Positions 1 to 64,000 of a stretch of DNA of 64,000 bases are shown piece by piece. The translations under genes and the position numbers were made by a program. This DNA comes from Candidatus Binatia bacterium (GTDB lineage Bacteria; Desulfobacterota; Binatia; HRBIN30), in assembly GCA_038245295.1 (NCBI GenBank), contig JBBRSP010000005.1, positions 160,001 to 224,000 on the forward strand. The letters run 5' to 3'. Each line of letters opens with the position of its first letter. Position 1 is the stretch's first letter. The notes beneath the pieces were generated by a model. It did not search any database and had not been told where the DNA came from. It was given only the letters and a program-made list of their open reading frames with translations.

Positions 1-18
1 CGTTGGGGAAGAGGTACT

Positions 19-97
19 CGAGGCGCACCATAACTGGACATCCACCCGACGCATCGACGAGGCGCACCATACTGGACATCCACCCGACGCATCGACG
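19..97 (+). repeat. Tandem duplication of a 38/39-bp unit containing CTGGACATCCACC
   Basis: cgaggcgcaccata(a)ctggacatccacccgacgcatcga at 19-57 and 58-95, differing by one inserted base. Confidence 0.9.
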
Positions 98-355
98 CGA
101 CGGGATCGCCACCCGGCCCAGCGTTCCACTCAGATCGGGCCTACTACACAATGGACTAATGGAAACGACGCCGTTCGTCGGTGGGGTGTCCAGGTAACCG
201 CGGCGCGCGCAACTCGCGATGCGGCTTGAAGAGCGAGTGTGTGTTCAGGCATGTACTGGCACGGCAATCGGTCGGAGGCGGCCCATGAATAGAGATCGTG
301 CGTCTGCATCGTCATTTGGTTGGTGTCCCCGCTCGCGTGGGGTTTAGGATACCCG

Positions 356-2455
356 ATGAACGGAGAAACCTTTGCGATCGCGGAACGAGACCGCAGCCCC
401 GCCTGGTACGACGCCAGCCGCCAGGATTTTCTGGAAGATCCAAGTGAGCGTATTGCCCAAAAGCTGGCCGGACGCGCCGCCGCTGAGGCGTTTGAGACCG
501 GACCGGACCAGTTCAAGGAGTGGAAAGAGAGCGTCGATGTCCTGAAACGGCCTTTCGACCAATCGGGTTTAGTGGACGAGGCCGAGGCGCGGCTTCGCCT
601 GGTCCGCAATGCCGTCGCCGACATACCCGATGTGGCCGATGTCGTGCTCGAGTTCGACTTTCGTCGCCGTGGCCTACGGCTCGACTGCGTCCTGCTCGCC
701 CAAGGGGCATTGTTCGTGGTGGAGTTTAAGCGAACGAAGATCACGGCTGCCGACCGCGATCAGGTGATGAACTATGCGATCAACCTAATCGAGTTTCATC
801 GCGTCACACGGGAATGGGCCGACAGCGGTGCTTTGATCGTCCCCGTGCTTGTGCTGACCAAAGGGAAAGCCCGTGCGACCGAGTCTCCGGACTTCGCTTC
901 CCCGCCATGGGCATCCATGCTGGCCAAACCCCTCGAGTGCAGTGGCGGTGACGGCCTGCGTGAGGTTCTGGTGCGTGCGCTCGAACGCCGGAACACGACG
1001 GCGAGCTGCGCCAGGACCCGATGGCTGGCCTCGCCATTTTCGCCATCGTCATCGATCGTCGACGCGGCGTTGTCGCTGTACGGTCAGCATGACGTCGCCG
1101 CCATCGAAGCCCACGCGGCTCCCAAGCAGGCTATCGACGAGAACACAGGCGAGATCGTAGATGTTGTCCGGGCGACCCTCGCCGCGAACGAACACCGAAT
1201 CATTTTCCTCTCCGGGGCACCGGGGTCCGGTAAGACGCTCGTCGGCCTCAATCTCGCGTTCAGCCAGCTGTTGAGCGCACAGACAGTATTCGTGACGGGA
1301 AATGCTCCACTGGTAGAAGTGCTACAAGCGGCGCTGCAATCGTCATATCGACTGGGCGGCAAGAGCGGCGCCACTAAGGTGATCACCGGGTACCCGAAGA
1401 AGGGCTTCAAACCCATCGTCTCGGCGAGCACGTTCAAGATCGTCAAAGCTCATCAGTTCCTGGGCAAACGCGGCCAAGCGCATGGCCAGGAGGACGGCCG
1501 CGTCGTCGTATTCGATGAAGCTCAGCGCACCTACGAGAAGGGCCGGACCGTTGTAGGGCAGAAGCTGGAAGACCACGAAGCGGATCTGATCCTAGCAGCG
1601 CAGCGCCGGCAGTTCCCGGATGGATCCGTGGTCGTCGCGCTGATTGGGCATAACCAGGCCATCAATCGCGGCGAGCTCGGCATGATCGCGTGGTTCGACG
1701 CGGCAGAGAGACAGAAATGGCTCATCTCGGTGGGGGATGAAACGTTCGCACTTCTGCCAGAGTTCGTACGCGAGCAATGGAACGATCGCCGTTCGGGCTT
1801 GCGGCACGGGCATCTCCGTCAGTCGATGCGATTCTACCGCAACGAGGCGATCGAGAGGTGGGCTGCAGCGGTCCTCGACGCTCCCGCCGGAGACGCGGCG
1901 GTTATCGCGCAAGGCCTCGACACAGCAGGGGCAACAGTTTGGCTGACGCGCGACCTGGATGCGGCGAAACGTTGGGCCAAGGCGCTGGCGGTCGGCGGCC
2001 AGCGAAGCGGCATGATCGCGTCCGGTCAGGCGCGGCGGCTTGCGGCGCATGGGTTGTTTGTGGACCTCAAGCCGGACATTGCGACGTGGATGCTCGGCGC
2101 TTCAGGCGACTACCGTTCGTCCAATGCTTTGGAGACCGTGCAAAACCAGTATCAGGTGCAGGGACTCGAGGTGGACTACACGATCGTCTGCTGGGACCTC
2201 GATCTTCGGCGAGACGGCGACAGCTGGGTTGCCCGCCGCGTGGTCGGATCCGTATGGCAACACGACAGAGCCTTGGATGTCGCAAAGAACAGCTACCGCG
2301 TGCTGCTCACGCGCGCACGCAAAGGAATGATCATCTTTGTCCCCGATGGCGACCGCACGGAATCAGACGAGACGCGCCCACCTGTGGAGTATGATCGCAT
2401 CGCCGAGTATCTCCTGGCGTGCGGCGCTCGACGATTCATAGGTTCGGATGGCTAA
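356..2455 (+). CDS. DUF2075 (Schlafen group 3-like) helicase with N-terminal PD-(D/E)xK/NERD-like nuclease domain
   Basis: Walker A GAPGSGKT, Walker B VVFDEAQR, QGLEVDY and YRVLLTRARKG helicase motifs; N-terminal LDCVLL...FVVEFK; ATG at 356 preferred over upstream TTG. Confidence 0.8.
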   Translation: MNGETFAIAERDRSPAWYDASRQDFLEDPSERIAQKLAGRAAAEAFETGPDQFKEWKESVDVLKRPFDQSGLVDEAEARLRLVRNAVADIPDVADVVLEFDFRRRGLRLDCVLLAQGALFVVEFKRTKITAADRDQVMNYAINLIEFHRVTREWADSGALIVPVLVLTKGKARATESPDFASPPWASMLAKPLECSGGDGLREVLVRALERRNTTASCARTRWLASPFSPSSSIVDAALSLYGQHDVAAIEAHAAPKQAIDENTGEIVDVVRATLAANEHRIIFLSGAPGSGKTLVGLNLAFSQLLSAQTVFVTGNAPLVEVLQAALQSSYRLGGKSGATKVITGYPKKGFKPIVSASTFKIVKAHQFLGKRGQAHGQEDGRVVVFDEAQRTYEKGRTVVGQKLEDHEADLILAAQRRQFPDGSVVVALIGHNQAINRGELGMIAWFDAAERQKWLISVGDETFALLPEFVREQWNDRRSGLRHGHLRQSMRFYRNEAIERWAAAVLDAPAGDAAVIAQGLDTAGATVWLTRDLDAAKRWAKALAVGGQRSGMIASGQARRLAAHGLFVDLKPDIATWMLGASGDYRSSNALETVQNQYQVQGLEVDYTIVCWDLDLRRDGDSWVARRVVGSVWQHDRALDVAKNSYRVLLTRARKGMIIFVPDGDRTESDETRPPVEYDRIAEYLLACGARRFIGSDG

Positions 2456-2526
2456 CAAGATCACCGACGGCCGCTGGCCTCGCGCAGGTCGATTAGGGAG
2501 GAGGTTGCGGCTCTCGCCATTCTCGT

Positions 2527-2598
2527 GGACGACTTCGAGGGACGTGGTTGGGACGACTTCGAGGGACGTGGTTGGGACGACTTCGAGGGACGTGGTTG
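2527..2598 (+). repeat. Perfect 24-bp tandem repeat x3
   Basis: ggacgacttcgagggacgtggttg at 2527, 2551 and 2575. Confidence 0.95.
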
Positions 2599-2639
2599 TG
2601 ATTCTCGCGATTGTCCGAAGAATCGCGAGAATCGCAACC
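2594..2639. repeat. 19-bp inverted repeat (hairpin)
   Basis: ggttgtgattctcgcgatt ... aatcgcgagaatcgcaacc, one G-T mismatch. Confidence 0.8.
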
Positions 2640-2649
2640 GCGTCCCCTT

Positions 2650-2910
2650 TGCGAGCCTCGCACATCCTGGAGCACACCGGAATGGTTGGGCTGGAGACGG
2701 CGATCGAGGAGACGCTGCGGGCTCCCCGTCTGGTGATCCAATCGCGATCCGATCCAGCGGCGGCGCTGCATTATCGATTATGTCGGCACTCGCGTCGGTG
2801 ACAAATGGCTGAGCGTCGTGGTCAAATACGGCGTCCTCGACGCCTTCGTGTTGACGGCCTATCTTGCCGACCAGCCGAAGAAAGGCATCCGACGATGGCC
2901 CAAACCGTGA
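2650..2910 (+). pseudogene. Frameshifted toxin-like gene upstream of DUF2283 protein
   Basis: HILEHTGMVGLETAIEETLRAP...HYR continues in another frame near 2778 as YVGTRVGDKWLSVVVKYGVLDAFVLTAYLADQPKKG...stop 2910; 5' end disrupted by repeat/hairpin. Confidence 0.6.
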
Positions 2911-3113
2911 AGATCTGGTTCGACAAGGAAGGCGACTTCCTCGAGGTGCGTTTTTCCGAGAAGCCCGGCTACATGCGCGAGACGGACAACGATGCCGTGA
3001 TGGAGCGCGTCGATGAGAGTGGCGAAGTGCTGGGCTTCACGGTCATGGCGGTGAGCAAGTTCGACAAGGCACACCCGCTGACCGTTGAACTTTCGGAGGC
3101 GTTGCGACAATGA
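2895..3113 (+). CDS. DUF2283 domain protein (putative antitoxin)
   Basis: MAQTVKIWFDKEGDFLEVRFSEKPG...MERVDESGEVLGFTV pattern typical of DUF2283. Confidence 0.75.
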   Translation: MAQTVKIWFDKEGDFLEVRFSEKPGYMRETDNDAVMERVDESGEVLGFTVMAVSKFDKAHPLTVELSEALRQ

Positions 3114-3616
3114 GTCGCATCCTGATCATCGCCGGCCCCAACGGTGCGGGGAAGACCACCTTCGCCCGCACCTTTCTGCCCCGTGAGCACGTGCGACAGT
3201 TCATCAACGCCGACCTGTTGGCCGCCGGCCTGTCTCCTCTCGACCCCAAGGCTGCACAGCTTGCCGCCGGCCGTCTCTTCTTATCGGAAATCGATCGCCT
3301 TGCGGCTATCGGCGCAGATTTCGCCTTCGAGAGCACCCTGAGCGGTCTGGGTTACCTGCCGCGCCTCCGGCGGTGGAAGGAGAGCGGCTACCGGGTCGAG
3401 ATCGTCTACCTAAAGCTCACCGACGTGCGCCTGGCTCTGCAACGCATCGCTTCTCGCGTTCGGAGCGGCGGGCACGATGTACCGGAGGCCGACGTCCGTC
3501 GCCGTTTCATCCGCAGCTGGAACAATTTCGAAGCGCGATATAAACCCCTCGCTGATGCGACGTGGGTCTTTGATGTAAGCGGCACCATGCCAATTCTTCT
3601 CCGGACGGAACCATGA
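3110..3616 (+). CDS. Zeta-toxin-like / COG4185 P-loop ATPase
   Basis: IIAGPNGAGKTT, FINAD, FESTLSG, RVRSGGHDVPE motifs. Confidence 0.85.
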   Translation: MSRILIIAGPNGAGKTTFARTFLPREHVRQFINADLLAAGLSPLDPKAAQLAAGRLFLSEIDRLAAIGADFAFESTLSGLGYLPRLRRWKESGYRVEIVYLKLTDVRLALQRIASRVRSGGHDVPEADVRRRFIRSWNNFEARYKPLADATWVFDVSGTMPILLRTEP

Positions 3617-3777
3617 AAAGCACAGCCAAAACCAAACCGCCCCAACTCGATACGCGCGCAAAGAAGATTCTGAAGTCCTTACTCGACGCACGCAAAGAAG
3701 CGGTCAAGTCGGCGCGCATGCATGGCGTGCCGGTAATCTACATGCGGGCGGGCAAGATCGTACGCGAACGCCCATGA
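3613..3777 (+). CDS. Small basic protein (54 aa), likely partner of the zeta-toxin-like ATPase
   Basis: ATGA overlap with upstream stop; MKSTAKTKPP...ARMHGVPVIYMRAGKIVRERP; below ORF-track cutoff. Confidence 0.6.
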   Translation: MKSTAKTKPPQLDTRAKKILKSLLDARKEAVKSARMHGVPVIYMRAGKIVRERP

Positions 3778-3778
3778 T

Positions 3779-3817
3779 CCATCCTGTCTATCCTGTCCAT
3801 CCTGTTAAAGTCGTTCT
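3779..3817 (+). repeat. ATCCTGT nonamer REP-like half element
   Basis: ccatcctgtctatcctgtccatcctgttaaagtcgttct; near-identical to 61598-61636. Confidence 0.75.
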
Positions 3818-3840
3818 TAGCGGTTGGTATTGAGGTAGTC

Positions 3841-5319
3841 GTGACCACCGATTCGATCATCTCCAAAGTCTGGGGCTTCTGCACGACGCTGCGCGACGAT
3901 GGCGTGGGCTACGGCGACTACCTGGAGCAGCTCACCTATCTGATCTTTCTCAAGATGGCCGACGAGTACGGCCGGCCGCCCTATAACCGCGCGGTCGGCA
4001 TCCCTGCCGAGTATGCGTGGCCGACCTTGAAGAGCCTCAAGGGCGCGGAGCTGGAAGTCCACTACGTCACCGTGCTGCGCGAGCTTGCCGGCAAGAGCGG
4101 CATGCTGGGGCAGATCTTCACCAAGTCGCAGAACAAGATCCAGGACCCGGCCAAGCTGGCGCGTGTCGTTGGCATGGTGGACGAGACGGAATGGATCGTC
4201 CTCGGCGCCGACACCAAGGGCGAGATCTACGAAGGGCTGCTGGAGAAGAACGCCGAGGATACCAAGTCGGGCGCCGGCCAATACTTCACGCCGCGCGCCT
4301 TGATCAAAGCCATGGTCGAGTGTGTGCGCCCGCAGCCGGACAAGACCATCGCCGACCCGGCGTGCGGCACGGGAGGATTCTTTCTCGCCGTCTACGATCA
4401 CCTGATCGCCAACCACGAGCTCAACAAGGCGCAGAAGGCGTTTCTGAAACACGAAATGTTCCACGGCAACGAGATCGTCGCCAACACGCGGCGGCTCTGC
4501 CTGATGAACATGTTCTTGCACAACATCGGCGAGATCGACGGCGAGAGCCCCATCTCGTCAAACGACGCGCTGATCGCCGACAGCGGCAAACGCTTCGACT
4601 ACGTCCTGGGCAACCCGCCCTTCGGCAAGAAGAGCAGCATGACCTTTACCAACGAGGAAGGTGAGCAGGAGAAGGACGACCTCGTCTACAACCGCCAGGA
4701 TTTCTGGGCGACCACCGCCAACAAGCAGCTCAACTTCCTACAACACATCCGCACCATGCTGAAGACGACGGGAAGCGCGGCGGTCGTCATGCCCGACAAT
4801 GTCCTGTTCGAGGGCGGTGTCGGCGAAACCGTGCGCAAGAAGCTGCTCGAGAACACCGAGCTCCACACCATCCTGCGCCTGCCGACGGGCATCTTCTACG
4901 CCAACGGCGTCAAGGCAAACGTCCTCTTCTTCGACAACAAACCGGCGGCGAAAGAGCCGTGGACGAAGGACATCTGGTACTACGACTATCGCACCAACGT
5001 GCACCACACGCTGAAGCGCAAGCCCATGCGCTTCGAAGATCTCGCCGAGTTCATCGAGTGCTACCACCCGGCCAACCGCCACGTCCGCAAAGAAACCTGG
5101 CACCCCGAGACCAACCCCGAGGGCCGCTGGCGCAAATACACCCACGCCGACATCACCGCCCGCGACAAAACCAGCCTCGACCTCTTCTGGCTGAAAGACC
5201 GGAGCCTCGCCGACCTGGACAATCTCCCGGACCCGAAAGACCTCGCCGAAGAGATCGTCGAGAACATCGAAGCCGGGCTAAACAACTTCCGCACCGTACT
5301 GGCGGCGCTGGGGAAATGA
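3841..5319 (+). CDS. hsdM: Type I restriction-modification N6-adenine methyltransferase subunit
   Basis: HsdM N-terminus (LRDDGVGYGDYLEQLTYLIFLKM), GQYFTPR, DPACGTGG, NPPF. Confidence 0.93.
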   Translation: MTTDSIISKVWGFCTTLRDDGVGYGDYLEQLTYLIFLKMADEYGRPPYNRAVGIPAEYAWPTLKSLKGAELEVHYVTVLRELAGKSGMLGQIFTKSQNKIQDPAKLARVVGMVDETEWIVLGADTKGEIYEGLLEKNAEDTKSGAGQYFTPRALIKAMVECVRPQPDKTIADPACGTGGFFLAVYDHLIANHELNKAQKAFLKHEMFHGNEIVANTRRLCLMNMFLHNIGEIDGESPISSNDALIADSGKRFDYVLGNPPFGKKSSMTFTNEEGEQEKDDLVYNRQDFWATTANKQLNFLQHIRTMLKTTGSAAVVMPDNVLFEGGVGETVRKKLLENTELHTILRLPTGIFYANGVKANVLFFDNKPAAKEPWTKDIWYYDYRTNVHHTLKRKPMRFEDLAEFIECYHPANRHVRKETWHPETNPEGRWRKYTHADITARDKTSLDLFWLKDRSLADLDNLPDPKDLAEEIVENIEAGLNNFRTVLAALGK

Positions 5320-5746
5320 AGCGGCGCGGCGCCGAAAAGCGAGGCCGGAGGAGACTTTACAAGTTGTGACAACTCCCCGGTAGAAAAGCGCGAGCGCCCG
5401 GAGTCAGCAATGTCGAAAAATCAGCGCCAAGAGTTGCCAGCAGATAAGATAGCCGAAGTTGCGGTAACAACCGTAATCGCGGTGGCCACCGGAGCCAGTG
5501 CCGGAATGGCGGCATTGGCCGGGACACCCACGGCGAACGCGGTCCCTTGGCCGTTCCGAGGTCCGTTTGCCTGACAAACGGTAGATTTGGGGACGCGTAA
5601 CCGATTCGCGCGATTCCCCCTCCTGAACGAATCGCCTAAAACATTGGCAATCGCCGGATTGAGTATTACCGCAACACGATCGACAGCGTGGGCACCTTCG
5701 GGATATCCCGCCAACGCACCGATGAGTCTCATGAGGGGGGCCGAGA

Positions 5747-6319
5747 ATGCGCGTGCTGAGTGTGCTCGGAGTCTTGATGGTTCTGGCTGGGTGTGCGGAA
5801 ACCGTAAGAATTGGGACCAGTCCGCCGGGGGCGAAGGTCTACATCGAGGAAAAGCTGATTGGAGAATCGCCGGCCGACTTTACCGTTGAGGCTCACCACG
5901 TCGAGTCGCAGTATCACCTCCGGCTTGAGAAGGACGGCTACGGCACGGTCGATGATGTCCTCCGTTCGCACGTCGCGGTCGGCCGAATCGTGCTGGACGG
6001 CCTGCTGACCTGCGGCATCGTCTGGGCTGCCAAGGGCTGGCGTACTTTTGAGCCGGTCAACTTTGAAATGAAGCCTGTCGGAGCGGCTGCCGTTGAACCT
6101 CACGGCGCTGCCCCCCAACCGGTGGGAGCACCGCACACGGCGCCCGTCGGGCTCGAGCCCCAACCGATTGGGGCACCTCGCACCGGGTCCGCGGAAGTCG
6201 ACGCCCGTGACGTCGAGCTGGTCAACAAGCTGCGGCGCTTGCGTGACCTCTATGACCACAAGCTAATCAACAAACAGGAATACGATTCGTACAAGGCCGA
6301 CGTGATGAAGGGGCTATGA
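5747..6319 (+). CDS. Lipoprotein with PEGA-like domain and C-terminal SHOCT-like motif
   Basis: Lipobox VLAGC; TSPPGAKVYI...IGESP...LEKDGY; C-terminal LRRLRDLYDHKLINKQEYDSYKA. Confidence 0.7.
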   Translation: MRVLSVLGVLMVLAGCAETVRIGTSPPGAKVYIEEKLIGESPADFTVEAHHVESQYHLRLEKDGYGTVDDVLRSHVAVGRIVLDGLLTCGIVWAAKGWRTFEPVNFEMKPVGAAAVEPHGAAPQPVGAPHTAPVGLEPQPIGAPRTGSAEVDARDVELVNKLRRLRDLYDHKLINKQEYDSYKADVMKGL

Positions 6320-6599
6320 GCACGCATTTGCCGCGCGGCCACGCCGGTGTAATCTAGGGACGCCGAGCGATTCTCCGGACAGATGCAAGGGCCGCAAACT
6401 ACGTCCTTCGAAGCCCGTCAGAGGCAAGCACCGTAGGTGATGTTGACTACTTCTCGGTCTTGAGCTGCCACTGACCGTCGCTGAACCACGCCCCGCTCGG
6501 CACGGTTCAGCACCGGACACTCTGACCCGCATCAACCTGCTGCCAGGGCTCGACGACGAGATCTTCGCGACTAACGGCCTGCGCTGTTGACGCGGTTGG

Positions 6600-7454
6600 C
6601 TATTGGCCGATGGCTTCGTCGAGAATTCGGCTACGGCGCTGCTGATATTCCTGCGACGACAGCAAACCCTCGGTCTGCAACGCGTCTAGTTTCTTGAGGC
6701 GCTCCGCTGTCGAGCCGAGAGGCAACCCGATTGGGGTTTTCACTTTGCCGTTGCCAGTCTCGTTTCCAGCGGCGCCCGTCGATGGACGTGCCGCTTTACC
6801 AGCCGCGATGATTTCGCTCGCAATGTTGGACAGGAAATCGGCCTGCAGATAGCCGACGAAGGGTTTCTGGTAGACCGAGGTACGATCGCGGTGTTCTTCG
6901 ACGTAGGTCTTTCGCAACAGCTCGGTTCCGCTGCGCGAATCTGTGACCACCACCGTTATCGTTCCTTTCACCCAGGCTTCGTTGATCTTTCCGCCGAATG
7001 TTCCGTAGAAAGGAATCCACTCACGCCCGCCGGTACCCAGCCGCTCAAAGAAGTCATAGCTGCCGCTGACGACAAACTCGGCTTGCGCCGGCATCGGCGT
7101 TACCGAGCGGGTTACGTTTGAAAATATCTGCTTCCTGCCAAGCGTTTCTTGCAGGAGGTTGGCGATCGCCACCGCGAAGTGCTTGCGGAAGCTCTCCTTC
7201 TCTTCCTCGGTGTACTGTGTGTCCACAGCGCCAACGGCAAAGTTGGCCACCTGGACGACGGCGGGCACCTCAGGGGAAGCCGTCTTGAAGGAAGCAGCTT
7301 GTTCGGCCGGCACCGGAGCACTCTGCACCGCGAAGTGCGCGCGATAGCAGCCGCTTTGAATGAGAGCGGCCAGCAGCAGTGCAGTTGACGCGGCCACCCG
7401 ACGCTGGCGTTGCGATTGAAACGGTGAGGATACAGATCCCCGGAAGTTGCTCAT
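6600..7454 (-). CDS. Lipoprotein with C-terminal SHOCT domain
   Basis: Hydrophobic signal ending QSGC; C-terminal ERLKKLDALQTEGLLSSQEYQQRRSRIL. Confidence 0.7.
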   Translation of the reverse strand: MSNFRGSVSSPFQSQRQRRVAASTALLLAALIQSGCYRAHFAVQSAPVPAEQAASFKTASPEVPAVVQVANFAVGAVDTQYTEEEKESFRKHFAVAIANLLQETLGRKQIFSNVTRSVTPMPAQAEFVVSGSYDFFERLGTGGREWIPFYGTFGGKINEAWVKGTITVVVTDSRSGTELLRKTYVEEHRDRTSVYQKPFVGYLQADFLSNIASEIIAAGKAARPSTGAAGNETGNGKVKTPIGLPLGSTAERLKKLDALQTEGLLSSQEYQQRRSRILDEAIGQ

Positions 7455-7536
7455 CGGCCCCCCTCAATACAATTGCGATGCCGCTACATGCCTGAACATC
7501 GTGTCTCTGTTCAAGCTGCAAGGAACTCGTGGGGGC

Positions 7537-7573
7537 CAAGCCCGCTGGACATCCACCTGAGCCGGGCCGGCGA
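7537..7573 (+). repeat. 37-bp direct repeat, copy 1
   Basis: caagcccgctggacatccacctgagccgggccggcga; 36/37 identical to 8871-8907. Confidence 0.9.
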
Positions 7574-7676
7574 TCGCATCGAGTGGATGTCGACCATCGT
7601 CCCTGCTGGGATCGTTTGCGCTGCATGCATGTGTTGCAGCGATTGCCGCAAGCGGCGCTTCGCGTAGCTTCTCGGC

Positions 7677-8579
7677 ATGCCGACGGCGTTGCACGAGTCT
7701 CTGCTCTACCTCTTCCGTAACCGCCCGGCGCTTGCTCCTGAGCTGTTGCAGGAGGCGCTCGGTCTCGTGTTGCCCGAGCATACCGACGTGCGCATCGAGT
7801 CGGCTGATTTCTCCAATCTGCAAGCCGCCGAGTATCACGCCGATCTGGTCGTGCTGCTGAGTCACGGCAAGCCGGTGCACGGTATCGTTGTCGAGGTGCA
7901 ACGGCAGCCGAGTCCGGACAAGCAGTTCTCGTGGCCGCTGTACGTGGCCGGGATGCGCACGCGCTTTCGTTGCCCGGTGATGCTGTTCGTTGTGACAGCC
8001 GACGAGACGGTAGCGCGCTGGGCGGCTCGACCGATCGATCTGGGCGGCGGCAATTTGTTCGTGCCCATGGTGCTGGGGCCGGCAGCGGTTCCGGAGATTA
8101 CCGACCGGCAGCGGGCGGCGGCGGAGCCGGAGCTCGCAGTGCTGTCCGCCATGGCGCACGGCCGGGACAACGACGTCGAAAAGGTTACAGCAATCGCGAC
8201 CAATGCCATGATGGCCAGTCTGGCACTCGACGACGAGCGGGCAACGTTGTATTTCGATTTCATCCGAGCGTCGCTGAGCCAAGCGGCAAAGGAGGCATTG
8301 CAGGCGATGGACCCGAGCAAATACGAGTACCAGAGCGAATTCGCGCGACGCTACTTCGCCGAGGGCATTGCCGAGGGCGAGGCACGCGGCGAAGCGAGAG
8401 GCGAAGCCCGCGGCGAAGCGAAAGGACGTCTGACAATGGTTCTTCGTCAGCTGACGGTTCGCTTCGGCGCGTTGCCACCGCGGGCCGAAGAGCGTGTCCG
8501 TGCCGCGTCGATCGAAGAGCTCGACGCCATCGCCGAACGAGTCCTCAGCGCCGCCAGTCTCGACGAGGCCATCGGGTAA
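7677..8579 (+). CDS. DUF4351 / Rpn-like PD-(D/E)xK protein
   Basis: HESLLYLFRNRP, ADLVVLL...IVVEVQ, GEARGEARGEARGEAKG repeats and C-terminal LRQLTVRFG...ELDAIAERVL. Confidence 0.8.
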   Translation: MPTALHESLLYLFRNRPALAPELLQEALGLVLPEHTDVRIESADFSNLQAAEYHADLVVLLSHGKPVHGIVVEVQRQPSPDKQFSWPLYVAGMRTRFRCPVMLFVVTADETVARWAARPIDLGGGNLFVPMVLGPAAVPEITDRQRAAAEPELAVLSAMAHGRDNDVEKVTAIATNAMMASLALDDERATLYFDFIRASLSQAAKEALQAMDPSKYEYQSEFARRYFAEGIAEGEARGEARGEARGEAKGRLTMVLRQLTVRFGALPPRAEERVRAASIEELDAIAERVLSAASLDEAIG

Positions 8580-8778
8580 GCTCCTGGGGCCAACGGGCCA
8601 ATCGAGGACACAAGCGTCTGTGGGCAAGTCTGCACGCAGGCGCTTGAGACAAGTTTGCCGCTACTTGCGTGTGAGCCCAGGCACCGACTCACTTGGATAA
8701 CACTCGCTCGGCGCGCCGGTTGGTAGGATTGGGCGGGCCAGGATGTGGATGTCCCGCAACCCGAGCACAAACGGACCC

Positions 8779-8857
8779 AGGCAATAGGCACAAGGCAAGA
8801 GGCAAGGAGGAAGCCCCCTCTTGCCTACCGCCTGTTGCCTCTTGCCTGTCGCCTCTT
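8779..8857. repeat. Heptamer (AGGCAAG / TTGCCTC) inverted short-tandem repeat
   Basis: aggcaataggcacaaggcaagaggcaag followed by cttgcctaccgcctgttgcctcttgcctgtcgcctctt. Confidence 0.75.
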
Positions 8858-8870
8858 GTGTTCCAAAAGG

Positions 8871-8907
8871 CAAGACCGCTGGACATCCACCTGAGCCGGG
8901 CCGGCGA
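8871..8907 (+). repeat. 37-bp direct repeat, copy 2
   Basis: caagaccgctggacatccacctgagccgggccggcga. Confidence 0.9.
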
Positions 8908-8929
8908 ACCCAGTTGGGTTTGGACTGGG

Positions 8930-9286
8930 CTACTTAAAGTCCTGAAGCCAGAGAACCTGGTTGCGGATGTCGGCCTCCGATTCTCGATCCAGGCAGCGCA
9001 AGGTGCGCCGAAGCAACTCGCGAAAGGGAACTTGATTACACACCAGGATACCGAAGTGGGTTTGACCCTTCGTGCGGTACTCGCGATCGAGGAGCACGAG
9101 GTCGCGGATATTGTGCGTAACGAACGCCCGTCGCTGTTTGGCAGCGAAGCCTAGCTGCTCAGAATCGCTGAGGCCGCTGCGCTTCAGCTCGCTGACGTGC
9201 CGGGCGTCGAAGCCCCGTTGCCGAAGAGTCTGCGCGAGTAACGGCCGAACATCCTCATCAAGCAGCAGGCGAATTGCCACGCTCAA
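8930..9286 (-). CDS. DUF5615 family PIN-like toxin
   Basis: LLLDEDV, GLSDSEQL, FVTHNIRD, HFGIL motifs; directly downstream of DUF433 gene. Confidence 0.85.
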   Translation of the reverse strand: MSVAIRLLLDEDVRPLLAQTLRQRGFDARHVSELKRSGLSDSEQLGFAAKQRRAFVTHNIRDLVLLDREYRTKGQTHFGILVCNQVPFRELLRRTLRCLDRESEADIRNQVLWLQDFK

Positions 9287-9566
9287 CCCCCGACCGCGAA
9301 CGCACGCTGCTCTCGGTGTTGGTGGCTAGGTCCTGCTCAACCTCGGCCTGATGGTCATAATAGTACGACAGCGCATCATGAACTTGTGCCAGTGTCAGAT
9401 GACGGAATTCGGCCACCAGCTCTTCAGGGGCCATCCCCTGCCGCAAGACGTAGTTCACCACGGAGCGCACCGGAAATTTCGTTCCGGCAATTGCCGGGCT
9501 TCCCCCGCAGTATCCCTTTCGAGTCACGATGTGCGGGTGGCGCACTTTCAGCGCACTCTTCGTCAT
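9258..9566 (-). CDS. DUF433 domain antitoxin
   Basis: HIVTRKGYCGGSPAIAGTKFPV...LTLAQVHDALSYY; ATG at 9566 with GGAGG RBS. Confidence 0.85.
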   Translation of the reverse strand: MTKSALKVRHPHIVTRKGYCGGSPAIAGTKFPVRSVVNYVLRQGMAPEELVAEFRHLTLAQVHDALSYYYDHQAEVEQDLATNTESSVRSRSGVERGNSPAA

Positions 9567-9694
9567 GAGCGTCCCTCCTGCTCTTCGGCCATCTCGTGAG
9601 CTGATCATACCTGCACATCCGGACATTTTCGAGGATGACAGGCGCGCGCGGAGCCGATTCAAAAGAGCCCGCTCGACGACGAACGGGCAATGCT

Positions 9695-10008
9695 TCAGGC
9701 AGCTTCGATATCGACCTTGCATCTGAGGCCGGCTGCATCCAAGCCGGCTTGGAGCGCAAGGCGGACAAACGTGGACTCCGGGTAGCCCAGCATCTGCGCC
9801 CAGGCGGCGGCGCGCTCCGGGCTCACCGTCTTACGACCCATCTCGACGTCGCACAGGTGCGAGCGGGAGATTCCGAGCTTCCCGACGCAGAAACTCAGGG
9901 AAAGCTCTTCGCACTTGCGCACCACCTCGATGGCGTCGCCAAGCGTTAGCGGCCCACCCGAGAGTCTCTCTAGAAGTTGGATCGCTTCGCTCTTTTTGCA
10001 GTTGGTTT
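9695..10008 (-). pseudogene. XRE-family HTH protein (HigA-like), apparently 5'-truncated
   Basis: HTH LGISRSHLCDVEMGRKTVSPERAA; frame extends upstream of GTG 9925 as KKSEAIQLLERLSGGPLTLG, then meets a stop with no start codon. Confidence 0.55.
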
Positions 10009-10175
10009 TTTACAGCCTTACCTCAGCAGAGGTGCTTGCCGACTTCTTCGACGGAGACGAATTCAACTGCGCCACCCCGGATCTCATAGATGGCCCGGTA
10101 ACTTCGGCCGTTGGCCGGAGCCAACACGGGCTGGAAGCTTTTAAATCCCATGGCGCCTGTGCTTTATCGCCTTCG

Positions 10176-11201
10176 ATGAAAATCGATGCGCCGCTGCTCA
10201 CCGCGGATCTTAATCAGGTCGCCGCCGAGGCGCGCGATATCGAACGTCTCGGCTACGACGGCACCTTCACCTTTGAGGGTCAGCACGATCCATTCCTTCC
10301 ACTGCTGTTGGCCGCGGAGCACACTTCGACGCTAGAGCTGGCGACGGCGATTGCCATCGCTTTCCCGCGCAGCCCGATGCAGTTGGCCAACGTCGCCCAT
10401 GATCTCAACGTCATGTCCGGCGGGCGCTTCATTCTTGGCCTCGGTTCGCAGATCAAGCCGCACATCGAGAAGCGTTTCAGCGCCACATGGTCGAAGCCGG
10501 TGGCGCGGATGCGTGAGTTCATCTTGGCCCTGCAAGCGATCTGGCGCTGCTTCAACGAAGACGAGCCGCTCAACTTCCGCGGCGAATTTTACCAACACAC
10601 CCTCATGACACCGTTTTTCAATCCTGGAGCCAGCCCTTCGGGGCCACCACGCGTCTTCCTGGCCGGCGTCGGCCGACCAATGACCCGAGTTGCCGGCGAA
10701 GTGGCGGATGGGTTGTTCGTGCATCCACTCAACAGTCCGGAGTTCATCCGCACAACGACACTGCCGGCCCTCGACGAAGGTTTCGCGCGCGTACCCGGCC
10801 GCGGCCGCGACAGCTTCACCATCAACGCACAAGCCATCGTCATCACCGGCTACAACGACGAAGAGGTCGCCCAGGCGGAGATGAGCTCGAAGATGCAACT
10901 TGCCTTCTACGGCTCGACACCGCAGTACAAATGTGTGCTCGACGCCAGCAATCTGGGCGACCTGCAGCCCGAGCTGAATCGACTCTCCAAACAGGGCCGT
11001 TGGATGGAGATGGCAGCGTTGATCGACGATCAGGTGATCGACGCGTTCGCCGTGCGTTGCCCGCCGGGCGACGTCGCGCGGCAATTGCGGCAGCGCTACG
11101 AAGGCTTGGCGGATCGCGTCAGCATCATCTGCCACTCCCAACCGCACGTGCAGCATCCCGAAGAATGGAAGGAAGTGATCGCCGCATGCCATCTCTCGTA
11201 A
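10176..11201 (+). CDS. LLM class F420-dependent oxidoreductase (TIGR03617-like)
   Basis: EGQHDPFLPL, AIAFPRSPM, GRFILGLGSQIKPHIEKRF, HTLMTPFF, FYGSTPQY. Confidence 0.88.
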   Translation: MKIDAPLLTADLNQVAAEARDIERLGYDGTFTFEGQHDPFLPLLLAAEHTSTLELATAIAIAFPRSPMQLANVAHDLNVMSGGRFILGLGSQIKPHIEKRFSATWSKPVARMREFILALQAIWRCFNEDEPLNFRGEFYQHTLMTPFFNPGASPSGPPRVFLAGVGRPMTRVAGEVADGLFVHPLNSPEFIRTTTLPALDEGFARVPGRGRDSFTINAQAIVITGYNDEEVAQAEMSSKMQLAFYGSTPQYKCVLDASNLGDLQPELNRLSKQGRWMEMAALIDDQVIDAFAVRCPPGDVARQLRQRYEGLADRVSIICHSQPHVQHPEEWKEVIAACHLS

Positions 11202-12262
11202 GCTCTCCCGAGGCTGTCACGCCCGAGTGGCTGACGCAGGTGTTGCAGAGCTCCGGAGCATTGCGTTCCGGGAAGATCTTCGGCTTCACGACACGCTCGG
11301 TCGGCACGGGGCAGGTCGGCGTCAGCGTGCGCTACACCCTCGAGTACAGCGGCGCCAACGACGACGCGCCGCGTTCGGTGGTTTGCAAGTTCGCCTCTAC
11401 CGATCCGACCAGTCGCTCGACCGGTGTCGCCATGCGCACCTACGAGGTCGAGGTGAATTTCTACAACCAGATCGCCTCGACTGTGGCGATTCGCACGCCG
11501 CGTTGCCATTTCGCCGCCATCGACTTGCCCCATGCGGATTCTGTTCTGGTGCTCGAAGACCTCGCCCCGGCAGCGCAGGGCGATCAGCTTGCCGGTTGCG
11601 ACGTCGACACAGCGGCGCTGGCGCTGACCGAGTTGGCCAAGCTGCACGCGCCGCGTTGGGGTGATTCGCGACTGGCAGAGTTGGAGTGGCTCAACCGCAA
11701 TACGCAGCCGGCGTTAGAAGGAGCCACCGGCCTGCTGCCCATGCTGTGGGCCGGCTTCGTCGAGCGCTATGCGACGCGGCTTACCAGCAGTCACGTGCAG
11801 ATCGGCGAGCACTTGATGCGCAACATCAAGTCGTTCCTATTCGATCGTCCGGGACCGCTCACTGTGCAGCACGGTGATTACCGCCTCGACAACATGCTGT
11901 TCGCGACAAGCGAAGGCGGCTACCCGCTGGCGGTGGTCGATTGGCAAACCGTCACACTCGGCGCGCCGCTCGCCGATGTCTCCTACTTTCTCGGCGCCGG
12001 GCTGCAGCCCGAGGCGCGGCGTACGAACGAGCGCCCGTTGCTCGAGCACTACCTCCGCGAGCTGCAAGCCCTCGGCATCCACGACCTCTCGTGGGATCGT
12101 CTATGGCAAGACTATCGACGTTATTCGTTCGGCGGCTTCCTGATGGCCGTGGGGGCGTCGATGATGGTTGTGCAGACCGCGCGCGGCGACGAGATGTTCA
12201 TGGCGATGGCACACCGGCATGCGACCCAGATCGAGGATCTTGAAGCGGTGACGTTGCTGTAG
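11186..12262 (+). CDS. Aminoglycoside-phosphotransferase/ecdysteroid-kinase-like phosphotransferase
   Basis: VGTGQ, YEVEVNFY, LVLEDL, HGDYRLDNMLF, VVDWQ; overlaps upstream gene. Confidence 0.85.
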   Translation: MPSLVSSPEAVTPEWLTQVLQSSGALRSGKIFGFTTRSVGTGQVGVSVRYTLEYSGANDDAPRSVVCKFASTDPTSRSTGVAMRTYEVEVNFYNQIASTVAIRTPRCHFAAIDLPHADSVLVLEDLAPAAQGDQLAGCDVDTAALALTELAKLHAPRWGDSRLAELEWLNRNTQPALEGATGLLPMLWAGFVERYATRLTSSHVQIGEHLMRNIKSFLFDRPGPLTVQHGDYRLDNMLFATSEGGYPLAVVDWQTVTLGAPLADVSYFLGAGLQPEARRTNERPLLEHYLRELQALGIHDLSWDRLWQDYRRYSFGGFLMAVGASMMVVQTARGDEMFMAMAHRHATQIEDLEAVTLL

Positions 12263-12317
12263 GGACCTCCACGACTGCAGGGACTGCAACGACAGCAAGG
12301 ACGGACCTCGTGGTTGG

Positions 12318-13043
12318 TTAGATCTTGTTGGGGACTCCGAAGGAGCCGTGAAAGTGTTCGACCCAGGTGGCAATCAGGATTGGCGCGGCCGGTAGTCCCA
12401 GCTCGCGTAGCTCGTCGGCGATCGGGTGGTCACCCAGGGTCAGCTCGACACCCTCGCCGCCGGCGACGAGATGTGAGCCGCTCCCACCGGAGGAGAAGGG
12501 CAACACCGAGCCACCGTCGAGGTAGGTGTAACTATTCATTTCCATCTCCGGCGTTTCACCGCTCGCCGCCGGATCGCGTGGCAGGCTCAGTGTGAAGACG
12601 TGTTTGCCGCCCATCTCCAGTCGGCATTTCGCACCCGTGGGTGTGTACTCGATGTTGATGTCCTCGACCGTCTTCGGGAATCCCCAGATCGTGCAACCCG
12701 CTTCGCATGTGAAAGATTGATTCACCGGCAGCTTGTAGATGTAGACGCCGTCGCCCTGCGATGTGCCCTTGGGCCGCACCATGAAGACGATCATCACCTC
12801 GTCGTAGTCGCCCAGATCATTATCGCGATAGTCGACGAAGCCGAGGATCAGCTGGGTCTGCCCCGGCATCATTTCGACTACCTCGAAAGCGTCGCCAACG
12901 AAACGCTGCGCCAGCCCCGCGTCGACCAGGTAGATCACGCTCGCCGAAGCCGCATCGCGCACGAGGCAAGGCATGGTCACCGTGCGACCCTGGATGGCAT
13001 ACGACGCGACCTTCGCGGAAGAATCGATGGCAGACGACGACAT
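12318..13043 (-). CDS. Acetoacetate decarboxylase family protein
   Basis: VDYRDNDLGDYDEV, LPVNQSFTCEAGCTIWGFPK. Confidence 0.8.
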   Translation of the reverse strand: MSSSAIDSSAKVASYAIQGRTVTMPCLVRDAASASVIYLVDAGLAQRFVGDAFEVVEMMPGQTQLILGFVDYRDNDLGDYDEVMIVFMVRPKGTSQGDGVYIYKLPVNQSFTCEAGCTIWGFPKTVEDINIEYTPTGAKCRLEMGGKHVFTLSLPRDPAASGETPEMEMNSYTYLDGGSVLPFSSGGSGSHLVAGGEGVELTLGDHPIADELRELGLPAAPILIATWVEHFHGSFGVPNKI

Positions 13044-13124
13044 GAAGACCCTCCTGTTCCGGGGCTTCGTTTCATCGTTTGACGCACGAGGCAAGTCGGG
13101 ATGTCATCGACGATTCCACCGCTG

Positions 13125-13205
13125 CCGGGCAAGGGCACGGGCAATGGCAACAGCAAGGGGTGGTCAAACACTTGCCCGTGCCCGTGGTGCCCTTGCCCTC
13201 GCCCT
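13125..13205. repeat. GGGCAC-type hexamer inverted repeat (REP-like hairpin)
   Basis: gggcaagggcacgggcaa ... ttgcccgtgcccgtggtgcccttgccc. Confidence 0.65.
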
Positions 13206-13242
13206 CCGATTAAGCTCATTTCCCCAAGCCATGCATCGCCTG

Positions 13243-14805
13243 ATGAAGCGCGCCCAGACGTTGGCCAATGTACGCAATCACGCGCGACCGTGGGACTTCG
13301 TGATCATTGGCGGCGGTGCGACGGGTGTTGGCGTCGCCGTCGACGCGGCATCGCGCGGTTACGACGTATTGCTCCTCGAGCAGAGCGACTTCGGCAAGGG
13401 CACGTCGAGCCGCAGCACCAAGCTGGTGCATGGTGGCGTGCGTTATCTCGAGCGCGGCGATGTGCCTCTGGTCATGGAGGCGCTGCGTGAGCGCGGCATC
13501 ATGCGGCAGAATGCGCCGCATCTGGTTTCCGATCTTGCCTTTGTCGTCCCGACGTACGCTTGGTGGGAAGGTCCGTTCTACGGCACCGGCCTGCGCGTCT
13601 ACAATATGCTGGCCGGCCGTTACGGCTTCGGAAAATCGAAAATTCTCTCCAAGGAAAAGACTCTCGAGTATCTGCCGACGATTCGCCGCGACGGACTGCG
13701 GCGCGGTGTCATGTACTACGACGGCCAGTTCGACGACGCCCGATTTCTGATGTCAATGGTGTTCACCGCGGCGGAGCAGGGCGCGGCGTTGCTCAACTAC
13801 GTACGGGTCAACGAGATCACCAAGAACGACGAAGACACGGTCAACGGCGTCATCGCGCAAGATGTCGAAACCGGTGAGACCTTCAACATCGGCGCACGCG
13901 TTGTCATCAACGCGGGAGGGCCGTTCGCTGATTCGGTACGCCGCCTCGGCAATGCCAGCAGCAAATCGATGTTGGCGGCAAGCCAAGGCATTCACCTGGT
14001 CTTCGACCGTTCGTTCCTACCCGGCGATACCGCGATCATGGTGCCGCATACCAGCGACGGGCGGGTGATGTTCGCCATTCCGTGGCACGGCCATACCTTA
14101 ATCGGCACGACCGATACTCCCATCGAAGACGCGACGCTCGACCCCGTGCCGCAAGAGAAGGAGATCGACTTCATCCTGCAGACGGCGGCGCTGTATCTTC
14201 ACAAGGCGCCGACCCGCGCCGACGTCTTGAGTATCTTCGCCGGCATTCGTCCGCTGGTGAGAAGCACCGACAGCAAGAACACCGCGGCGCTGTCGCGTGA
14301 CCACACCTTGCACGTCGACGACAACGGCTTGCTGACGATCACCGGCGGCAAGTGGACGACGTACCGTCATATGGCGGAGGACTGCGTCAACCACGCCGCC
14401 TTACTCGCCGGCCTGGGCGAGAAGGACTGCATCACCAAACAGCTCAACATCCACGGTTACCTGCAGCACGCCGAACGCCTCGGGCACATGTCGATCTATG
14501 GTTCCGACGCTGTTGCCGTCGAGCGCCTTGCGGAAGCCGACGCCTCCCTATCCCAACAACTGCACCCCGCCCTGCCCTACACGGCCGCTCAGGTCGTCTG
14601 GGCGGCGCGCCATGAATACGCCAGGACGATCGATGACGTTCTCTCGCGCCGTCTGCGCGCGACGTTCCTGAACGCACGCGCCGCCATTGAGATGGCGCCA
14701 CGCGTTGCGGAACTCGTCGCAACCGAGTTGGGTCGCGACGCGGTATGGGCCCAGGCACAGATCGAGCAATTCACGACACTGGCACGCGGCTACTTGCCGA
14801 GCTGA
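13243..14805 (+). CDS. glpD: FAD-dependent glycerol-3-phosphate dehydrogenase/oxidase
   Basis: IIGGGATG, GTSSRSTKLVHGGVRYL, GQFDDAR, GTTD, GGKWTTYR; start 13231 or 13243. Confidence 0.92.
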   Translation: MKRAQTLANVRNHARPWDFVIIGGGATGVGVAVDAASRGYDVLLLEQSDFGKGTSSRSTKLVHGGVRYLERGDVPLVMEALRERGIMRQNAPHLVSDLAFVVPTYAWWEGPFYGTGLRVYNMLAGRYGFGKSKILSKEKTLEYLPTIRRDGLRRGVMYYDGQFDDARFLMSMVFTAAEQGAALLNYVRVNEITKNDEDTVNGVIAQDVETGETFNIGARVVINAGGPFADSVRRLGNASSKSMLAASQGIHLVFDRSFLPGDTAIMVPHTSDGRVMFAIPWHGHTLIGTTDTPIEDATLDPVPQEKEIDFILQTAALYLHKAPTRADVLSIFAGIRPLVRSTDSKNTAALSRDHTLHVDDNGLLTITGGKWTTYRHMAEDCVNHAALLAGLGEKDCITKQLNIHGYLQHAERLGHMSIYGSDAVAVERLAEADASLSQQLHPALPYTAAQVVWAARHEYARTIDDVLSRRLRATFLNARAAIEMAPRVAELVATELGRDAVWAQAQIEQFTTLARGYLPS

Positions 14806-14816
14806 GAGCAGATCCT

Positions 14817-15203
14817 TTGGAGCCGCCGCCGCAAAGCCCCGGACTACTACGCTACGGATGGTGGCTGACCATCCCGTTCGGCGTCGCCGCCTTCATCACC
14901 CTGGGCGTTTGGTGGAATCAAGCTCCTGAAGACCCGTTACATTACGGTCCAACGTCATCTCAATGGAGCGATTACGTCGATGGCTGCGTCACCAACTGCC
15001 TCCCAAGAGGCACCGGCGAGCCTTCATGCAAGAAGTTTTGCGACTGCTGCGCCAAGGCCCTGTTCGCGAGCATGGAGAAGGCCGCCATCGACCACGCCTT
15101 CCAGTCATTCCAGGCAAACACGCCCGAAACCGCCGATTTTCAGCGACTGGTGACCGATATCGCCAAGACCTGCCAGGAAAGGGTTGGCGGCAAACCAGGC
15201 TAG
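14817..15203 (+). CDS. Small membrane-anchored Cys-rich hypothetical protein
   Basis: One TM segment then CVTNC...CKKFCDCC...C; fills gap between glpD and convergent gene; start uncertain. Confidence 0.5.
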   Translation: MEPPPQSPGLLRYGWWLTIPFGVAAFITLGVWWNQAPEDPLHYGPTSSQWSDYVDGCVTNCLPRGTGEPSCKKFCDCCAKALFASMEKAAIDHAFQSFQANTPETADFQRLVTDIAKTCQERVGGKPG

Positions 15204-17371
15204 GATGGCAGGAAGAAGAGCTGGCGGATTCGTCCGGCGACGGGTGCCGACATCTTCGCTTCGGCGAGGTACTCGGCCAATCCGCTGCGTACGAGGTAAC
15301 GGGGATCCGTACCATAGGCCGCTAGACGGGTGTCGATCCACGCGGCGTTGGCCGTGTCGTCGGGGTTCGACTCGAGGCGCTTCTCCAGTTCGGGCAGGAA
15401 GCGGCTGGCGAAATCGATGCGGTTGTCGAGTGAGATCAACGAGCTCAGCACCAAGGCTGGGCGCGGCAGGTGGATGTCGACAAGGGCCAGCAAGGCTTCG
15501 ACGATCGACAGAGTCACCTTCTTGGTCGACTCATCCATCGCTTGGCGAACCGCGGCGAAGCCAGGGCCGGTCCACGATGGCTCGGGTTGAAAGACCTGCT
15601 CCACATAGACCTTGATCTTCGGCTCTGTCCCGGACGGGCGAATCGAGACGACGAGATCGCGCTCGAACACCAGTCGGATGAAGTTGCGCGAGCTGCGATC
15701 GGTCTCCGAGACAATCGGGCCAAAAGTCTTCTCGTCCCAGTAGTCGGCGAGCGTCTGCAGTTTGCGTCCGCCGATCTCGCGCAACGGCTTCTTGCGCATC
15801 TCGTCCATCATGCGCTTGACGAGCTCGAGGCCGCTGATGCCCTCGGCCACGACCGAATACCCGGTGTTCGAGGCGTAGCCGTAGCGCCGATAGACGTCGT
15901 TCAGGTAAGCGCCGAGCCCGCTACCCTTGGCGCGCAGACGCGAGCACAGCTCGCCAATCAACAGAGCGCCGCCGGCAGCATCCTTGTCGCGCAGGGCAGC
16001 ACTGACGAGAACGCCGTTGCTCTCTTCGGCCGCAAGCAGGAAATCGGCGGTCGTGGCATGCACCGATCGGAAGCTGCCGTTCGCCTCGATCTCGTCGAGT
16101 ACCTGGCCGATGTATTTGAAGCCAACCAGCAGATCACCGAGCATCTGGAGACGATGCTTCTGGGCGATCTTGGTCAGCAACTCGGTGGTCACCGCCGTCT
16201 TCACCAGGAAGCCGTTCTTCGGCAAGGTGCCGTTCTCCGCCCGTGTCTCGCAAATGTAGGCGGCAAGCACCACGGCGATCTCATTGCCGGAGAACGACCT
16301 CCAGGCGCCGTCTTGCTCCGCAACCACACCGAGACGGTCAGCATCCGGATCGGTGGCCATCCCCACGTCGGCCTTGGCGGCGCGCGCCTCCTCGATCAAC
16401 AGCTCCATCGCCTCCGGCACTTCCGGATTAGGCATGCGGAATTTTACATTGGGGAAAGCACCATCCGTCGTGTTCTGGCGCTGCACGTAGCGCACGTCGA
16501 AGCCGGCCAGCGGCAACAACTCGCCGACGGTGAAGTGGCCCGTGCCATGGAGCGGCGAAAACACGATCAACGCACCGCGCGCCTTTGAATCGATCGAGCA
16601 GGCGAGGTTCTCGTCGAGATAGGCGAGGTGCAGCGCCGCGCCCCACCAGTGAATCTTGCCATCACGCACGGCTGCCTCGAAGTCGCCGGCGGGCACACTC
16701 GTCACCGCCGTCACTTCGTCAGCCAAGGCTTCGTCGTCCGGCGGAATCGGCTGGCCGCCACTCGCCATGTAGAACTTCGCACCGTTGTCGTCGGGATGAT
16801 TGTGCGAGGCAGAGATGTTCAAGCCGCCGTGCGCCTTCAGATGGCGGATAGCGAACGACAGCTCGGGCGTCGCCATGAAGAAGCCATCGTCGCCGGCGGC
16901 CGTGTAAACTTCGACGCCGTTGGCGGCGTAGATGGCCGAAGCGAGGCGTGCGAAATCGCGCGAGCTCATCCCCATCAATGGATTCGGCTTGCCCGGATCA
17001 TACAGCCCGCGCAGATCGCGGAAGACGCGCACGTCGCAAGCTACGACAACACGCAGATCTGCATTCGGGTTGCGACGGCGCAAATAGTTTACGTGTCCCT
17101 GCACCGAGCTGGCGACGGTATCCTGATTGATCCGATTGGGGCCGATGCCAACCGGTCCGCGCCGGCCGCTCGTTCCAAAGGTCATCACCCGGTAGAACGA
17201 GTCGAGGATCAGATCCCACTTGCCGCGTTCGGCGAGGCTCACCAGCTGTGGCCGGAAGCCCTGGTACTGCTCACCGTTCCACCACGTCGTCAGGTTCCGG
17301 ATCGCCGCATCGCGGTATTCCGGCTTGGCGGAAAGACTGCCCAACTGCTTCGCAATGTCACTGAGATTCAT
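15200..17371 (-). CDS. Phospho-sugar mutase (PGM/PMM family)
   Basis: FGTSGRRG, SASHN, DPDADR, EESNG, RPSGTEPKIK. Confidence 0.9.
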   Translation of the reverse strand: MNLSDIAKQLGSLSAKPEYRDAAIRNLTTWWNGEQYQGFRPQLVSLAERGKWDLILDSFYRVMTFGTSGRRGPVGIGPNRINQDTVASSVQGHVNYLRRRNPNADLRVVVACDVRVFRDLRGLYDPGKPNPLMGMSSRDFARLASAIYAANGVEVYTAAGDDGFFMATPELSFAIRHLKAHGGLNISASHNHPDDNGAKFYMASGGQPIPPDDEALADEVTAVTSVPAGDFEAAVRDGKIHWWGAALHLAYLDENLACSIDSKARGALIVFSPLHGTGHFTVGELLPLAGFDVRYVQRQNTTDGAFPNVKFRMPNPEVPEAMELLIEEARAAKADVGMATDPDADRLGVVAEQDGAWRSFSGNEIAVVLAAYICETRAENGTLPKNGFLVKTAVTTELLTKIAQKHRLQMLGDLLVGFKYIGQVLDEIEANGSFRSVHATTADFLLAAEESNGVLVSAALRDKDAAGGALLIGELCSRLRAKGSGLGAYLNDVYRRYGYASNTGYSVVAEGISGLELVKRMMDEMRKKPLREIGGRKLQTLADYWDEKTFGPIVSETDRSSRNFIRLVFERDLVVSIRPSGTEPKIKVYVEQVFQPEPSWTGPGFAAVRQAMDESTKKVTLSIVEALLALVDIHLPRPALVLSSLISLDNRIDFASRFLPELEKRLESNPDDTANAAWIDTRLAAYGTDPRYLVRSGLAEYLAEAKMSAPVAGRIRQLFFLPS

Positions 17372-17406
17372 GGATCAACCCGCCTAGTGGGACGATGCGC
17401 GGCGTC

Positions 17407-19221
17407 TTAGGCCACGGTCACGGATTTGGCCAAGGAGCGCGGCTTGTCGACATTACGCTTGAGAGCCGTGGCGGTGAAGTACGCCAAGAGCTGCGAGCCG
17501 ACGAGGGGCAAGAACGGCGCCGTCAGCTCATTCGAATGAGTCAGCACCAGGCGATCATCAAAGAGTTCGCCATGCTGATCATCGAACGTGAGGCCGTAAA
17601 CGAAGCCGCCGCGTGCCTTGACTTCTTCGACGCTCGACATGGTCATCTGGTAGAGTTCGGTGTTGCTCGCCGGCGGCACCATGACGAGCGTGTACAACTT
17701 GTCGTCCACCAGCGACAGCGTCCCGTGTTTAAGGAACCCGCCCGGCATACCCTCGGCATGCACGTACGTCACTTCCTTCATCTTGAGCGCCGCCTCGAGG
17801 GCAATCGGGTAATAGATGCCACGCCCAAGGAACAACCAGTTCGTCGTGTGAGCGTGCCGATAGGCGGAGGCGCGAACGAGACCCGACTTCTCGTTGACCA
17901 GCGTCTCGATCTCTCCCGGCAAGGCAGCCAGGGCCACTTCATATTCGCTGCGTTGTTTGGGCGTGATGACCTTACGGCGCACACCAAGCTCGAGGCCGAG
18001 ACGCGTCAGCAGAATCATCTGCACCAGCGCCGCCTTGGTGCTGACGACACACACCTCGGGGCCCGAGCCCTGCAAGATCACGCGGTCGACCATACGTGCC
18101 ATGGACGAGCCGACGACATTGACGATCGCCGCGGTCTTGGCGCCGCGCTCTTTGGCGTGGCGCAGGCTGGTCAACGTGTCGTACGTCTCGCCCGACTGTG
18201 AGATCGCCAGCACAAGCGAGGTGCAATCGGTACGATCGATGTGACGGAACTCGTCGGAGCTGACGACGGAGACATCGAGATCGGCCAACTGCGCGAGGAT
18301 GTACTGACCGTACAAAGCAACGTAGTAGGTCGTACCAACGCCCAGCAGCGTCGTGCGGCGAGCCGTGCCGACGAGATCGGCCAAGCCGCCGATCTCGTCT
18401 TTGGCAATATTGAGTGCCGCGCGCACCGACAAGGGCTGCTCGTGAATCTCCTTCAGCATGTAGTGCGCGTAGCCGCCCTTTTTCGACAACTCGGGGTCCC
18501 ACGGAATCACGGTAACGGGCTTGTCGACAACTTCGCCGCTGCGCAGGTTCTTTACCGAGTAACTGTCCTTGGAGAGGATGCTGTACTCACCGTCATCAAG
18601 GATGACGGTATTCTTGGTGTAATCGATGAAAGCGTTGAAGTCGGAACCAACGTAGTTCGACTCGCTGCCGAGGCCGAGAATGAGTGGGCTCTCGTGACGG
18701 GCGCAGAAGATGTGATCCTGCTCGTGCGTCGAGATCATCGCCAGGGCGTAGCTGCCGACGAGCTTTTGCAGCGCATCGACAAAGGCGCGCTCGACGTCAC
18801 CCGATTTGGCGAAGTTGTCCTCGATCAAGTGGGCAATGACTTCGGTGTCGGTCTCGGAGTGGAAGATATGCCCGGCCTTGCGCAACTCTTCCTTCAGAGC
18901 CTTATAGTTGGCGATGATGCCGTTGTGCACGACGGCAAAGTCGCCGGTGCAGCTCTGGTGAGGATGAGCATTTTCGCGTGTCACGCGACCATGCGTCGCC
19001 CAGCGCGTGTGGGCGATGCCAACCATGCCATTCAGGTCGCGGATGCTCTCCTTGTTGTTGACCTCGTCGACCGTGCCGATGTCCTTGCGCACTTCGATAT
19101 GCGCGTTTGTGAGGAAGGCCACGCCACACGAGTCGTATCCACGATACTCGAGGTGATGGATGCCATCGAACAGGCGGTCGTCGATGCGATGAAAGCTCGC
19201 AACGCCGGCAATACCACACAT
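17407..19221 (-). CDS. glmS: Glutamine--fructose-6-phosphate transaminase
   Basis: MCGI, LEYRGYDS, HTRWATHG, HNGII, SQSGET, KHG, PRSLAKSVTV. Confidence 0.95.
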   Translation of the reverse strand: MCGIAGVASFHRIDDRLFDGIHHLEYRGYDSCGVAFLTNAHIEVRKDIGTVDEVNNKESIRDLNGMVGIAHTRWATHGRVTRENAHPHQSCTGDFAVVHNGIIANYKALKEELRKAGHIFHSETDTEVIAHLIEDNFAKSGDVERAFVDALQKLVGSYALAMISTHEQDHIFCARHESPLILGLGSESNYVGSDFNAFIDYTKNTVILDDGEYSILSKDSYSVKNLRSGEVVDKPVTVIPWDPELSKKGGYAHYMLKEIHEQPLSVRAALNIAKDEIGGLADLVGTARRTTLLGVGTTYYVALYGQYILAQLADLDVSVVSSDEFRHIDRTDCTSLVLAISQSGETYDTLTSLRHAKERGAKTAAIVNVVGSSMARMVDRVILQGSGPEVCVVSTKAALVQMILLTRLGLELGVRRKVITPKQRSEYEVALAALPGEIETLVNEKSGLVRASAYRHAHTTNWLFLGRGIYYPIALEAALKMKEVTYVHAEGMPGGFLKHGTLSLVDDKLYTLVMVPPASNTELYQMTMSSVEEVKARGGFVYGLTFDDQHGELFDDRLVLTHSNELTAPFLPLVGSQLLAYFTATALKRNVDKPRSLAKSVTVA

Positions 19222-19226
19222 ACCCG

Positions 19227-20435
19227 CTACCTCCCGCCGCCGATGGTCGCGTTGTGCGCGATCGTCGTTCCCGTTGCGAGCACCGTTCCGGCAGCGATCG
19301 TATTGCTGGCGCCGACCTTCACGTCGTCGCCCATGAAGGCGCCTAGTTTAGCCAGGCCGGAGTTGAAGTTCTCGCCGCGGATATCGACATGCACCGGAGA
19401 GCGGTCCATGTTTTCATTGATCGTCATCGTGCCGGAGCCAATGTCGACCGATTCGCCGATGACACTGTCACCAACGAACGACAGCCGACCAACCGTCGAG
19501 TGGCCAAAGAGGACACAGTTCTTGAGCTCGACGCCGTAGCCGATGACCGAGCGCGGCCCGAGCGCCGAGTGCGTGCGTACGAGCACATTGTTGCCGACGT
19601 AGCTGTCGCGGCCGATGTAACACGGGCCGGCGAGCACGGCGCCCGACTTGATGCGCGAGCCGCGCTCGATGCGCACCGGGCCGCTGATGGTCACGTTGTT
19701 GTCGATGACCGCATCCTTGGAAATGCGGGCCTCTTCCCAGGTATCCATCACCATCCGGTTGGCGGCGAGGATGTCCCAAGGGTACTCGACGTCGATCCAA
19801 CCCTCTTCCCAAAGCGAGGCGTGGAACGATGGCGATTCGCTGAGGCGATCGAAGAGACGCTGCATGTCGCCGCCGACTTCGTCGAGCCAGGTAAAGGCTT
19901 CGGTCGGCAGAACGAAGACGCCGGCAAGGACGTAGTTGCCCAATCCCTCTTTCGCCGGTTTCTCGACGATTTTGGTGATGCGGGTGCCTCGCATGTAGAC
20001 ATTGCCGTAGCGTCCAGTCGGCGGGCCCGGCAGGCAAACGCCGGCAATCGGCCCCTTGAACGAGTTGAACGACTGCAATGCCAGATGGAACGGGTTGCCG
20101 GACGTCAACACGTCGCCATACACCAGCGTGAAGTACTCACCGGGAATGAAGCGTTGCCGGGCGCTGAGGATGGCGTCGGCAATGCCGCGCGGGCGTTCTT
20201 GCTCGACATACGAAAGGCGCATGCCGAACTCGCTGCCGTCGCCGTAGAAGCGGCGCAGCTTTTCGCCGTTCTGGCCGAGGACAACGACGGCGTCGCTGAC
20301 ACCGACCTCGCGCAGATGAGCCAACGTGCGTTCGAGCAGCGTGCCGCCGGCGACGAGAGTCATCGCCTTCGGCCGCGTCGAAGAAAACGGCACCAGCGTT
20401 CGGCCGGCACCACCGGTAAGGATCAGCGCCTTCAT
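19227..20435 (-). CDS. Bifunctional sugar-1-phosphate nucleotidylyltransferase/acetyltransferase (archaeal GlmU-like)
   Basis: N-terminal NTP-transferase (LTGGAG...P...RPK, YGD, IVEKP, W.DV.YPWD), C-terminal hexapeptide repeats; 402 aa; operonic with glmS. Confidence 0.78.
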   Translation of the reverse strand: MKALILTGGAGRTLVPFSSTRPKAMTLVAGGTLLERTLAHLREVGVSDAVVVLGQNGEKLRRFYGDGSEFGMRLSYVEQERPRGIADAILSARQRFIPGEYFTLVYGDVLTSGNPFHLALQSFNSFKGPIAGVCLPGPPTGRYGNVYMRGTRITKIVEKPAKEGLGNYVLAGVFVLPTEAFTWLDEVGGDMQRLFDRLSESPSFHASLWEEGWIDVEYPWDILAANRMVMDTWEEARISKDAVIDNNVTISGPVRIERGSRIKSGAVLAGPCYIGRDSYVGNNVLVRTHSALGPRSVIGYGVELKNCVLFGHSTVGRLSFVGDSVIGESVDIGSGTMTINENMDRSPVHVDIRGENFNSGLAKLGAFMGDDVKVGASNTIAAGTVLATGTTIAHNATIGGGR

Positions 20436-20633
20436 GGCACGACTCCACCGCAGACGATTCGATCCATAGGCCGGGAAGAGTATGCGGCCTGAGGCCGTTC
20501 CTCAAGGGTTAGTGTGGATTCTCTGTGAGAACGGTTGGCGCCCGGTGACTGGCGTGTGCGCCGCGAGTCGAGTAGTTAGCCGTTCCAGACGTCCGCGACG
20601 CTTCCATACGAACCGCGGGTCAAGGAGGAAACC

Positions 20634-21935
20634 ATGTCAACCGAACGCACCCCTGGACTGGGAACCCTGGCTCTTCATGCCGGGCAGGAAAAGGACCCGA
20701 CGACCCACGCGCGGGCCGTACCCATCTACGCCACGACCTCCTACCTGTTCGACAACACCGAACACGCCGCCAACCTCTTCGCGTTGAAGGAGTTCGGCAA
20801 CATCTACACGCGTTTGATGAACCCGACCAACGACGTCCTCGAGAAGCGCCTGGCCGCCATCGAAGGCGGCGCCGCCGGCTTGGCGTTTGCCTCGGGCCAG
20901 GCGGCAATCACCGCCGCTCTACTGACCATCTGCCACAGTGGACAGAACTTCATTTCGGCCACCAGTCTTTACGGCGGCACGTGGACGCTGTTTACCCATA
21001 CTCTGTCGAAGCTTGGCATCGAGGTGCGTTTCTTCGATCCGCATCATCCCGAGAAGATCAGCGAGCTCGTCGATGCCAACACGCGCTGCGTCTATATGGA
21101 GAGTCTGGGAAACCCGAAAAACGACGTCCCGGATTTCCGCCGTATCAGCGACATCGCCCACAGCCATGACTTGCCGGTGTTGTGCGACAACACGGTTGTG
21201 CCGATGCTGTTGCGGCCGATCGAACACGGCGTCGACGTCGTCATCTACTCGACGACTAAGTTCATCGGCGGTCACGGCGTGCACATTGGCGGCGCCATCG
21301 TCGACAGCGGCAAGTTCCCCTGGGCCAAGACACCGGAGAAGTGGCCGGAGCTCTGCGCTCCCGACCCGTCCTACCACGGTGTCGTCTTCGAAGAGGCGCT
21401 GCGCCCCATCGGCAACATCTCCTACATCTTGCACATCCGCACGCACTGGCTGCGTGACACCGGTGCCTGCATGAGCCCGTTCGCGGCGTTTCTGTTCCTC
21501 CTTGGGATGGAAACGCTTCACCTGCGCATGGAGCGTCACTGCGCCAATGCCTTAAAGGTTGCGCAATGGCTGGAGGAACATCCGGCCGTGACCTGGGTGA
21601 ACTACCCGGGCCTGCCAAGTCATGCGGACTACGAAAGCGCCAAGCGATTGCTGCCGTCGGGCCAGGGTGCCCTGCTCGGGTTCGGCATCAAGGGCGGGCG
21701 GGACGCGGGCGTCAAGTTCATCAACAACGTCAAACTCGCCAGCCACCTCGCCAACATCGGTGACGCGAAGACCCTGGTCATCCACCCGGCATCAACGACA
21801 CACTCGCAGCTAACCGAGAAGGAGCAAAACGAGACCGGTGTCACGCCCGACTATGTGCGCGTGTCGGTCGGCATTGAGGACGTTGCGGATATCATCGCCG
21901 ACCTGGAACAGGCGCTGGCGATCTCGCAAGCGTGA
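20634..21935 (+). CDS. metY: O-acetylhomoserine aminocarboxypropyltransferase
   Basis: GNIYTRLMNPT, STTKFIGGHG (PLP Lys), HLANIGDAKTLVIHPASTTH; GGAGG RBS. Confidence 0.93.
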   Translation: MSTERTPGLGTLALHAGQEKDPTTHARAVPIYATTSYLFDNTEHAANLFALKEFGNIYTRLMNPTNDVLEKRLAAIEGGAAGLAFASGQAAITAALLTICHSGQNFISATSLYGGTWTLFTHTLSKLGIEVRFFDPHHPEKISELVDANTRCVYMESLGNPKNDVPDFRRISDIAHSHDLPVLCDNTVVPMLLRPIEHGVDVVIYSTTKFIGGHGVHIGGAIVDSGKFPWAKTPEKWPELCAPDPSYHGVVFEEALRPIGNISYILHIRTHWLRDTGACMSPFAAFLFLLGMETLHLRMERHCANALKVAQWLEEHPAVTWVNYPGLPSHADYESAKRLLPSGQGALLGFGIKGGRDAGVKFINNVKLASHLANIGDAKTLVIHPASTTHSQLTEKEQNETGVTPDYVRVSVGIEDVADIIADLEQALAISQA

Positions 21936-21983
21936 AACAACAGCGCAGGGACGGCCTCGCCGTAAGGGCGCGGTCCGACGACC

Positions 21984-23786
21984 ATGAGCAACCCGTTTCA
22001 CAGCAGCGATAGCCTGCGCGGCAACACGGCGTTGCGTTTTGCGCAGCACCTGGACCTCGCGTCCCCGCTGGCGCTGGAGTCGGGTGGAGAGCTGCCGGCC
22101 GTCACGATTGCGTATGAGACCTACGGCACACTGAACCGAGAACGCGACAATGCCGTGCTCGTGTGCCACGCGATCAGCGGCGATTCCCATGTGGCGCGGC
22201 ATACAGCCGACGACGCTCCAGGCTGGTGGGACCTCCTGGTCGGGCCGGGAAAGTGGATCGACACCGAGCGTTACTTCGTCATCTGCCAAAACGTCCTCGG
22301 CGGCTGTCGCGGCACCAGTGGACCGAACAGCGTCGATCCGCGTAGCGGCCGCCCCTACGGCGCTGACTTTCCGGCGATCACGGTCGGCGACATGGTCGAA
22401 GTACAGCGACGCCTGATCGATCACCTGCAGATCGATACGTTGTTGGCCGTGGTCGGCGGCTCGCTCGGAGGACATCAAGCCATCACCTGGGCGATTCGCC
22501 ATCCGCACCGCCTGCGCGGCTGTGTGGCCCTGGCGAGCTCGCCGCGTTTGACCAGTCAGGCAATCGCCTTCGACGTCGTCGGACGGAATGCGATCCTGCA
22601 CGATCCGGGTTACGCGGGCGGTGAATACTACGACCAAGGTGGCCCGGCAGTCGGGCTGGCGTTGGCGCGTATGCTGGCACACATCACGTATCTGTCACGC
22701 GATGCGATGACCGAGAAGTTCGATCCCGGCCGGCTGCAACCACGAGACATCCCGACGGCGTTTGAAAAGAAGTTCTCGGTCGGCTCCTACCTGGCTTATC
22801 AGGGTCACAAATTCGTCGAGCGTTTCGACGCCAACAGTTACGTCACCCTTTCGATGGCCATGGATCTCTTCGACCTCGGCGACAGCAGCCGCGAGTGGCA
22901 AACGACACTCGCCGCGAGTCAGTGCCGTTGGTTGGTGCTCAGCTTCAGCAGTGATTGGCTGTTTCCACCCCAACAGAGCCGCGACATCGTCCACGCTCTC
23001 AACGCCGTCAACCGGCCGGTGTCGTACTGTAACGTCGACACCAAAGGAGGACATGATTCCTTCTTGCTCGAGGAGAAACTCGACGTCTATGGCGCCATGG
23101 TCGGTGCATTCCTCGACAACCTGCCGAGTAGCGCCGCGGCGGCTGTCGCCCCCCCGCCGTCTCATTGGACCGAACCAACCAGCATCTTTCACGGCGATCG
23201 CCTGGACTACAGACAGATCTTCGACCTCATTCCCGCCGGCTCCAGCGTTTTGGATCTGGGTTGTGGCAACGGGGCGCTATTGGACCGGCTGCGCCGACGC
23301 GGCCATCCGCGCCTGCTCGGCATCGAGCTCGACGAACAAGCGATTCTGAGCTGCGTGCGGCGCGGGCTCGACATTGTGCAGCTCGATCTCACGCAAGGTC
23401 TGGGGCCGTTCACCGATGGACAATTCGACGTCGTCGTCTTGTCGCAAACGTTGCAGTCGATCAGCGAGACCGAACACATCATTGACGAGATGTTGCGCGT
23501 CGGCCAACTCGCCATCGTCAGCTTCCCCAACTTCGCCTATCACAAGCTGCGCACCATGCTGTTCGAGCAGGGCCGTTCGCCAAAAGCAGGAGGCCCGTAC
23601 AAGTATGAATGGTGGAACACGCCGAATCGGCGCTTCCCGTCGATTCTCGACTTCGAAGATTTCTGCAACGCCAAGAGCGTCAACATTCACCGCCGTGTCT
23701 ATCTCGACACCGAGACCGGGGAGCTCGTCGACGGCGACCCGAACTGGAATGCCGACGTGGCCATCTTCGTCCTGAGCCGGGTTTGA
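21984..23786 (+). CDS. metX: Homoserine O-acetyltransferase MetX fused to MetW-like methyltransferase
   Basis: CHAISGDSH, GWW...GPGK, GGSLGG, GHDSFL; C-terminal VLDLGCGNG, LSQTLQ, VSFPNF, WWNTPN. Confidence 0.9.
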   Translation: MSNPFHSSDSLRGNTALRFAQHLDLASPLALESGGELPAVTIAYETYGTLNRERDNAVLVCHAISGDSHVARHTADDAPGWWDLLVGPGKWIDTERYFVICQNVLGGCRGTSGPNSVDPRSGRPYGADFPAITVGDMVEVQRRLIDHLQIDTLLAVVGGSLGGHQAITWAIRHPHRLRGCVALASSPRLTSQAIAFDVVGRNAILHDPGYAGGEYYDQGGPAVGLALARMLAHITYLSRDAMTEKFDPGRLQPRDIPTAFEKKFSVGSYLAYQGHKFVERFDANSYVTLSMAMDLFDLGDSSREWQTTLAASQCRWLVLSFSSDWLFPPQQSRDIVHALNAVNRPVSYCNVDTKGGHDSFLLEEKLDVYGAMVGAFLDNLPSSAAAAVAPPPSHWTEPTSIFHGDRLDYRQIFDLIPAGSSVLDLGCGNGALLDRLRRRGHPRLLGIELDEQAILSCVRRGLDIVQLDLTQGLGPFTDGQFDVVVLSQTLQSISETEHIIDEMLRVGQLAIVSFPNFAYHKLRTMLFEQGRSPKAGGPYKYEWWNTPNRRFPSILDFEDFCNAKSVNIHRRVYLDTETGELVDGDPNWNADVAIFVLSRV

Positions 23787-23860
23787 GCGCGTCAGCGACG
23801 AGAGCCGGCGGTTCTCGAATTGCCCCTACGAGGACCTACGAACGCGTCGGGTTGGACGAG

Positions 23861-24871
23861 TCAAGAGCGTGAGCGCAGCACGCGCGGCAGCGCCACGAGG
23901 AATAGAATCACTGTCGCCTGGATGATCGAGACAATCACAGCCGACACGCCGGCGGCGCGCTGCATCGCATTGGAGCCGGCGTCGAGCGCGCCGAAGAGAA
24001 TGGCGCTGGCGACAACACCAATGGGATTCAATCGGCCGAGCAATCCGACGGCGATTGCGGTGAAGCCCCAGCCAGGCGAGAATCGTTCGTAGAGTTTACG
24101 AGTGATCGCGCTCACCTCTATTCCCCCAGCCAGGCCGGCCAACGCCCCACTGATCAGGAATGCCAACAACAGGCGGCGCCGCACATTGATCCCGGCGAGC
24201 TTGGCCGCCTCCTGGTTCAAACCGGTGGCGCGGATCTCGTAGCCGGCGACGCTGCGATACAAGAAAATGTGCGTCGCCACGGTTCCGATCAACGCCACAA
24301 CCAAACCCAAATGAATGCGATACGGCGCCAAACGCGGCAGGAGATACTGCGGCAACAGGCTGTCGGTCTGGGGATAACGCCCGCCGGCTTCCTTGAGCGG
24401 CCCCTGCACCAGATAGCTGAGGGCAAACAGCGCCACGAAATTCAGCATGATCGTACTAATGACTTCGCTGACATCGCGCCGTAGCTTGAGCTGCGCCGCC
24501 AGCGCCGCCCAGCTAGCGCCCGCTGTTGCCGACGCAAGAAGGCCGATGGGTAAAGCAATCGCTGCCGGCAGCGAAAGCTTGCTGCCGACAACCGACATGG
24601 CCAATGCTCCCGCCAACAACTGTCCCTCGGCGCCGATGTTCCACACACCGGCTTGAAAGGCGACGGCAACCGCCAGACCGGTGAGCAACAGCGGGCACGC
24701 CTTCACGGCCACCTCGGAGAGACTATCGAGACTGCCAAACGCGCCCTCGGCGAGAGCCGTCAGAGCGACGAAAGGGTTGTGTCCGGCGAGGGCGATCACC
24801 ACGGCACTCACAAGCAGGGCACCGACCAACGCCAACACGGAGGGAAGCACGTGGTCTCTCAGGCGATTCAT
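23861..24871 (-). CDS. Nucleoside/sugar ABC transporter permease
   Basis: WNIGAEGQ, EVISTIMLN, GFTAIAVGLLG; multiple TMs. Confidence 0.9.
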   Translation of the reverse strand: MNRLRDHVLPSVLALVGALLVSAVVIALAGHNPFVALTALAEGAFGSLDSLSEVAVKACPLLLTGLAVAVAFQAGVWNIGAEGQLLAGALAMSVVGSKLSLPAAIALPIGLLASATAGASWAALAAQLKLRRDVSEVISTIMLNFVALFALSYLVQGPLKEAGGRYPQTDSLLPQYLLPRLAPYRIHLGLVVALIGTVATHIFLYRSVAGYEIRATGLNQEAAKLAGINVRRRLLLAFLISGALAGLAGGIEVSAITRKLYERFSPGWGFTAIAVGLLGRLNPIGVVASAILFGALDAGSNAMQRAAGVSAVIVSIIQATVILFLVALPRVLRSRS

Positions 24872-26400
24872 GCGTGCCCCTCGGCGCCACCCATCAGCAA
24901 GCCGAGTTGTTGCACATCGAACGGCCGTGCCAATGCTTCGCTGACGCGGCCGCGATACAACACGACGACACGGTCGCTCGAATCGAGGACTTCATCGAGA
25001 TCCGTCGACACCAGCACGATGGCACAACCACGCGCCGCGATATCACGCAGAGCTTCGAGCACGGCGCGCGACGCGGCCAGGTCGAGGCCACGTGTCGGGT
25101 TCACTACGACCAGGACACTGGGTTCGCCGGCCAGTTCGCGAGCGATGACTACACGTTGCTGATTGCCGCCGGAAAGCTCCGAGGCGAGGGCCGAGGGCCC
25201 AGAGCAATGGATCGCGTATCGGGCAATGAGGTCGTTGGCAAATGCTTCCACGGCCGCCGGCTGAAACAAGCCATAGCGACTCAAGCGATTGAGGTGACGA
25301 CGATGCAACAGAAGGTTCTCACGCACGCTCATGGCTAGAACGAGCCCCTGGCGATGGCGATCCGGCGGGATATGCCCGATCCCCTCTTCCAACGCGGCAT
25401 CCGGCGAATATGTCTGTCGTTCTATACCGTTGACAACGACCCGCCCGGCCACCGGTCGTTGCAGCCCGACAAGCGCTTCGAAGAGCTCGCGCTGGCCATT
25501 CCCGTCGACTCCGGCAATACCCAGGATTTCGCCCCGATGAACCACGAGGCTTGCCTCGCTCAAACCAACTTGGCCACCTTCATCAGCGACGCTGAGGCGA
25601 TCAATTTCCAGAACCACGCTACCCGTTTTGACCGCCGACGGCCGGCTCACGGGAGCGTCCATATGACCAACCATGTGTTCGGCCATCTCCGCTTCGCTGA
25701 GCGCGCCAACCGCATACGTGCCGACCAGAGCGCCGCGGCGCATGATACTGACTCGATCCGCCAGTTCGCGCACCTCGCGCAACTTGTGGGTGATGAACAA
25801 GATCGTCAGACCGCGGGCCTGGAGACGGCGCAGCATCTCGAACAAGCCGGCCACTTCGTGCGGCGTCAGGACGGCGGTCGGTTCGTCGAGAATCAACACA
25901 CGGTCGGCGCGCGCCAGCGCTTTGAGGATTTCCAGGCGTTGCCGGGTACCCACCGGCAAATCGCGAACGAAGAGATCAGGGTCCGGCAGGTCGAGGCCAA
26001 TCTCGGTGGCAAGCGCGCGCGCCTTCTGTGCGACCGCGCCCAGGTCCAAACGCCAGGCTCCCGGATGACTCAGACTGAGCGCCAGATTCTCCGCCACTGT
26101 CAGCGCTTCGACCAGGGTAAAATGCTGATGCACCATGCCGATCCCGTGAGCCGCCGCGTCACGCGGCGAACCCAAGGTAACCGGACGACCGTCGACTTCG
26201 ATACTGCCGGCGTCGGCCGCGTAAACGCCGGCAAGGATCTGCATCAGTGTCGACTTGCCGGCGCCATTCTCGCCGAGAATGGCGTGGACCTCGCCCTTGG
26301 CAAATCGCAGCGAAATGTCGTCGAGGGCATGCACCGCCCCAAAGTGCTTGTGTAGGCCATGCACCGCCAGTGCGGCTGCTGGTTCGGCGGCGCGCTCCAC
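24868..26400 (-). CDS. ABC transporter ATP-binding protein (tandem ATPase)
   Basis: GENGAGKST, LDEPTAVL, LSGGNQQ. Confidence 0.92.
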   Translation of the reverse strand: MERAAEPAAALAVHGLHKHFGAVHALDDISLRFAKGEVHAILGENGAGKSTLMQILAGVYAADAGSIEVDGRPVTLGSPRDAAAHGIGMVHQHFTLVEALTVAENLALSLSHPGAWRLDLGAVAQKARALATEIGLDLPDPDLFVRDLPVGTRQRLEILKALARADRVLILDEPTAVLTPHEVAGLFEMLRRLQARGLTILFITHKLREVRELADRVSIMRRGALVGTYAVGALSEAEMAEHMVGHMDAPVSRPSAVKTGSVVLEIDRLSVADEGGQVGLSEASLVVHRGEILGIAGVDGNGQRELFEALVGLQRPVAGRVVVNGIERQTYSPDAALEEGIGHIPPDRHRQGLVLAMSVRENLLLHRRHLNRLSRYGLFQPAAVEAFANDLIARYAIHCSGPSALASELSGGNQQRVVIARELAGEPSVLVVVNPTRGLDLAASRAVLEALRDIAARGCAIVLVSTDLDEVLDSSDRVVVLYRGRVSEALARPFDVQQLGLLMGGAEGHA

Positions 26401-26413
26401 GAACGGATCCGGC

Positions 26414-27400
26414 TCAGAACTCGGCGGTGGGGACTTTCACGGAACCGTTGCGAATGCCGTCCTGCATTTCAGCAAGCTTCTTCTTTACCTCGGCGGGAAT
26501 CTTATCTTCGAGCTTCGGGTTCAGAACAAAGGCGATCACGCCATCGGCCATTCCCTTGCGCTCTATCTTGCCCTCGAACTTCCCCTCTTTTACTTCACGC
26601 GCAATCTGCACGAAGGCTTGCGGGATATCGATGGTCGCGGAAGCGATGACCACGTCGGGAGCAACCTCGTTCTGGTTCTTATTGCTACCGAAGGCATAGA
26701 CCTTGTTATCCTGCGCCGCTTGAAAGACCCCCAAGCCAGCGGCGTCGGCGTTGTGGAACAAGAAGTCGCAACCCTGTTGAGCCAAAGCGGATGCTGCGGC
26801 CTTCGCGCCACCGACATCTTCCCAATTCCCCAGGTATGTGACGGCAATGCCAAAGTTTGGATTGACCTGTTTGGCACCGGCTTCGAAGGCAAGGACGGTG
26901 CTTTTCACCGAGGGTAACTCAACGCCCCCAACGACGCCCGCCTTGCCGCTCTTCGACATTGACGCCGCCAAAACACCCTCGAGGAATGTCGCTTCCTCGA
27001 GAAGAAAACGGATCGGCGCGACATTCTTGCGAACTGTGTTGCCGGACGTGGTGATGAACACCGTCCCCGGATAGTCGGGAGCGACCGCCGCGGCTGCTTC
27101 CTGAAACTCGAATCCATGCCCAAACACCAACTGGTAGCCACGACGTGCGAAGTCGCGGAAGCCCTCTTCGAATTCAGCCGGTGTCTTGGTTTCGATCTGA
27201 CTGACTTCGGCACCGAGCTTCTCATGAATTGACTGAAGCCCCTCGTAAGCCAGCGCGTTCCAACCCGCATCACTAATTGGACCCGGGCTCAGCAACGCCA
27301 CCTTGAATGGTTTTGGTGCATCGCCTTCGGCAGCAGACACAAGCCGCGCGGTTGCAGCAAGCACCGCCAAGGCACAAGTGTAGGAGACGAGTCGTATCAT
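26414..27400 (-). CDS. BMP family ABC substrate-binding protein
   Basis: GPISDAGWNALAYEGL, GHGFEF, GLGVFQAA; signal peptide. Confidence 0.88.
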   Translation of the reverse strand: MIRLVSYTCALAVLAATARLVSAAEGDAPKPFKVALLSPGPISDAGWNALAYEGLQSIHEKLGAEVSQIETKTPAEFEEGFRDFARRGYQLVFGHGFEFQEAAAAVAPDYPGTVFITTSGNTVRKNVAPIRFLLEEATFLEGVLAASMSKSGKAGVVGGVELPSVKSTVLAFEAGAKQVNPNFGIAVTYLGNWEDVGGAKAAASALAQQGCDFLFHNADAAGLGVFQAAQDNKVYAFGSNKNQNEVAPDVVIASATIDIPQAFVQIAREVKEGKFEGKIERKGMADGVIAFVLNPKLEDKIPAEVKKKLAEMQDGIRNGSVKVPTAEF

Positions 27401-27512
27401 GCTTGGCTTATAGCCCAGCCAGACAACCGGGCAACAAGCAGCGACAGGGCTGATGAGCGTCCTTGGACCGTCCGCCGCGTAATCGCGGCAGACGGTCCGG
27501 CATCATCCAACG

Positions 27513-28931
27513 TCAGGGCTGGGCTGGCTCGATTCGAACAATGATTTGCTCTTGCGGACCGACGTTGCCGTTGACGTCACGCAACCGCGCCGTCAGCAGC
27601 GTGTCGCCGGACGGGAATGGCATCACGCCATCAACGGCACCGCAAAACTGCGTCGTCGTTTCGGTGCTGACGAAGCCATAGTCGCCGTTAGAGAAAAGAA
27701 CACACGCCTCGGCGCGTGTCCTGGCGATCGGGTTGCCTGCACCATCGCGGAAGCGACACGCAAAATCGTTGACCGCATCGATGGTCGACTCCGACAAGTC
27801 GAACGCCGGAGGATTGATCGCCGGAATACCACCGCCAATGACCGGCGTACCCTCAGCACGCGGATCGGTAATATCGCACACGGCGAGACTACCGTTGCCG
27901 AGGGTGCGATTGCTTTGGATCTGCAGGTCCGGAAACGTCACGAGGTCGGGTTGGTAAGAGGACGGGGCCACCTGGTAACCGAATACGCCAGGGGCACCCT
28001 CGACGACAATCGAGAACCCTGAGCCGTTCGAGCGGCTGAATACGGGTGTACCGTCGGACGCTTCGCCGGTCGGCAGCACCTCGGTCCCATCGGCTCGGAT
28101 GATCCCGAAGAACGTGATCTTCGGACCAATACCGCTGCCCGGCGTTGATGTGGCGCGTGGTGTGGCCGTGGCCGGTGGTGTCGGCTGCGGTAAAACGCGC
28201 ACGACGATCGATGCTGAACCGCCAACGTTGCCGGCGACGTCACGCAGACGCGCCGTCAAGCGTGTATCACCGACTGCCAAGGCAAAGGTGCTGGAGACGG
28301 CACTGCAGTATTCCGTCGTACTCGTCTCGTCTACAAAGTTGTAATCGCCCGAGGGGTACAGCACACAGGCGTTGTTGCGGTCGGTGATGGCCAAAGGATC
28401 ACCAACACCATCGCGGAATCGGCAGGCGAAATCATTGATGGCCCGCAAATTCGCTGGATCACCGAGATTCGGGGGATCAACGGCAGGCACACCCCCGGCA
28501 TTGGGCGGCAAGAGATCGCAGACCGCGCTACTACCGTTCCCCAGAGCCCGCGAGGTAACGATCTGCAGATCCGGCAAACCGGAAAGGTCTTCCGTGTAAC
28601 TCGAGGTACCGACAGGAGAGCCGCTTGCCCCAGGGCGTCCTTCGACGACAAGAGCAAAGCCGGAACCTCCCGTGCGCGTAAACAGCGGCGACCCATCGGA
28701 GGCCGTTCCACTGGCAGGTAGCAACGACCCGTCGGCACGCGTCAGCCCAAAAAATGTTACCTTGGGGCCCTGCGAAACGTCGGGCGTTCGCGTCGGCGTC
28801 GGCCTCGTGGTTGCTGTTCCGATGGCGGTCGCTGTGGCCTGGGGAGCGACATGATCATTGCCCCCTCCGCCACCACATCCTGAGGCGCCGCCTGCAAGCA
28901 GCGCGCAAACCAACACTCCCCACTTCTTCAT
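27513..28931 (-). CDS. Secreted lipoprotein with two copies of an unassigned ~190-aa Cys-containing domain
   Basis: ATG 28931 with GGAGG RBS; lipobox ASGC; two repeats GP.(V/I)TFFG...GG(V/I)PA...NDFACRF...GDT.LTARLRD. Confidence 0.75.
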   Translation of the reverse strand: MKKWGVLVCALLAGGASGCGGGGGNDHVAPQATATAIGTATTRPTPTRTPDVSQGPKVTFFGLTRADGSLLPASGTASDGSPLFTRTGGSGFALVVEGRPGASGSPVGTSSYTEDLSGLPDLQIVTSRALGNGSSAVCDLLPPNAGGVPAVDPPNLGDPANLRAINDFACRFRDGVGDPLAITDRNNACVLYPSGDYNFVDETSTTEYCSAVSSTFALAVGDTRLTARLRDVAGNVGGSASIVVRVLPQPTPPATATPRATSTPGSGIGPKITFFGIIRADGTEVLPTGEASDGTPVFSRSNGSGFSIVVEGAPGVFGYQVAPSSYQPDLVTFPDLQIQSNRTLGNGSLAVCDITDPRAEGTPVIGGGIPAINPPAFDLSESTIDAVNDFACRFRDGAGNPIARTRAEACVLFSNGDYGFVSTETTTQFCGAVDGVMPFPSGDTLLTARLRDVNGNVGPQEQIIVRIEPAQP

Positions 28932-29022
28932 TCCTCCACCTCCCTTGACCACTGATCCAGTGGTCTCCACATGCGCCGCGACAGTACCGCGACGGCGCTC
29001 CGATGACAAACCAAAATGACGT

Positions 29023-31797
29023 CTATGAGCCCACCCGGATGATCAATTGTCGGGGCGCACCGACGTTGCCGCTTTGATCGCGCAACCGTACCGTCAGTAG
29101 CGTATCGCCGGCCGGGAACTCGAACGAGCGATCGACCGGTGCACAGTACTGCAACATCGGTTGCTTTGCCGGATCGGCGAAGCCGAAATCGCCGTTGTCA
29201 TACTGCACGCAGGCATCATTGGACCCGCGCCCGAGCGACTCGCCGGCACCGTCGACAAAACGGCAGCCGAGATCGTTGGCCATGGCGATCTGGGCGGCAG
29301 AAAAATCGGGCGGGGCGCCGGCCGGAACGCCGCCGAGGGTTGGCGCGGTGCGATCACAAACGTCTGTGCTGCCATTGCCGAGATCGCGCGAGGCGAGGAT
29401 CTGCAGGTCCGGGAAGTCGGTCAGGTCGGCCTGGTAGGTTGAAACGCCCAGCGCAGCGCCGCTGGCACCTGGTTTGCCCTCGACGACGATTGAAAATGCG
29501 GCGCCGACAGGCCGCACGAAGAAATTCACGCCGGTGTTCGTCACACCGCTCGGCTGCAGCAAGGAACCGTCGAAGCGCGTCAGCCCCAGATATGTAATCT
29601 CCGGACCAGCGAAGGCGATGGTCGGCGACGCGGTTGGCGTCGCCATCCGACTCGGAGTCCGGGTCGGTGCCGCGGGCAGGGTCCGAGTCGGCGACGGGCG
29701 CAGCGTTTGCGTCGGCCCGCCCGGAGTCAGGGTTCGGGTCGGCGTGAGGCTCCGCCCCGGTGTTGGCGTCGATGGAGGTGTGGGCGTCGGCGTGGCCGGT
29801 TCGGGAGTGGGGCTTGGCGATGTAGCAACCCGGATGATGATTTGTGCCGTAGGTCCGGGATTGCCGGTTCCCGGTGGGTCAAAGTCTTCCGTTTGATCGA
29901 GAAGGCGCACGGTCAGCAGCGTGTCGCCGGGCTGAAATTCGAGCGCCCTGCCGACAGGCGCGCAGAACTGAATCTGGCTCTTGGCAGGGAGAACCAGTCC
30001 GTACTCGTCGGTTGGCGGGATCCTGGTACACGCATCCGGTGCCAATCCACCACGGCCGCGCGGGTTACCCTCCCCATCAATGAATCGACAGCCAAAATCA
30101 TTCACAGCGCGAAGGGTATCGCCGTTGGTCTGGTCAAAATTTGGTGGGTCAATCCCTGGAACGCCGCCCGGGGAGCTTCCGAAGCGATCGCAAACCGCGT
30201 CGCTCCCGTCGCCGAGTGCCCGTGACGCAATAATCTGCAGATCGGGCAGTGCGCTCACGTCATCCACAAACGAATCGACGCCGACTGCCAGTTGGCTGGA
30301 GCCGCGTCCGCCTTCGACCACTATCCCGAAGCCAAAACCGCTCGGCCGGACAAAGATAGGAATGCCATCGGCTGTCGTGCTCGTCTGGGCAAGCAGGGTG
30401 TCGTCTTGTCGGGTTAAACCGAAGTAGGTGACAAGCGGCCCGGGCGGTGCCGTCGGAGATACGGTTCGCGTGCGCGTGATGGTCGGCGATGGCGTCGCCG
30501 ACGGGGAGGATGTCGGGCTGCGTGTGCGCGTCCGCGTCGGTGTCGGCGTTGACGGCGGCGGTATTGTTGCGCTGCGCGAAGGGGAAGAGGTCGGCGGCAC
30601 CGAGCGGGTGGGTGAAGCACTTAGGGTCGGCGTCGAGCTCGGCACTTGCACGAGGGGGGTTCGCGTCAGGCTCGGTGTGGCCGACGGCGTCGATGTCACC
30701 GATGGCGAGGCAGTGCGGGTCGGAGTCGCGGTTCGTGTCGGTGTTTCCGTCGGCAGCGCCGTTGGCGGCTCGGGTGTCAAGGTCGGCGTGCGCGTCGCTA
30801 GCGCTGTGAAAGATCGCGTCGGGCTCGGTCGCGCGGTGTTGGTCGGACTTGGCGTGCGTGTGGCAGTGCGTGTAGCCGCACTGGTGCGGGTCGGCGTGCG
30901 CGTCGGCGGCGGCACGGTTTTCGTCGGCGTTGGCGTGAAGGTTCCCGGGTTTGGGCCACTGCCGACGCGCACGAAGAATTGGCGCTGCGCGCCGACGGTA
31001 CCCTCCGTATCGCGAACCAGGACAGACACCAGGCTATCACCATCGGGGAATGCCAGGTTGCGACTGACCTGGACACAGTACTGAACCTGCGTTCCGCTAC
31101 CGGCAAAGTGGGGTACACTGAATTGATCGACGGTGCAGGCAAAATCGTTCTTCGTCGACACCACAAAATTGCAGGCGAGATCGTTGAGGGCGTTGGCAAC
31201 GCGCAGCGACGGACCGAAATCGGGCGGCACGATGGCCGGAACACCGCCGTCACAGACGACGGGACTACCGTCGCCAAGCGGCGACGTGCTCTCGATCCAC
31301 AGATCGGCGCGCCCCGCGCCACTACCCGGATCGCCCGCCATCACGGTCTCCCCCGGACGCACTCCGTTGCTCCCGGAACGCGCTTCGACGACGACCTTGA
31401 ATCCGGTGCCCGCGTTGCGAAAGAAAATCGGCACACCGAAACGATTGCCGATGGGCGTCGACGGATTGCCATTTGCGCCGGCGACACCGACATACGTGAT
31501 CTTTGGGCCGCTCGGCGATGGAGCTGCTTGCAATTGCAGCGAAGTCGTCAGATCGGCCACGCTGACACGACCGTCTACGTTGACGTCTGCAGCGGGACAA
31601 CTAGTGGCGCCCGCAAATGGAAGCCCCACCAAAGCAGCAACGTCGGCGGCGTCGACGTTGCCATCGCAGTTTGCATCGCCCGGTTGCTGAGCAGCGATGC
31701 GGCGCGCGCCAGCTGTGATCAACACAAGGCCGATCAGCCATCCACACATCCACCACATTGAAAGGGACGCGATTCTCTTGTTTGAGGAATCTCTCAC
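29023..31797 (-). CDS. Secreted protein: dockerin-like N-terminus plus three copies of the same ~190-aa domain with Thr/Pro linkers
   Basis: GDANCDGNVDAAD...ADVNVDGRVSVAD; long TPT/SPT linkers; three homologous domains. Confidence 0.78.
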   Translation of the reverse strand: MRDSSNKRIASLSMWWMCGWLIGLVLITAGARRIAAQQPGDANCDGNVDAADVAALVGLPFAGATSCPAADVNVDGRVSVADLTTSLQLQAAPSPSGPKITYVGVAGANGNPSTPIGNRFGVPIFFRNAGTGFKVVVEARSGSNGVRPGETVMAGDPGSGAGRADLWIESTSPLGDGSPVVCDGGVPAIVPPDFGPSLRVANALNDLACNFVVSTKNDFACTVDQFSVPHFAGSGTQVQYCVQVSRNLAFPDGDSLVSVLVRDTEGTVGAQRQFFVRVGSGPNPGTFTPTPTKTVPPPTRTPTRTSAATRTATRTPSPTNTARPSPTRSFTALATRTPTLTPEPPTALPTETPTRTATPTRTASPSVTSTPSATPSLTRTPLVQVPSSTPTLSASPTRSVPPTSSPSRSATIPPPSTPTPTRTRTRSPTSSPSATPSPTITRTRTVSPTAPPGPLVTYFGLTRQDDTLLAQTSTTADGIPIFVRPSGFGFGIVVEGGRGSSQLAVGVDSFVDDVSALPDLQIIASRALGDGSDAVCDRFGSSPGGVPGIDPPNFDQTNGDTLRAVNDFGCRFIDGEGNPRGRGGLAPDACTRIPPTDEYGLVLPAKSQIQFCAPVGRALEFQPGDTLLTVRLLDQTEDFDPPGTGNPGPTAQIIIRVATSPSPTPEPATPTPTPPSTPTPGRSLTPTRTLTPGGPTQTLRPSPTRTLPAAPTRTPSRMATPTASPTIAFAGPEITYLGLTRFDGSLLQPSGVTNTGVNFFVRPVGAAFSIVVEGKPGASGAALGVSTYQADLTDFPDLQILASRDLGNGSTDVCDRTAPTLGGVPAGAPPDFSAAQIAMANDLGCRFVDGAGESLGRGSNDACVQYDNGDFGFADPAKQPMLQYCAPVDRSFEFPAGDTLLTVRLRDQSGNVGAPRQLIIRVGS

Positions 31798-32004
31798 CGC
31801 GGCAGCACCCTACCGGATGCACCAGTCGCGCTCAACGCGCAGCGCGAGAAGTTGCACGCCATAAGCAGCGCGAAATTGTGCGCAGGAAATTTCTCATCTC
31901 TTGCCGTCATCGAGTTGACAGAACGCTGAATAATTCCGGTCCCAATGCGTGTACCTGTTCGGCCAAGATGCCCGTCATAAGGCTCATTCGTCTTCACCCA
32001 ACCC

Positions 32005-32020
32005 TGGCTCGCTCCTTGCA
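32005..32020 (+). promoter_or_regulatory. Sigma54 -24/-12 promoter candidate
   Basis: TGGCTCGCTCCTTGCA has canonical GG/GC spacing, 35 bp upstream of ATG 32056. Confidence 0.55.
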
Positions 32021-32055
32021 CCTCTAGCTAAGCGGCGTGGAGGCTTCGAAACACA

Positions 32056-33714
32056 ATGTCTGGCCGGTGGGGGATCATATTGAAACAAGCGGCCCTGTTG
32101 ATGGGCTTCGTTGTCGCTTTGAGTGGGCCCACGTGGGCCACTACGTTCATCGCCGCGTCGATCGATCAGCTGGCGGCAGCTTCGGGCACGATCGTTATTG
32201 GTCAGATCGAGACGATTCAGGGACACACTTCCGGAGGACGAATCGAGACGGTGATCGGCGTCCGCGTCGAGCAGGCGTTACGCGGGGATCCCGGCAGCGA
32301 GCTTACACTGGTGCAGCCCGGCGGATCTGTCGGGGATGTCCGCCGCTGGATCTTCGGGGCTCCGACGTTCTTCATCGGCGAGCGCATTCTTCTTTTCGCC
32401 CGTCGCGATTCCAGTGGAGACTGGGCCACGACATTCCTGGGGATGGGAAAGTTCCAGCTCGTCCGTAGTAGCGCCGGGGTCGACTTCGCCGTGCGCAATT
32501 TGGACGAAGGTACCGTACGCAATGCCGTCACGGGACAGGTTGACGCCGAGGCGGGGCGTAGCCGCTTCTTACTGAGTGAGCTGATCTCGGAGATCCTCCG
32601 TGCCGCACCCTCACGGGATGCGGCGGTTGGGCCTGTGGCGCGGCAAGCGACGACAGGACACTGGCAGGCAAACTTTACGTTCACCGGCCCGCCCGGGCTC
32701 CGGCGCTTCGCAGCCCCGGGTGAGCCGACAGACTATTTGGTTGATAGCAGTGGGGACGAAGCTCTTGGCCCGGAGGCTTCGACAGCCGCTGTCGAGAGTG
32801 CCTTAGCCGCGTGGAGCAGTCCGATGTGCACGAGCCTACAGTTGCGCAACGCCGGTCCGGCAGAAGTGGCTCCGTTCGGCGCCTGCGATCACCGCTCGCA
32901 GATCCTTTTCAACGACCCGTCGAGCGAGATTGCCGATGGCGTCGACTGCGTCGGCGTCCTGGCGATCGGCGGTGTGTGTGCCGATGGCACCGGAACCCAG
33001 GTCTTCAACGGCAGTCACTTCTATCCGATCACGGAAGGGGATGTGGTCGTAAACAACGGCTACGGAAACTGCCCTTTCTGGAACCAGGGCAACGTCGCGG
33101 AAGTCATCACCCACGAACTGGGCCACACCCTCGGATTTGCCCACTCCTCAGACGATCCCAACGAGCCTGATCTGCTTCTGCGCAGCGCAACGATGTACTA
33201 CGCCGCACACTTCGACGGACGCGGGGCGGCCTTGCGAACCGACGACGTTGCCGCCCTGTGTGATCTCTATCCATCCGGGGCAACCGGACGCGTGCGATTA
33301 CGCCAGTTCGCCTTCGTCTTCGCGATGAACGATCGCCGGAACGCGGATCGGATCGTTGTCGACGGAGAGCTCGATTTCGGCGAGCGCCACTTCAATCCCG
33401 TGTCGGACCCGCTCATTGTCAACGTGCGATCCTCAAGCATTGCCCTGGCGAGTCTATCGATCAGGCCGAGTACCTGGGATGTGAATCCCGAACGCACTCG
33501 CTTTCGCGTCCGCCGCGATTTTGGGGCCGGCCGAGTCACGCTTACGTTGTCGATCAGTCCCGGCTCCGTATGGCGGTTCCAAATCACCGGACGCGGGCTC
33601 GATCTATCCAAAGCAAAGACCGACGGGGTCAACATCTCGCTTGCGACCGACGGGGCGAGTGCCTCAACTTCCGTCGAATTGCGCACTAATCCGCGTTCAC
33701 GCATCTACCCCTGA
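32056..33714 (+). CDS. Secreted metzincin (matrixin-like) metalloprotease
   Basis: HELGHTLGFAH zinc motif, Met-turn SATMY, signal peptide. Confidence 0.85.
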   Translation: MSGRWGIILKQAALLMGFVVALSGPTWATTFIAASIDQLAAASGTIVIGQIETIQGHTSGGRIETVIGVRVEQALRGDPGSELTLVQPGGSVGDVRRWIFGAPTFFIGERILLFARRDSSGDWATTFLGMGKFQLVRSSAGVDFAVRNLDEGTVRNAVTGQVDAEAGRSRFLLSELISEILRAAPSRDAAVGPVARQATTGHWQANFTFTGPPGLRRFAAPGEPTDYLVDSSGDEALGPEASTAAVESALAAWSSPMCTSLQLRNAGPAEVAPFGACDHRSQILFNDPSSEIADGVDCVGVLAIGGVCADGTGTQVFNGSHFYPITEGDVVVNNGYGNCPFWNQGNVAEVITHELGHTLGFAHSSDDPNEPDLLLRSATMYYAAHFDGRGAALRTDDVAALCDLYPSGATGRVRLRQFAFVFAMNDRRNADRIVVDGELDFGERHFNPVSDPLIVNVRSSSIALASLSIRPSTWDVNPERTRFRVRRDFGAGRVTLTLSISPGSVWRFQITGRGLDLSKAKTDGVNISLATDGASASTSVELRTNPRSRIYP

Positions 33715-33765
33715 GCCCGGCTGATTGCGGCGCGAACGGCAGCGCGGTACACCGACGGTCGCATC

Positions 33766-34557
33766 ATGCTTTCTCCCAAAGATGAAGTAGAACTGACGAT
33801 CGAAGCGCCACTGGCGTGGATCGTCATCAATCGCCCACAAGCACGCAACGCACTGACTCTGGCAGCGTGGCAAGCGCTGGCGGAACGGGTGCGCCAGGCC
33901 GGAGCCGACGACACCGTCCGCGTGGTGATCATTCGCGGTGCCGGCGATGAGGCGTTTATCGCAGGTGCGGACATCACCGAGTTCCCACGTTTACGCGCCG
34001 ACGCGGCGATGACGATGCTGTACGACGAGCAGACGCGGCAAACGCTGGCAACGATCACGCAACTTGCGAAGCCGGTCGTGGCGATGATCAACGGACTTTG
34101 CTTCGGCGGTGGATGCTCGGTCGCGCTCGCTTGTGATCTGCGGTACGCCGCCGAACACGCGCGGTTCTCGATTCCGGCGACCAAGCTTGGACTCTCCTAT
34201 CCCTTCGAGCTCGGCATCGAACGCCTCGTGCAAATCGTTGGGCCGGCGCACGCAGCGGACATGTTGCTGTCGGCGCGCGTCCTGAGCTCGGCGGAGGCGC
34301 GGCGCATCGGCTTGGTCAACGATGCCTGGGCAACGGAGCAGTTGGAAACCCGCATCCGTGAACTGGCGCAGCGGATGGCCGGCGGCGCTCCGCTAACCGT
34401 CGCCGCGCACAAGCTGGCGATCGGTGAGGCCGCGTCCGGGAATCCGAATCACGACTCAGTTCGGGCGGCCGCCCTACGGTGTTTCGATAGTGAAGACTAC
34501 CGAGAAGGCGTCGCCTCTTTCCTCGCCAAACGGGCGCCGGTGTTTCGCGGCCGCTGA
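33766..34557 (+). CDS. Enoyl-CoA hydratase/isomerase family protein
   Basis: AFIAGADI, KPVVAMINGLCFGGG, ACDLR, DYREG. Confidence 0.9.
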   Translation: MLSPKDEVELTIEAPLAWIVINRPQARNALTLAAWQALAERVRQAGADDTVRVVIIRGAGDEAFIAGADITEFPRLRADAAMTMLYDEQTRQTLATITQLAKPVVAMINGLCFGGGCSVALACDLRYAAEHARFSIPATKLGLSYPFELGIERLVQIVGPAHAADMLLSARVLSSAEARRIGLVNDAWATEQLETRIRELAQRMAGGAPLTVAAHKLAIGEAASGNPNHDSVRAAALRCFDSEDYREGVASFLAKRAPVFRGR

Positions 34558-34570
34558 GGCGGCACGTACG

Positions 34571-35386
34571 TCAAACGTAGTAGCCGCCGTTGGCGGAGAT
34601 CACCTGGCCGACCGTAAAACTCGACTCGTCGCTGGCCAGATAAAGCGCCAGTGAGGCGATCTCGTCGGCCGTCCCCAGTCTTCCGATTGGCGTCTGCGCG
34701 GTGATCACTTGCCGCATCATCGGATCCATAACGTCCAGCAACGGGGTATCGATGAACCCGGGAGCAATGGCATTCACATAGATTCCACGCGCGATCACGT
34801 CGCGGGCGACAGACTTGGTGAGTCCAATGATCCCCGCCTTTGCCGCGGAGTAGTCGGGTGAGGCCGGTAGTCCGGCCAACCCGGCAATCGATGCCATATT
34901 GATGATCTTGCCGTACCCCTGCGGCTCCATGACCCGCAGTGCTGCGCGTAAACAATAGAAGGTTCCGTCGAGATGCACAGAAAGTGTGCGCCGCCACTGT
35001 GAGTCGGTCATATCGCGGGCAGCACCAATCGTCGTTTCGGCACGACCGACCGATTGGACCTCCTGCATCACCCGGGAAAAGCCTTGTTTGGTGGCGTCGC
35101 TCAGCAACGCAATCCCAGCGTTGTTGACCAGAATGTCGAGGCGCGGATGCGTCTCGAGCATCTCTTCGAACATCGCCCCGACCTCGACACTATCGGACAC
35201 ATCGGCCACCAGGACCATGGCATTGCCGCCGGCCGAACGGATCTCCGAGGCGACGTTCTCGGCACTCTCCCGACGCAGGTCGTTGATGACCAAGCTCGCG
35301 CCTTCGTTGGCAAAGCGGACGGCAATCTGGCGACCAAGCCCGCTGCCCGCCCCGGTAACCAGGGCAACGCGTCCATTGAGTTTCAT
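34571..35386 (-). CDS. Short-chain dehydrogenase/reductase (FabG-like)
   Basis: TGAGSGLG, NNAGI, YSAAK, PGFIDT; ATG 35386. Confidence 0.9.
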   Translation of the reverse strand: MKLNGRVALVTGAGSGLGRQIAVRFANEGASLVINDLRRESAENVASEIRSAGGNAMVLVADVSDSVEVGAMFEEMLETHPRLDILVNNAGIALLSDATKQGFSRVMQEVQSVGRAETTIGAARDMTDSQWRRTLSVHLDGTFYCLRAALRVMEPQGYGKIINMASIAGLAGLPASPDYSAAKAGIIGLTKSVARDVIARGIYVNAIAPGFIDTPLLDVMDPMMRQVITAQTPIGRLGTADEIASLALYLASDESSFTVGQVISANGGYYV

Positions 35387-35530
35387 CGGAGTCCCTTCCT
35401 TGTACGGGTCAGGCCGGGGCCATAGCGGCGAGCGATCAAAATCGCACGTTCCTTGACGCAGCGTCGACAATTCTGTGCGACGTCTGGCAGCGGCCGCGCC
35501 GACACTTCCATACGGTAGCCCCGCACCGAT

Positions 35531-35546
35531 TGGCACCGCCCTTGCT
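35531..35546 (+). promoter_or_regulatory. Sigma54 -24/-12 promoter candidate
   Basis: TGGCACCGCCCTTGCT near-consensus, 35 bp upstream of ATG 35581 with GGAGGAG RBS. Confidence 0.7.
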
Positions 35547-35580
35547 GTGATTGTCGATCCTGAGTGGAGGAGGAGAAACG

Positions 35581-35877
35581 ATGGCACGCGGATTACTATT
35601 GAGTACAGAGCCCAAGTCACGCGCTTTTGCGGCGGAAGAGATGCTTCTGCTTGCGGTTTTGGAGCAGGCGGTTTCGGACTTGGACGATGGCAGCCCGGCT
35701 GTCCGGGCGGACGCGGATGCGTACATCTTCAATTACGGCAGCGACTACAGCATTTTCAGCTTCGAATCCGTCTGCGCCTACTTCAAGCTGTCGCCGAATG
35801 CGGTTCGAGAAGCCCTGCGCAATCGCCAACTGTCCGGCGAGCGGCTCAACCTGCTTGAACTACGCGACGCCGCCTGA
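35581..35877 (+). CDS. Small hypothetical protein, paralog of 36567-36947
   Basis: EEMLLLAVLEQA...FSFESVCAYFKLSPNAVR; strong RBS. Confidence 0.7.
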   Translation: MARGLLLSTEPKSRAFAAEEMLLLAVLEQAVSDLDDGSPAVRADADAYIFNYGSDYSIFSFESVCAYFKLSPNAVREALRNRQLSGERLNLLELRDAA

Positions 35878-35879
35878 CG

Positions 35880-36479
35880 TCAGGCAGCCACGCATCGAGT
35901 CCACTGCCGTTCGATTGCCGTGCGTAGTGCGGCGATCGAACCAGTGTTCTCGATCACGACATCGGCGAAGCGGCGCCTCTCTTCGTTGGACATTTGCGCC
36001 CGCATCCGACTTTCGACGTCGGGGGCCGGCATCCCCCGCTGGCTGCCGAGACGGCTCTTCACGGCATCCGCGTCGGAAACAACGAGCCAGACTTCGTCCA
36101 CGAGAGGCATCCAGTTTGCCTCGATGAGGATGGCTGCCTCGAGAACAATGGGCAGCTTGAAGCCCCCGGCGCGGCGGTCTTGGATTTCTCGCTTGGCGGC
36201 CTCGAAGATGAGCGGATGAACGATGCTGTTCAGGCGTTTGAGGGCTGCCGGATCAGCGAAGACAATGGGTCCTAGCTTCTTCCGATCAATCGTCCCCTGC
36301 GGGCCGACGACCTCGGATCCGAAAGCCTCGACGACTCGTTCAAAGCCCACACTGCCGGGAAGATAAATCTGATGTCCGAGTACGTCGGCGTCAATGATCG
36401 AAGCGCCGAGCTCTCCCAGAATCTGGCTTACTGTTGTTTTTCCGGATCCAATGCCCCCGGTAAGGCCGATCGTCTTCAC
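35880..36479 (-). CDS. coaE: Dephospho-CoA kinase
   Basis: IGLTGGIGSGKT, IDRKKLG, LNSIVHP, ADVVIEN. Confidence 0.95.
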   Translation of the reverse strand: MKTIGLTGGIGSGKTTVSQILGELGASIIDADVLGHQIYLPGSVGFERVVEAFGSEVVGPQGTIDRKKLGPIVFADPAALKRLNSIVHPLIFEAAKREIQDRRAGGFKLPIVLEAAILIEANWMPLVDEVWLVVSDADAVKSRLGSQRGMPAPDVESRMRAQMSNEERRRFADVVIENTGSIAALRTAIERQWTRCVAA

Positions 36480-36511
36480 GTGCAGAACACACCTCTCGCC
36501 TCAAACAAGAA

Positions 36512-36543
36512 AGCCCCGGCAACCAGAACAGGCTGCGGGGCTT
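36512..36543 (-). terminator. Hairpin, possible intrinsic terminator
   Basis: aagcccc...ggggctt stem followed on the minus strand by a T-rich tail (ttcttgttt). Confidence 0.45.
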
Positions 36544-36566
36544 CCCACCAAAATGCAACGTCGCTG

Positions 36567-36947
36567 TTAACCAGCAGCCGCCATCAGGGTATCCGGGCTG
36601 TCGCTCGGCTTGTCCTTCGGCGGTTGATGGGTGGCAAGGCGGCGCCATTCGCGCACCCCATGCCTAAGGTAGTCCGGATTGATCTCGAGGGTTTCGCAGA
36701 TGTTCTCAAACGAGAAATACCAGTCACGGTCATCGCACGTGATCCAGCCCTCGGCATCGAGAAACAATTGACGTCCATGGGTCTCTTTTGAGAAGACGTA
36801 TTTCTGGTAGCAATCCAACGCGTCCTGAAGAACTGCCAACATCAGACGCTTCTCACCGCGAACCTTCGAGCCACCACGGAACGCAGAGTAGAATTGGGCC
36901 GGTAACAATGCATCGGGTTCGAAAAGCCCGAACGATCGATCCGTCAT
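36567..36947 (-). CDS. Small hypothetical protein, paralog of 35581-35877
   Basis: GEKRLMLAVLQDA...AEGWI...FSFENICETLEINPDYLR. Confidence 0.75.
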   Translation of the reverse strand: MTDRSFGLFEPDALLPAQFYSAFRGGSKVRGEKRLMLAVLQDALDCYQKYVFSKETHGRQLFLDAEGWITCDDRDWYFSFENICETLEINPDYLRHGVREWRRLATHQPPKDKPSDSPDTLMAAAG

Positions 36948-37086
36948 AGACGACTCCCCCACCACGACACCTTGCGTTCGCCACCTCCGCTACCCATGAC
37001 GAGGGAAACAGAGAAGTGGGCACGAAACGTCATCGATTCCTGCCCTGGCAACCTGAGGCGGGTGCCCGAGCCGGGAATGGCAGTGG

Positions 37087-37371
37087 TTACTTCTTGCCCC
37101 CGAGAACCGCTTCCTTGAACGTCTTCGCGACGGTGAACCGAACCTTCTTGCGAGCCGGGATCTTGATCGCTTCACCGGTCTGCGGGTTGCGCCCCATGCG
37201 TGCTTTCGTCTGCACTTTACGGAAGGTGCCGAGTCCTGGAATCTTGACCGGATCACCCTTCTTCACCGAACCCACGGTAACCTCAACCAGCGTCTGCAGA
37301 ACGGCATCCGCCTGCTTCTTCGACACTTCAGACGCATCCGCCAACTTCTGAACCAACTGCGACTTCGTCAT
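37087..37371 (-). CDS. hup: HU family DNA-binding protein
   Basis: MTKSQLV, IPGLGTF, ARMGRNPQTGEAIKIPA; GGAGG RBS. Confidence 0.95.
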   Translation of the reverse strand: MTKSQLVQKLADASEVSKKQADAVLQTLVEVTVGSVKKGDPVKIPGLGTFRKVQTKARMGRNPQTGEAIKIPARKKVRFTVAKTFKEAVLGGKK

Positions 37372-37532
37372 GGTTCCTCCTCCCCTCAGGTTTTGAGCTC
37401 GGTTGTCAGAGAACCGCTCGACCACCGAGCAGTCTTCAACCGCGCGTATAACTGCACCGACAATGCACTTCCTGTCAAGATTTTTTTCGGCGCCTCACGT
37501 CGACACCGAAGCATCGCACACGCCTGCCCGCC

Positions 37533-38849
37533 TCAATCGTAGTACTCAAGCCCGAGGTGGGTAATCAGCTCTTCCCCGCGCAAATGCCGCAGGGTGTTCT
37601 TCAGTTTCATCAATTGGATGAAGAGATCATGCTCCGGGTAGAGGCCGGGCGCCGTCTGCGGGCTTTTGAAGTAGAACGACAACCATTCCTGAATCCCCTT
37701 CATGCCGGCGCGTTGTGCCAGGTCGAGCAGCAGCACGAGATCCAATGCCAGGGGGGCCGCGAGGATCGAATCACGGCACAGAAAGTTGATTTTGATTTGC
37801 ATCGGGTATCCCAGCCACCCGAAGATATCGATGTTGTCCCAACCCTCTTTGTTGTCGCCACGCGGCGGGTAGTAGTGGATGTTCACCTTGTGGACATAGT
37901 CGCCGTACAGGTCGGGGTAGAGGTCCTTTTGCAAGATGGCCTCGAGAACCGACAGCTTGCTCTCTTCCTTGGTCTTGAACGACGATGGCTCATCGAGCAC
38001 CTCGCCGTCGCGATTGCCCAAGATGTTGGTCGAGAACCAACCCTCCAAGCCGAGCATGCGCGCCTTCAATCCGGGAGCGAGGATTGTCTTCATGAGCGTT
38101 TGCCCGGTCTTAAAATCCTTGCCGCATACCGGGACGCAGTTCTTGTCGGCCAATTCGGTTAAGGCCGGGATGTCCACCGTAAGGTTGGGTGCGCCGTTGG
38201 CAAACGGGATATGCTGCGAGAGCGCCGCATAGGCGTACAGCATACTCGGCGCAATCTCGGGGTCGTTGCGTCGCAGTGCCTCTTCGAAATCAGCTAACGT
38301 CGCGTGCACGGCACCGGGTTTGAGGAACCCTTCGGTACTGCCGCACCACAGCATCACGATCCGACTGACGCCCTTGTCACGACGAAACTTCTCGATGTCC
38401 GCAATGAGGAGTTGAGCCAAATCCCACTTGGTCGGCGCCGTCTTGACGTGAGTGCCCTCGAGTCGCTTCACAAAGGTTTGATCGAACACAGCCGGCCACG
38501 GCTTGAGGTTGGACAGAGGTTCTTGGACGCGATCCAGGAGGTCTCGCTCCAGAACCTTGGCGCGCACGGCCGCCTGGTATGCGTCGTCGGGGAATATATC
38601 CCAGGCCCCGAAGACCAGATCCTGCAAATCGGCCAAAGGTACAAAATCGCGGATCAACGGGGCGCGCTTCTCGGTCCGCTTGCCGAGCCGAATCGTCCCC
38701 AACTGCGTCAGAGAGCCGATCGGACGGCCGAGTCCGCGGCGAATCAGCTCGACCCCAGCAACAAAGGTACTGCTCACGGCACCCAGGCCCACCAGAAGGA
38801 CTCCCAGTTTGCCTGTTGCCGGTTCAATCTCGCTTCCAGGCGCTCGCAT
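37533..38849 (-). CDS. ino1: Inositol-3-phosphate synthase
   Basis: GKDFKTGQT, STNILGNRDG, GDNKEGWD, RDSILAAP, SFYFKSP. Confidence 0.92.
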   Translation of the reverse strand: MRAPGSEIEPATGKLGVLLVGLGAVSSTFVAGVELIRRGLGRPIGSLTQLGTIRLGKRTEKRAPLIRDFVPLADLQDLVFGAWDIFPDDAYQAAVRAKVLERDLLDRVQEPLSNLKPWPAVFDQTFVKRLEGTHVKTAPTKWDLAQLLIADIEKFRRDKGVSRIVMLWCGSTEGFLKPGAVHATLADFEEALRRNDPEIAPSMLYAYAALSQHIPFANGAPNLTVDIPALTELADKNCVPVCGKDFKTGQTLMKTILAPGLKARMLGLEGWFSTNILGNRDGEVLDEPSSFKTKEESKLSVLEAILQKDLYPDLYGDYVHKVNIHYYPPRGDNKEGWDNIDIFGWLGYPMQIKINFLCRDSILAAPLALDLVLLLDLAQRAGMKGIQEWLSFYFKSPQTAPGLYPEHDLFIQLMKLKNTLRHLRGEELITHLGLEYYD

Positions 38850-38962
38850 AGGCGGACCCCTTAGTGCACGGCTTACCCACGAGCAAGCTCAATGGTTTGC
38901 CTCCGCCTGCTTCCCTGCCAACGCGTGCTTGTGTTAGAGAGCCGCGACTCGGAGACAAAACG

Positions 38963-39631
38963 ATGGCGCGAATTGCATTCCTTGGAGGTACCGGCGAGGA
39001 GGGTCTTGGCCTCGCTCTACGCTTCGCCCTGGCAGGGCAAGACGTAATCATTGGCTCACGTCAGAACGACAGAGCTCGTGATGCCGCGGCGTCATTGCGG
39101 ACGACGTTGCGCGCTGCCGGCTCCTCGGCGTCCGTCGAAGGCGAAGACAACAGGAGTGCGATCGGTGACGCCGACATCATCGTCTTCACCTTCCCGTTCA
39201 AAGCGGTGGAGTCTTTGGTGACGGAGATGCACGACGGCCTCGACGGCAAGATCATCCTGGATGTCGTAAACCCTTTGGTCCTGCGAGCCGGAGTCTTCCA
39301 TTCGATCCCGGTTGCCCAGGGCTCGGCGGGCCAACTGATTCAGCACCTGCTCCCGAACGCCAAGGTGGTCAGCGGCTTCAAGAACCTCAGCGCCAAGGAG
39401 CTCATCGATCCGCATCACGCTCTACAAGGCGATGTGTTGATGTGTGGCGATCACCCCGACGCGACAGCTTTTTTCGTCGACCTCGTCGGGCGTATCCCGT
39501 CCTTGCGAGCCGTGGACTGCGGCACGCTGGCGAACGCCGGCCACCTCGAAGGCATCACGACACTGCTGCTCAACCTCAACCGACGCTACAAGGCGATCAC
39601 CTCAATTGAGGTCCTCGGCTTACGGCACTGA
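38963..39631 (+). CDS. npdG: NADPH-dependent F420 reductase
   Basis: IAFLGGTGEEGLGLALR, IIGSR, DVVNPL, VVSGFKNLSA, LLNLNRRYK. Confidence 0.85.
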   Translation: MARIAFLGGTGEEGLGLALRFALAGQDVIIGSRQNDRARDAAASLRTTLRAAGSSASVEGEDNRSAIGDADIIVFTFPFKAVESLVTEMHDGLDGKIILDVVNPLVLRAGVFHSIPVAQGSAGQLIQHLLPNAKVVSGFKNLSAKELIDPHHALQGDVLMCGDHPDATAFFVDLVGRIPSLRAVDCGTLANAGHLEGITTLLLNLNRRYKAITSIEVLGLRH

Positions 39632-39713
39632 CCCGCCGCCCGCTCGCCAAACGAAACGGGCGCGCCGCCGGATGGCAGCACGCCCGTGATCGAGGAACAT
39701 TCGGCCCGTAACG

Positions 39714-41669
39714 TTAGGGTAAGCAGTTGAACTTGAGAATATCGCCGTCGTAGGGCCCCGGCTTCGGCTGATGCGCCCGGATACGGATCTCAGAGAAACC
39801 GGGAGCCAGACCACCGGCCGTTTGTCGCAACTGCACCTGGTATTCGAACAGCGGCGTACAAATATTCTTCGCCGTGATCGGTGGGTTGAAATCCACCGAT
39901 CGATTCATACACCGCCCATCGGCAGCGCCCGGAGCCGTGTCGCACTGCGCGTCGGTATTGCAAGCAACTCCGCGCTTGCCATTGTTCCGGCACTTGCCGT
40001 TCACCTTGCCGCCGATGGCGATCAGCGACGCCTCCATCGCATCGCGATTCTCACGATCGATCTGATGCACGGGATTGTCCTGATTCGGTCGACGGAACTT
40101 CACCTTGTTGACGTTGTCGAGCTTGACGCACGGGATACGTGCCTCGTCCATGTTGAAGCACAACGAAACCCGGAAGGCGCAGATCTTGTCTCCGGCGTGG
40201 GCGTCGCACGTAGGATCTCCGGCGCGACAAGTCAGGACGTTTCCCGGCAGCCCACCCGGCCCGTCTTGTGGCGGTGGTGGGATGGTACAGAACTGCATCA
40301 CACAATCGTCCGCTCGCGAACCACAGTATCCGGGGATTTGTCCGGGGCTGTTGGGTTGGCAAAGGGTAAACAGACAGTTGGTCTCGCAACCGTCGCCGGC
40401 CACCTGATTGCCGTCGTCGCATTGTTCGGGCGGCGTCACGATGCCATTGCCGCAACCGGTGCGCGTGCAGTTGTTGTCACAACCGTCCCCGTTAGTCTGA
40501 TTGCCGTCATCGCATTGCTCGCCGGTCGTCAGGATGCCGTTGCCGCAACCCGTGAACGTGCAGTTGTTGTCACAGCCGTCGCCATTCGTCTGATTGCCGT
40601 CGTCGCACTGCTCACCCGGATTGGTGACACCGTTGCCGCATGGTGTCGGCGTAATGGTCGGCGTGGGTGTGATCGTCGGCGTCGGGGTCGACGTCGGCGT
40701 GTCGGTTGGCGTTGGCGTCGAGGTGAATGTCGACGTGGGCGTGTCGGTCGAGGTCGGCGTCGAAGTCCGGGTCGGCGTAATCGTCGGTGTATTCGACGCG
40801 ACAGGTGCCGGCGGCGGGGCACTGGGGGCCTGGCCATCGGCGGTCAGCACACGATTGGCGAGTCCACACGTAGGGCTCACGTCAACGTCGATACCAAAGG
40901 CAGCGGCACCATACGTGAAGCCAGACATTCCGAGGCTGTGGTTGTAGATCATGACGACGATTTGCCCCTTCTGGAGGGTAAAACCGTCGGTGGGGGGCGC
41001 GGCGCACACAGTGGTATTCGTCGTCGGTTGGCTGGTGCACATCGGTGGGTTACCCGACGAAGCGAGGCCGAACCCGAGAGTGGTCAACTGCGCCGCCCCT
41101 TGGCACTGGGCCGTTACACCCGTCGCGATACACGCGGGCGGAACCCCGCCCCCAGAAGCAGACAACGCGAAGAGACTCGCATCCGGTGAGCCACCGACAC
41201 AGTTGGTCGGGTCACGACAAATCTCAATTGGGCTTGCCGTACCAATCGTCAGACGGCCACCGCCTGCGGGGTTGAACGAAATCGCAAACGTATCGGGGCT
41301 TAGGATCCCCGTGCGGATGGTCTCATTGTAGCCGTGAAGTACCTGCGGCATTGGGATGAACGTATTGGCGCCGGCAACAGCCGACGTTGTAGCGCTCGGC
41401 GAACCGCCACCGCTTGAACATGCCGAATAACCGTTCACGCCACCGCCCAGCGTCGTGACACGCAATCGATCGACACCACCTTGGAGCGGTTGGTTCGGCA
41501 CGCTGATGACCTGGTACACAGTACCGTCGGCGGCACGTTGCCCGAGGCTAAGATCGAGTTGTGCCGACGCGGAGGACGTGAAACCCGCAAACACCAACAG
41601 CGCCGCACAAATGCCCACGGCGGCCTGCCGATTTCGCGATCCAAGTTGTCTTCGGTCAGTGAACTGCAT
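39714..41669 (-). CDS. Secreted Cys-rich protein with three DUF4215 (myxobacterial CGNG..EQCDDGN) repeats
   Basis: Signal peptide, TPT linker, 3x CGNG....EQCDDGNQ..GDGC, Cys-rich C-terminal domain; start 41669 or 41708. Confidence 0.8.
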   Translation of the reverse strand: MQFTDRRQLGSRNRQAAVGICAALLVFAGFTSSASAQLDLSLGQRAADGTVYQVISVPNQPLQGGVDRLRVTTLGGGVNGYSACSSGGGSPSATTSAVAGANTFIPMPQVLHGYNETIRTGILSPDTFAISFNPAGGGRLTIGTASPIEICRDPTNCVGGSPDASLFALSASGGGVPPACIATGVTAQCQGAAQLTTLGFGLASSGNPPMCTSQPTTNTTVCAAPPTDGFTLQKGQIVVMIYNHSLGMSGFTYGAAAFGIDVDVSPTCGLANRVLTADGQAPSAPPPAPVASNTPTITPTRTSTPTSTDTPTSTFTSTPTPTDTPTSTPTPTITPTPTITPTPCGNGVTNPGEQCDDGNQTNGDGCDNNCTFTGCGNGILTTGEQCDDGNQTNGDGCDNNCTRTGCGNGIVTPPEQCDDGNQVAGDGCETNCLFTLCQPNSPGQIPGYCGSRADDCVMQFCTIPPPPQDGPGGLPGNVLTCRAGDPTCDAHAGDKICAFRVSLCFNMDEARIPCVKLDNVNKVKFRRPNQDNPVHQIDRENRDAMEASLIAIGGKVNGKCRNNGKRGVACNTDAQCDTAPGAADGRCMNRSVDFNPPITAKNICTPLFEYQVQLRQTAGGLAPGFSEIRIRAHQPKPGPYDGDILKFNCLP

Positions 41670-41944
41670 CGTACATCCTTCCGCTCCCCCTTCAACCGCT
41701 GGCTCCATGCATTACCCGCGGCGCAAAGGCCCGAGGGAGGTGAGGTCACGGTATCCTCATCGGATTCGCCATGCCCAGCCGCCTTCGAGAGAATGCGACT
41801 GGGACGCATAACCCAGAGTTCCGAGAGTGGTCAAGCAACAACGCCCAGTGTCTAAATTATTTTTCGCTCGACAAACTGCGGCTTTATGCTCGCCGAGAAC
41901 CATTGCGCCCGACACCAACCGGCTCTAACAGCGAAGCTATTCCC

Positions 41945-43162
41945 ATGAGTGAGTCGCGTCATTCCGTGGCCGTCGTTGGTGGCGGCATCGTTGGTCTGGC
42001 TACAGCGTATGCCCTTTCCCAGCGCTTCGCCGAACTGTCGATCGTGCTGTTGGAGAAGGAGTCCCGCCTGGCATCGCACCAGACGGGACACAATAGCGGC
42101 GTGATTCACGCCGGGATCTACTACAAACCAGGCTCTTACAAGGCGCGGTTGTGTGTCGACGGCGTACACCTCATGAAAGAGTTCTGCGCCGCACACGCCA
42201 TCCCTTTCGAGAATTGCGGCAAGATCATCGTCGCGACAACCGCGGACGAGTTGCCTCGATTGCAAACGCTGCTCGAACGCGGCATCGCCAACGGAGTTCC
42301 TGGACTACGTGTCGTCGAGCCGCAGGCCTTGCGGGAAATCGAACCCCATGCACGGGCCTTACGTGCGCTGCATTCGCCACAGACGGCGATCGTCGACTAC
42401 AAGTTGGTGGCCGCGGCGATGGCCGCCGAGTTGCGCCAACGGGGCGTCGACATCCGCACCGCGTCGCGCGTCGACGCGGTGCGCAGCGTCGGCGACGAGT
42501 TGCTCGTCAAGACGTCGCACGGCGAACTGCGCGCTTCCCACTTGATCAACTGCGGCGGCCTGTGGGCCGATCGGGTGGCGCGTCTCACCGGCATCGAGCC
42601 GGATGTGCAGATCATCCCGTTTCGCGGCGAATATTACTCCCTACGCCCGGAGCAGTCGGTCGTTCGCGGCTTGATTTACCCGGTGCCGGATCCGGAATTT
42701 CCGTTCCTCGGTGTTCATTTCACCAAACGTATTCAGGGCGACGTCGAAGCCGGCCCCAACGCCGTCCTGGCCTTCGCGCGCGAGGGCTACCGGCTCGGGA
42801 TCATCCGCTTGTCGGAGTTTGCCGGCACTCTTGCCTACCGCGGTTTCTGGGCGATGGCGGCGCGCTACTGGCGTACCGGCATCTACGAAATGTACCGCTC
42901 GCTCAGCAAACGTACGTTCCTACGCGACCTGCAGAAGCTGGTTCCCGATCTGCGCGCTACCGATATGATCCCTGGCGGCACCGGCGTGCGCGCCCAGGCG
43001 GTCAGTCCCGACGGTTCCCTGGTCGACGACTTTCGCATTCGCGAGTCACCCCGCGCCATCCACGTCCTCAACGCACCATCGCCGGCGGCAACCGCGTCGC
43101 TGTCGATCGGCAATCATATTGCCGACCTCGCTGCCAAGTCGTTCGGTTACCGGCGCTCGTAG
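41945..43162 (+). CDS. lhgO: L-2-hydroxyglutarate oxidase
   Basis: GGGIVG, HQTGHNSGVIHAGIYY, PFRGEYY, YPVPDP, FLGVHFT, NAPSPAAT. Confidence 0.92.
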   Translation: MSESRHSVAVVGGGIVGLATAYALSQRFAELSIVLLEKESRLASHQTGHNSGVIHAGIYYKPGSYKARLCVDGVHLMKEFCAAHAIPFENCGKIIVATTADELPRLQTLLERGIANGVPGLRVVEPQALREIEPHARALRALHSPQTAIVDYKLVAAAMAAELRQRGVDIRTASRVDAVRSVGDELLVKTSHGELRASHLINCGGLWADRVARLTGIEPDVQIIPFRGEYYSLRPEQSVVRGLIYPVPDPEFPFLGVHFTKRIQGDVEAGPNAVLAFAREGYRLGIIRLSEFAGTLAYRGFWAMAARYWRTGIYEMYRSLSKRTFLRDLQKLVPDLRATDMIPGGTGVRAQAVSPDGSLVDDFRIRESPRAIHVLNAPSPAATASLSIGNHIADLAAKSFGYRRS

Positions 43163-43168
43163 TCTAGC

Positions 43169-46100
43169 TCACGGCGTACACAGCAGCCGCAGCATCGTGC
43201 GCTTGCCCTTCGGCCTCGGGAAGGTGCCATCCTTCGACACCGTACGAATCGTCAACCGCCGCTTGGCCTTGTCCGACGGCTTGGCGATCGCCACGAGATC
43301 CATCGCCATCGGCGCACTGCACAAGTTCGTCTGCGCGCCGGCGATAGGCACACCATTCGTATAGCCGGCATCCGGATTCTGCGGGTCGAGCAGGGCACTC
43401 AGGGCATTGTTCACCGCCGCGGTGTTCGTCAGCGCCAAAACACCCACGGTTGGTGCACTGGCAATCTTCAGCGGCACCGGTTTCACCAGGACCGAACTGA
43501 TGCCGGTCCTGGGCTGAAGACACTCCAAACTCGCGTCGGTCGTATTGAGACACATCACGACCGTCATCCGACAACGTCCTGTCGTCGGATCGGCGTCGCA
43601 TGTCGGATCGTTGTCCGCGCATGTCTGATCGCGATCGGGCAAGCTGAATTTGTCGAGGAGATTGCTTGGATTGACAACGAAGTACTCAAGCTGGCAACCG
43701 TTCTTGTCCTTCGCCGGCTTCGTACGCTCACCGCGAATGAAACCGCTGTACGTGCAATCATCGTTGCGGCTCGACGGACAGCCATCGATCGCCGTCGACT
43801 GATTGCCGTCGTCACACTGCTCGCCCGCGTCCGGCACACCGTTGCCGCAGCAATTCGGCACGAGCTCCGGCGCACAGACACCGCTGCGGCACGCGTTCTT
43901 GCAGAAGTTGTCATCATTACCGGCACACCCGTCGCCTTCGGCGCGGAACATATCGGTGCGGCATGCCGCCGCGATGCCGTCGCAAGCTTCCGCCACATCA
44001 CAAAACTCCGTCGCCGGACGGCAGACGACACCACTGGCGCGCAGGGCATCGGCCGGACAGTCCGTGCTGCTACCATCACACGTCTCCGCGACATCGCAGT
44101 CGCCGGCCGCGGCACGGCAAACAGACCCGCTCGTGCGTAAAGCTTCGGCGGCGCAGCCGTTGCTCACTCCATCGCAGCTCTCAGCAACATCACACCCGCC
44201 GACGGCGGCGCGGCAAACATTCGTCAGCTTGGCATCCGGAGGGCAGGCCTTGCCGATGCCGTCGCAGAAGTCGACCGCATCGCAAACTCCAGCCGCGGCG
44301 CGGCACGGGGTCGTATCAGGAGCAACAATGTCGTTCGGGCAATTGGGATCGAAGCCGTTGCAGTTCTCCACCAGATCACAGACACCCGCCGACATCCGGC
44401 AGGCCACCGTCGAGGGCTGCATCACATCGGCGGGACACTCATCGCTCACGCCGTCGCAGAAGTCGGCCACGTCGCAAACGCCGGCGCTGCCGCGACAAAG
44501 GATTGCCGTCGTCTTCTTCGCGTCCGCGGGGCATTGCGCTCCGCTGCCGCTGCACTTCTCCGTTTGGTCGCAGTCGCCGGCCAGCGCACGACACTCGAAG
44601 GTCGAGGGCTTGAACCCATCGGGCGGACAGGTCGCGCTGCTTCCGCTGCACACCTCCGCGATGTCACAATCACCGTCGGCGGCGCGGCATTCGACACCGG
44701 AACCGACCAGAACGTCGCTTGGGCACTGCTTGCCGTTTCCGTCACAGTAGTCGGCCACGTCACACCCGCCGGTAACGTTGCGACACAAGACACCGGGCGG
44801 CTGAATCGAGTCGGTGGGGCATTGCGTGTTCCCACCCGTACAAGATTCCGCAATGTCGCACGCACCGGTCGAGGCGCGACACTCGACACCACTCGCCTTG
44901 AGCTGGTCCGCCGGGCAACTGGTGGCGCTGCCGCTACACACCTCGTCGACGTCGCACGTACCGGCCGCGACACGACACACGAACCCGCTGGCTCGTAGAG
45001 TATCGGCGGGGCAACCATTCGAGGCGCCGTCACACACCTCGGCCACGTCACAAACATCGACCGCCAGCCGACAAACCGACCCACTCGGCCGCTTAGCATC
45101 GAACGCGGGACATGAGGCGCCGCTCCCCGAACACGTCTCCGCCTGATCGCAATCACCCACTGCCGCACGACACACAGTCGTATTCGGCTGGAACGCATTG
45201 GCCGGACAATCGTTTGTCGCCCCATCGCAAAGCTCAGCAACGTCGCAGACACCAACAGCGCCGCGGCACACAAACGTGTTCGGAACCTTCGCGTCGGGCG
45301 GACATTGTGCTCCCAACCCGTCACAGAATTCCGTCGTGTCGCAGTCGCCACCGGAGACGCGACAGACGACGCTGGAAGTCAGGGCCTCATCCGACGGGCA
45401 AGCCGGATTGGCGCCGTCACAGAAGTCGGCCACGTCGCAATCGCCGGCGAGCGGACGACAGAGCGTCGCATGACTGAGAATCGGATGCGTGCAGGTATCC
45501 TGCAGTCCGTCACATTGGTCGCTGGAGCACGGGAACCCGTCGTCGGTACACGCCGTCCCATTGGGCTTCTTACTGTCGCTCGGGCAGGTGACCGAGGCGC
45601 CGGTACAAGTCTCCGCCAGGTCACATTCGCCGCCCGCGGCACGACACTCGACGTTCGACGCCTTGAAGGAGCACGCGGAGCTGCAGCAATTCGGCGTCGT
45701 GCCGTTGGCGGCTCCCTGATCGCATTGTTCCTTTGTCTCGATCTGCGAATTGCCGCAGATGGGCAATGGCGCAACCGACCAGCCGGCGTCGGTACGGTTG
45801 TCGTCGAAGACCCACGCATTGCAACCGATCGGCATCACCGTCGTCGCCGCCGCGCCACCGACACCCTGGAATCCGACTGTAGCGGTCTGACCGCTCGCGA
45901 AGCGCTGATTGGTCGGATACTTCACGGCAATTACGTTGGAGCCCTCGTGAACCAGGATCTCCATCTTCATATCGTCGTTGCCGTCATCGCTGCTGGTCAC
46001 GGTATCGAGGAAGAAAAATGCCAGGAACGTGCGATTCGGCGCCGTCCCGACGGTACCATACTGAATCGTGCTGGCACCCGCCGTCTGCATGTCATCCCAA

Positions 46101-47649
46101 AAGCCGGCGATAAACGGATTAGTATGCTTCGACGTCGGCAGGCAGTCATTGACCGGATCACTGTTCCCCGCGGTATTGGAACCGAACTCCATCCAGCCGT
46201 TGGTCGACAAAACAGCGGTGCTGTAATTTGTCCCTTCAATGTTCACGCTGAACGGCAAATTGACGATCTGCGTCGCGTCGTTGCCGGAGAAGAACAGCAG
46301 CCCCGGAATATTGGTGGCATTGATGTCGTCGGGGCTGAAGGCTGTCACCGCATGCAGAGACATCGCTCCGAGCGTCTTGGGATGGACCGACCATCCTTCG
46401 TGGGCTGCGTCGTTGTCGTCGAGGATCTTTCCATTACAGGTCAGCGGATACGCGGCGGCGCTCGCGCCACCCGCCCCCTGGAACCCGATCGTGGCTGCCT
46501 GGCCGTTGGCCGTCGCGCCCTTGTCACGATAGCGAACACTCATCAGGCTCGATCCTTCGTGGATCTCAACTTGAAAACTCAGGTCGTCGGCTGAATTGCC
46601 TTCGACGGCCGGGTCGACGTCGACCTGTACGTCGACGACGAACGTCCGGTTCGGGCTACTGCCGACGCTGCCGTAACGAATGTTGGTTCCAATGGTCTGG
46701 TCGTCGTCCCAATACGCTGCCAGCAGCGGATTGGTGTGTGCGGCGCTGGGCAAACAGTCGTTGCTCGGATCGCTGTCGGCGGCGGTGTTGCCGCCAAACT
46801 CGAACCAGCCATTCGTTGAAATCGCCACGCTGTTGTAGGCGATTCCCTCAATCGTCACCGGGAACGGCAAACCGACGTTCGACACGGTGTCATTGCCCGA
46901 GATCGTCGCAAAGCCGGTGATGTCGTCCGGGCTCGATTGCGTCATGCCCGACAGCGTCACAAGGCCGGCGCGGCCGGCATCGACCGACCAGGCATCTTCG
47001 GGGCGGTTGTCATCCAAAATCTTACCGTTGCAGACCAACCCCTGCACGGTCGTCGCAGCACCGCCGCCGGCGCCCTGGAAACCAATGGTTGCGGTTTGGC
47101 CGTTCGCCAGGTTCTGCGAATTCCGATACCGCACGGTGATCAGATTCGACGTTTCGTGGAGTTGCACCTGGAAGCCAACGTCGTCGGCGCCGTCGTCGGA
47201 GCTAACCTTGGTGTCGAGAAAGAAATCGGCGAGGAAGACGCGGTTTGGGCTCGATCCCTCCGTGACGTAGCGGATGGCGCCGCCGTCGGCAAGCAGTCGT
47301 TGGTTGGATCACTATCGCCCGACGTGTTGCCGCCGAACTCGATCCAACCATTCGTCGACAGGGTGAGCGTCGAGTAGTTCACTCCTTCGATCTTGAAGGA
47401 GAACGGCAGGGTGACGTTCTGGGTAACGTCGTCGCCGCTGACGGTAAGCATGCCCGGCGCGTTGGTGGCGTTGAGGTCGTCCTCGCTGAACGCCATCCAC
47501 CCGCCCATCGACATCGCTGCCTCGGCGCGAGACGGCGCGGAGGAGAGGCAGATGCACCACAAAAGAGACGTGACCGCGACGCACCATCGGGCCGAAGGTC
47601 CCGCGCTCTTCCCGATACCGGCAATGCAACGCCGCAAGCGTTTCGCCAT
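43169..47649 (-). pseudogene. Large secreted adhesin-like protein (3 nidogen/NIDO-like repeats, 17 disintegrin-like repeats, DUF4215-like units, C-terminal domain) split by a frameshift near 47280
   Basis: ORFs 47140-47700 and 43169-47167 hold the two halves of repeat 1; about 16-17 residues present in repeats 2 and 3 are missing at the junction. Confidence 0.78.
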
Positions 47650-47770
47650 GTTCAGCACCCTCCGCGAAGAAACAATTTCGGAACGGCCCTTCCCTTCCAC
47701 AGCTGCGGGACTGCGGTCAACCAGAGTCGCCAGGCGGGTAGTGGGTCATTTTTCATTCACCCCGGTGAAG

Positions 47771-47930
47771 GAGACTGTCGATCTTCTCTGATTCATCGTT
47801 TGAAACTGCGCAAACACCTCCGTCATACCGGCGAAAGCCGTTATCTCCCCAGCATTTTTGGCCTTCCACTCGAGGAGATACCGGCTTTCGCCGGGATGAC
47901 GTTGCTTCATTTTAGTTTATCGACAGTCTC
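47771..47930. mobile_element. 160-bp MITE, copy A, with internal REP-like palindrome
   Basis: Terminal inverted repeats GAGACTGTCGAT / ATCGACAGTCTC; internal cgtcataccggcgaaagccg...ccggctttcgccgggatgacg; colinear with 54386-54545. Confidence 0.75.
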
Positions 47931-48025
47931 CTGCGCCGGACGACGGAGGTGCTGCTCTCGTTTTCAAACTGCCCCTCTACCGCCAGACGGCGCGCCCGAC
48001 ACGTCGCGACACATCCCGATCTCGG

Positions 48026-51000
48026 TCAGCGGCACGTGACGCTGCCTCCGCTCGACGACGCCACACAATCAGGATTCGTACCGGCCGGATTGAACGTGAA
48101 GCTGGCGCATTGTCCCGACGCCTGCTGATCCAGCCCACCGAGGACCAGCGTCAGACGCAACGGCAGGAGCAACGGATCAACGTGGAAGTCAGCGTCACGA
48201 GCGCTCAGGGTCACACGGAACAAGCCGGGCGTTGTTGCCGACTTGTCAGTAACGACGATCCGGCGAACACCGCCGCCGACCCGATTGCTCGGATCGCGAT
48301 AGGTCCACTTGGTCTTCGCACCGTTCACCTTCCAACCCGGCGCTTTGCTGCTGATCGGTCCGCCGCGTGGGATGACGCGATCAAATACGGGAGCGCCGTT
48401 CTTGTCGTTGACGCGCAGACGCAAGCCGTTGGCGATCGGGTTGATGGCGGGTGTCGTTGGCGTCACCACCCACTCACCCTTCAGCGACAGGCGCTCGTCG
48501 CCGGCGGGGACGAGATTCTTGCTGATCACCAGACTCGGCACACTGAGCATCGAAGCACCGGCGCAGGTGATCGAGCTCGCCGGCACACTGAGGTCACTGC
48601 CGGGATCAGTGCCGGCGTCACGCTCGTCGCCGTCGAAGACGGTATCGCCATCGCGGTCGACACCGATTTCCAGGCCGGAGCCCAATGGCACGGCGGTGAA
48701 CGTCAGTTCCTGCCCCGCCGTCGCAGCGGCGGCGCGCAGACTTGCGTCACTGACGGGCGCTTCGGCGGCGCGATCCATCTGGAACAGCCCGGCCGCGGTT
48801 CGATATCCCCCGCGCATCTCGCCCGACAAAGTTCCCTTCACCACCACATCGCACTCACCAACCGCTGCCCGCGCCAGGAAAAGATCGATGCGCGGATCGG
48901 CCACCGCCGAGTTGGTGCTGTCGAGTGTCACCTGTTGGCCAACGATCGGCGCCAGATTCGTGTCATACGCGAAGACGAAGTCTTCGACGTTTTGCCGCGT
49001 CGGGTTGTCGGGAAAGGAGAATACCGGCGAACGATAGAAGCGATTGGTTGTGTCGATACTACCATCGTGAAGAACGCCGTAGCCGCGGATCTGATCCCCC
49101 TGGAAGGTGTGATTACCACTGCCGGCGCCCGTGTTGGGCATCCCGAACATACCGACCTTCGTATAGACGTTGCGCAAGTGCGGGATCTTGAAGTGTTGCG
49201 GTTCACCTTCGAACGTCGAAAACCCGTCGGTACCGAATTTGCCGGTAAGCGGGTCGAGCACATGGCAACCGTTGCAGGTGAGGCCACCATCGACGGGCGT
49301 ATTGAAGTAGAAGTCGTGCCCGAGTTGCTGCTCAGGCGTCAGCGAATTATCGAGTTTGCGGATCGGATTGGGCGGCGGAATGACCTGCAGGATGAAGTCG
49401 GTAAATGCCTGCATCTCTTCATCGGTCAATGCCGTCTTGCGACCCAACAACCCACCAAACGCCGCGTTGAACTTCTTGAACGCCGCCACTTCGTCGAGCG
49501 GATCACCGCCGATATCGTTTCCACCGGTGCGATCACCGCGCCAGTGCATCGGGCCATTGTTCGCCATGCCGCGCAAGGTCTGCGTCGTCATCGGGCCTTT
49601 CATCGGATGAAAGTCGGGATCGCCCAAGGGTCCGAGACGGAATGGATTTGGATTGTTCAGCACGCTGTCGTCAGGATTGCCCAGATCCCACGCCAGATTA
49701 TCGAGGTCGCCAAAGGTGTGGCAGGACGAACACGACGCCTCGCCGTTACTCGATGTCAGGGTCGCATCGTAGAGGAACTTACGACCGTTGACGACACTGA
49801 AGGGTTCGGGATTCTGCAAGCTGACGTGTTGCGTCTCCTTGTGTTTGATCGGATCGAAGACGGAAATGCCATTGTCGAACCGCGTCAGGACGTAGAGGCG
49901 ACCCACCGTCTCCTGCAGCACCAGGCCGGTCGGGCCGCCGCCCGGAATGGTGAGTTGCTTGGCGCTGCTCGGCACAAAGGTGTCGGCCTCGAGCTCCGTC
50001 GTGTTGAAGATGCCCACCTTGCTTGACCCAAAGGCCGCAACGTACAGCGTCGCACCGTCGCTGGTGACGGCCATGCCAGTAGGCGTCGCCAGACTCTTGC
50101 CACGTACCGACGTCGACGACGGCACCGTAGCGTAATTGATATGTTTGTTGAGATGCCGCGGCATTACCGACAAGCCGCTCAACACCGTGATGCGCGATTC
50201 GTGCAGATGTCCGCGCACCGTCGAGCCGCCGAACTCGCCCGGCCCCTCGAAACGAACTTCATTACGCGCCTCGGTGTTGCTGACGTAAACGCGACCACTC
50301 ACCGGGTTGACGGCCATATTGAAAAGCACCGTGCCGACGCCGCTGTAGGCCGAGCTCTGCGCCGGAATCGGCAGCGACGCGTCGATCACGAAAACGTCGT
50401 AGTCCGGCAAACTGAAATTGACCGCGTTGTCCCAATTGCGCGCCAGTCGGTCTTCCCAGTGGCCGCTGGTCGGGTTGAACTTGACGATCAAGCCGGTTTC
50501 CGGCGCCGGCGTGCCCTGGAAGTTTGTCGTCGGACCGGGCAAGCCGCCCGGCATCTGAACACCCTGCACCAGACACGGAGGCACCACTGGGCCGCCGTTG
50601 CAGACAAAGGTTTCGTTGATCGTCGTGGTTTGGTTGCCCGAGTGAAACACCGCTGCGTAGACGCTGTTGCCGTCTGGACTGACGGCCAGGGCTCGCGGCG
50701 TATCGCCAAACAAGTTCAGAACCACCAACGGTGTGCCGGTCAACGTTGTACCAAGGTTCGTCGTGTCGAAAACGAAGACACTGCTGCGCGGTGTGCTCGG
50801 GTTGCGCAGGCGCGGATCGTTCGGATGATTCTGGCCACGCCGGGCCGTGGTGATGAAAGCGCGCGTCCCGCCGCTACCGGCGAAGACGATGTCGCGCGGC
50901 TCGTCGCCGACGAGCAGAGTCCGAGTTACGCGGGCCGGAGAGGTGCTCACATCCACGATGCTGACACTGTCGGACAGGTGGTTGACGACCCACACTTCCG

Positions 51001-51280
51001 TGTTGCTTGCCGCCGCAACGGCGACTGGCTCGAGCCCGACGGTGACGGCTCCTGTGTGCGTCAGGCTCCCATCAATACCGAGGGTGAAGATCTCGAGTTG
51101 GTTGTCCGGTGTATTCACGGCAAACAGCCGCGTTCCATCGGGAGACAGAGCAAGCGGCCGCACCTGGCCGCTTTCGAACGTCACAAATGCCAACGCCGGC
51201 GTCGGTAGCGCCATGACGCCGCAAGCCAACACCATCAACCCAACCGAGACCAATCGATGAACCGTGAACCGAACCTTCAT
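48026..51280 (-). CDS. Secreted YVTN/YncE beta-propeller protein fused to a di-heme cytochrome c peroxidase-like domain
   Basis: Signal peptide; FESGQVRPLALSPDG, VGLEPVAVA, VGDEPRD blades; CSSCH and CNGCH; FKIPHLRN; start 51280 or 51295. Confidence 0.8.
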   Translation of the reverse strand: MKVRFTVHRLVSVGLMVLACGVMALPTPALAFVTFESGQVRPLALSPDGTRLFAVNTPDNQLEIFTLGIDGSLTHTGAVTVGLEPVAVAAASNTEVWVVNHLSDSVSIVDVSTSPARVTRTLLVGDEPRDIVFAGSGGTRAFITTARRGQNHPNDPRLRNPSTPRSSVFVFDTTNLGTTLTGTPLVVLNLFGDTPRALAVSPDGNSVYAAVFHSGNQTTTINETFVCNGGPVVPPCLVQGVQMPGGLPGPTTNFQGTPAPETGLIVKFNPTSGHWEDRLARNWDNAVNFSLPDYDVFVIDASLPIPAQSSAYSGVGTVLFNMAVNPVSGRVYVSNTEARNEVRFEGPGEFGGSTVRGHLHESRITVLSGLSVMPRHLNKHINYATVPSSTSVRGKSLATPTGMAVTSDGATLYVAAFGSSKVGIFNTTELEADTFVPSSAKQLTIPGGGPTGLVLQETVGRLYVLTRFDNGISVFDPIKHKETQHVSLQNPEPFSVVNGRKFLYDATLTSSNGEASCSSCHTFGDLDNLAWDLGNPDDSVLNNPNPFRLGPLGDPDFHPMKGPMTTQTLRGMANNGPMHWRGDRTGGNDIGGDPLDEVAAFKKFNAAFGGLLGRKTALTDEEMQAFTDFILQVIPPPNPIRKLDNSLTPEQQLGHDFYFNTPVDGGLTCNGCHVLDPLTGKFGTDGFSTFEGEPQHFKIPHLRNVYTKVGMFGMPNTGAGSGNHTFQGDQIRGYGVLHDGSIDTTNRFYRSPVFSFPDNPTRQNVEDFVFAYDTNLAPIVGQQVTLDSTNSAVADPRIDLFLARAAVGECDVVVKGTLSGEMRGGYRTAAGLFQMDRAAEAPVSDASLRAAAATAGQELTFTAVPLGSGLEIGVDRDGDTVFDGDERDAGTDPGSDLSVPASSITCAGASMLSVPSLVISKNLVPAGDERLSLKGEWVVTPTTPAINPIANGLRLRVNDKNGAPVFDRVIPRGGPISSKAPGWKVNGAKTKWTYRDPSNRVGGGVRRIVVTDKSATTPGLFRVTLSARDADFHVDPLLLPLRLTLVLGGLDQQASGQCASFTFNPAGTNPDCVASSSGGSVTCR

Positions 51281-51369
51281 GCATGCCTCCCGCATCGAAG
51301 GCGCGACCGTATCGTAGCGCCAAGGCCTTACTCAATAATTTTTCTTCGTAAAAAATGCGTGCTTGGCGA

Positions 51370-52293
51370 CTAGGCGGCAAGACAGGCGTGTAGCGACTCG
51401 AGAACAAGTTCGACCGGCAAATTGTCCGTACAGATTCCCGCAGCTTCGCAGGCCACGCACATCGTCGCAGCCTGCGTGACGAGGATCGACTTGCCGCGTG
51501 GTGACCAAACATCGGGATCACTGGCGCCAAACAGCGCCACCCCAGGAGCGCCGATCGCTCCCGCCAGATGACTGATTCCCGAATCGTTGCCCACGTAGCC
51601 GCGGGTCCGTCCCAATAGCGCCGCGATACGCGGCAACGACACGTCGGCAACGACGTGGTCGGCGCCGATCGGTGGCGCCGTCTCGGCCGGACCGCGCAGC
51701 TCGACAACCGGGCCGATACGCCGCCACTGCCGCGTCAGGTCGGCGAACCCAAGCCAGTTCTTCTTCGGCGACCCGCTGCCCGCATGTATCGCCAGCCAGG
51801 CTGTCTCCTTCAGACCTGCTTGCTCCACGAGCTCCTCGGCCCAGGCATCGTCGGTGTGCAGCCAGTTGGAGAGCGCCGGCGCCGGCCGCACGCCGACACA
51901 GCGCCCGTAATAGTCGACCGCGTGTTCGCCCGGGCGCATACCGCGGAACGGCAGGACCGCGACCGCGCCATCACACAGACTCGTCAAGCGCCGCGCCACC
52001 ACGGGCTCGGAGGACCCGGTCCACGAGAATATCTGTTTGACGTCGCGGAACAGTTCACGCGTTGCCGGCTTCGGTTCGGCCGTGTCATGGAACAGGTCGG
52101 CGATCTCGGCGCGATCGATCGACACGACCCGTGTGTCGTCCATCTTCAGCAACTGGGCCGCGCTGTCCCGCGCAATGACCAAGAAGGGAGCACGCACCTG
52201 CCGGCGCAGCGCCGCCAACGCCGGCAGCCAGCACAAGAAATCCCCGAGCGCGCCTGGAAAGAGGAAGGCGATGGTTGTCGCGGTGGCTTCCAA
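51370..52293 (-). CDS. Glycosyltransferase family 9 (heptosyltransferase-like)
   Basis: GALGD, IHAGSGSPKKNW, VGNDSGISHLA, LFGASDP..W.P. Confidence 0.85.
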   Translation of the reverse strand: MEATATTIAFLFPGALGDFLCWLPALAALRRQVRAPFLVIARDSAAQLLKMDDTRVVSIDRAEIADLFHDTAEPKPATRELFRDVKQIFSWTGSSEPVVARRLTSLCDGAVAVLPFRGMRPGEHAVDYYGRCVGVRPAPALSNWLHTDDAWAEELVEQAGLKETAWLAIHAGSGSPKKNWLGFADLTRQWRRIGPVVELRGPAETAPPIGADHVVADVSLPRIAALLGRTRGYVGNDSGISHLAGAIGAPGVALFGASDPDVWSPRGKSILVTQAATMCVACEAAGICTDNLPVELVLESLHACLAA

Positions 52294-52349
52294 TTGCCTA
52301 CCTGATATCTCGCCGAGCCGTCATGAGGGTGCTATCGTCCCACGACGCG

Positions 52350-53282
52350 ATGGAAATCAAGGCTGCGAAATCCATTCTTGAACTGATCGGCAACACCCCG
52401 GCGGTGCGTCTCAATCGCATAGCCCGTCCCGGCGGCGCCGAGATCTGGGCCAAGGTTGAGTCACTCAACCCCGGCGGCAGCGTCAAAGATCGTATCTGCC
52501 TCGGTATGCTCGAGGCGGCCGAACGCAGCGGCGAGTTGAAGCCGGGTGCGACATTGGTCGAGCCGACCAGCGGCAACACCGGCATCGGCCTGGCGCTGGT
52601 CGCGGCGATCAAGGGTTATCGCCTGATCCTGACCATGCCCGACACCATGAGCCAGGAGCGCCGCAGCCTGCTCACGGCGTACGGCGCTGAGCTGATTCTG
52701 ACGCCAGACTCGAAAGGCATGCACTCGGCGGTCGAACGCGCCCAGGAGATTGGTGCCGAGCATCCCGAGTACTTCATGCCGCGCCAGTTCGACAATCCAG
52801 CCAACCCGGAAGCGCACCGCGCAACCACGGCCAAGGAGTTGCTGCGCGACTTCGAGCAAATCGATGCGTTCGTTGCCGGCGTCGGCACCGGCGGCACGAT
52901 TACCGGCGTCGGACAGGTGCTGCGCCAGCATATGCCCAACGTCAAGATCGTCGCCGTCGAGCCCAGCGCCTCGGCGGTGCTGTCGGGTGAGGAACCTGGC
53001 TTCCACGGCATTCAAGGCATCGGCGCCGGCTTTGTCCCCGGAACCCTCGACACGAAGATCTACGACGAAGTGATCCGTGTCAGCGACGATGAAGCAGCCG
53101 AATACACACGCCGCCTGGCGCGTGAAGAAGGAATTCTCGGCGGCATCTCGGCGGGAGCCAACGCCTTTGCTGCGGCACAGGTGGCCGAGCGATTGGGACC
53201 GGGCAAAGTTGTCATCACGTTGATCTGCGACACCGGACAGCGCTACCTGACGACCAAGGCATTCCAGGCGGAAGGCATCTGA
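52350..53282 (+). CDS. cysK: Cysteine synthase A
   Basis: IGNTP, NPGGSVKDR, EPTSGNTG, GVGTGGT, IQGIGAG. Confidence 0.93.
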   Translation: MEIKAAKSILELIGNTPAVRLNRIARPGGAEIWAKVESLNPGGSVKDRICLGMLEAAERSGELKPGATLVEPTSGNTGIGLALVAAIKGYRLILTMPDTMSQERRSLLTAYGAELILTPDSKGMHSAVERAQEIGAEHPEYFMPRQFDNPANPEAHRATTAKELLRDFEQIDAFVAGVGTGGTITGVGQVLRQHMPNVKIVAVEPSASAVLSGEEPGFHGIQGIGAGFVPGTLDTKIYDEVIRVSDDEAAEYTRRLAREEGILGGISAGANAFAAAQVAERLGPGKVVITLICDTGQRYLTTKAFQAEGI

Positions 53283-54121
53283 TGGCCGACAAGCTCGAAC
53301 ACCTGCGACAGATCCTGCGCGACATGCGGCGTGTCCTCGTCGCCTATTCGGGTGGCGTCGACTCGACCTTCTTGCTGCGTGTCGCTGCCGACGAGCTGGG
53401 TGATCAGGTCATCGCGCTGACGACGAAATCACCAACCGGCGTCGACGAAGACCTCGAGCTAGCCGAGCGGATGGCCGTCGAGTTTGGCGTCCGCCATGTG
53501 CTCATTGATGCCGACGAGTTGGAGATCCCCGGCTACGCCGCCAACCCGACCAACCGCTGCTTCTTCTGTAAGGACAACCTGTACAAGATCTGCCTCGTCG
53601 AAGCGCCAAAGCTCGGCATCGAACACATCGTCGATGGCGTCAACCTCGACGACCTCGGCGACTACCGCCCGGGGCTTAAGGCGGCCGAAGCCCATCTCGT
53701 GCGCCACCCGCTGGTGGAGGCGGCGATCAGCAAAGCGGAGGTGCGCGAGTTCAGTCGCGCCCTCGGGCTACCGACGTGGGACAAACCCGCCAGCCCGTGC
53801 CTATCGTCGCGTTTCCCGTACGGCACCGAGATCACCCGTGAAGGTCTGGAGAAGATCGCCCGCGCCGAACGTGTTTTACGTGAGCTCGGTTTTCCCGAAT
53901 GCCGCGTGCGCTACCACGACAAAGTCGCCCGCATCGAAGTGCCGGCGGCCCTGCTGCCCAGGCTGGTCGAAGCGCCGCTCCGGGAGACGATCCTCCAAGA
54001 ACTGCGCGCCGCCGGCTTCCTGTACGTGACCCTCGACCTGCAAGGTTTCCGTAGCGGTAGTCTCAATGAGGCATTGCCGAAGGCAGCGCCCCTTCCGACC
54101 AGCATCAGTCGGCCGGAATAG
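53282..54121 (+). CDS. larE: ATP-dependent sulfur transferase LarE family (TIGR00268)
   Basis: AYSGGVDS PP-loop, NRCFFCK, DYRPG, PCLSSRFPYG, GFRSGSLN; TGATG coupling to cysK. Confidence 0.88.
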   Translation: MADKLEHLRQILRDMRRVLVAYSGGVDSTFLLRVAADELGDQVIALTTKSPTGVDEDLELAERMAVEFGVRHVLIDADELEIPGYAANPTNRCFFCKDNLYKICLVEAPKLGIEHIVDGVNLDDLGDYRPGLKAAEAHLVRHPLVEAAISKAEVREFSRALGLPTWDKPASPCLSSRFPYGTEITREGLEKIARAERVLRELGFPECRVRYHDKVARIEVPAALLPRLVEAPLRETILQELRAAGFLYVTLDLQGFRSGSLNEALPKAAPLPTSISRPE

Positions 54122-54197
54122 AGGCGGCTCGCGCGAAAACCAGCCAGCGGAGTTTCCGGAAGGGTTGTAACGCTCGGTACACGGCAAAGTTTATTTT

Positions 54198-54369
54198 GGG
54201 GCTCCGTGCGCGATGCGCAGAGCTACGGTGGAGAGGCGGTTGTGCGCCGTACGTGCGTCACCCTGAGGGCCCGACCGGCGAGAGCCGGCTTGGCGAATCC
54301 ATGAACGGCGGCGGGAGCACACAGCCCGGCTTCCAGCCGGAACCAACTCAGGCCAACCATCGCTACCCC
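54198..54369. ncRNA. Candidate structured non-coding RNA (~170 nt), family not recognised
   Basis: Nested complementarity GCGATG/CATCGC, GGTTGTG/CACAGCC, CGCCGT/ACGGCG; inner hairpins CCCTGAGGG and CCGGCGAGAGCCGG; intergenic. Confidence 0.4.
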
Positions 54370-54385
54370 CGTCATTCCGGCGAAA

Positions 54386-54545
54386 GAGTGTGTCGATTTA
54401 CTCGGAAACCATATTTGAAACCGAGCAGACCTATCCGTCATACCGGCGAAAGCCGGCATCTCGCCAGCTTTCGAGGCTTCCAGCACTGGGAGATCCCGGT
54501 TTTCACCGGGATGACGTTGCTCCACTTTGGTTTTACGACAGTCTC
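54386..54545. mobile_element. 160-bp MITE, copy B, inserted in a REP hairpin loop with GAAA duplication
   Basis: gtcattccggc-GAAA-[gagtgtgtcg...cgacagtctc]-GAAA-gccggaatctc; same length as 47771-47930 and aligns without gaps. Confidence 0.78.
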
Positions 54546-54685
54546 GAAAGCCGGAATCTCCCAAGCATTCCGCGGTTTCCTATCGAGGAAACGCGCCGCG
54601 GCGCCTAAGCCGGGGCATTCGCTAAGCCACGGCGGCGATGCCGGCACCGGCTAACTGAGTCGGTTATGGACAGCGCGCGGCAGCT

Positions 54686-55849
54686 TCATCGCGGCGAAAA
54701 TCCTCCGGCATGCGGATGACAGGTGAAGCAGGGAAACGAAACGTGCGTCTCGCCGCTGCCGTCGCTGCGATAAAAACGCGTCTGCGTATGGCAGGTCTCG
54801 CATAACCCCGTGCCGGGACGCGACGGGCTCGCTAACCCGCCCTCGGCCAGACCCGCCAGTTGTGTGAACTCCACCGGGCGTGCCGCGCCGCTCGGAAGCG
54901 TGACCGATTCCTGGATCAGGAATAGATTGTCGCTGCCGTGCGGCGTGTGGCAACTCGTGCACTCTGCCGTTCCGGCAGGTAGATCGTGATGCGTACGCTG
55001 ACTGGCGTGACAGCTCGCGCAAGTTGGCACGGTTTGGTGCCCCGGGCCCGTCTGCCCCGCCTCCCTCTCGGCGTGACAGTTCGCACACTCCAAGCCAAGA
55101 CTGCCGTGCCCCGCCGATCGCGCCGCTTGCTGTGTCACCGACGCGTGGCAGTATCCACACGCGCCGAACTGCTGCCCGCTGGACAACCGATGCGACGGAC
55201 CAACAAACGAGGGCACGATCTCGGGCCCCGGGATTTCACGATGCTGCAAGCCATAGAATCCCGGCGCAGCATCGGCGTGGCAGCCAACACAGGGGAGCTC
55301 CGCCGCAAACGGTGCAACCGCCTTCGCCAGATCGTTGTGACACAGGGCGCAGGCGCCAAACGACGCCTCCGGGCCGGCCATGTGCGGCGTGGGCGCCGGC
55401 ATCGGCACGACGCTGGAGTCCGGCAGACTGCGATGCCGCGATCCATACGGCAATGTCAGGCGGCTCACATGACACACTTCGCAGCTCAGCTCCGGAGCCA
55501 ACACGTGGATCTCCGACGCGCGGTCGCTGTGGCAATAGGCGCACGATCCCAAACTCTCGAGATCTCCGAGGCTGTGGCTGGCGCCAATGAACGACGGCAC
55601 GAGGGTGCCGGACGGAATCATCCGATGCCCCGGCCCGACGAATCCGGGAATGCGGTCGGCATGACACTCCTCGCAACGCAACTGACGCCCAGTTGGCTCC
55701 ATAGCGGCGCTTTGCGTCGGGTGACAAAAGGCGCACGTGCCGAACAATTGAGTGATTGGCGGTGGCTCGCCGGCATATTGTGGCGCCCCCTGCCCACCAC
55801 CGCACGAGCTCAGCACGGCGATAACGACGGCAAGCAGGGCGCGGTTCAT
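54686..55849 (-). CDS. Multiheme c-type cytochrome lipoprotein (12 CxxCH)
   Basis: Lipobox LSSC; CAFCH, CEECH, CAYCH, CEVCH, CALCH, CVGCH, CGYCH, CANCH, CASCH, CTSCH, CETCH, CFTCH; ATGA overlap with upstream gene. Confidence 0.88.
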   Translation of the reverse strand: MNRALLAVVIAVLSSCGGGQGAPQYAGEPPPITQLFGTCAFCHPTQSAAMEPTGRQLRCEECHADRIPGFVGPGHRMIPSGTLVPSFIGASHSLGDLESLGSCAYCHSDRASEIHVLAPELSCEVCHVSRLTLPYGSRHRSLPDSSVVPMPAPTPHMAGPEASFGACALCHNDLAKAVAPFAAELPCVGCHADAAPGFYGLQHREIPGPEIVPSFVGPSHRLSSGQQFGACGYCHASVTQQAARSAGHGSLGLECANCHAEREAGQTGPGHQTVPTCASCHASQRTHHDLPAGTAECTSCHTPHGSDNLFLIQESVTLPSGAARPVEFTQLAGLAEGGLASPSRPGTGLCETCHTQTRFYRSDGSGETHVSFPCFTCHPHAGGFSPR

Positions 55850-56430
55850 TCTGCGCCTCGCGCGTGACAGTGTCGGCAAAGGCTGCCGTCGTCGACACTG
55901 GCTCGCAGTGCCCGGGTTGGCGATGCCGACAGCTCCGCCGTGGCCTTCTTTTCACCGGAGCTTTCTAGCTGCGCCGCCACTTCCTGACGGACAGCCTGCC
56001 GCACCGCCGCGGCGACCGGATTGGAGCTTGGGGCCCGCGCCGCCGTCAACCAGGCGTCATCCATGACGCGCGGATCATGAAACAGATGGCAGGTGCCGCA
56101 GTAGATCTGCCCGGTGTCGGTCAACGGCCACTCGACGTGGCCTTTACGCGGCTCTCCCAGGAGCCGCCGCACTTTGTCCGCCGGCACGCCGAGATGTTCC
56201 GCCGCCCCGGCATGCAAGGTCGTTGAGTGACATAGGGTGCAGGTTTCTTCTTTCGAACGCGACAGCGTTAGATCGTCGGCGTGGCAAAAGCTGCACTGGC
56301 CGTCGTCTGTCTTGCCCTGCGCGTTCAGCATCATGTGCGGGCTTCCACTGTCATCGGCAAATACCGGCGCCGCGCTCAACACGACGATGGACAACACCAC
56401 CATCTGCCGTGCCCAACACAAACCGTTCAT
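55846..56430 (-). CDS. Periplasmic tetraheme c-type cytochrome
   Basis: Signal peptide (APVFA-D); CSFCH, CTLCH, CGTCH, CRHCH; ATGA overlap. Confidence 0.85.
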   Translation of the reverse strand: MNGLCWARQMVVLSIVVLSAAPVFADDSGSPHMMLNAQGKTDDGQCSFCHADDLTLSRSKEETCTLCHSTTLHAGAAEHLGVPADKVRRLLGEPRKGHVEWPLTDTGQIYCGTCHLFHDPRVMDDAWLTAARAPSSNPVAAAVRQAVRQEVAAQLESSGEKKATAELSASPTRALRASVDDGSLCRHCHARGAE

Positions 56431-56729
56431 CGCACCACCCCATTGTCTCCATGGCACATCGTACAACTGGCAATCCCCTGATTGCGGACGACGGTCCGTA
56501 CTTCGGCGAGATCGAAATCGGCGATGCCGGTGCGATTGACGACGTGAATGCTGCGGATCTCATGGCAGGCGAAGCAGTCGGGCCGTGACCAACCCGTCGG
56601 ATGTTCGCTGCGCTCGAGGATCAATCCTTGCGGCGAGTTGAGCAGGTTGCCGTAGTCTTCGGCGGGGCGCGACCCATCGCTACCGCAGCCAAACAAACCC
56701 ACGAGCATCAAGATCACCCACTGCCTCAT
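56427..56729 (-). CDS. Small diheme cytochrome c lipoprotein
   Basis: Lipobox LFGC; CFACH, CTMCH. Confidence 0.8.
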   Translation of the reverse strand: MRQWVILMLVGLFGCGSDGSRPAEDYGNLLNSPQGLILERSEHPTGWSRPDCFACHEIRSIHVVNRTGIADFDLAEVRTVVRNQGIASCTMCHGDNGVVR

Positions 56730-57367
56730 GGCGCCCCCTTCAGCCGACCCTGCTGGTGGCAGTTGGTGCAGTAGTCAGGCCGATGACAACTGCCGCAACG
56801 CGACGGGTCGGCACTGGCTTCGATAGAGTGGGTGAACCGAAAGTTACGATCGTGCATGCGCGTCTGGACCGTGTCGCGGCGCTCATGGCAATCGATGCAA
56901 TACGTTTGTTGATGGCAATTTTCGCAGCGCGCCGGATTGCTACGCGCCATACTCGGGTGGACCTGCAACCAGGCGACCTGATGATCTTCCGGCAGCAGCG
57001 GGCGCATGTTTTCGTGACAACTGAGACAACGCTCCGGGGCCGCCGTGATCTTGCCCTCGCCGGCGAGATGACAGGTATGGCAGGCGACACTGCTCGGATG
57101 CATGGCATGCGCCGACAAGGCGCGCCCCAGCGCCTCCTTGGCGTCGATCTTCAGATCGAAATGGTGGCAGTCGATACAGGTGAGATGCTGCTCTGCAAAC
57201 ACGGCGTCGTGTTTGTCATGACGAAAGGCGCGGCGCGCCTCGCGCGTGCTCTGCGAAACCGATCCGGTCCGCTGCCGCAGGTACTGGTTGTCCGGCAGAA
57301 ACTGGCGGCACGCCGTAACGCCGAGCGCCAAGAACACCAGGACAAGGGCGATCGCACAACGCTTCAC
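56726..57367 (-). CDS. Heptaheme c-type cytochrome lipoprotein (cytochrome c3/c7-like N-terminal part)
   Basis: Lipobox VTAC; FRHDKH; CIDCH, CHTCH, CLSCH, CENCH, CIDCH, CGSCH, CTNCH. Confidence 0.87.
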   Translation of the reverse strand: MKRCAIALVLVFLALGVTACRQFLPDNQYLRQRTGSVSQSTREARRAFRHDKHDAVFAEQHLTCIDCHHFDLKIDAKEALGRALSAHAMHPSSVACHTCHLAGEGKITAAPERCLSCHENMRPLLPEDHQVAWLQVHPSMARSNPARCENCHQQTYCIDCHERRDTVQTRMHDRNFRFTHSIEASADPSRCGSCHRPDYCTNCHQQGRLKGAP

Positions 57368-58776
57368 GACGGTTGCCCTCCCGGCAACACTTGCTGCATC
57401 GCATCTCCGTGTTCGAGCGGCGCTCCTTTGCGATAGCGAAAGTCGTACGACACGTAGAACCCGACTCGCAGATCATCGGCGAAGCGCGCGTTGCGGTTGC
57501 CCTCGAGACTGATTTCAGCCAGCAGGCCGGGAGCGAGCTCGTACCCGAGGCCGACGCGGGTACCGACCGCCGTGGCGCTGCGGTTGGACCGTTTGCTGTA
57601 GGCCGCGATATCAACCTTGGTGCGCAGCACGATGCGTTCATAGACGAAGTTGTCGTAGAGGAACCGCCCGCCGTCGACGTGGCCGAGCGAGCCTTCGAGG
57701 GAATAGTATTCGACGCGCACGCGTTCGAGACCGTCGCCCCCGGGTAGCCATGTCACACCGACGTCGCCGAGATGACCGTTGACGAAGGATGCATCCTGGC
57801 GCTCGTAGCGTTGATACGAATAGTCGGCGTAGGCGGAAATCGTCGCGCTGAGCGCCTGCCGGAGGCCGCCGCGAAAGCGTAGCATCTGACTCAAGGAGAA
57901 TAGCTCGAAGATTGGATCTTCGCGGCGCGCCGGATCGGCGGTCAGACGCTCGCCCTGGTCTTGCGGCTTGTAATACGTAGTCTCGAAATTCGCCGACAGA
58001 CGCGCCTGGCGCAGGAACACCTGGGCGCCGAGATTGGCGAAATCGAAGTTCTGCGTCTTCGCATCGAGGGAGGCGGTACCGTAAAGCGACGGCGTGCCGA
58101 CAACGTGAGCCAGCACCTGATTGCCGGTCAGCGACAACAATTGACGCAGAGTTCTTTGATCGCGTTGGTGTTGCAGGAACCCAACACTGAAGGTGCCGTC
58201 GCGGAACGCTGTCGTGCGCATACTGGCGCCCACGATTTGTTCGTCTTGCGATACTTTCTCGGAGCCGTAGGTCGGCTCGTAGAATCGCGGCTGTCCGCCG
58301 AAAACGCTGAGCGCCACCGGCCACGAACCTGGAGAAAAACGCAGACGACCGGCATCGGCGACGAAGGCGCCGCCGGGAACCTCGCTGATGAATTGGCGCC
58401 CCAACTTGGCTTCGACACCGCTCACCGTGCCGCGGGCCGATGCTGCGTAAAGCTCGGTGGCGTCGTCATGGCCCGCGACGTCACGCTCCAACCGAAAGTA
58501 ACTGTCGATCTCAGAGCCGTGCAGGAAGCGGTCGACGCCGAGCTTGCCGTAAAGGTTCACCGGCGCCTCCGTCCGGTTCGATTGATCGCCTTCACGCACC
58601 TGCCCAAGCACGGCAAAGCTGCCGTTGACGTCCTGCGCCGCGACCATGGCGGCACAGCTCCCCAGGCAGAGCACGGCTATGCACCCGCGCAGCCGCCAGC
58701 GGCCGGCCTGTAGGCGCGCCGCGATCGCGCTGAACCAGGCCGGCGGTGGTCGCCGCATGGGTCGCGGCTGCAACAT
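57364..58776 (-). CDS. Putative outer-membrane beta-barrel (porin) of a porin-cytochrome complex
   Basis: Signal peptide, no CxxCH, alternating amphipathic strands, AKLGRQFI, near-terminal VGFYVSYDF; sits between cytochrome genes; TGATG coupling at 58776. Confidence 0.7.
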   Translation of the reverse strand: MLQPRPMRRPPPAWFSAIAARLQAGRWRLRGCIAVLCLGSCAAMVAAQDVNGSFAVLGQVREGDQSNRTEAPVNLYGKLGVDRFLHGSEIDSYFRLERDVAGHDDATELYAASARGTVSGVEAKLGRQFISEVPGGAFVADAGRLRFSPGSWPVALSVFGGQPRFYEPTYGSEKVSQDEQIVGASMRTTAFRDGTFSVGFLQHQRDQRTLRQLLSLTGNQVLAHVVGTPSLYGTASLDAKTQNFDFANLGAQVFLRQARLSANFETTYYKPQDQGERLTADPARREDPIFELFSLSQMLRFRGGLRQALSATISAYADYSYQRYERQDASFVNGHLGDVGVTWLPGGDGLERVRVEYYSLEGSLGHVDGGRFLYDNFVYERIVLRTKVDIAAYSKRSNRSATAVGTRVGLGYELAPGLLAEISLEGNRNARFADDLRVGFYVSYDFRYRKGAPLEHGDAMQQVLPGGQPS

Positions 58777-61127
58777 CAGCGGGCGTGGGCGGACGAAACC
58801 GGTTCGGCGCGACCTTCTTGGTGGCACACGAGGCACGCCTCGCCGCCATTCGATGCCGTCTGGGTGTCGGCGTGCGCCAGGGCCTCGTCGCTGTCGTGAC
58901 ACGACGTACAGGCCGAGGTGATTGGTCCGGTGTGCCCGATCTCCACCTCGTTCCCGGTTGCCGGGTCGAGATGCGTGCGCCGCGTTGCCAGGGATGGGCC
59001 CGGGAACGGCGGCAGTAGGTAAGACGTGCCGACGTGGCAGGTCGAACAGTTGCGACGATCGCCGACGTAACGAACCTCACCGAAGTTGTTTACGGTATAG
59101 TTCGCCGGAGCCGCGCCGAAGCCGTAGATGAGGTACGGTTGCTGATTCAAATCTTCCCCAGTGTGGATCTTGTGGATCAGCACCTTGAAGTCGATCGTCG
59201 CGGTCTCCGCCGCGGCCGCTACGGCAGCGGGGTCGCGCCGGCGTCGCGCCGAATCATTCTGCGTCGGGTTGTGACACAAGACGCAGTACTCGGTCTGATT
59301 GCGCAGATTGCCGTGGATGCTGAAGTCCTTCGAGAACTGGCCGTGGCACTTGCCGCACTTGGCATCGTCAACCACGCTACGCCGCACTTCGGCCGTCGAT
59401 CCATCGACGACGAACGTCACAACCGAGTTGGTCGCCGCCTCCTCGACGGTCTTGGGCGAAATGCCTTCCTCGACACTGAGGTTGACCGTGCGTCGCGCTT
59501 CGACCCCGAGTGCCCATGTGCCGGTGGCAGCGGCCGGGATGGCCGCCGCCGGAGTGTATGTGAAGATGCCGTCGCCATCTGGGCCGGCAAGCGTTCCCGT
59601 AGCCCCACCGCCGACGGCCGTGGCCAAGAGCAGGCGCGAATAATCGGACGTCGGACCCGCAATCGTGAAGGCCAGGCGATTGAGCCCGGCAAGGCTCGGT
59701 AGCGGGCTCCCCGCGTTGCCCGAAACCTTGAACGAGATGGTCGGCGTTTCCCCACGCGCGTGTGAAGCGAGCCCGAGCAACTCGATGTTGAGACCGGCGA
59801 GTTGCCGCGAGCGCTCTGGAATCGTGTGGGCTCCGGCGATCGAGACGTCGAACTCCTTGTCGGTCGCGTTGGTATGACAGAAGGCACAGTCGCCATCGGC
59901 GAAGCCGCGACTCTGGAAGTGATTCGTACCTGGCGGCCCGACGGTCGTTGTCGCGAGCGACGGGTTGACGTCATCGTGGCAGCTGACACAAGCGCCTACC
60001 GACGGCTGCTCGCGATACGCCGCGGCGGTCGGACCATCGGCGTGACAGACCTGGCAATCCAGCGTGGTGCGAGGGAATCCCACCCCGGTTACCGAACCGT
60101 CGGCCTTTTTTTCGGCGAAGATGGATTCACTGCGCCCGGTAATTGCGTACTTGGCGCCCGGGGCTCCGTTGACGATCGACGGCAGATCTTTGCCCTGGTG
60201 AATCTTGTGGATCATGTTGCGGAAATCGATGCTGACACCGTTCGGGTCTTGCGCCGCTTCATTGTGGCACAAGGAGCACAGGCGTACCTCGCGCCGGTTA
60301 CCGTGCAAGATCAACGGATCGTGACAGCTGTTGCACCGGGCCGTGGTGGTCGCCATGCGGACCTCGGCGACACCGCCATTCGGCACAAAATCGAAAATCG
60401 GATTGGCACTGAGTTGTTTACCCTCAAACGTGCGATCCACCTGCATCCCAACCGCGAAGGTCTGGCTGCGGCTCACCGCGGCAGGAATTGTCGCCTTGAA
60501 TACATAACGATAGATCCCGCTCGTTGCGTCGATGATCTCGATGGTGCCGCCGCTGTCATAACGCGGCCTCACGGCGTCCAGATCGTTGACGTAACGGGTG
60601 AATTGCTTGTTGAACTCGCCGCCACCCGAATAGTGTTCAAGATGAGCGATGGTCAGACGAACCCGTGCCTGTTGAGGGTTCTGTGCCGCGCTGAGCACGG
60701 CAGAGATCGGCTTGCCCTCGGCGTCCGTCAGCGAGAATATGACCCGCACTTCACCGGCGGCGGAAATTTCGGCGGTACTGATCGTACTCAGCAACCCGGC
60801 GCCGGCGGCGTCACCCGACGCCGGTGTCGTCGCCGTCGGTGCCACGGTTGGGCTGGCGGTCGGCGTCGGCCCACCCGGACAAACATCGAGAAGGTGATTG
60901 ACGGCCTGAATGACATCGCCGATTGTCGCGTTCAGGCCACCACAACTAGAACTCGGGGTGTTTCCGAGCGCGATGTTGACCAGCGTGACGACTTCCTCGA
61001 CCGTCACGGCTTGGTCCGCATTGCAGTCCCCCGTGCAGGAAGACTGGCCGCGACTCGTTGAGGTCAGGAGTAACAGGACAACCAGACTTGCCAAGCCGAC
61101 GGCTGGCACGTGTACTCGTGTTCTCAT
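58776..61127 (-). CDS. OmcA/MtrC family decaheme c-type cytochrome with N-terminal dockerin-like Cys module
   Basis: Ten CxxCH in two pentaheme blocks (CNSCH, CSLCH, CQVCH, CVSCH, CAFCH; CGKCH, CVLCH, CSTCH, CTSCH, CLVCH) alternating with beta domains; IDF..(M/L)IHKIH twice; ATG 61127. Confidence 0.9.
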   Translation of the reverse strand: MRTRVHVPAVGLASLVVLLLLTSTSRGQSSCTGDCNADQAVTVEEVVTLVNIALGNTPSSSCGGLNATIGDVIQAVNHLLDVCPGGPTPTASPTVAPTATTPASGDAAGAGLLSTISTAEISAAGEVRVIFSLTDAEGKPISAVLSAAQNPQQARVRLTIAHLEHYSGGGEFNKQFTRYVNDLDAVRPRYDSGGTIEIIDATSGIYRYVFKATIPAAVSRSQTFAVGMQVDRTFEGKQLSANPIFDFVPNGGVAEVRMATTTARCNSCHDPLILHGNRREVRLCSLCHNEAAQDPNGVSIDFRNMIHKIHQGKDLPSIVNGAPGAKYAITGRSESIFAEKKADGSVTGVGFPRTTLDCQVCHADGPTAAAYREQPSVGACVSCHDDVNPSLATTTVGPPGTNHFQSRGFADGDCAFCHTNATDKEFDVSIAGAHTIPERSRQLAGLNIELLGLASHARGETPTISFKVSGNAGSPLPSLAGLNRLAFTIAGPTSDYSRLLLATAVGGGATGTLAGPDGDGIFTYTPAAAIPAAATGTWALGVEARRTVNLSVEEGISPKTVEEAATNSVVTFVVDGSTAEVRRSVVDDAKCGKCHGQFSKDFSIHGNLRNQTEYCVLCHNPTQNDSARRRRDPAAVAAAAETATIDFKVLIHKIHTGEDLNQQPYLIYGFGAAPANYTVNNFGEVRYVGDRRNCSTCHVGTSYLLPPFPGPSLATRRTHLDPATGNEVEIGHTGPITSACTSCHDSDEALAHADTQTASNGGEACLVCHQEGRAEPVSSAHAR

Positions 61128-61448
61128 TTTGGCGCCCCATTTCCGCTCCGCCCACAACCAAGGCGGCTCGTTGCTATTACTGCTGCGGCATCTAGGCGAC
61201 GATGGCATGGCATCCCACTCGTCAAAGAGATCAACCGATGACGCGATGCTCCCACCGGCCGCCAATCCTGTCAATGGACCAAGATTGAGTTGGACCACAC
61301 GTGAGCAGTTGGGCGCGCCGAACAAGCGCGGGGGGTTGGGGCCGGCGGCGCACCCTGAGTCAGGGCCGCTTCGAGATCGCCGCGAGCATGCTGGCAATGA
61401 GACCCACGGTGGTTTCAATCGCGCTGGATCGTCACGCGCCGCGACGAT

Positions 61449-61530
61449 TTAGAACGTCAGCACTACGATGGACTGAGTAACGAGGAGACCCAACCGCAAC
61501 ATCTCTCGCTTCGTATCACTGACGTTCGAA
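61449..61530. repeat. Imperfect ~20-bp inverted repeat
   Basis: ttagaacgtcagcactacga ... tcgtatcactgacgttcgaa. Confidence 0.55.
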
Positions 61531-61550
61531 TTCGTCGCAGGACGCGCATT

Positions 61551-61636
61551 TTGACAGGATGGACAGGATTAACACGACAAGAATGTGTTCCCCCCTTCCA
61601 TCCTGTTTATCCTGTCCATCCTGTCGAATTCGTTCT
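61551..61636. repeat. GACAGGAT/ATCCTGTC nonamer REP-like palindrome
   Basis: gacaggatggacaggattaac ... ccatcctgtttatcctgtccatcctgtc; right arm matches 3779-3817. Confidence 0.8.
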
Positions 61637-61772
61637 GCGGGGGGTGGGGTTGGGTTGCGGGCGGAGCCTTGATCCGGGCTGCCCTTGGTCCATTGACATG
61701 ACTCCGACCGAGGCCCTTAGGTGAACTGTGAGCGGGGGTGCCGCCTCCGCCGCGGAAGGAAGGGCAGCTACC

Positions 61773-64000
61773 ATGAACGCCCAGCCAACATTCCCGGATG
61801 TCACGCATGTCGACGTTGCGCTTGATAATGTCCGACACCCTGCGGCCGGCCTTCATCCCAAAAACGCCGCCATGAAGGCACGACTGCTTGCGGCCGACCA
61901 TTGGCTGTGTATCGAGCGCGCCCGCTACGCCACCGAGGTCTATGGCGAAACCGAAGGCATGCACCCGTCTCTCCGCGCCGCTCTCTGCCTCGAGCGTGTG
62001 CTGGAGAAGATGACGGTGCGTATCGACCCCGAAGAACTCCTCGTCGGCAACCGCTCCTCGCGCCCCATCGCTCCCCCCATTGCGCCGGAACGCGGCGACT
62101 TCACCTTCGTCTTCCGTTACCTCTTCGAAGACCTTGAAGCCTTTGGCTACCGCATCGCCCCGCAAGACAAGGCGCGGCTCTTCGACGACATCATCCCGGC
62201 ATGGGAAGGCAAGACCGTGCGTGATGCGAAGGTCACCGCGTTCGAGGCGCATGGGCTGAGCAGCAAGCTCAACACTTCACCGCGCGAGCTCCTGCACAAG
62301 CTGCGCTGCTTCGGGCCGCACACACTCAGCAAGCTGCTGGCCCCGCGCAACGGCAGCCGGGGGAATCGGCTGGCACGGCTGCCGCGCCTCCTGCGCGCCA
62401 TACAGGCCGGCGCGAAGGACAACCTGAAGGGACGCGGGCGCTGCACCGACACGCAGGCGCACATCGTCCCAGGCCACAAGAACGTACTGGCTGTTGGCTT
62501 CTCTGGCATCCGCGACGCCGCGCACGCACGCCTCACCGCGGCGCCGTGCAGCGACTCGCAGCGTGCCTTTCTCGACGGTGTGGTACGCAGCTGCGAGGCG
62601 ATGCATGCCTTCTCGGGTCGCTTCGCAACCCTGGCGCGCGCCCAGGCGGAAGCGACAACCGACACGGCGCGGCGTTCGGAGTTGCTGGCCATCGCGGCCA
62701 GGTGCGAGCGTGTACCCTGGCTACCGCCACGGAGCTTTGTCGAGGCCGTGCAAGCACTCTGGTTCACCCAGAACGCCGCAATCATCAGCTACGGCGCCGG
62801 CAGCGGCATCACGCCCGGTCGTGTCGACCAGCTCCTCTTTCCATTCTTTGAGGCCGATCTCGCCAGCCGTGCCATCACTCGCGAACATGCATTGCGCGTG
62901 CTCGAGGAGCTCGTCATCAAACTCAACGACAACGTCGTCATCTGGCCCAACATCGGCGGCGTGGAACTCAACCATCTGGGGTCGGACGTCGAGAACATCA
63001 CGATCGGCGGCGTCGACGCGAAAGGCGACGACGCAACGAACGAGCTGTCGTGGCTCTTCATCGAAGCGATCGAGAACACCAACCTCGCGACAACGGCCTC
63101 GTTCCGCGTCTCACACCGGAGCCCGCCCGACTTCGTGCGGCGGGTCGTCGAGATGCATCGGAAGACCAATTCGCCGGCGTTCCTGAACGACGAGACGGCG
63201 ATCGCTGCCCTGGTGAACGACGGGTACTCGATCGAGGCGGCGCGCCAGTACTGCCTCGTGGGTTGCGTTGAGCCGAGCGGTAACGGCGACACCTTCGGCG
63301 CAACCGGCGGCACGAAAGTCTACTTCCCAACCGCGCTCGATCTCGTGTTCAATCGCGGCCGCACCTCGTTCTTCGGCAACCAGGATGGCCCGGACACCGG
63401 TGATCCGCTTGCCTTTCGCACCTTCGATGAGCTGCTCGCGGCGTTCTTCCGCCACCTCGAAGTAATGGTTGGACAAGTCACCGAAGCGACACGCCTGCGC
63501 GACCGCATCTGGGCGGAGCGCTTCCACAATCCGCTCATTTCCTGCACCATCGACGGTTGCATCGAGAAGGCGCAGGACATGACCGCCGGCGGCGCTCGCT
63601 ACACATTCGGCGCCGTCGGTGGCGGCGGCCTCGCGACAGCCGTGGACTCGCTGGCAACGGTCCGCGCCCTGGTGTTCGAACAGCGCAAGGTATCGATGAA
63701 GGAACTGTTACGGGGCCTCGCCACCAACTTTCGCGGCCGTGAAGCGCTGCGGCAGCAGCTGCTCAACGGCCCGCGCTTCGGCAATGATGATCGCCGGGTC
63801 GACGAGCTGGCGCGCCTGATCGTCGACCGCTTTTGCCAGATGGTGCGTGCCGAGCCCACGGCGATAGGCGGGCACTATAAGGCGAGCCTGATCTCCTATG
63901 GGCTCAACGTCTACGAGGGCGCGCTCGAGCCGGCGACACCCGATGGGCGCCAAGCTGGAGAGCCGCTGTCGAACAGCATGTCACCAAGCAATGGCGCCGA
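61773..64000 (+). CDS. Glycyl radical enzyme (PFL family), truncated by window end
   Basis: ORF absent from track because it has no stop in the window; CIERARY, IDPEELLVGN, GRVDQLL, NITIGG, YCLVGCVEP, RFGNDD, ATPDGR. Confidence 0.88.
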   Translation, partial: MNAQPTFPDVTHVDVALDNVRHPAAGLHPKNAAMKARLLAADHWLCIERARYATEVYGETEGMHPSLRAALCLERVLEKMTVRIDPEELLVGNRSSRPIAPPIAPERGDFTFVFRYLFEDLEAFGYRIAPQDKARLFDDIIPAWEGKTVRDAKVTAFEAHGLSSKLNTSPRELLHKLRCFGPHTLSKLLAPRNGSRGNRLARLPRLLRAIQAGAKDNLKGRGRCTDTQAHIVPGHKNVLAVGFSGIRDAAHARLTAAPCSDSQRAFLDGVVRSCEAMHAFSGRFATLARAQAEATTDTARRSELLAIAARCERVPWLPPRSFVEAVQALWFTQNAAIISYGAGSGITPGRVDQLLFPFFEADLASRAITREHALRVLEELVIKLNDNVVIWPNIGGVELNHLGSDVENITIGGVDAKGDDATNELSWLFIEAIENTNLATTASFRVSHRSPPDFVRRVVEMHRKTNSPAFLNDETAIAALVNDGYSIEAARQYCLVGCVEPSGNGDTFGATGGTKVYFPTALDLVFNRGRTSFFGNQDGPDTGDPLAFRTFDELLAAFFRHLEVMVGQVTEATRLRDRIWAERFHNPLISCTIDGCIEKAQDMTAGGARYTFGAVGGGGLATAVDSLATVRALVFEQRKVSMKELLRGLATNFRGREALRQQLLNGPRFGNDDRRVDELARLIVDRFCQMVRAEPTAIGGHYKASLISYGLNVYEGALEPATPDGRQAGEPLSNSMSPSNGA

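What the first reader, a model, noticed from the sequence alone, without database searches (positions are those of the whole stretch)
54686..61127. Six-gene, 35-heme porin-cytochrome operon of non-canonical composition: candidate new extracellular electron-transfer conduit
Seen: six consecutive minus-strand genes, all with overlapping stop/start codons. They encode a decaheme, a heme-free beta-rich ~470-aa protein, and cytochromes with 7, 2, 4 and 12 CxxCH; three carry lipoboxes. Known: the decaheme has the OmcA/MtrC layout, which in Shewanella works with decaheme MtrA and the larger MtrB barrel, whereas Geobacter Pcc conduits use smaller porins with other multihemes. Inference: this is a hybrid conduit (MtrC-type terminal module, small barrel, no recognisable MtrA/MtrB) in a lineage I do not know as a metal reducer or oxidiser.
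Basis: partly seen in the sequence, partly recalled or inferred. Interest (0 to 1): 0.85.

Follow-up and report, generated by a model that had tools for sequence, protein, structure and literature searches.

The report
Binatia porin-cytochrome electron conduit operon
An uncultured sediment bacterium of the class Binatia carries a conserved six-gene operon that most likely builds a haem "wire" through its outer membrane from Geobacter-type and Shewanella-type parts, which suggests that this widespread group, not known for it, can exchange electrons with minerals outside the cell.

Summary
Six tightly packed minus-strand genes (54686-61127) encode 10+0+7+2+4+12 = 35 CxxCH motifs. Three of the proteins carry lipoboxes.

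The decaheme is a full-length OmcA/MtrC-family member: TIGR03507 380.6 bits against a cut-off of 209.3. The haem-free protein models as a 22-strand outer-membrane barrel.

The reading needs correcting. The barrel and the next gene are recognisable. Profiles show they are remote homologues of the Geobacter Pcc porin OmbB and its 8-haem partner OmaB (hhalign 98.8% and 98.9%). A controlled complex prediction places the 7-haem protein inside the barrel (ipSAE 0.83, best control 0.00).

The set is strongly co-conserved in Candidatus Binatia. All six genes lie in the same order in 19 of 20 loci. Two further arrangements occur in other families.

A Pcc-type porin next to an OmcA/MtrC-family cytochrome also occurs in Desulfurivibrio-type clusters.

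Verdict: a real Pcc-type conduit, a new variant of a known kind, in a lineage for which my searches found no report of extracellular electron transfer. The direction of electron flow is unresolved.

Unusual features:
- a lipoprotein cytochrome with 4 to 22 haems among relatives;
- a dockerin-like anchor that replaces the lipobox on the decaheme;
- no CX8-15C disulfide.

The parts
58776..61127 (-). g1: OmcA/MtrC-family decaheme cytochrome, 783 aa. It has a Sec signal peptide, an N-terminal Cys-containing dockerin-like module (C31, C35, C62, C83), a Pro/Thr-rich linker and then the MtrC-like body.
   Evidence: 10 CxxCH. TIGR03507 380.6 bits against cut-off 209.3; PF22113 in 2 stretches. A family profile hits MtrF 3PMQ at E 3.9e-30 and UndA 3UCP at E 3.1e-27. 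10 haems in 19 of 19 orthologues. There is no non-haem Cys in the MtrC-like body in 18 of 18 sequences.
57364..58776 (-). g2: haem-free outer-membrane beta-barrel, up to 470 aa. It has a signal peptide and about 22 strands, and is a remote homologue of the Geobacter Pcc porin OmbB.
   Evidence: AlphaFold2 pLDDT 81.6 with 22 strands. The best structural matches are 22-strand TonB-dependent receptor barrels (Z about 16, about 360 residues aligned, rmsd about 4.2); MtrB 6r2q_B gives Z 14.6, 321 aligned, rmsd 6.9. The HMM hits the porins beside a protein named OmcB in a Geobacter sp. genome end to end at E about 1e-19. hhalign: 98.8%, E 7e-17, 381 columns.
56726..57367 (-). g3: heptaheme lipoprotein, 213 aa, homologous to OmaB. 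It is predicted to sit inside the g2 barrel.
   Evidence: 7 CxxCH and lipobox VTAC. Cys20-Arg21 is invariant in 21 of 21 sequences. hhalign against the 8-haem OmaB-like set: 98.9%, E 2.3e-17, 175 columns. Complex with g2: ipSAE 0.83, best control 0.00.
56427..56729 (-). g4: small dihaem lipoprotein, 100 aa.
   Evidence: 2 CxxCH and lipobox LFGC. Both are conserved in 20 of 20 orthologues. hhalign to the lipidated N-terminus of OmcB-like proteins gives 90.4%. In the family f105 variant the gene lies between g1 and g2.
55846..56430 (-). g5: tetrahaem cytochrome, 194 aa, with a signal peptide and no lipobox. It is the candidate soluble periplasmic carrier.
   Evidence: 4 CxxCH. 4 haems and a non-lipoprotein signal peptide in 19 of 19 delimited orthologues. 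It hits only generic c3/c7 Pfam families.
54686..55849 (-). g6: dodecahaem lipoprotein, 387 aa. It consists of three 64-aa dihaem repeats plus a conserved C-terminal six-haem core with MtrA-like similarity.
   Evidence: 12 CxxCH and lipobox LSSC. Repeat structure. Hit to 6r2q_A at E 3.9e-7 and 8.4e-10 with a profile. TIGR03508 gives 44.9 bits, below the 192.2 cut-off. Orthologues carry 4 to 22 haems, and the lipobox is present in 20 of 20.

Best explanation
The six genes form one operon that encodes a Pcc-type (Geobacter-like) porin-cytochrome conduit across the outer membrane of a Candidatus Binatia bacterium.

Proposed mechanism:
- g2 is a 22-strand barrel. It sheathes the C-terminal, five-haem part of g3, an OmaB-like heptahaem lipoprotein (shown only by homology and by a controlled structure prediction).
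- g5, a soluble tetrahaem protein, most likely delivers electrons from an inner-membrane NrfH/NapC-type quinol dehydrogenase (inferred).
- g1, an OmcA/MtrC-family decahaem protein, is the cell-surface terminal oxidoreductase. A dockerin-like module plus a Pro/Thr linker tethers it here in place of a lipid anchor (inferred from the Shewanella family role).
- g4, a dihaem lipoprotein, is a candidate adaptor between the barrel complex and g1 (speculative).
- g6, a lipoprotein whose haem count varies between relatives, is a candidate surface extension (speculative).

The most likely direction of flow is outward, to insoluble or extracellular acceptors such as Fe(III)/Mn(IV) minerals or humic substances. 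I put the conduit itself at about 0.85 and the outward direction at about 0.6.
For: Family assignments:
- g1 exceeds the TIGR03507 cut-off: 380.6 against 209.3 bits. Its family profile hits MtrF and UndA.
- g2 models as a 22-strand barrel. It is homologous over its full length to the porins beside a protein named OmcB in a Geobacter sp. genome.
- g3 is homologous over nearly its full length to the OmaB-like 8-haem proteins encoded next to those porins. Comparisons of g3 with the OmcB-like sets and with g4 and g5 were all weaker, at most 63%.

Predicted complex of g2 and g3:
- ipSAE was 0.84, 0.80 and 0.83 in three runs (median 0.83). The best of three controls scored 0.00.
- This mark was reached by 116 of 157 solved complexes and 2 of 215 mismatched pairs.
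- The runs agree in at least 89% of contacts. Partner pLDDT is at least 69.
- Contacts involve almost every strand of g2 and g3 residues about 108-203, which hold five of its seven haem motifs.
- No sequence relative of g2 is in the PDB.

Co-conservation:
- A g2 homologue occurs in 27 of 40 relatives.
- All six genes lie in the same order in 19 of 20 fetched loci, while the flanking genes are not conserved.
- Two other Binatia families keep the genes in different arrangements: g2-g3-g4-g5-g6 with g1 displaced, and g1-g4-g2-g3-g5.
- Haem counts of g1, g3, g4 and g5, and the lipoboxes, are invariant among orthologues.

Fit to the published definition: Pcc clusters have a porin of 18-22 strands, a neighbouring 5-14-haem cytochrome, very diverse outer cytochromes, and 2-9 genes in all (Shi et al. 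2014, PMC4245776, sections 6-9 read).

Direction of flow: mtr clusters involved in Fe(II) oxidation tend to lack mtrC (same paper, section 6).

Inner-membrane link: an NrfH/NapC-like six-haem membrane cytochrome lies next to the cluster on the same strand in 5 of 20 relatives.
Against: - There is no experimental or expression evidence.
- The homology of g2 and g3 to OmbB and OmaB is remote and seen only with profiles. Beta-barrel and multihaem profiles can inflate such scores.
- g3 carries an invariant lipobox, whereas OmaB is described as a periplasmic protein (Shi 2014; abstract read).
- g1 has no lipobox in this genome, so its surface location rests on analogy.
- The complex prediction used my own alignments and 4 of 7 haems, which is unlike the tool's calibration. 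The analogous MtrAB structure is solved, so the pass may reflect likeness.
- The roles of g4, g5 and g6 are guesses.
- The copy of the NrfH-like cytochrome in this genome lies on another contig and is split by a frameshift.
- Binatia MAGs are reported mostly from oxic depths, with methylotrophy, alkane-degradation and denitrification genes (PMC11264602, passages). That is also compatible with electron uptake.
- Pcc clusters also occur in bacteria that do not reduce solid Fe or Mn (Shi 2014 abstract).
Confidence: 0.62

Rival explanations
1. The architecture is the same, but it runs inward. The conduit takes electrons from Fe(II), Mn(II), reduced minerals or humics, or partner cells into the periplasm, for aerobic or nitrate-dependent lithotrophy.
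For: Binatia MAGs are reported mainly from oxic depths and carry denitrification genes (PMC11264602, passages). Nothing in the sequences fixes the direction of flow. Known porin-cytochrome conduits include oxidising systems such as MtoAB and PioAB (Shi 2014).
Against: Mtr clusters linked to Fe(II) oxidation typically lack the MtrC-type surface cytochrome (Shi 2014 section 6). Here g1 is conserved in 19 of 20 loci. The window also encodes a glycyl-radical enzyme next to the operon, which points to an anaerobic lifestyle option. A membrane NrfH/NapC-type cytochrome, typical of quinol oxidation, is adjacent in 5 of 20 relatives.
Confidence: 0.2
2. The conduit is real, but its substrate is not metal oxides. 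It would serve some other extracellular or cell-surface acceptor, for example elemental sulfur or polysulfide, selenite or tellurite, iodate or organic quinones. Such roles have been suggested for Pcc clusters in organisms that do not reduce metals.
For: Shi 2014 notes pcc clusters in bacteria that do not reduce solid Fe(III)/Mn(IV), and proposes other substrates (abstract). The 18 g1-family sequences examined (window plus 17 orthologues) lack the CX8-15C disulfide that all Shewanella outer-membrane cytochromes have for flavin gating (PMC4486940, passages). Its surface chemistry may therefore differ.
Against: No catalytic subunit such as a molybdopterin or rhodanese protein is encoded in or beside the operon. 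OmcA/MtrC-family proteins are best known as mineral and flavin reductases.
Confidence: 0.13
3. It is not a trans-membrane conduit. g2 would be an ordinary diffusion or uptake barrel, and the cytochromes a periplasmic electron-storage or detoxification network that merely shares an operon.
For: g2 has no family annotation. Structurally it matches many generic barrels about equally well: Z 14-17 for porins, TonB-dependent receptor barrels, ushers and MtrB.
Against: g2 shows full-length profile homology to Pcc porins. g2 is linked to g1, g3, g4 and g5 across three gene orders. The predicted g2-g3 interface has zero-scoring controls. The 22-strand barrel has no plug domain.
Confidence: 0.05

Closest known systems
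Geobacter sulfurreducens Pcc complex OmbB-OmaB-OmcB (Liu et al. 2014; Shi et al. 2014, PMC4245776)
   Same: The gene for a small porin-like barrel is followed directly by the gene for a roughly 210-240-aa multihaem cytochrome. Both are profile-detectable homologues: g2 to the OmbB type (98.8%, 381 columns) and g3 to the OmaB type (98.9%, 175 columns). Lipoprotein multihaem cytochromes lie in the same cluster. The strand count falls within the published range of 18-22.
   Different: g3 has 7 haems, not 8, and an invariant lipobox. There is no OmcB orthologue and no OrfR/OrfS regulator. The large outer cytochrome is an OmcA/MtrC-family decahaem encoded upstream of the porin. Three further cytochromes (2, 4 and 12 haems) belong to the conserved set. 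Sequence identity is too low for single-sequence searches.
Desulfurivibrio-type Pcc cluster ('Group II' of Shi 2014), seen here in loci L050 and L051
   Same: A Pcc-type porin (A1 HMM E 1e-10 to 4e-12) lies in one cluster with an OmcA/MtrC-family lipoprotein. L050 scores 221.8 bits, above the 209.3 cut-off; L051 scores 192.0, below it. D. alkaliphilus respires iron oxides and transcribes an OmcA homologue and Pcc cytochromes (PMC12545173, passages).
   Different: The porin is larger (about 490 aa) and only partly alignable. Its partners have 10 and 8 haems. The MtrC-like protein has 11 haems and is only 23-26% identical to g1. There are no g4, g5 or g6 equivalents. Gene order differs.
Shewanella MtrCAB (PDB 6R2Q)
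   Same: The logic is the same: a multihaem cytochrome sheathed in a barrel and a surface decahaem of the OmcA/MtrC family. g1 is a family member. The g6 core resembles part of MtrA.
   Different: The barrel has 22 strands and is not in the MtrB family; solved MtrB aligns less well (rmsd 6.9) than 22-strand barrels. No protein reaches the MtrA/DmsE cut-off. The g1 family lacks the CX8-15C disulfide and, in this genome, the lipid anchor.
Geobacter Ext clusters (ExtABCD, ExtEFG, ExtHIJKL)
   Same: These are also porin plus lipoprotein cytochromes plus a dodecahaem cytochrome, in multi-gene clusters (recalled; PMC6148476 seen only in the search listing).
   Different: This was not tested by sequence because I held no reference Ext proteins. 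In the Geobacter sp. genome searched, the g2 profile matched only the two OmbB-type porins.

Membership tests
Pcc porin-cytochrome gene cluster (Shi et al. 2014) | [quoted passage not shown] | tested here: met
   The model has 22 strands. Homology to OmbB-type porins covers the full length: HMMER E about 1e-19 and hhalign 98.8%.
Pcc porin-cytochrome gene cluster (Shi et al. 2014) | Adjacent gene for a multihaem (5-14 haem) cytochrome that pairs and co-evolves with the porin | tested here: met
   g3 overlaps the g2 stop codon and has 7 haems. hhalign to OmaB-like proteins gives 98.9%. It is adjacent to g2 in all 25 Binatia loci examined. One difference: it carries an invariant lipobox.
Pcc porin-cytochrome gene cluster (Shi et al. 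2014) | Outer-membrane (lipoprotein) multihaem cytochrome in the cluster; present in most clusters and not conserved in sequence | tested here: met
   g1, g4 and g6 are present. g1 is a lipoprotein in 12 orthologues and carries a dockerin-like module in 8 sequences including the window.
Pcc porin-cytochrome gene cluster (Shi et al. 2014) | Complex transfers electrons across the outer membrane | not testable with these tools
   The only evidence is a predicted g2-g3 complex: ipSAE 0.83, best control 0.00.
MtrCAB | OmcA/MtrC-family decahaem (TIGR03507 at or above 209.3 bits) | tested here: met
   g1 scores 380.6 bits over profile positions 4-672 of 672.
MtrCAB | MtrA/DmsE-family decahaem (TIGR03508 at or above 192.2 bits) | tested here: not met
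   The best score in the operon is g6 at 44.9 bits. The best in the genome is 76.4 bits, on another contig.
MtrCAB | MtrB/PioB-family barrel (TIGR03509 at or above 240 bits) | tested here: not met
   g2 has no NCBIfam hit at E<=0.1. The genome has none either, but in that search the model rang in no control genome, so the genome-wide result is weak.
Shewanella-type outer-membrane multihaem cytochromes (MtrC/OmcA/MtrF/UndA clades) | Conserved CX8-15C disulfide in domain III (Edwards et al. 2015, PMC4486940) | tested here: not met
   None of the 18 g1-family sequences has a non-haem cysteine in the MtrC-like body.
Geobacter Ext conduits | Sequence homology of the porin and cytochromes to ExtB/E/I and their partners | not tested

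The most novel reading that the evidence does not exclude
Candidatus Binatia is known only from genomes as aerobic methylotrophs and alkane degraders. The class may include electroactive bacteria that couple C1 or hydrocarbon oxidation to extracellular mineral or humic respiration. They would do so through their own five-to-six-protein Pcc/MtrC hybrid. Its reach would be tuned by a lipoprotein cytochrome that grows in 64-aa dihaem steps from 4 to 22 haems. Its surface decahaem would be attached either by lipid or by a dockerin-like module shared with about 60 other secreted proteins of the cell.
Probability: 0.3. Interest if true: 0.75.

Novelty: new variant of a known kind. Interest (0 to 1): 0.55.

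Why it matters
Binatia are common in soils and sediments but uncultured. Published genome surveys describe methylotrophy, alkane degradation, CO oxidation and denitrification. My searches found no paper that assigns them extracellular electron transfer.

A strongly conserved outer-membrane conduit gives a concrete, testable hypothesis for how they survive anoxia at oxic-anoxic interfaces. It also adds a candidate player to Fe/Mn and carbon cycling.

Mechanistically, the operon is a natural experiment in mixing modules that the literature treats as unrelated:
- a Pcc barrel and core cytochrome combined with an MtrC-type surface cytochrome;
- a variable-length haem lipoprotein;
- lipid versus dockerin-like anchoring;
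- an MtrC-type protein without the oxygen-sensing disulfide.

No Pcc-type complex has a sequence relative in the PDB. This compact, well-conserved version could therefore be a useful structural target.

Tried and rejected
- **g6 structure.** AlphaFold2 of g6 with 20 sequences failed (mean pLDDT 47.1, pTM 0.24). I make no structural claim about its shape.
- **Expression.** No RNA holder is listed for the operon. Three DNA runs from one sediment study hold it. I laid no reads.
- **The search for related loci in genome contigs.** I used the genome search for distribution instead.
- **Names for distant g2-like representatives.** The first listing of cluster members gave no useful names.
- **PDB searches.** phmmer of g1 alone found nothing; the family profile did. 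A profile of g2 found no PDB sequence relative. A profile of g3 found only a weak NrfA match (E 3e-4).
- **Fold search of g2.** It gave many generic barrels with similar scores and no specific family. MtrB is among them but does not stand out.
- **TIGR03509 over the own genome.** It found nothing, but it rang in no control genome either, so I give it little weight.
- **Promoter and terminator scan of 54000-62000.** It found 3 promoter-like sites (shuffles 1.4 +/- 1.2) and 2 terminator-like sites (shuffles 6.1 +/- 2.7). Neither count stands clearly above the shuffles, and none of the promoter-like sites lies upstream of g1.
- **Conserved flanking genes.** None were found beyond the NrfH-like cytochrome in 5 of 20 loci.
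- **Earlier scan notes.** Look-ups by place and by sequence returned nothing.
- **The repeat finder on the minus strand.** This was rejected as a format error. I examined the g6 repeats at protein level instead.
- **hhalign of g5.** Comparisons with OmaB- and OmcB-like sets gave no convincing full-length match, so g5 remains a generic tetrahaem protein.
- **FeGenie models.** These could not be run.

Full report
**What is there**

The region 54686-61127 holds six consecutive minus-strand ORFs. With the most plausible starts they are:

| Gene | Coordinates | Length | CxxCH |
|---|---|---|---|
| g1 | 58776-61127 | 783 aa | 10 |
| g2 | 57364-58776 | 470 aa | 0 |
| g3 | 56726-57367 | 213 aa | 7 |
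| g4 | 56427-56729 | 100 aa | 2 |
| g5 | 55846-56430 | 194 aa | 4 |
| g6 | 54686-55849 | 387 aa | 12 |

That gives 35 haem motifs, and there are no atypical motifs.

Four junctions are 4-nt overlaps (GTGA, then ATGA three times). The g1/g2 junction is a 1-nt overlap (TGATG) if g2 starts at 58776. An in-frame ATG 18 nt downstream is also possible. The public gene call of 427 aa starts later and lacks a signal peptide.

g3, g4 and g6 have lipoboxes (VTAC, LFGC, LSSC). g5 and g2 have ordinary signal peptides.

**Organism**

The window is contig C5:160001-224000 of a 6.63-Mb genome in 129 contigs, 96.6% complete. Named homologues of g2 and the record titles of related loci are all "Candidatus Binatia bacterium". 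The DNA is held by sediment metagenome runs from one study; no RNA run is listed.

**The individual proteins**

*g1.* It is a full-length OmcA/MtrC-family decahaem: TIGR03507 380.6 bits against a cut-off of 209.3, with two PF22113 domain II/IV stretches. A profile of 18 family members hits MtrF (3PMQ, E 3.9e-30) and UndA (3UCP, E 3.1e-27).

*g2.* It has no Pfam or NCBIfam hit. With a 37-sequence alignment, AlphaFold2 gives a 22-strand barrel without a plug (pLDDT 81.6, pTM 0.72).
- Foldseek and VIA-align return only outer-membrane barrels.
- The longest and tightest alignments are to 22-strand TonB-dependent receptor barrels (Z about 16, about 360 residues, rmsd about 4.2).
- MtrB (6r2q_B) scores Z 14.6 with 321 residues at rmsd 6.9.

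*g6.* It consists of three 64-aa dihaem repeats plus a conserved C-terminal six-haem core. The core is the part that resembles the 333-aa chain A of the Mtr complex 6R2Q. I take that chain to be MtrA, despite the odd molecule name in the table. The E-values are 3.9e-7 for the single sequence and 8.4e-10 for the profile. g6 scores only 44.9 bits on TIGR03508, against a cut-off of 192.2.

*g3, g4 and g5.* They hit only generic c3/c7-type families.

**The core is a Pcc module**

A scan of 300 other genomes of the same GTDB phylum with the g2 profile gave 12 weak hits. One genome had two hits 5 kb apart.

Fetching these loci showed the classic tandem arrangement: porin (404 aa), 8-haem protein (about 235 aa), large lipoprotein cytochrome. 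An exact look-up names the organism Geobacter sp. and the 12-haem lipoprotein "OmcB".

- The g2 HMM matches these OmbB-type porins end to end (E 1.1e-19 to 1.7e-16).
- hhalign of g2 against them gives 98.8%, E 7e-17, over 381 columns.
- The g3 family aligns with the OmaB-like proteins over nearly its full length (98.9%, E 2.3e-17, 175 columns).
- g3 compared with the OmcB-like sets, with g4 and with g5 gave 63% or less.
- g4 weakly resembles the lipidated N-terminus of OmcB-like proteins (90.4%).

These features fit the published definition of pcc clusters: porins of 18-22 strands, neighbouring cytochromes with 5-14 haems, highly diverse outer cytochromes, and 2-9 genes in all (PMC4245776, sections 6-9 read).

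No protein in the operon or genome reaches the MtrA or MtrB cut-offs. The genome-wide MtrB search had no positive control.

**Predicted g2-g3 complex**

I folded g2 (residues 45-452) with g3 (residues 20-213) and four haems.
- ipSAE was 0.84, 0.80 and 0.83 (median 0.83). The best of three controls was 0.00.
- This mark was reached by 116 of 157 solved complexes and 2 of 215 mismatched pairs.
- The runs agree in at least 89% of contacts, and partner pLDDT is at least 69.
- Contacts touch almost every strand of g2, including its invariant GGQPRYFEP and PGGDGLE motifs. On g3 they cover residues about 108-203, which carry five of its seven haem motifs. This is what a cytochrome threaded through the lumen would give.

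Caveats: I used my own alignments, the haem set was partial, and the analogous MtrAB complex is solved. However, g2 has no sequence relative in the PDB.

**Conservation**

- A g2 homologue occurs in 27 of 40 relatives from the same family and order.
- In 20 fetched loci, g2-g6 are present in 20 of 20. g1 is present in 19 of 20, in the same order. In the exception (L025), a 977-aa 9-haem collagen-like lipoprotein replaces g1.
- Haem counts are invariant: g1 has 10 (19 of 19), g3 has 7 (20 of 20), g4 has 2 (20 of 20), g5 has 4 (19 of 19 delimited).
- Flanking genes are not conserved.
- In a class-wide sample, 28 of 200 other genomes match at E<=1e-30. By family: f1 6/7, f2 2/2, f3 1/3, f4 8/13, f104 6/20, f105 5/19, and 0 in 14 other families. 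This tally includes one genome flagged unpublished, G489; no other claim rests on it.
- In f104 the order is g2-g3-g4-g5-g6, with g1 at the end or on the opposite strand.
- In f105 a more divergent set reads g1-g4-g2-g3-g5 and has no g6.

Five of the six gene families therefore stay together through three gene orders. That is strong evidence for a functional unit. g6 is accessory.

**Unusual features**

1. *Variable g6.* Its orthologues all keep the lipobox (20 of 20) but differ in haem count. Four loci have 4 haems and seven have 6. L025 has 7 and L015, like the window, has 12. L017 has 14, L021 has 16 and three loci have 18. L032 has 20 and L028 has 22.
2. *Two anchors for g1.* The N-terminus of g1 is a lipobox (…GCG…) in 12 orthologues. 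In the window and 7 others it is a Cys-containing dockerin-like module (CxGDCNxDxxVTVxE…). In both cases a Pro/Thr-rich linker follows. The dockerin-like type goes with long g6 (12 or more haems, 8 of 8). The lipobox type goes with short g6 (6 or fewer haems, 11 of 12). These loci are related, so this is an observation and not a test. The same module occurs in 60 ORFs of this genome.
3. *No regulatory disulfide.* None of the 18 g1-family sequences has a non-haem cysteine in the MtrC-like body. All Shewanella outer-membrane cytochrome clades carry a CX8-15C disulfide in domain III that gates flavin binding and oxygen reactivity (PMC4486940, passages).
4. *Lipidated g3.* g3 has an invariant lipobox (21 of 21), unlike OmaB as described.

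**Upstream electron supply**

A membrane-anchored cytochrome of about 505 aa with six haems and an NrfH/NapC-like core (TIGR03153, E about 1e-14, below cut-off) lies beside the cluster on the same strand in 5 of 20 loci. This genome has a 58%-identical copy on contig C23. It is split into ORFs of 419 and 102 aa by a frameshift, which may be real or an assembly error. The genome has 29 ORFs with four or more CxxCH, including further clusters on C19 and C32.

**How new is it**

The pairing of a Pcc-type porin with an OmcA/MtrC-family cytochrome is not unique. In Desulfurivibrio-type loci, the porin plus 10-haem plus 8-haem core is followed by an 11-haem lipoprotein of 808 or 829 aa. It scores 221.8 bits (above cut-off) or 192.0 bits on TIGR03507.

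D. alkaliphilus respires iron oxides and transcribes an OmcA homologue and Pcc cytochromes (PMC12545173, passages). MtrC-family genes at variable positions in Desulfobacterota were reported in 2025 (PMC12133095, abstract and section 19).

Earlier AI notes of this scan describe similar Pcc/Ext-plus-MtrC hybrids in Holophagaceae and Desulfuromonadales, and a Binatia MtrC-type variant. These are leads only.

For Binatia specifically, I searched the following term combinations:
- Binatia with "extracellular electron transfer";
- Binatota with "multiheme";
- Binatia with "MtrC";
- Binatia with "multiheme";
- a six-term query.

They returned only survey papers with no description of such a conduit (passages read). 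Supplementary tables of those surveys were not examined and could list FeGenie hits.

**Verdict**

This is a real, conserved Pcc-type outer-membrane electron conduit with an MtrC-type surface cytochrome and three extra cytochromes. It is a new variant of a known kind, in a lineage for which my searches found no report of electroactivity.

The direction of flow and the substrate cannot be read from the sequence. I favour outward flow at about 0.6. The reasons are that the MtrC-type terminal cytochrome is retained and that an NrfH/NapC-type membrane cytochrome accompanies the cluster in some relatives.

Noticed in passing
window 61553-61569 and 61609-61625 (intergenic, upstream of g1): A perfect 17-nt inverted repeat (GACAGGATGGACAGGAT and its complement) lies in the 600-bp gap between g1 and the divergent glycyl-radical enzyme gene. 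It folds at -29 kcal/mol. The 17-mer occurs 8 times in the genome and a 13-nt core 26 times, so it looks like a small dispersed repeat element rather than an operator specific to this operon.
   Followed up: partly
window 61728-63998 (+), runs off the window end: A glycyl-radical enzyme of the PFL2/glycerol-dehydratase family (TIGR01774, E 2.4e-114, truncated by the window) is transcribed divergently from the operon. It indicates a capacity for anaerobic metabolism.
   Followed up: no
window 48026-51295 (-): A 1089-aa secreted protein has YVTN/lactonase-type beta-propeller repeats and two CxxCH motifs. It shows weak similarity to the beta-propeller of hydrazine synthase subunit beta (E 2e-10). 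It lies three genes downstream of the operon, and its function is unclear.
   Followed up: no
own genome, 60 ORFs (e.g. C5:225629-227857, just beyond the window end): A two-repeat, Cys-containing dockerin-like module (CxGDCNGDGxVTIDE…VNIALG…C..D.N.DG.VTI) sits at the N- or C-terminus of 60 ORFs of this genome, including g1. It may be a lineage-wide surface-anchoring or sorting tag. No partner was identified.
   Followed up: partly
window 43172-47167 (-) and 39717-41708 (-): A 1332-aa protein has very strong disintegrin-domain matches (PF00200, E 1.5e-77). A 664-aa protein has Cys-rich DUF4215 repeats. Both are large Cys-rich secreted proteins, which is unusual for bacteria.
   Followed up: no
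own genome C19:5032-17827 and C32:6919-22381: Two further clusters of multihaem cytochromes are present, with 8/4/5/10/13 and 11/9/4/13/18 CxxCH. The g2 profile finds no second porin of this type in the genome.
   Followed up: no
own genome C23:79431-81000 (L053 1441-3010): This is the genome's copy of the NrfH/NapC-like six-haem membrane cytochrome that neighbours the operon in some relatives. It is split into ORFs of 419 and 102 aa by a +1 frameshift, which could be a pseudogene or an assembly error.
   Followed up: partly
L025 2625-5558 (+): In one relative, g1 is replaced by a 977-aa 9-haem lipoprotein with an N-terminal collagen-like Gly-X-Y region. The MtrC-like protein of the Desulfurivibrio-type locus L050 also has a collagen-repeat hit.
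   Followed up: no
window 320-5316 (+): A possible defence-island fragment: a Schlafen-group-3-like helicase, a zeta-toxin/AAA_33-like kinase and a type I restriction-modification methylase (HsdM).
   Followed up: no
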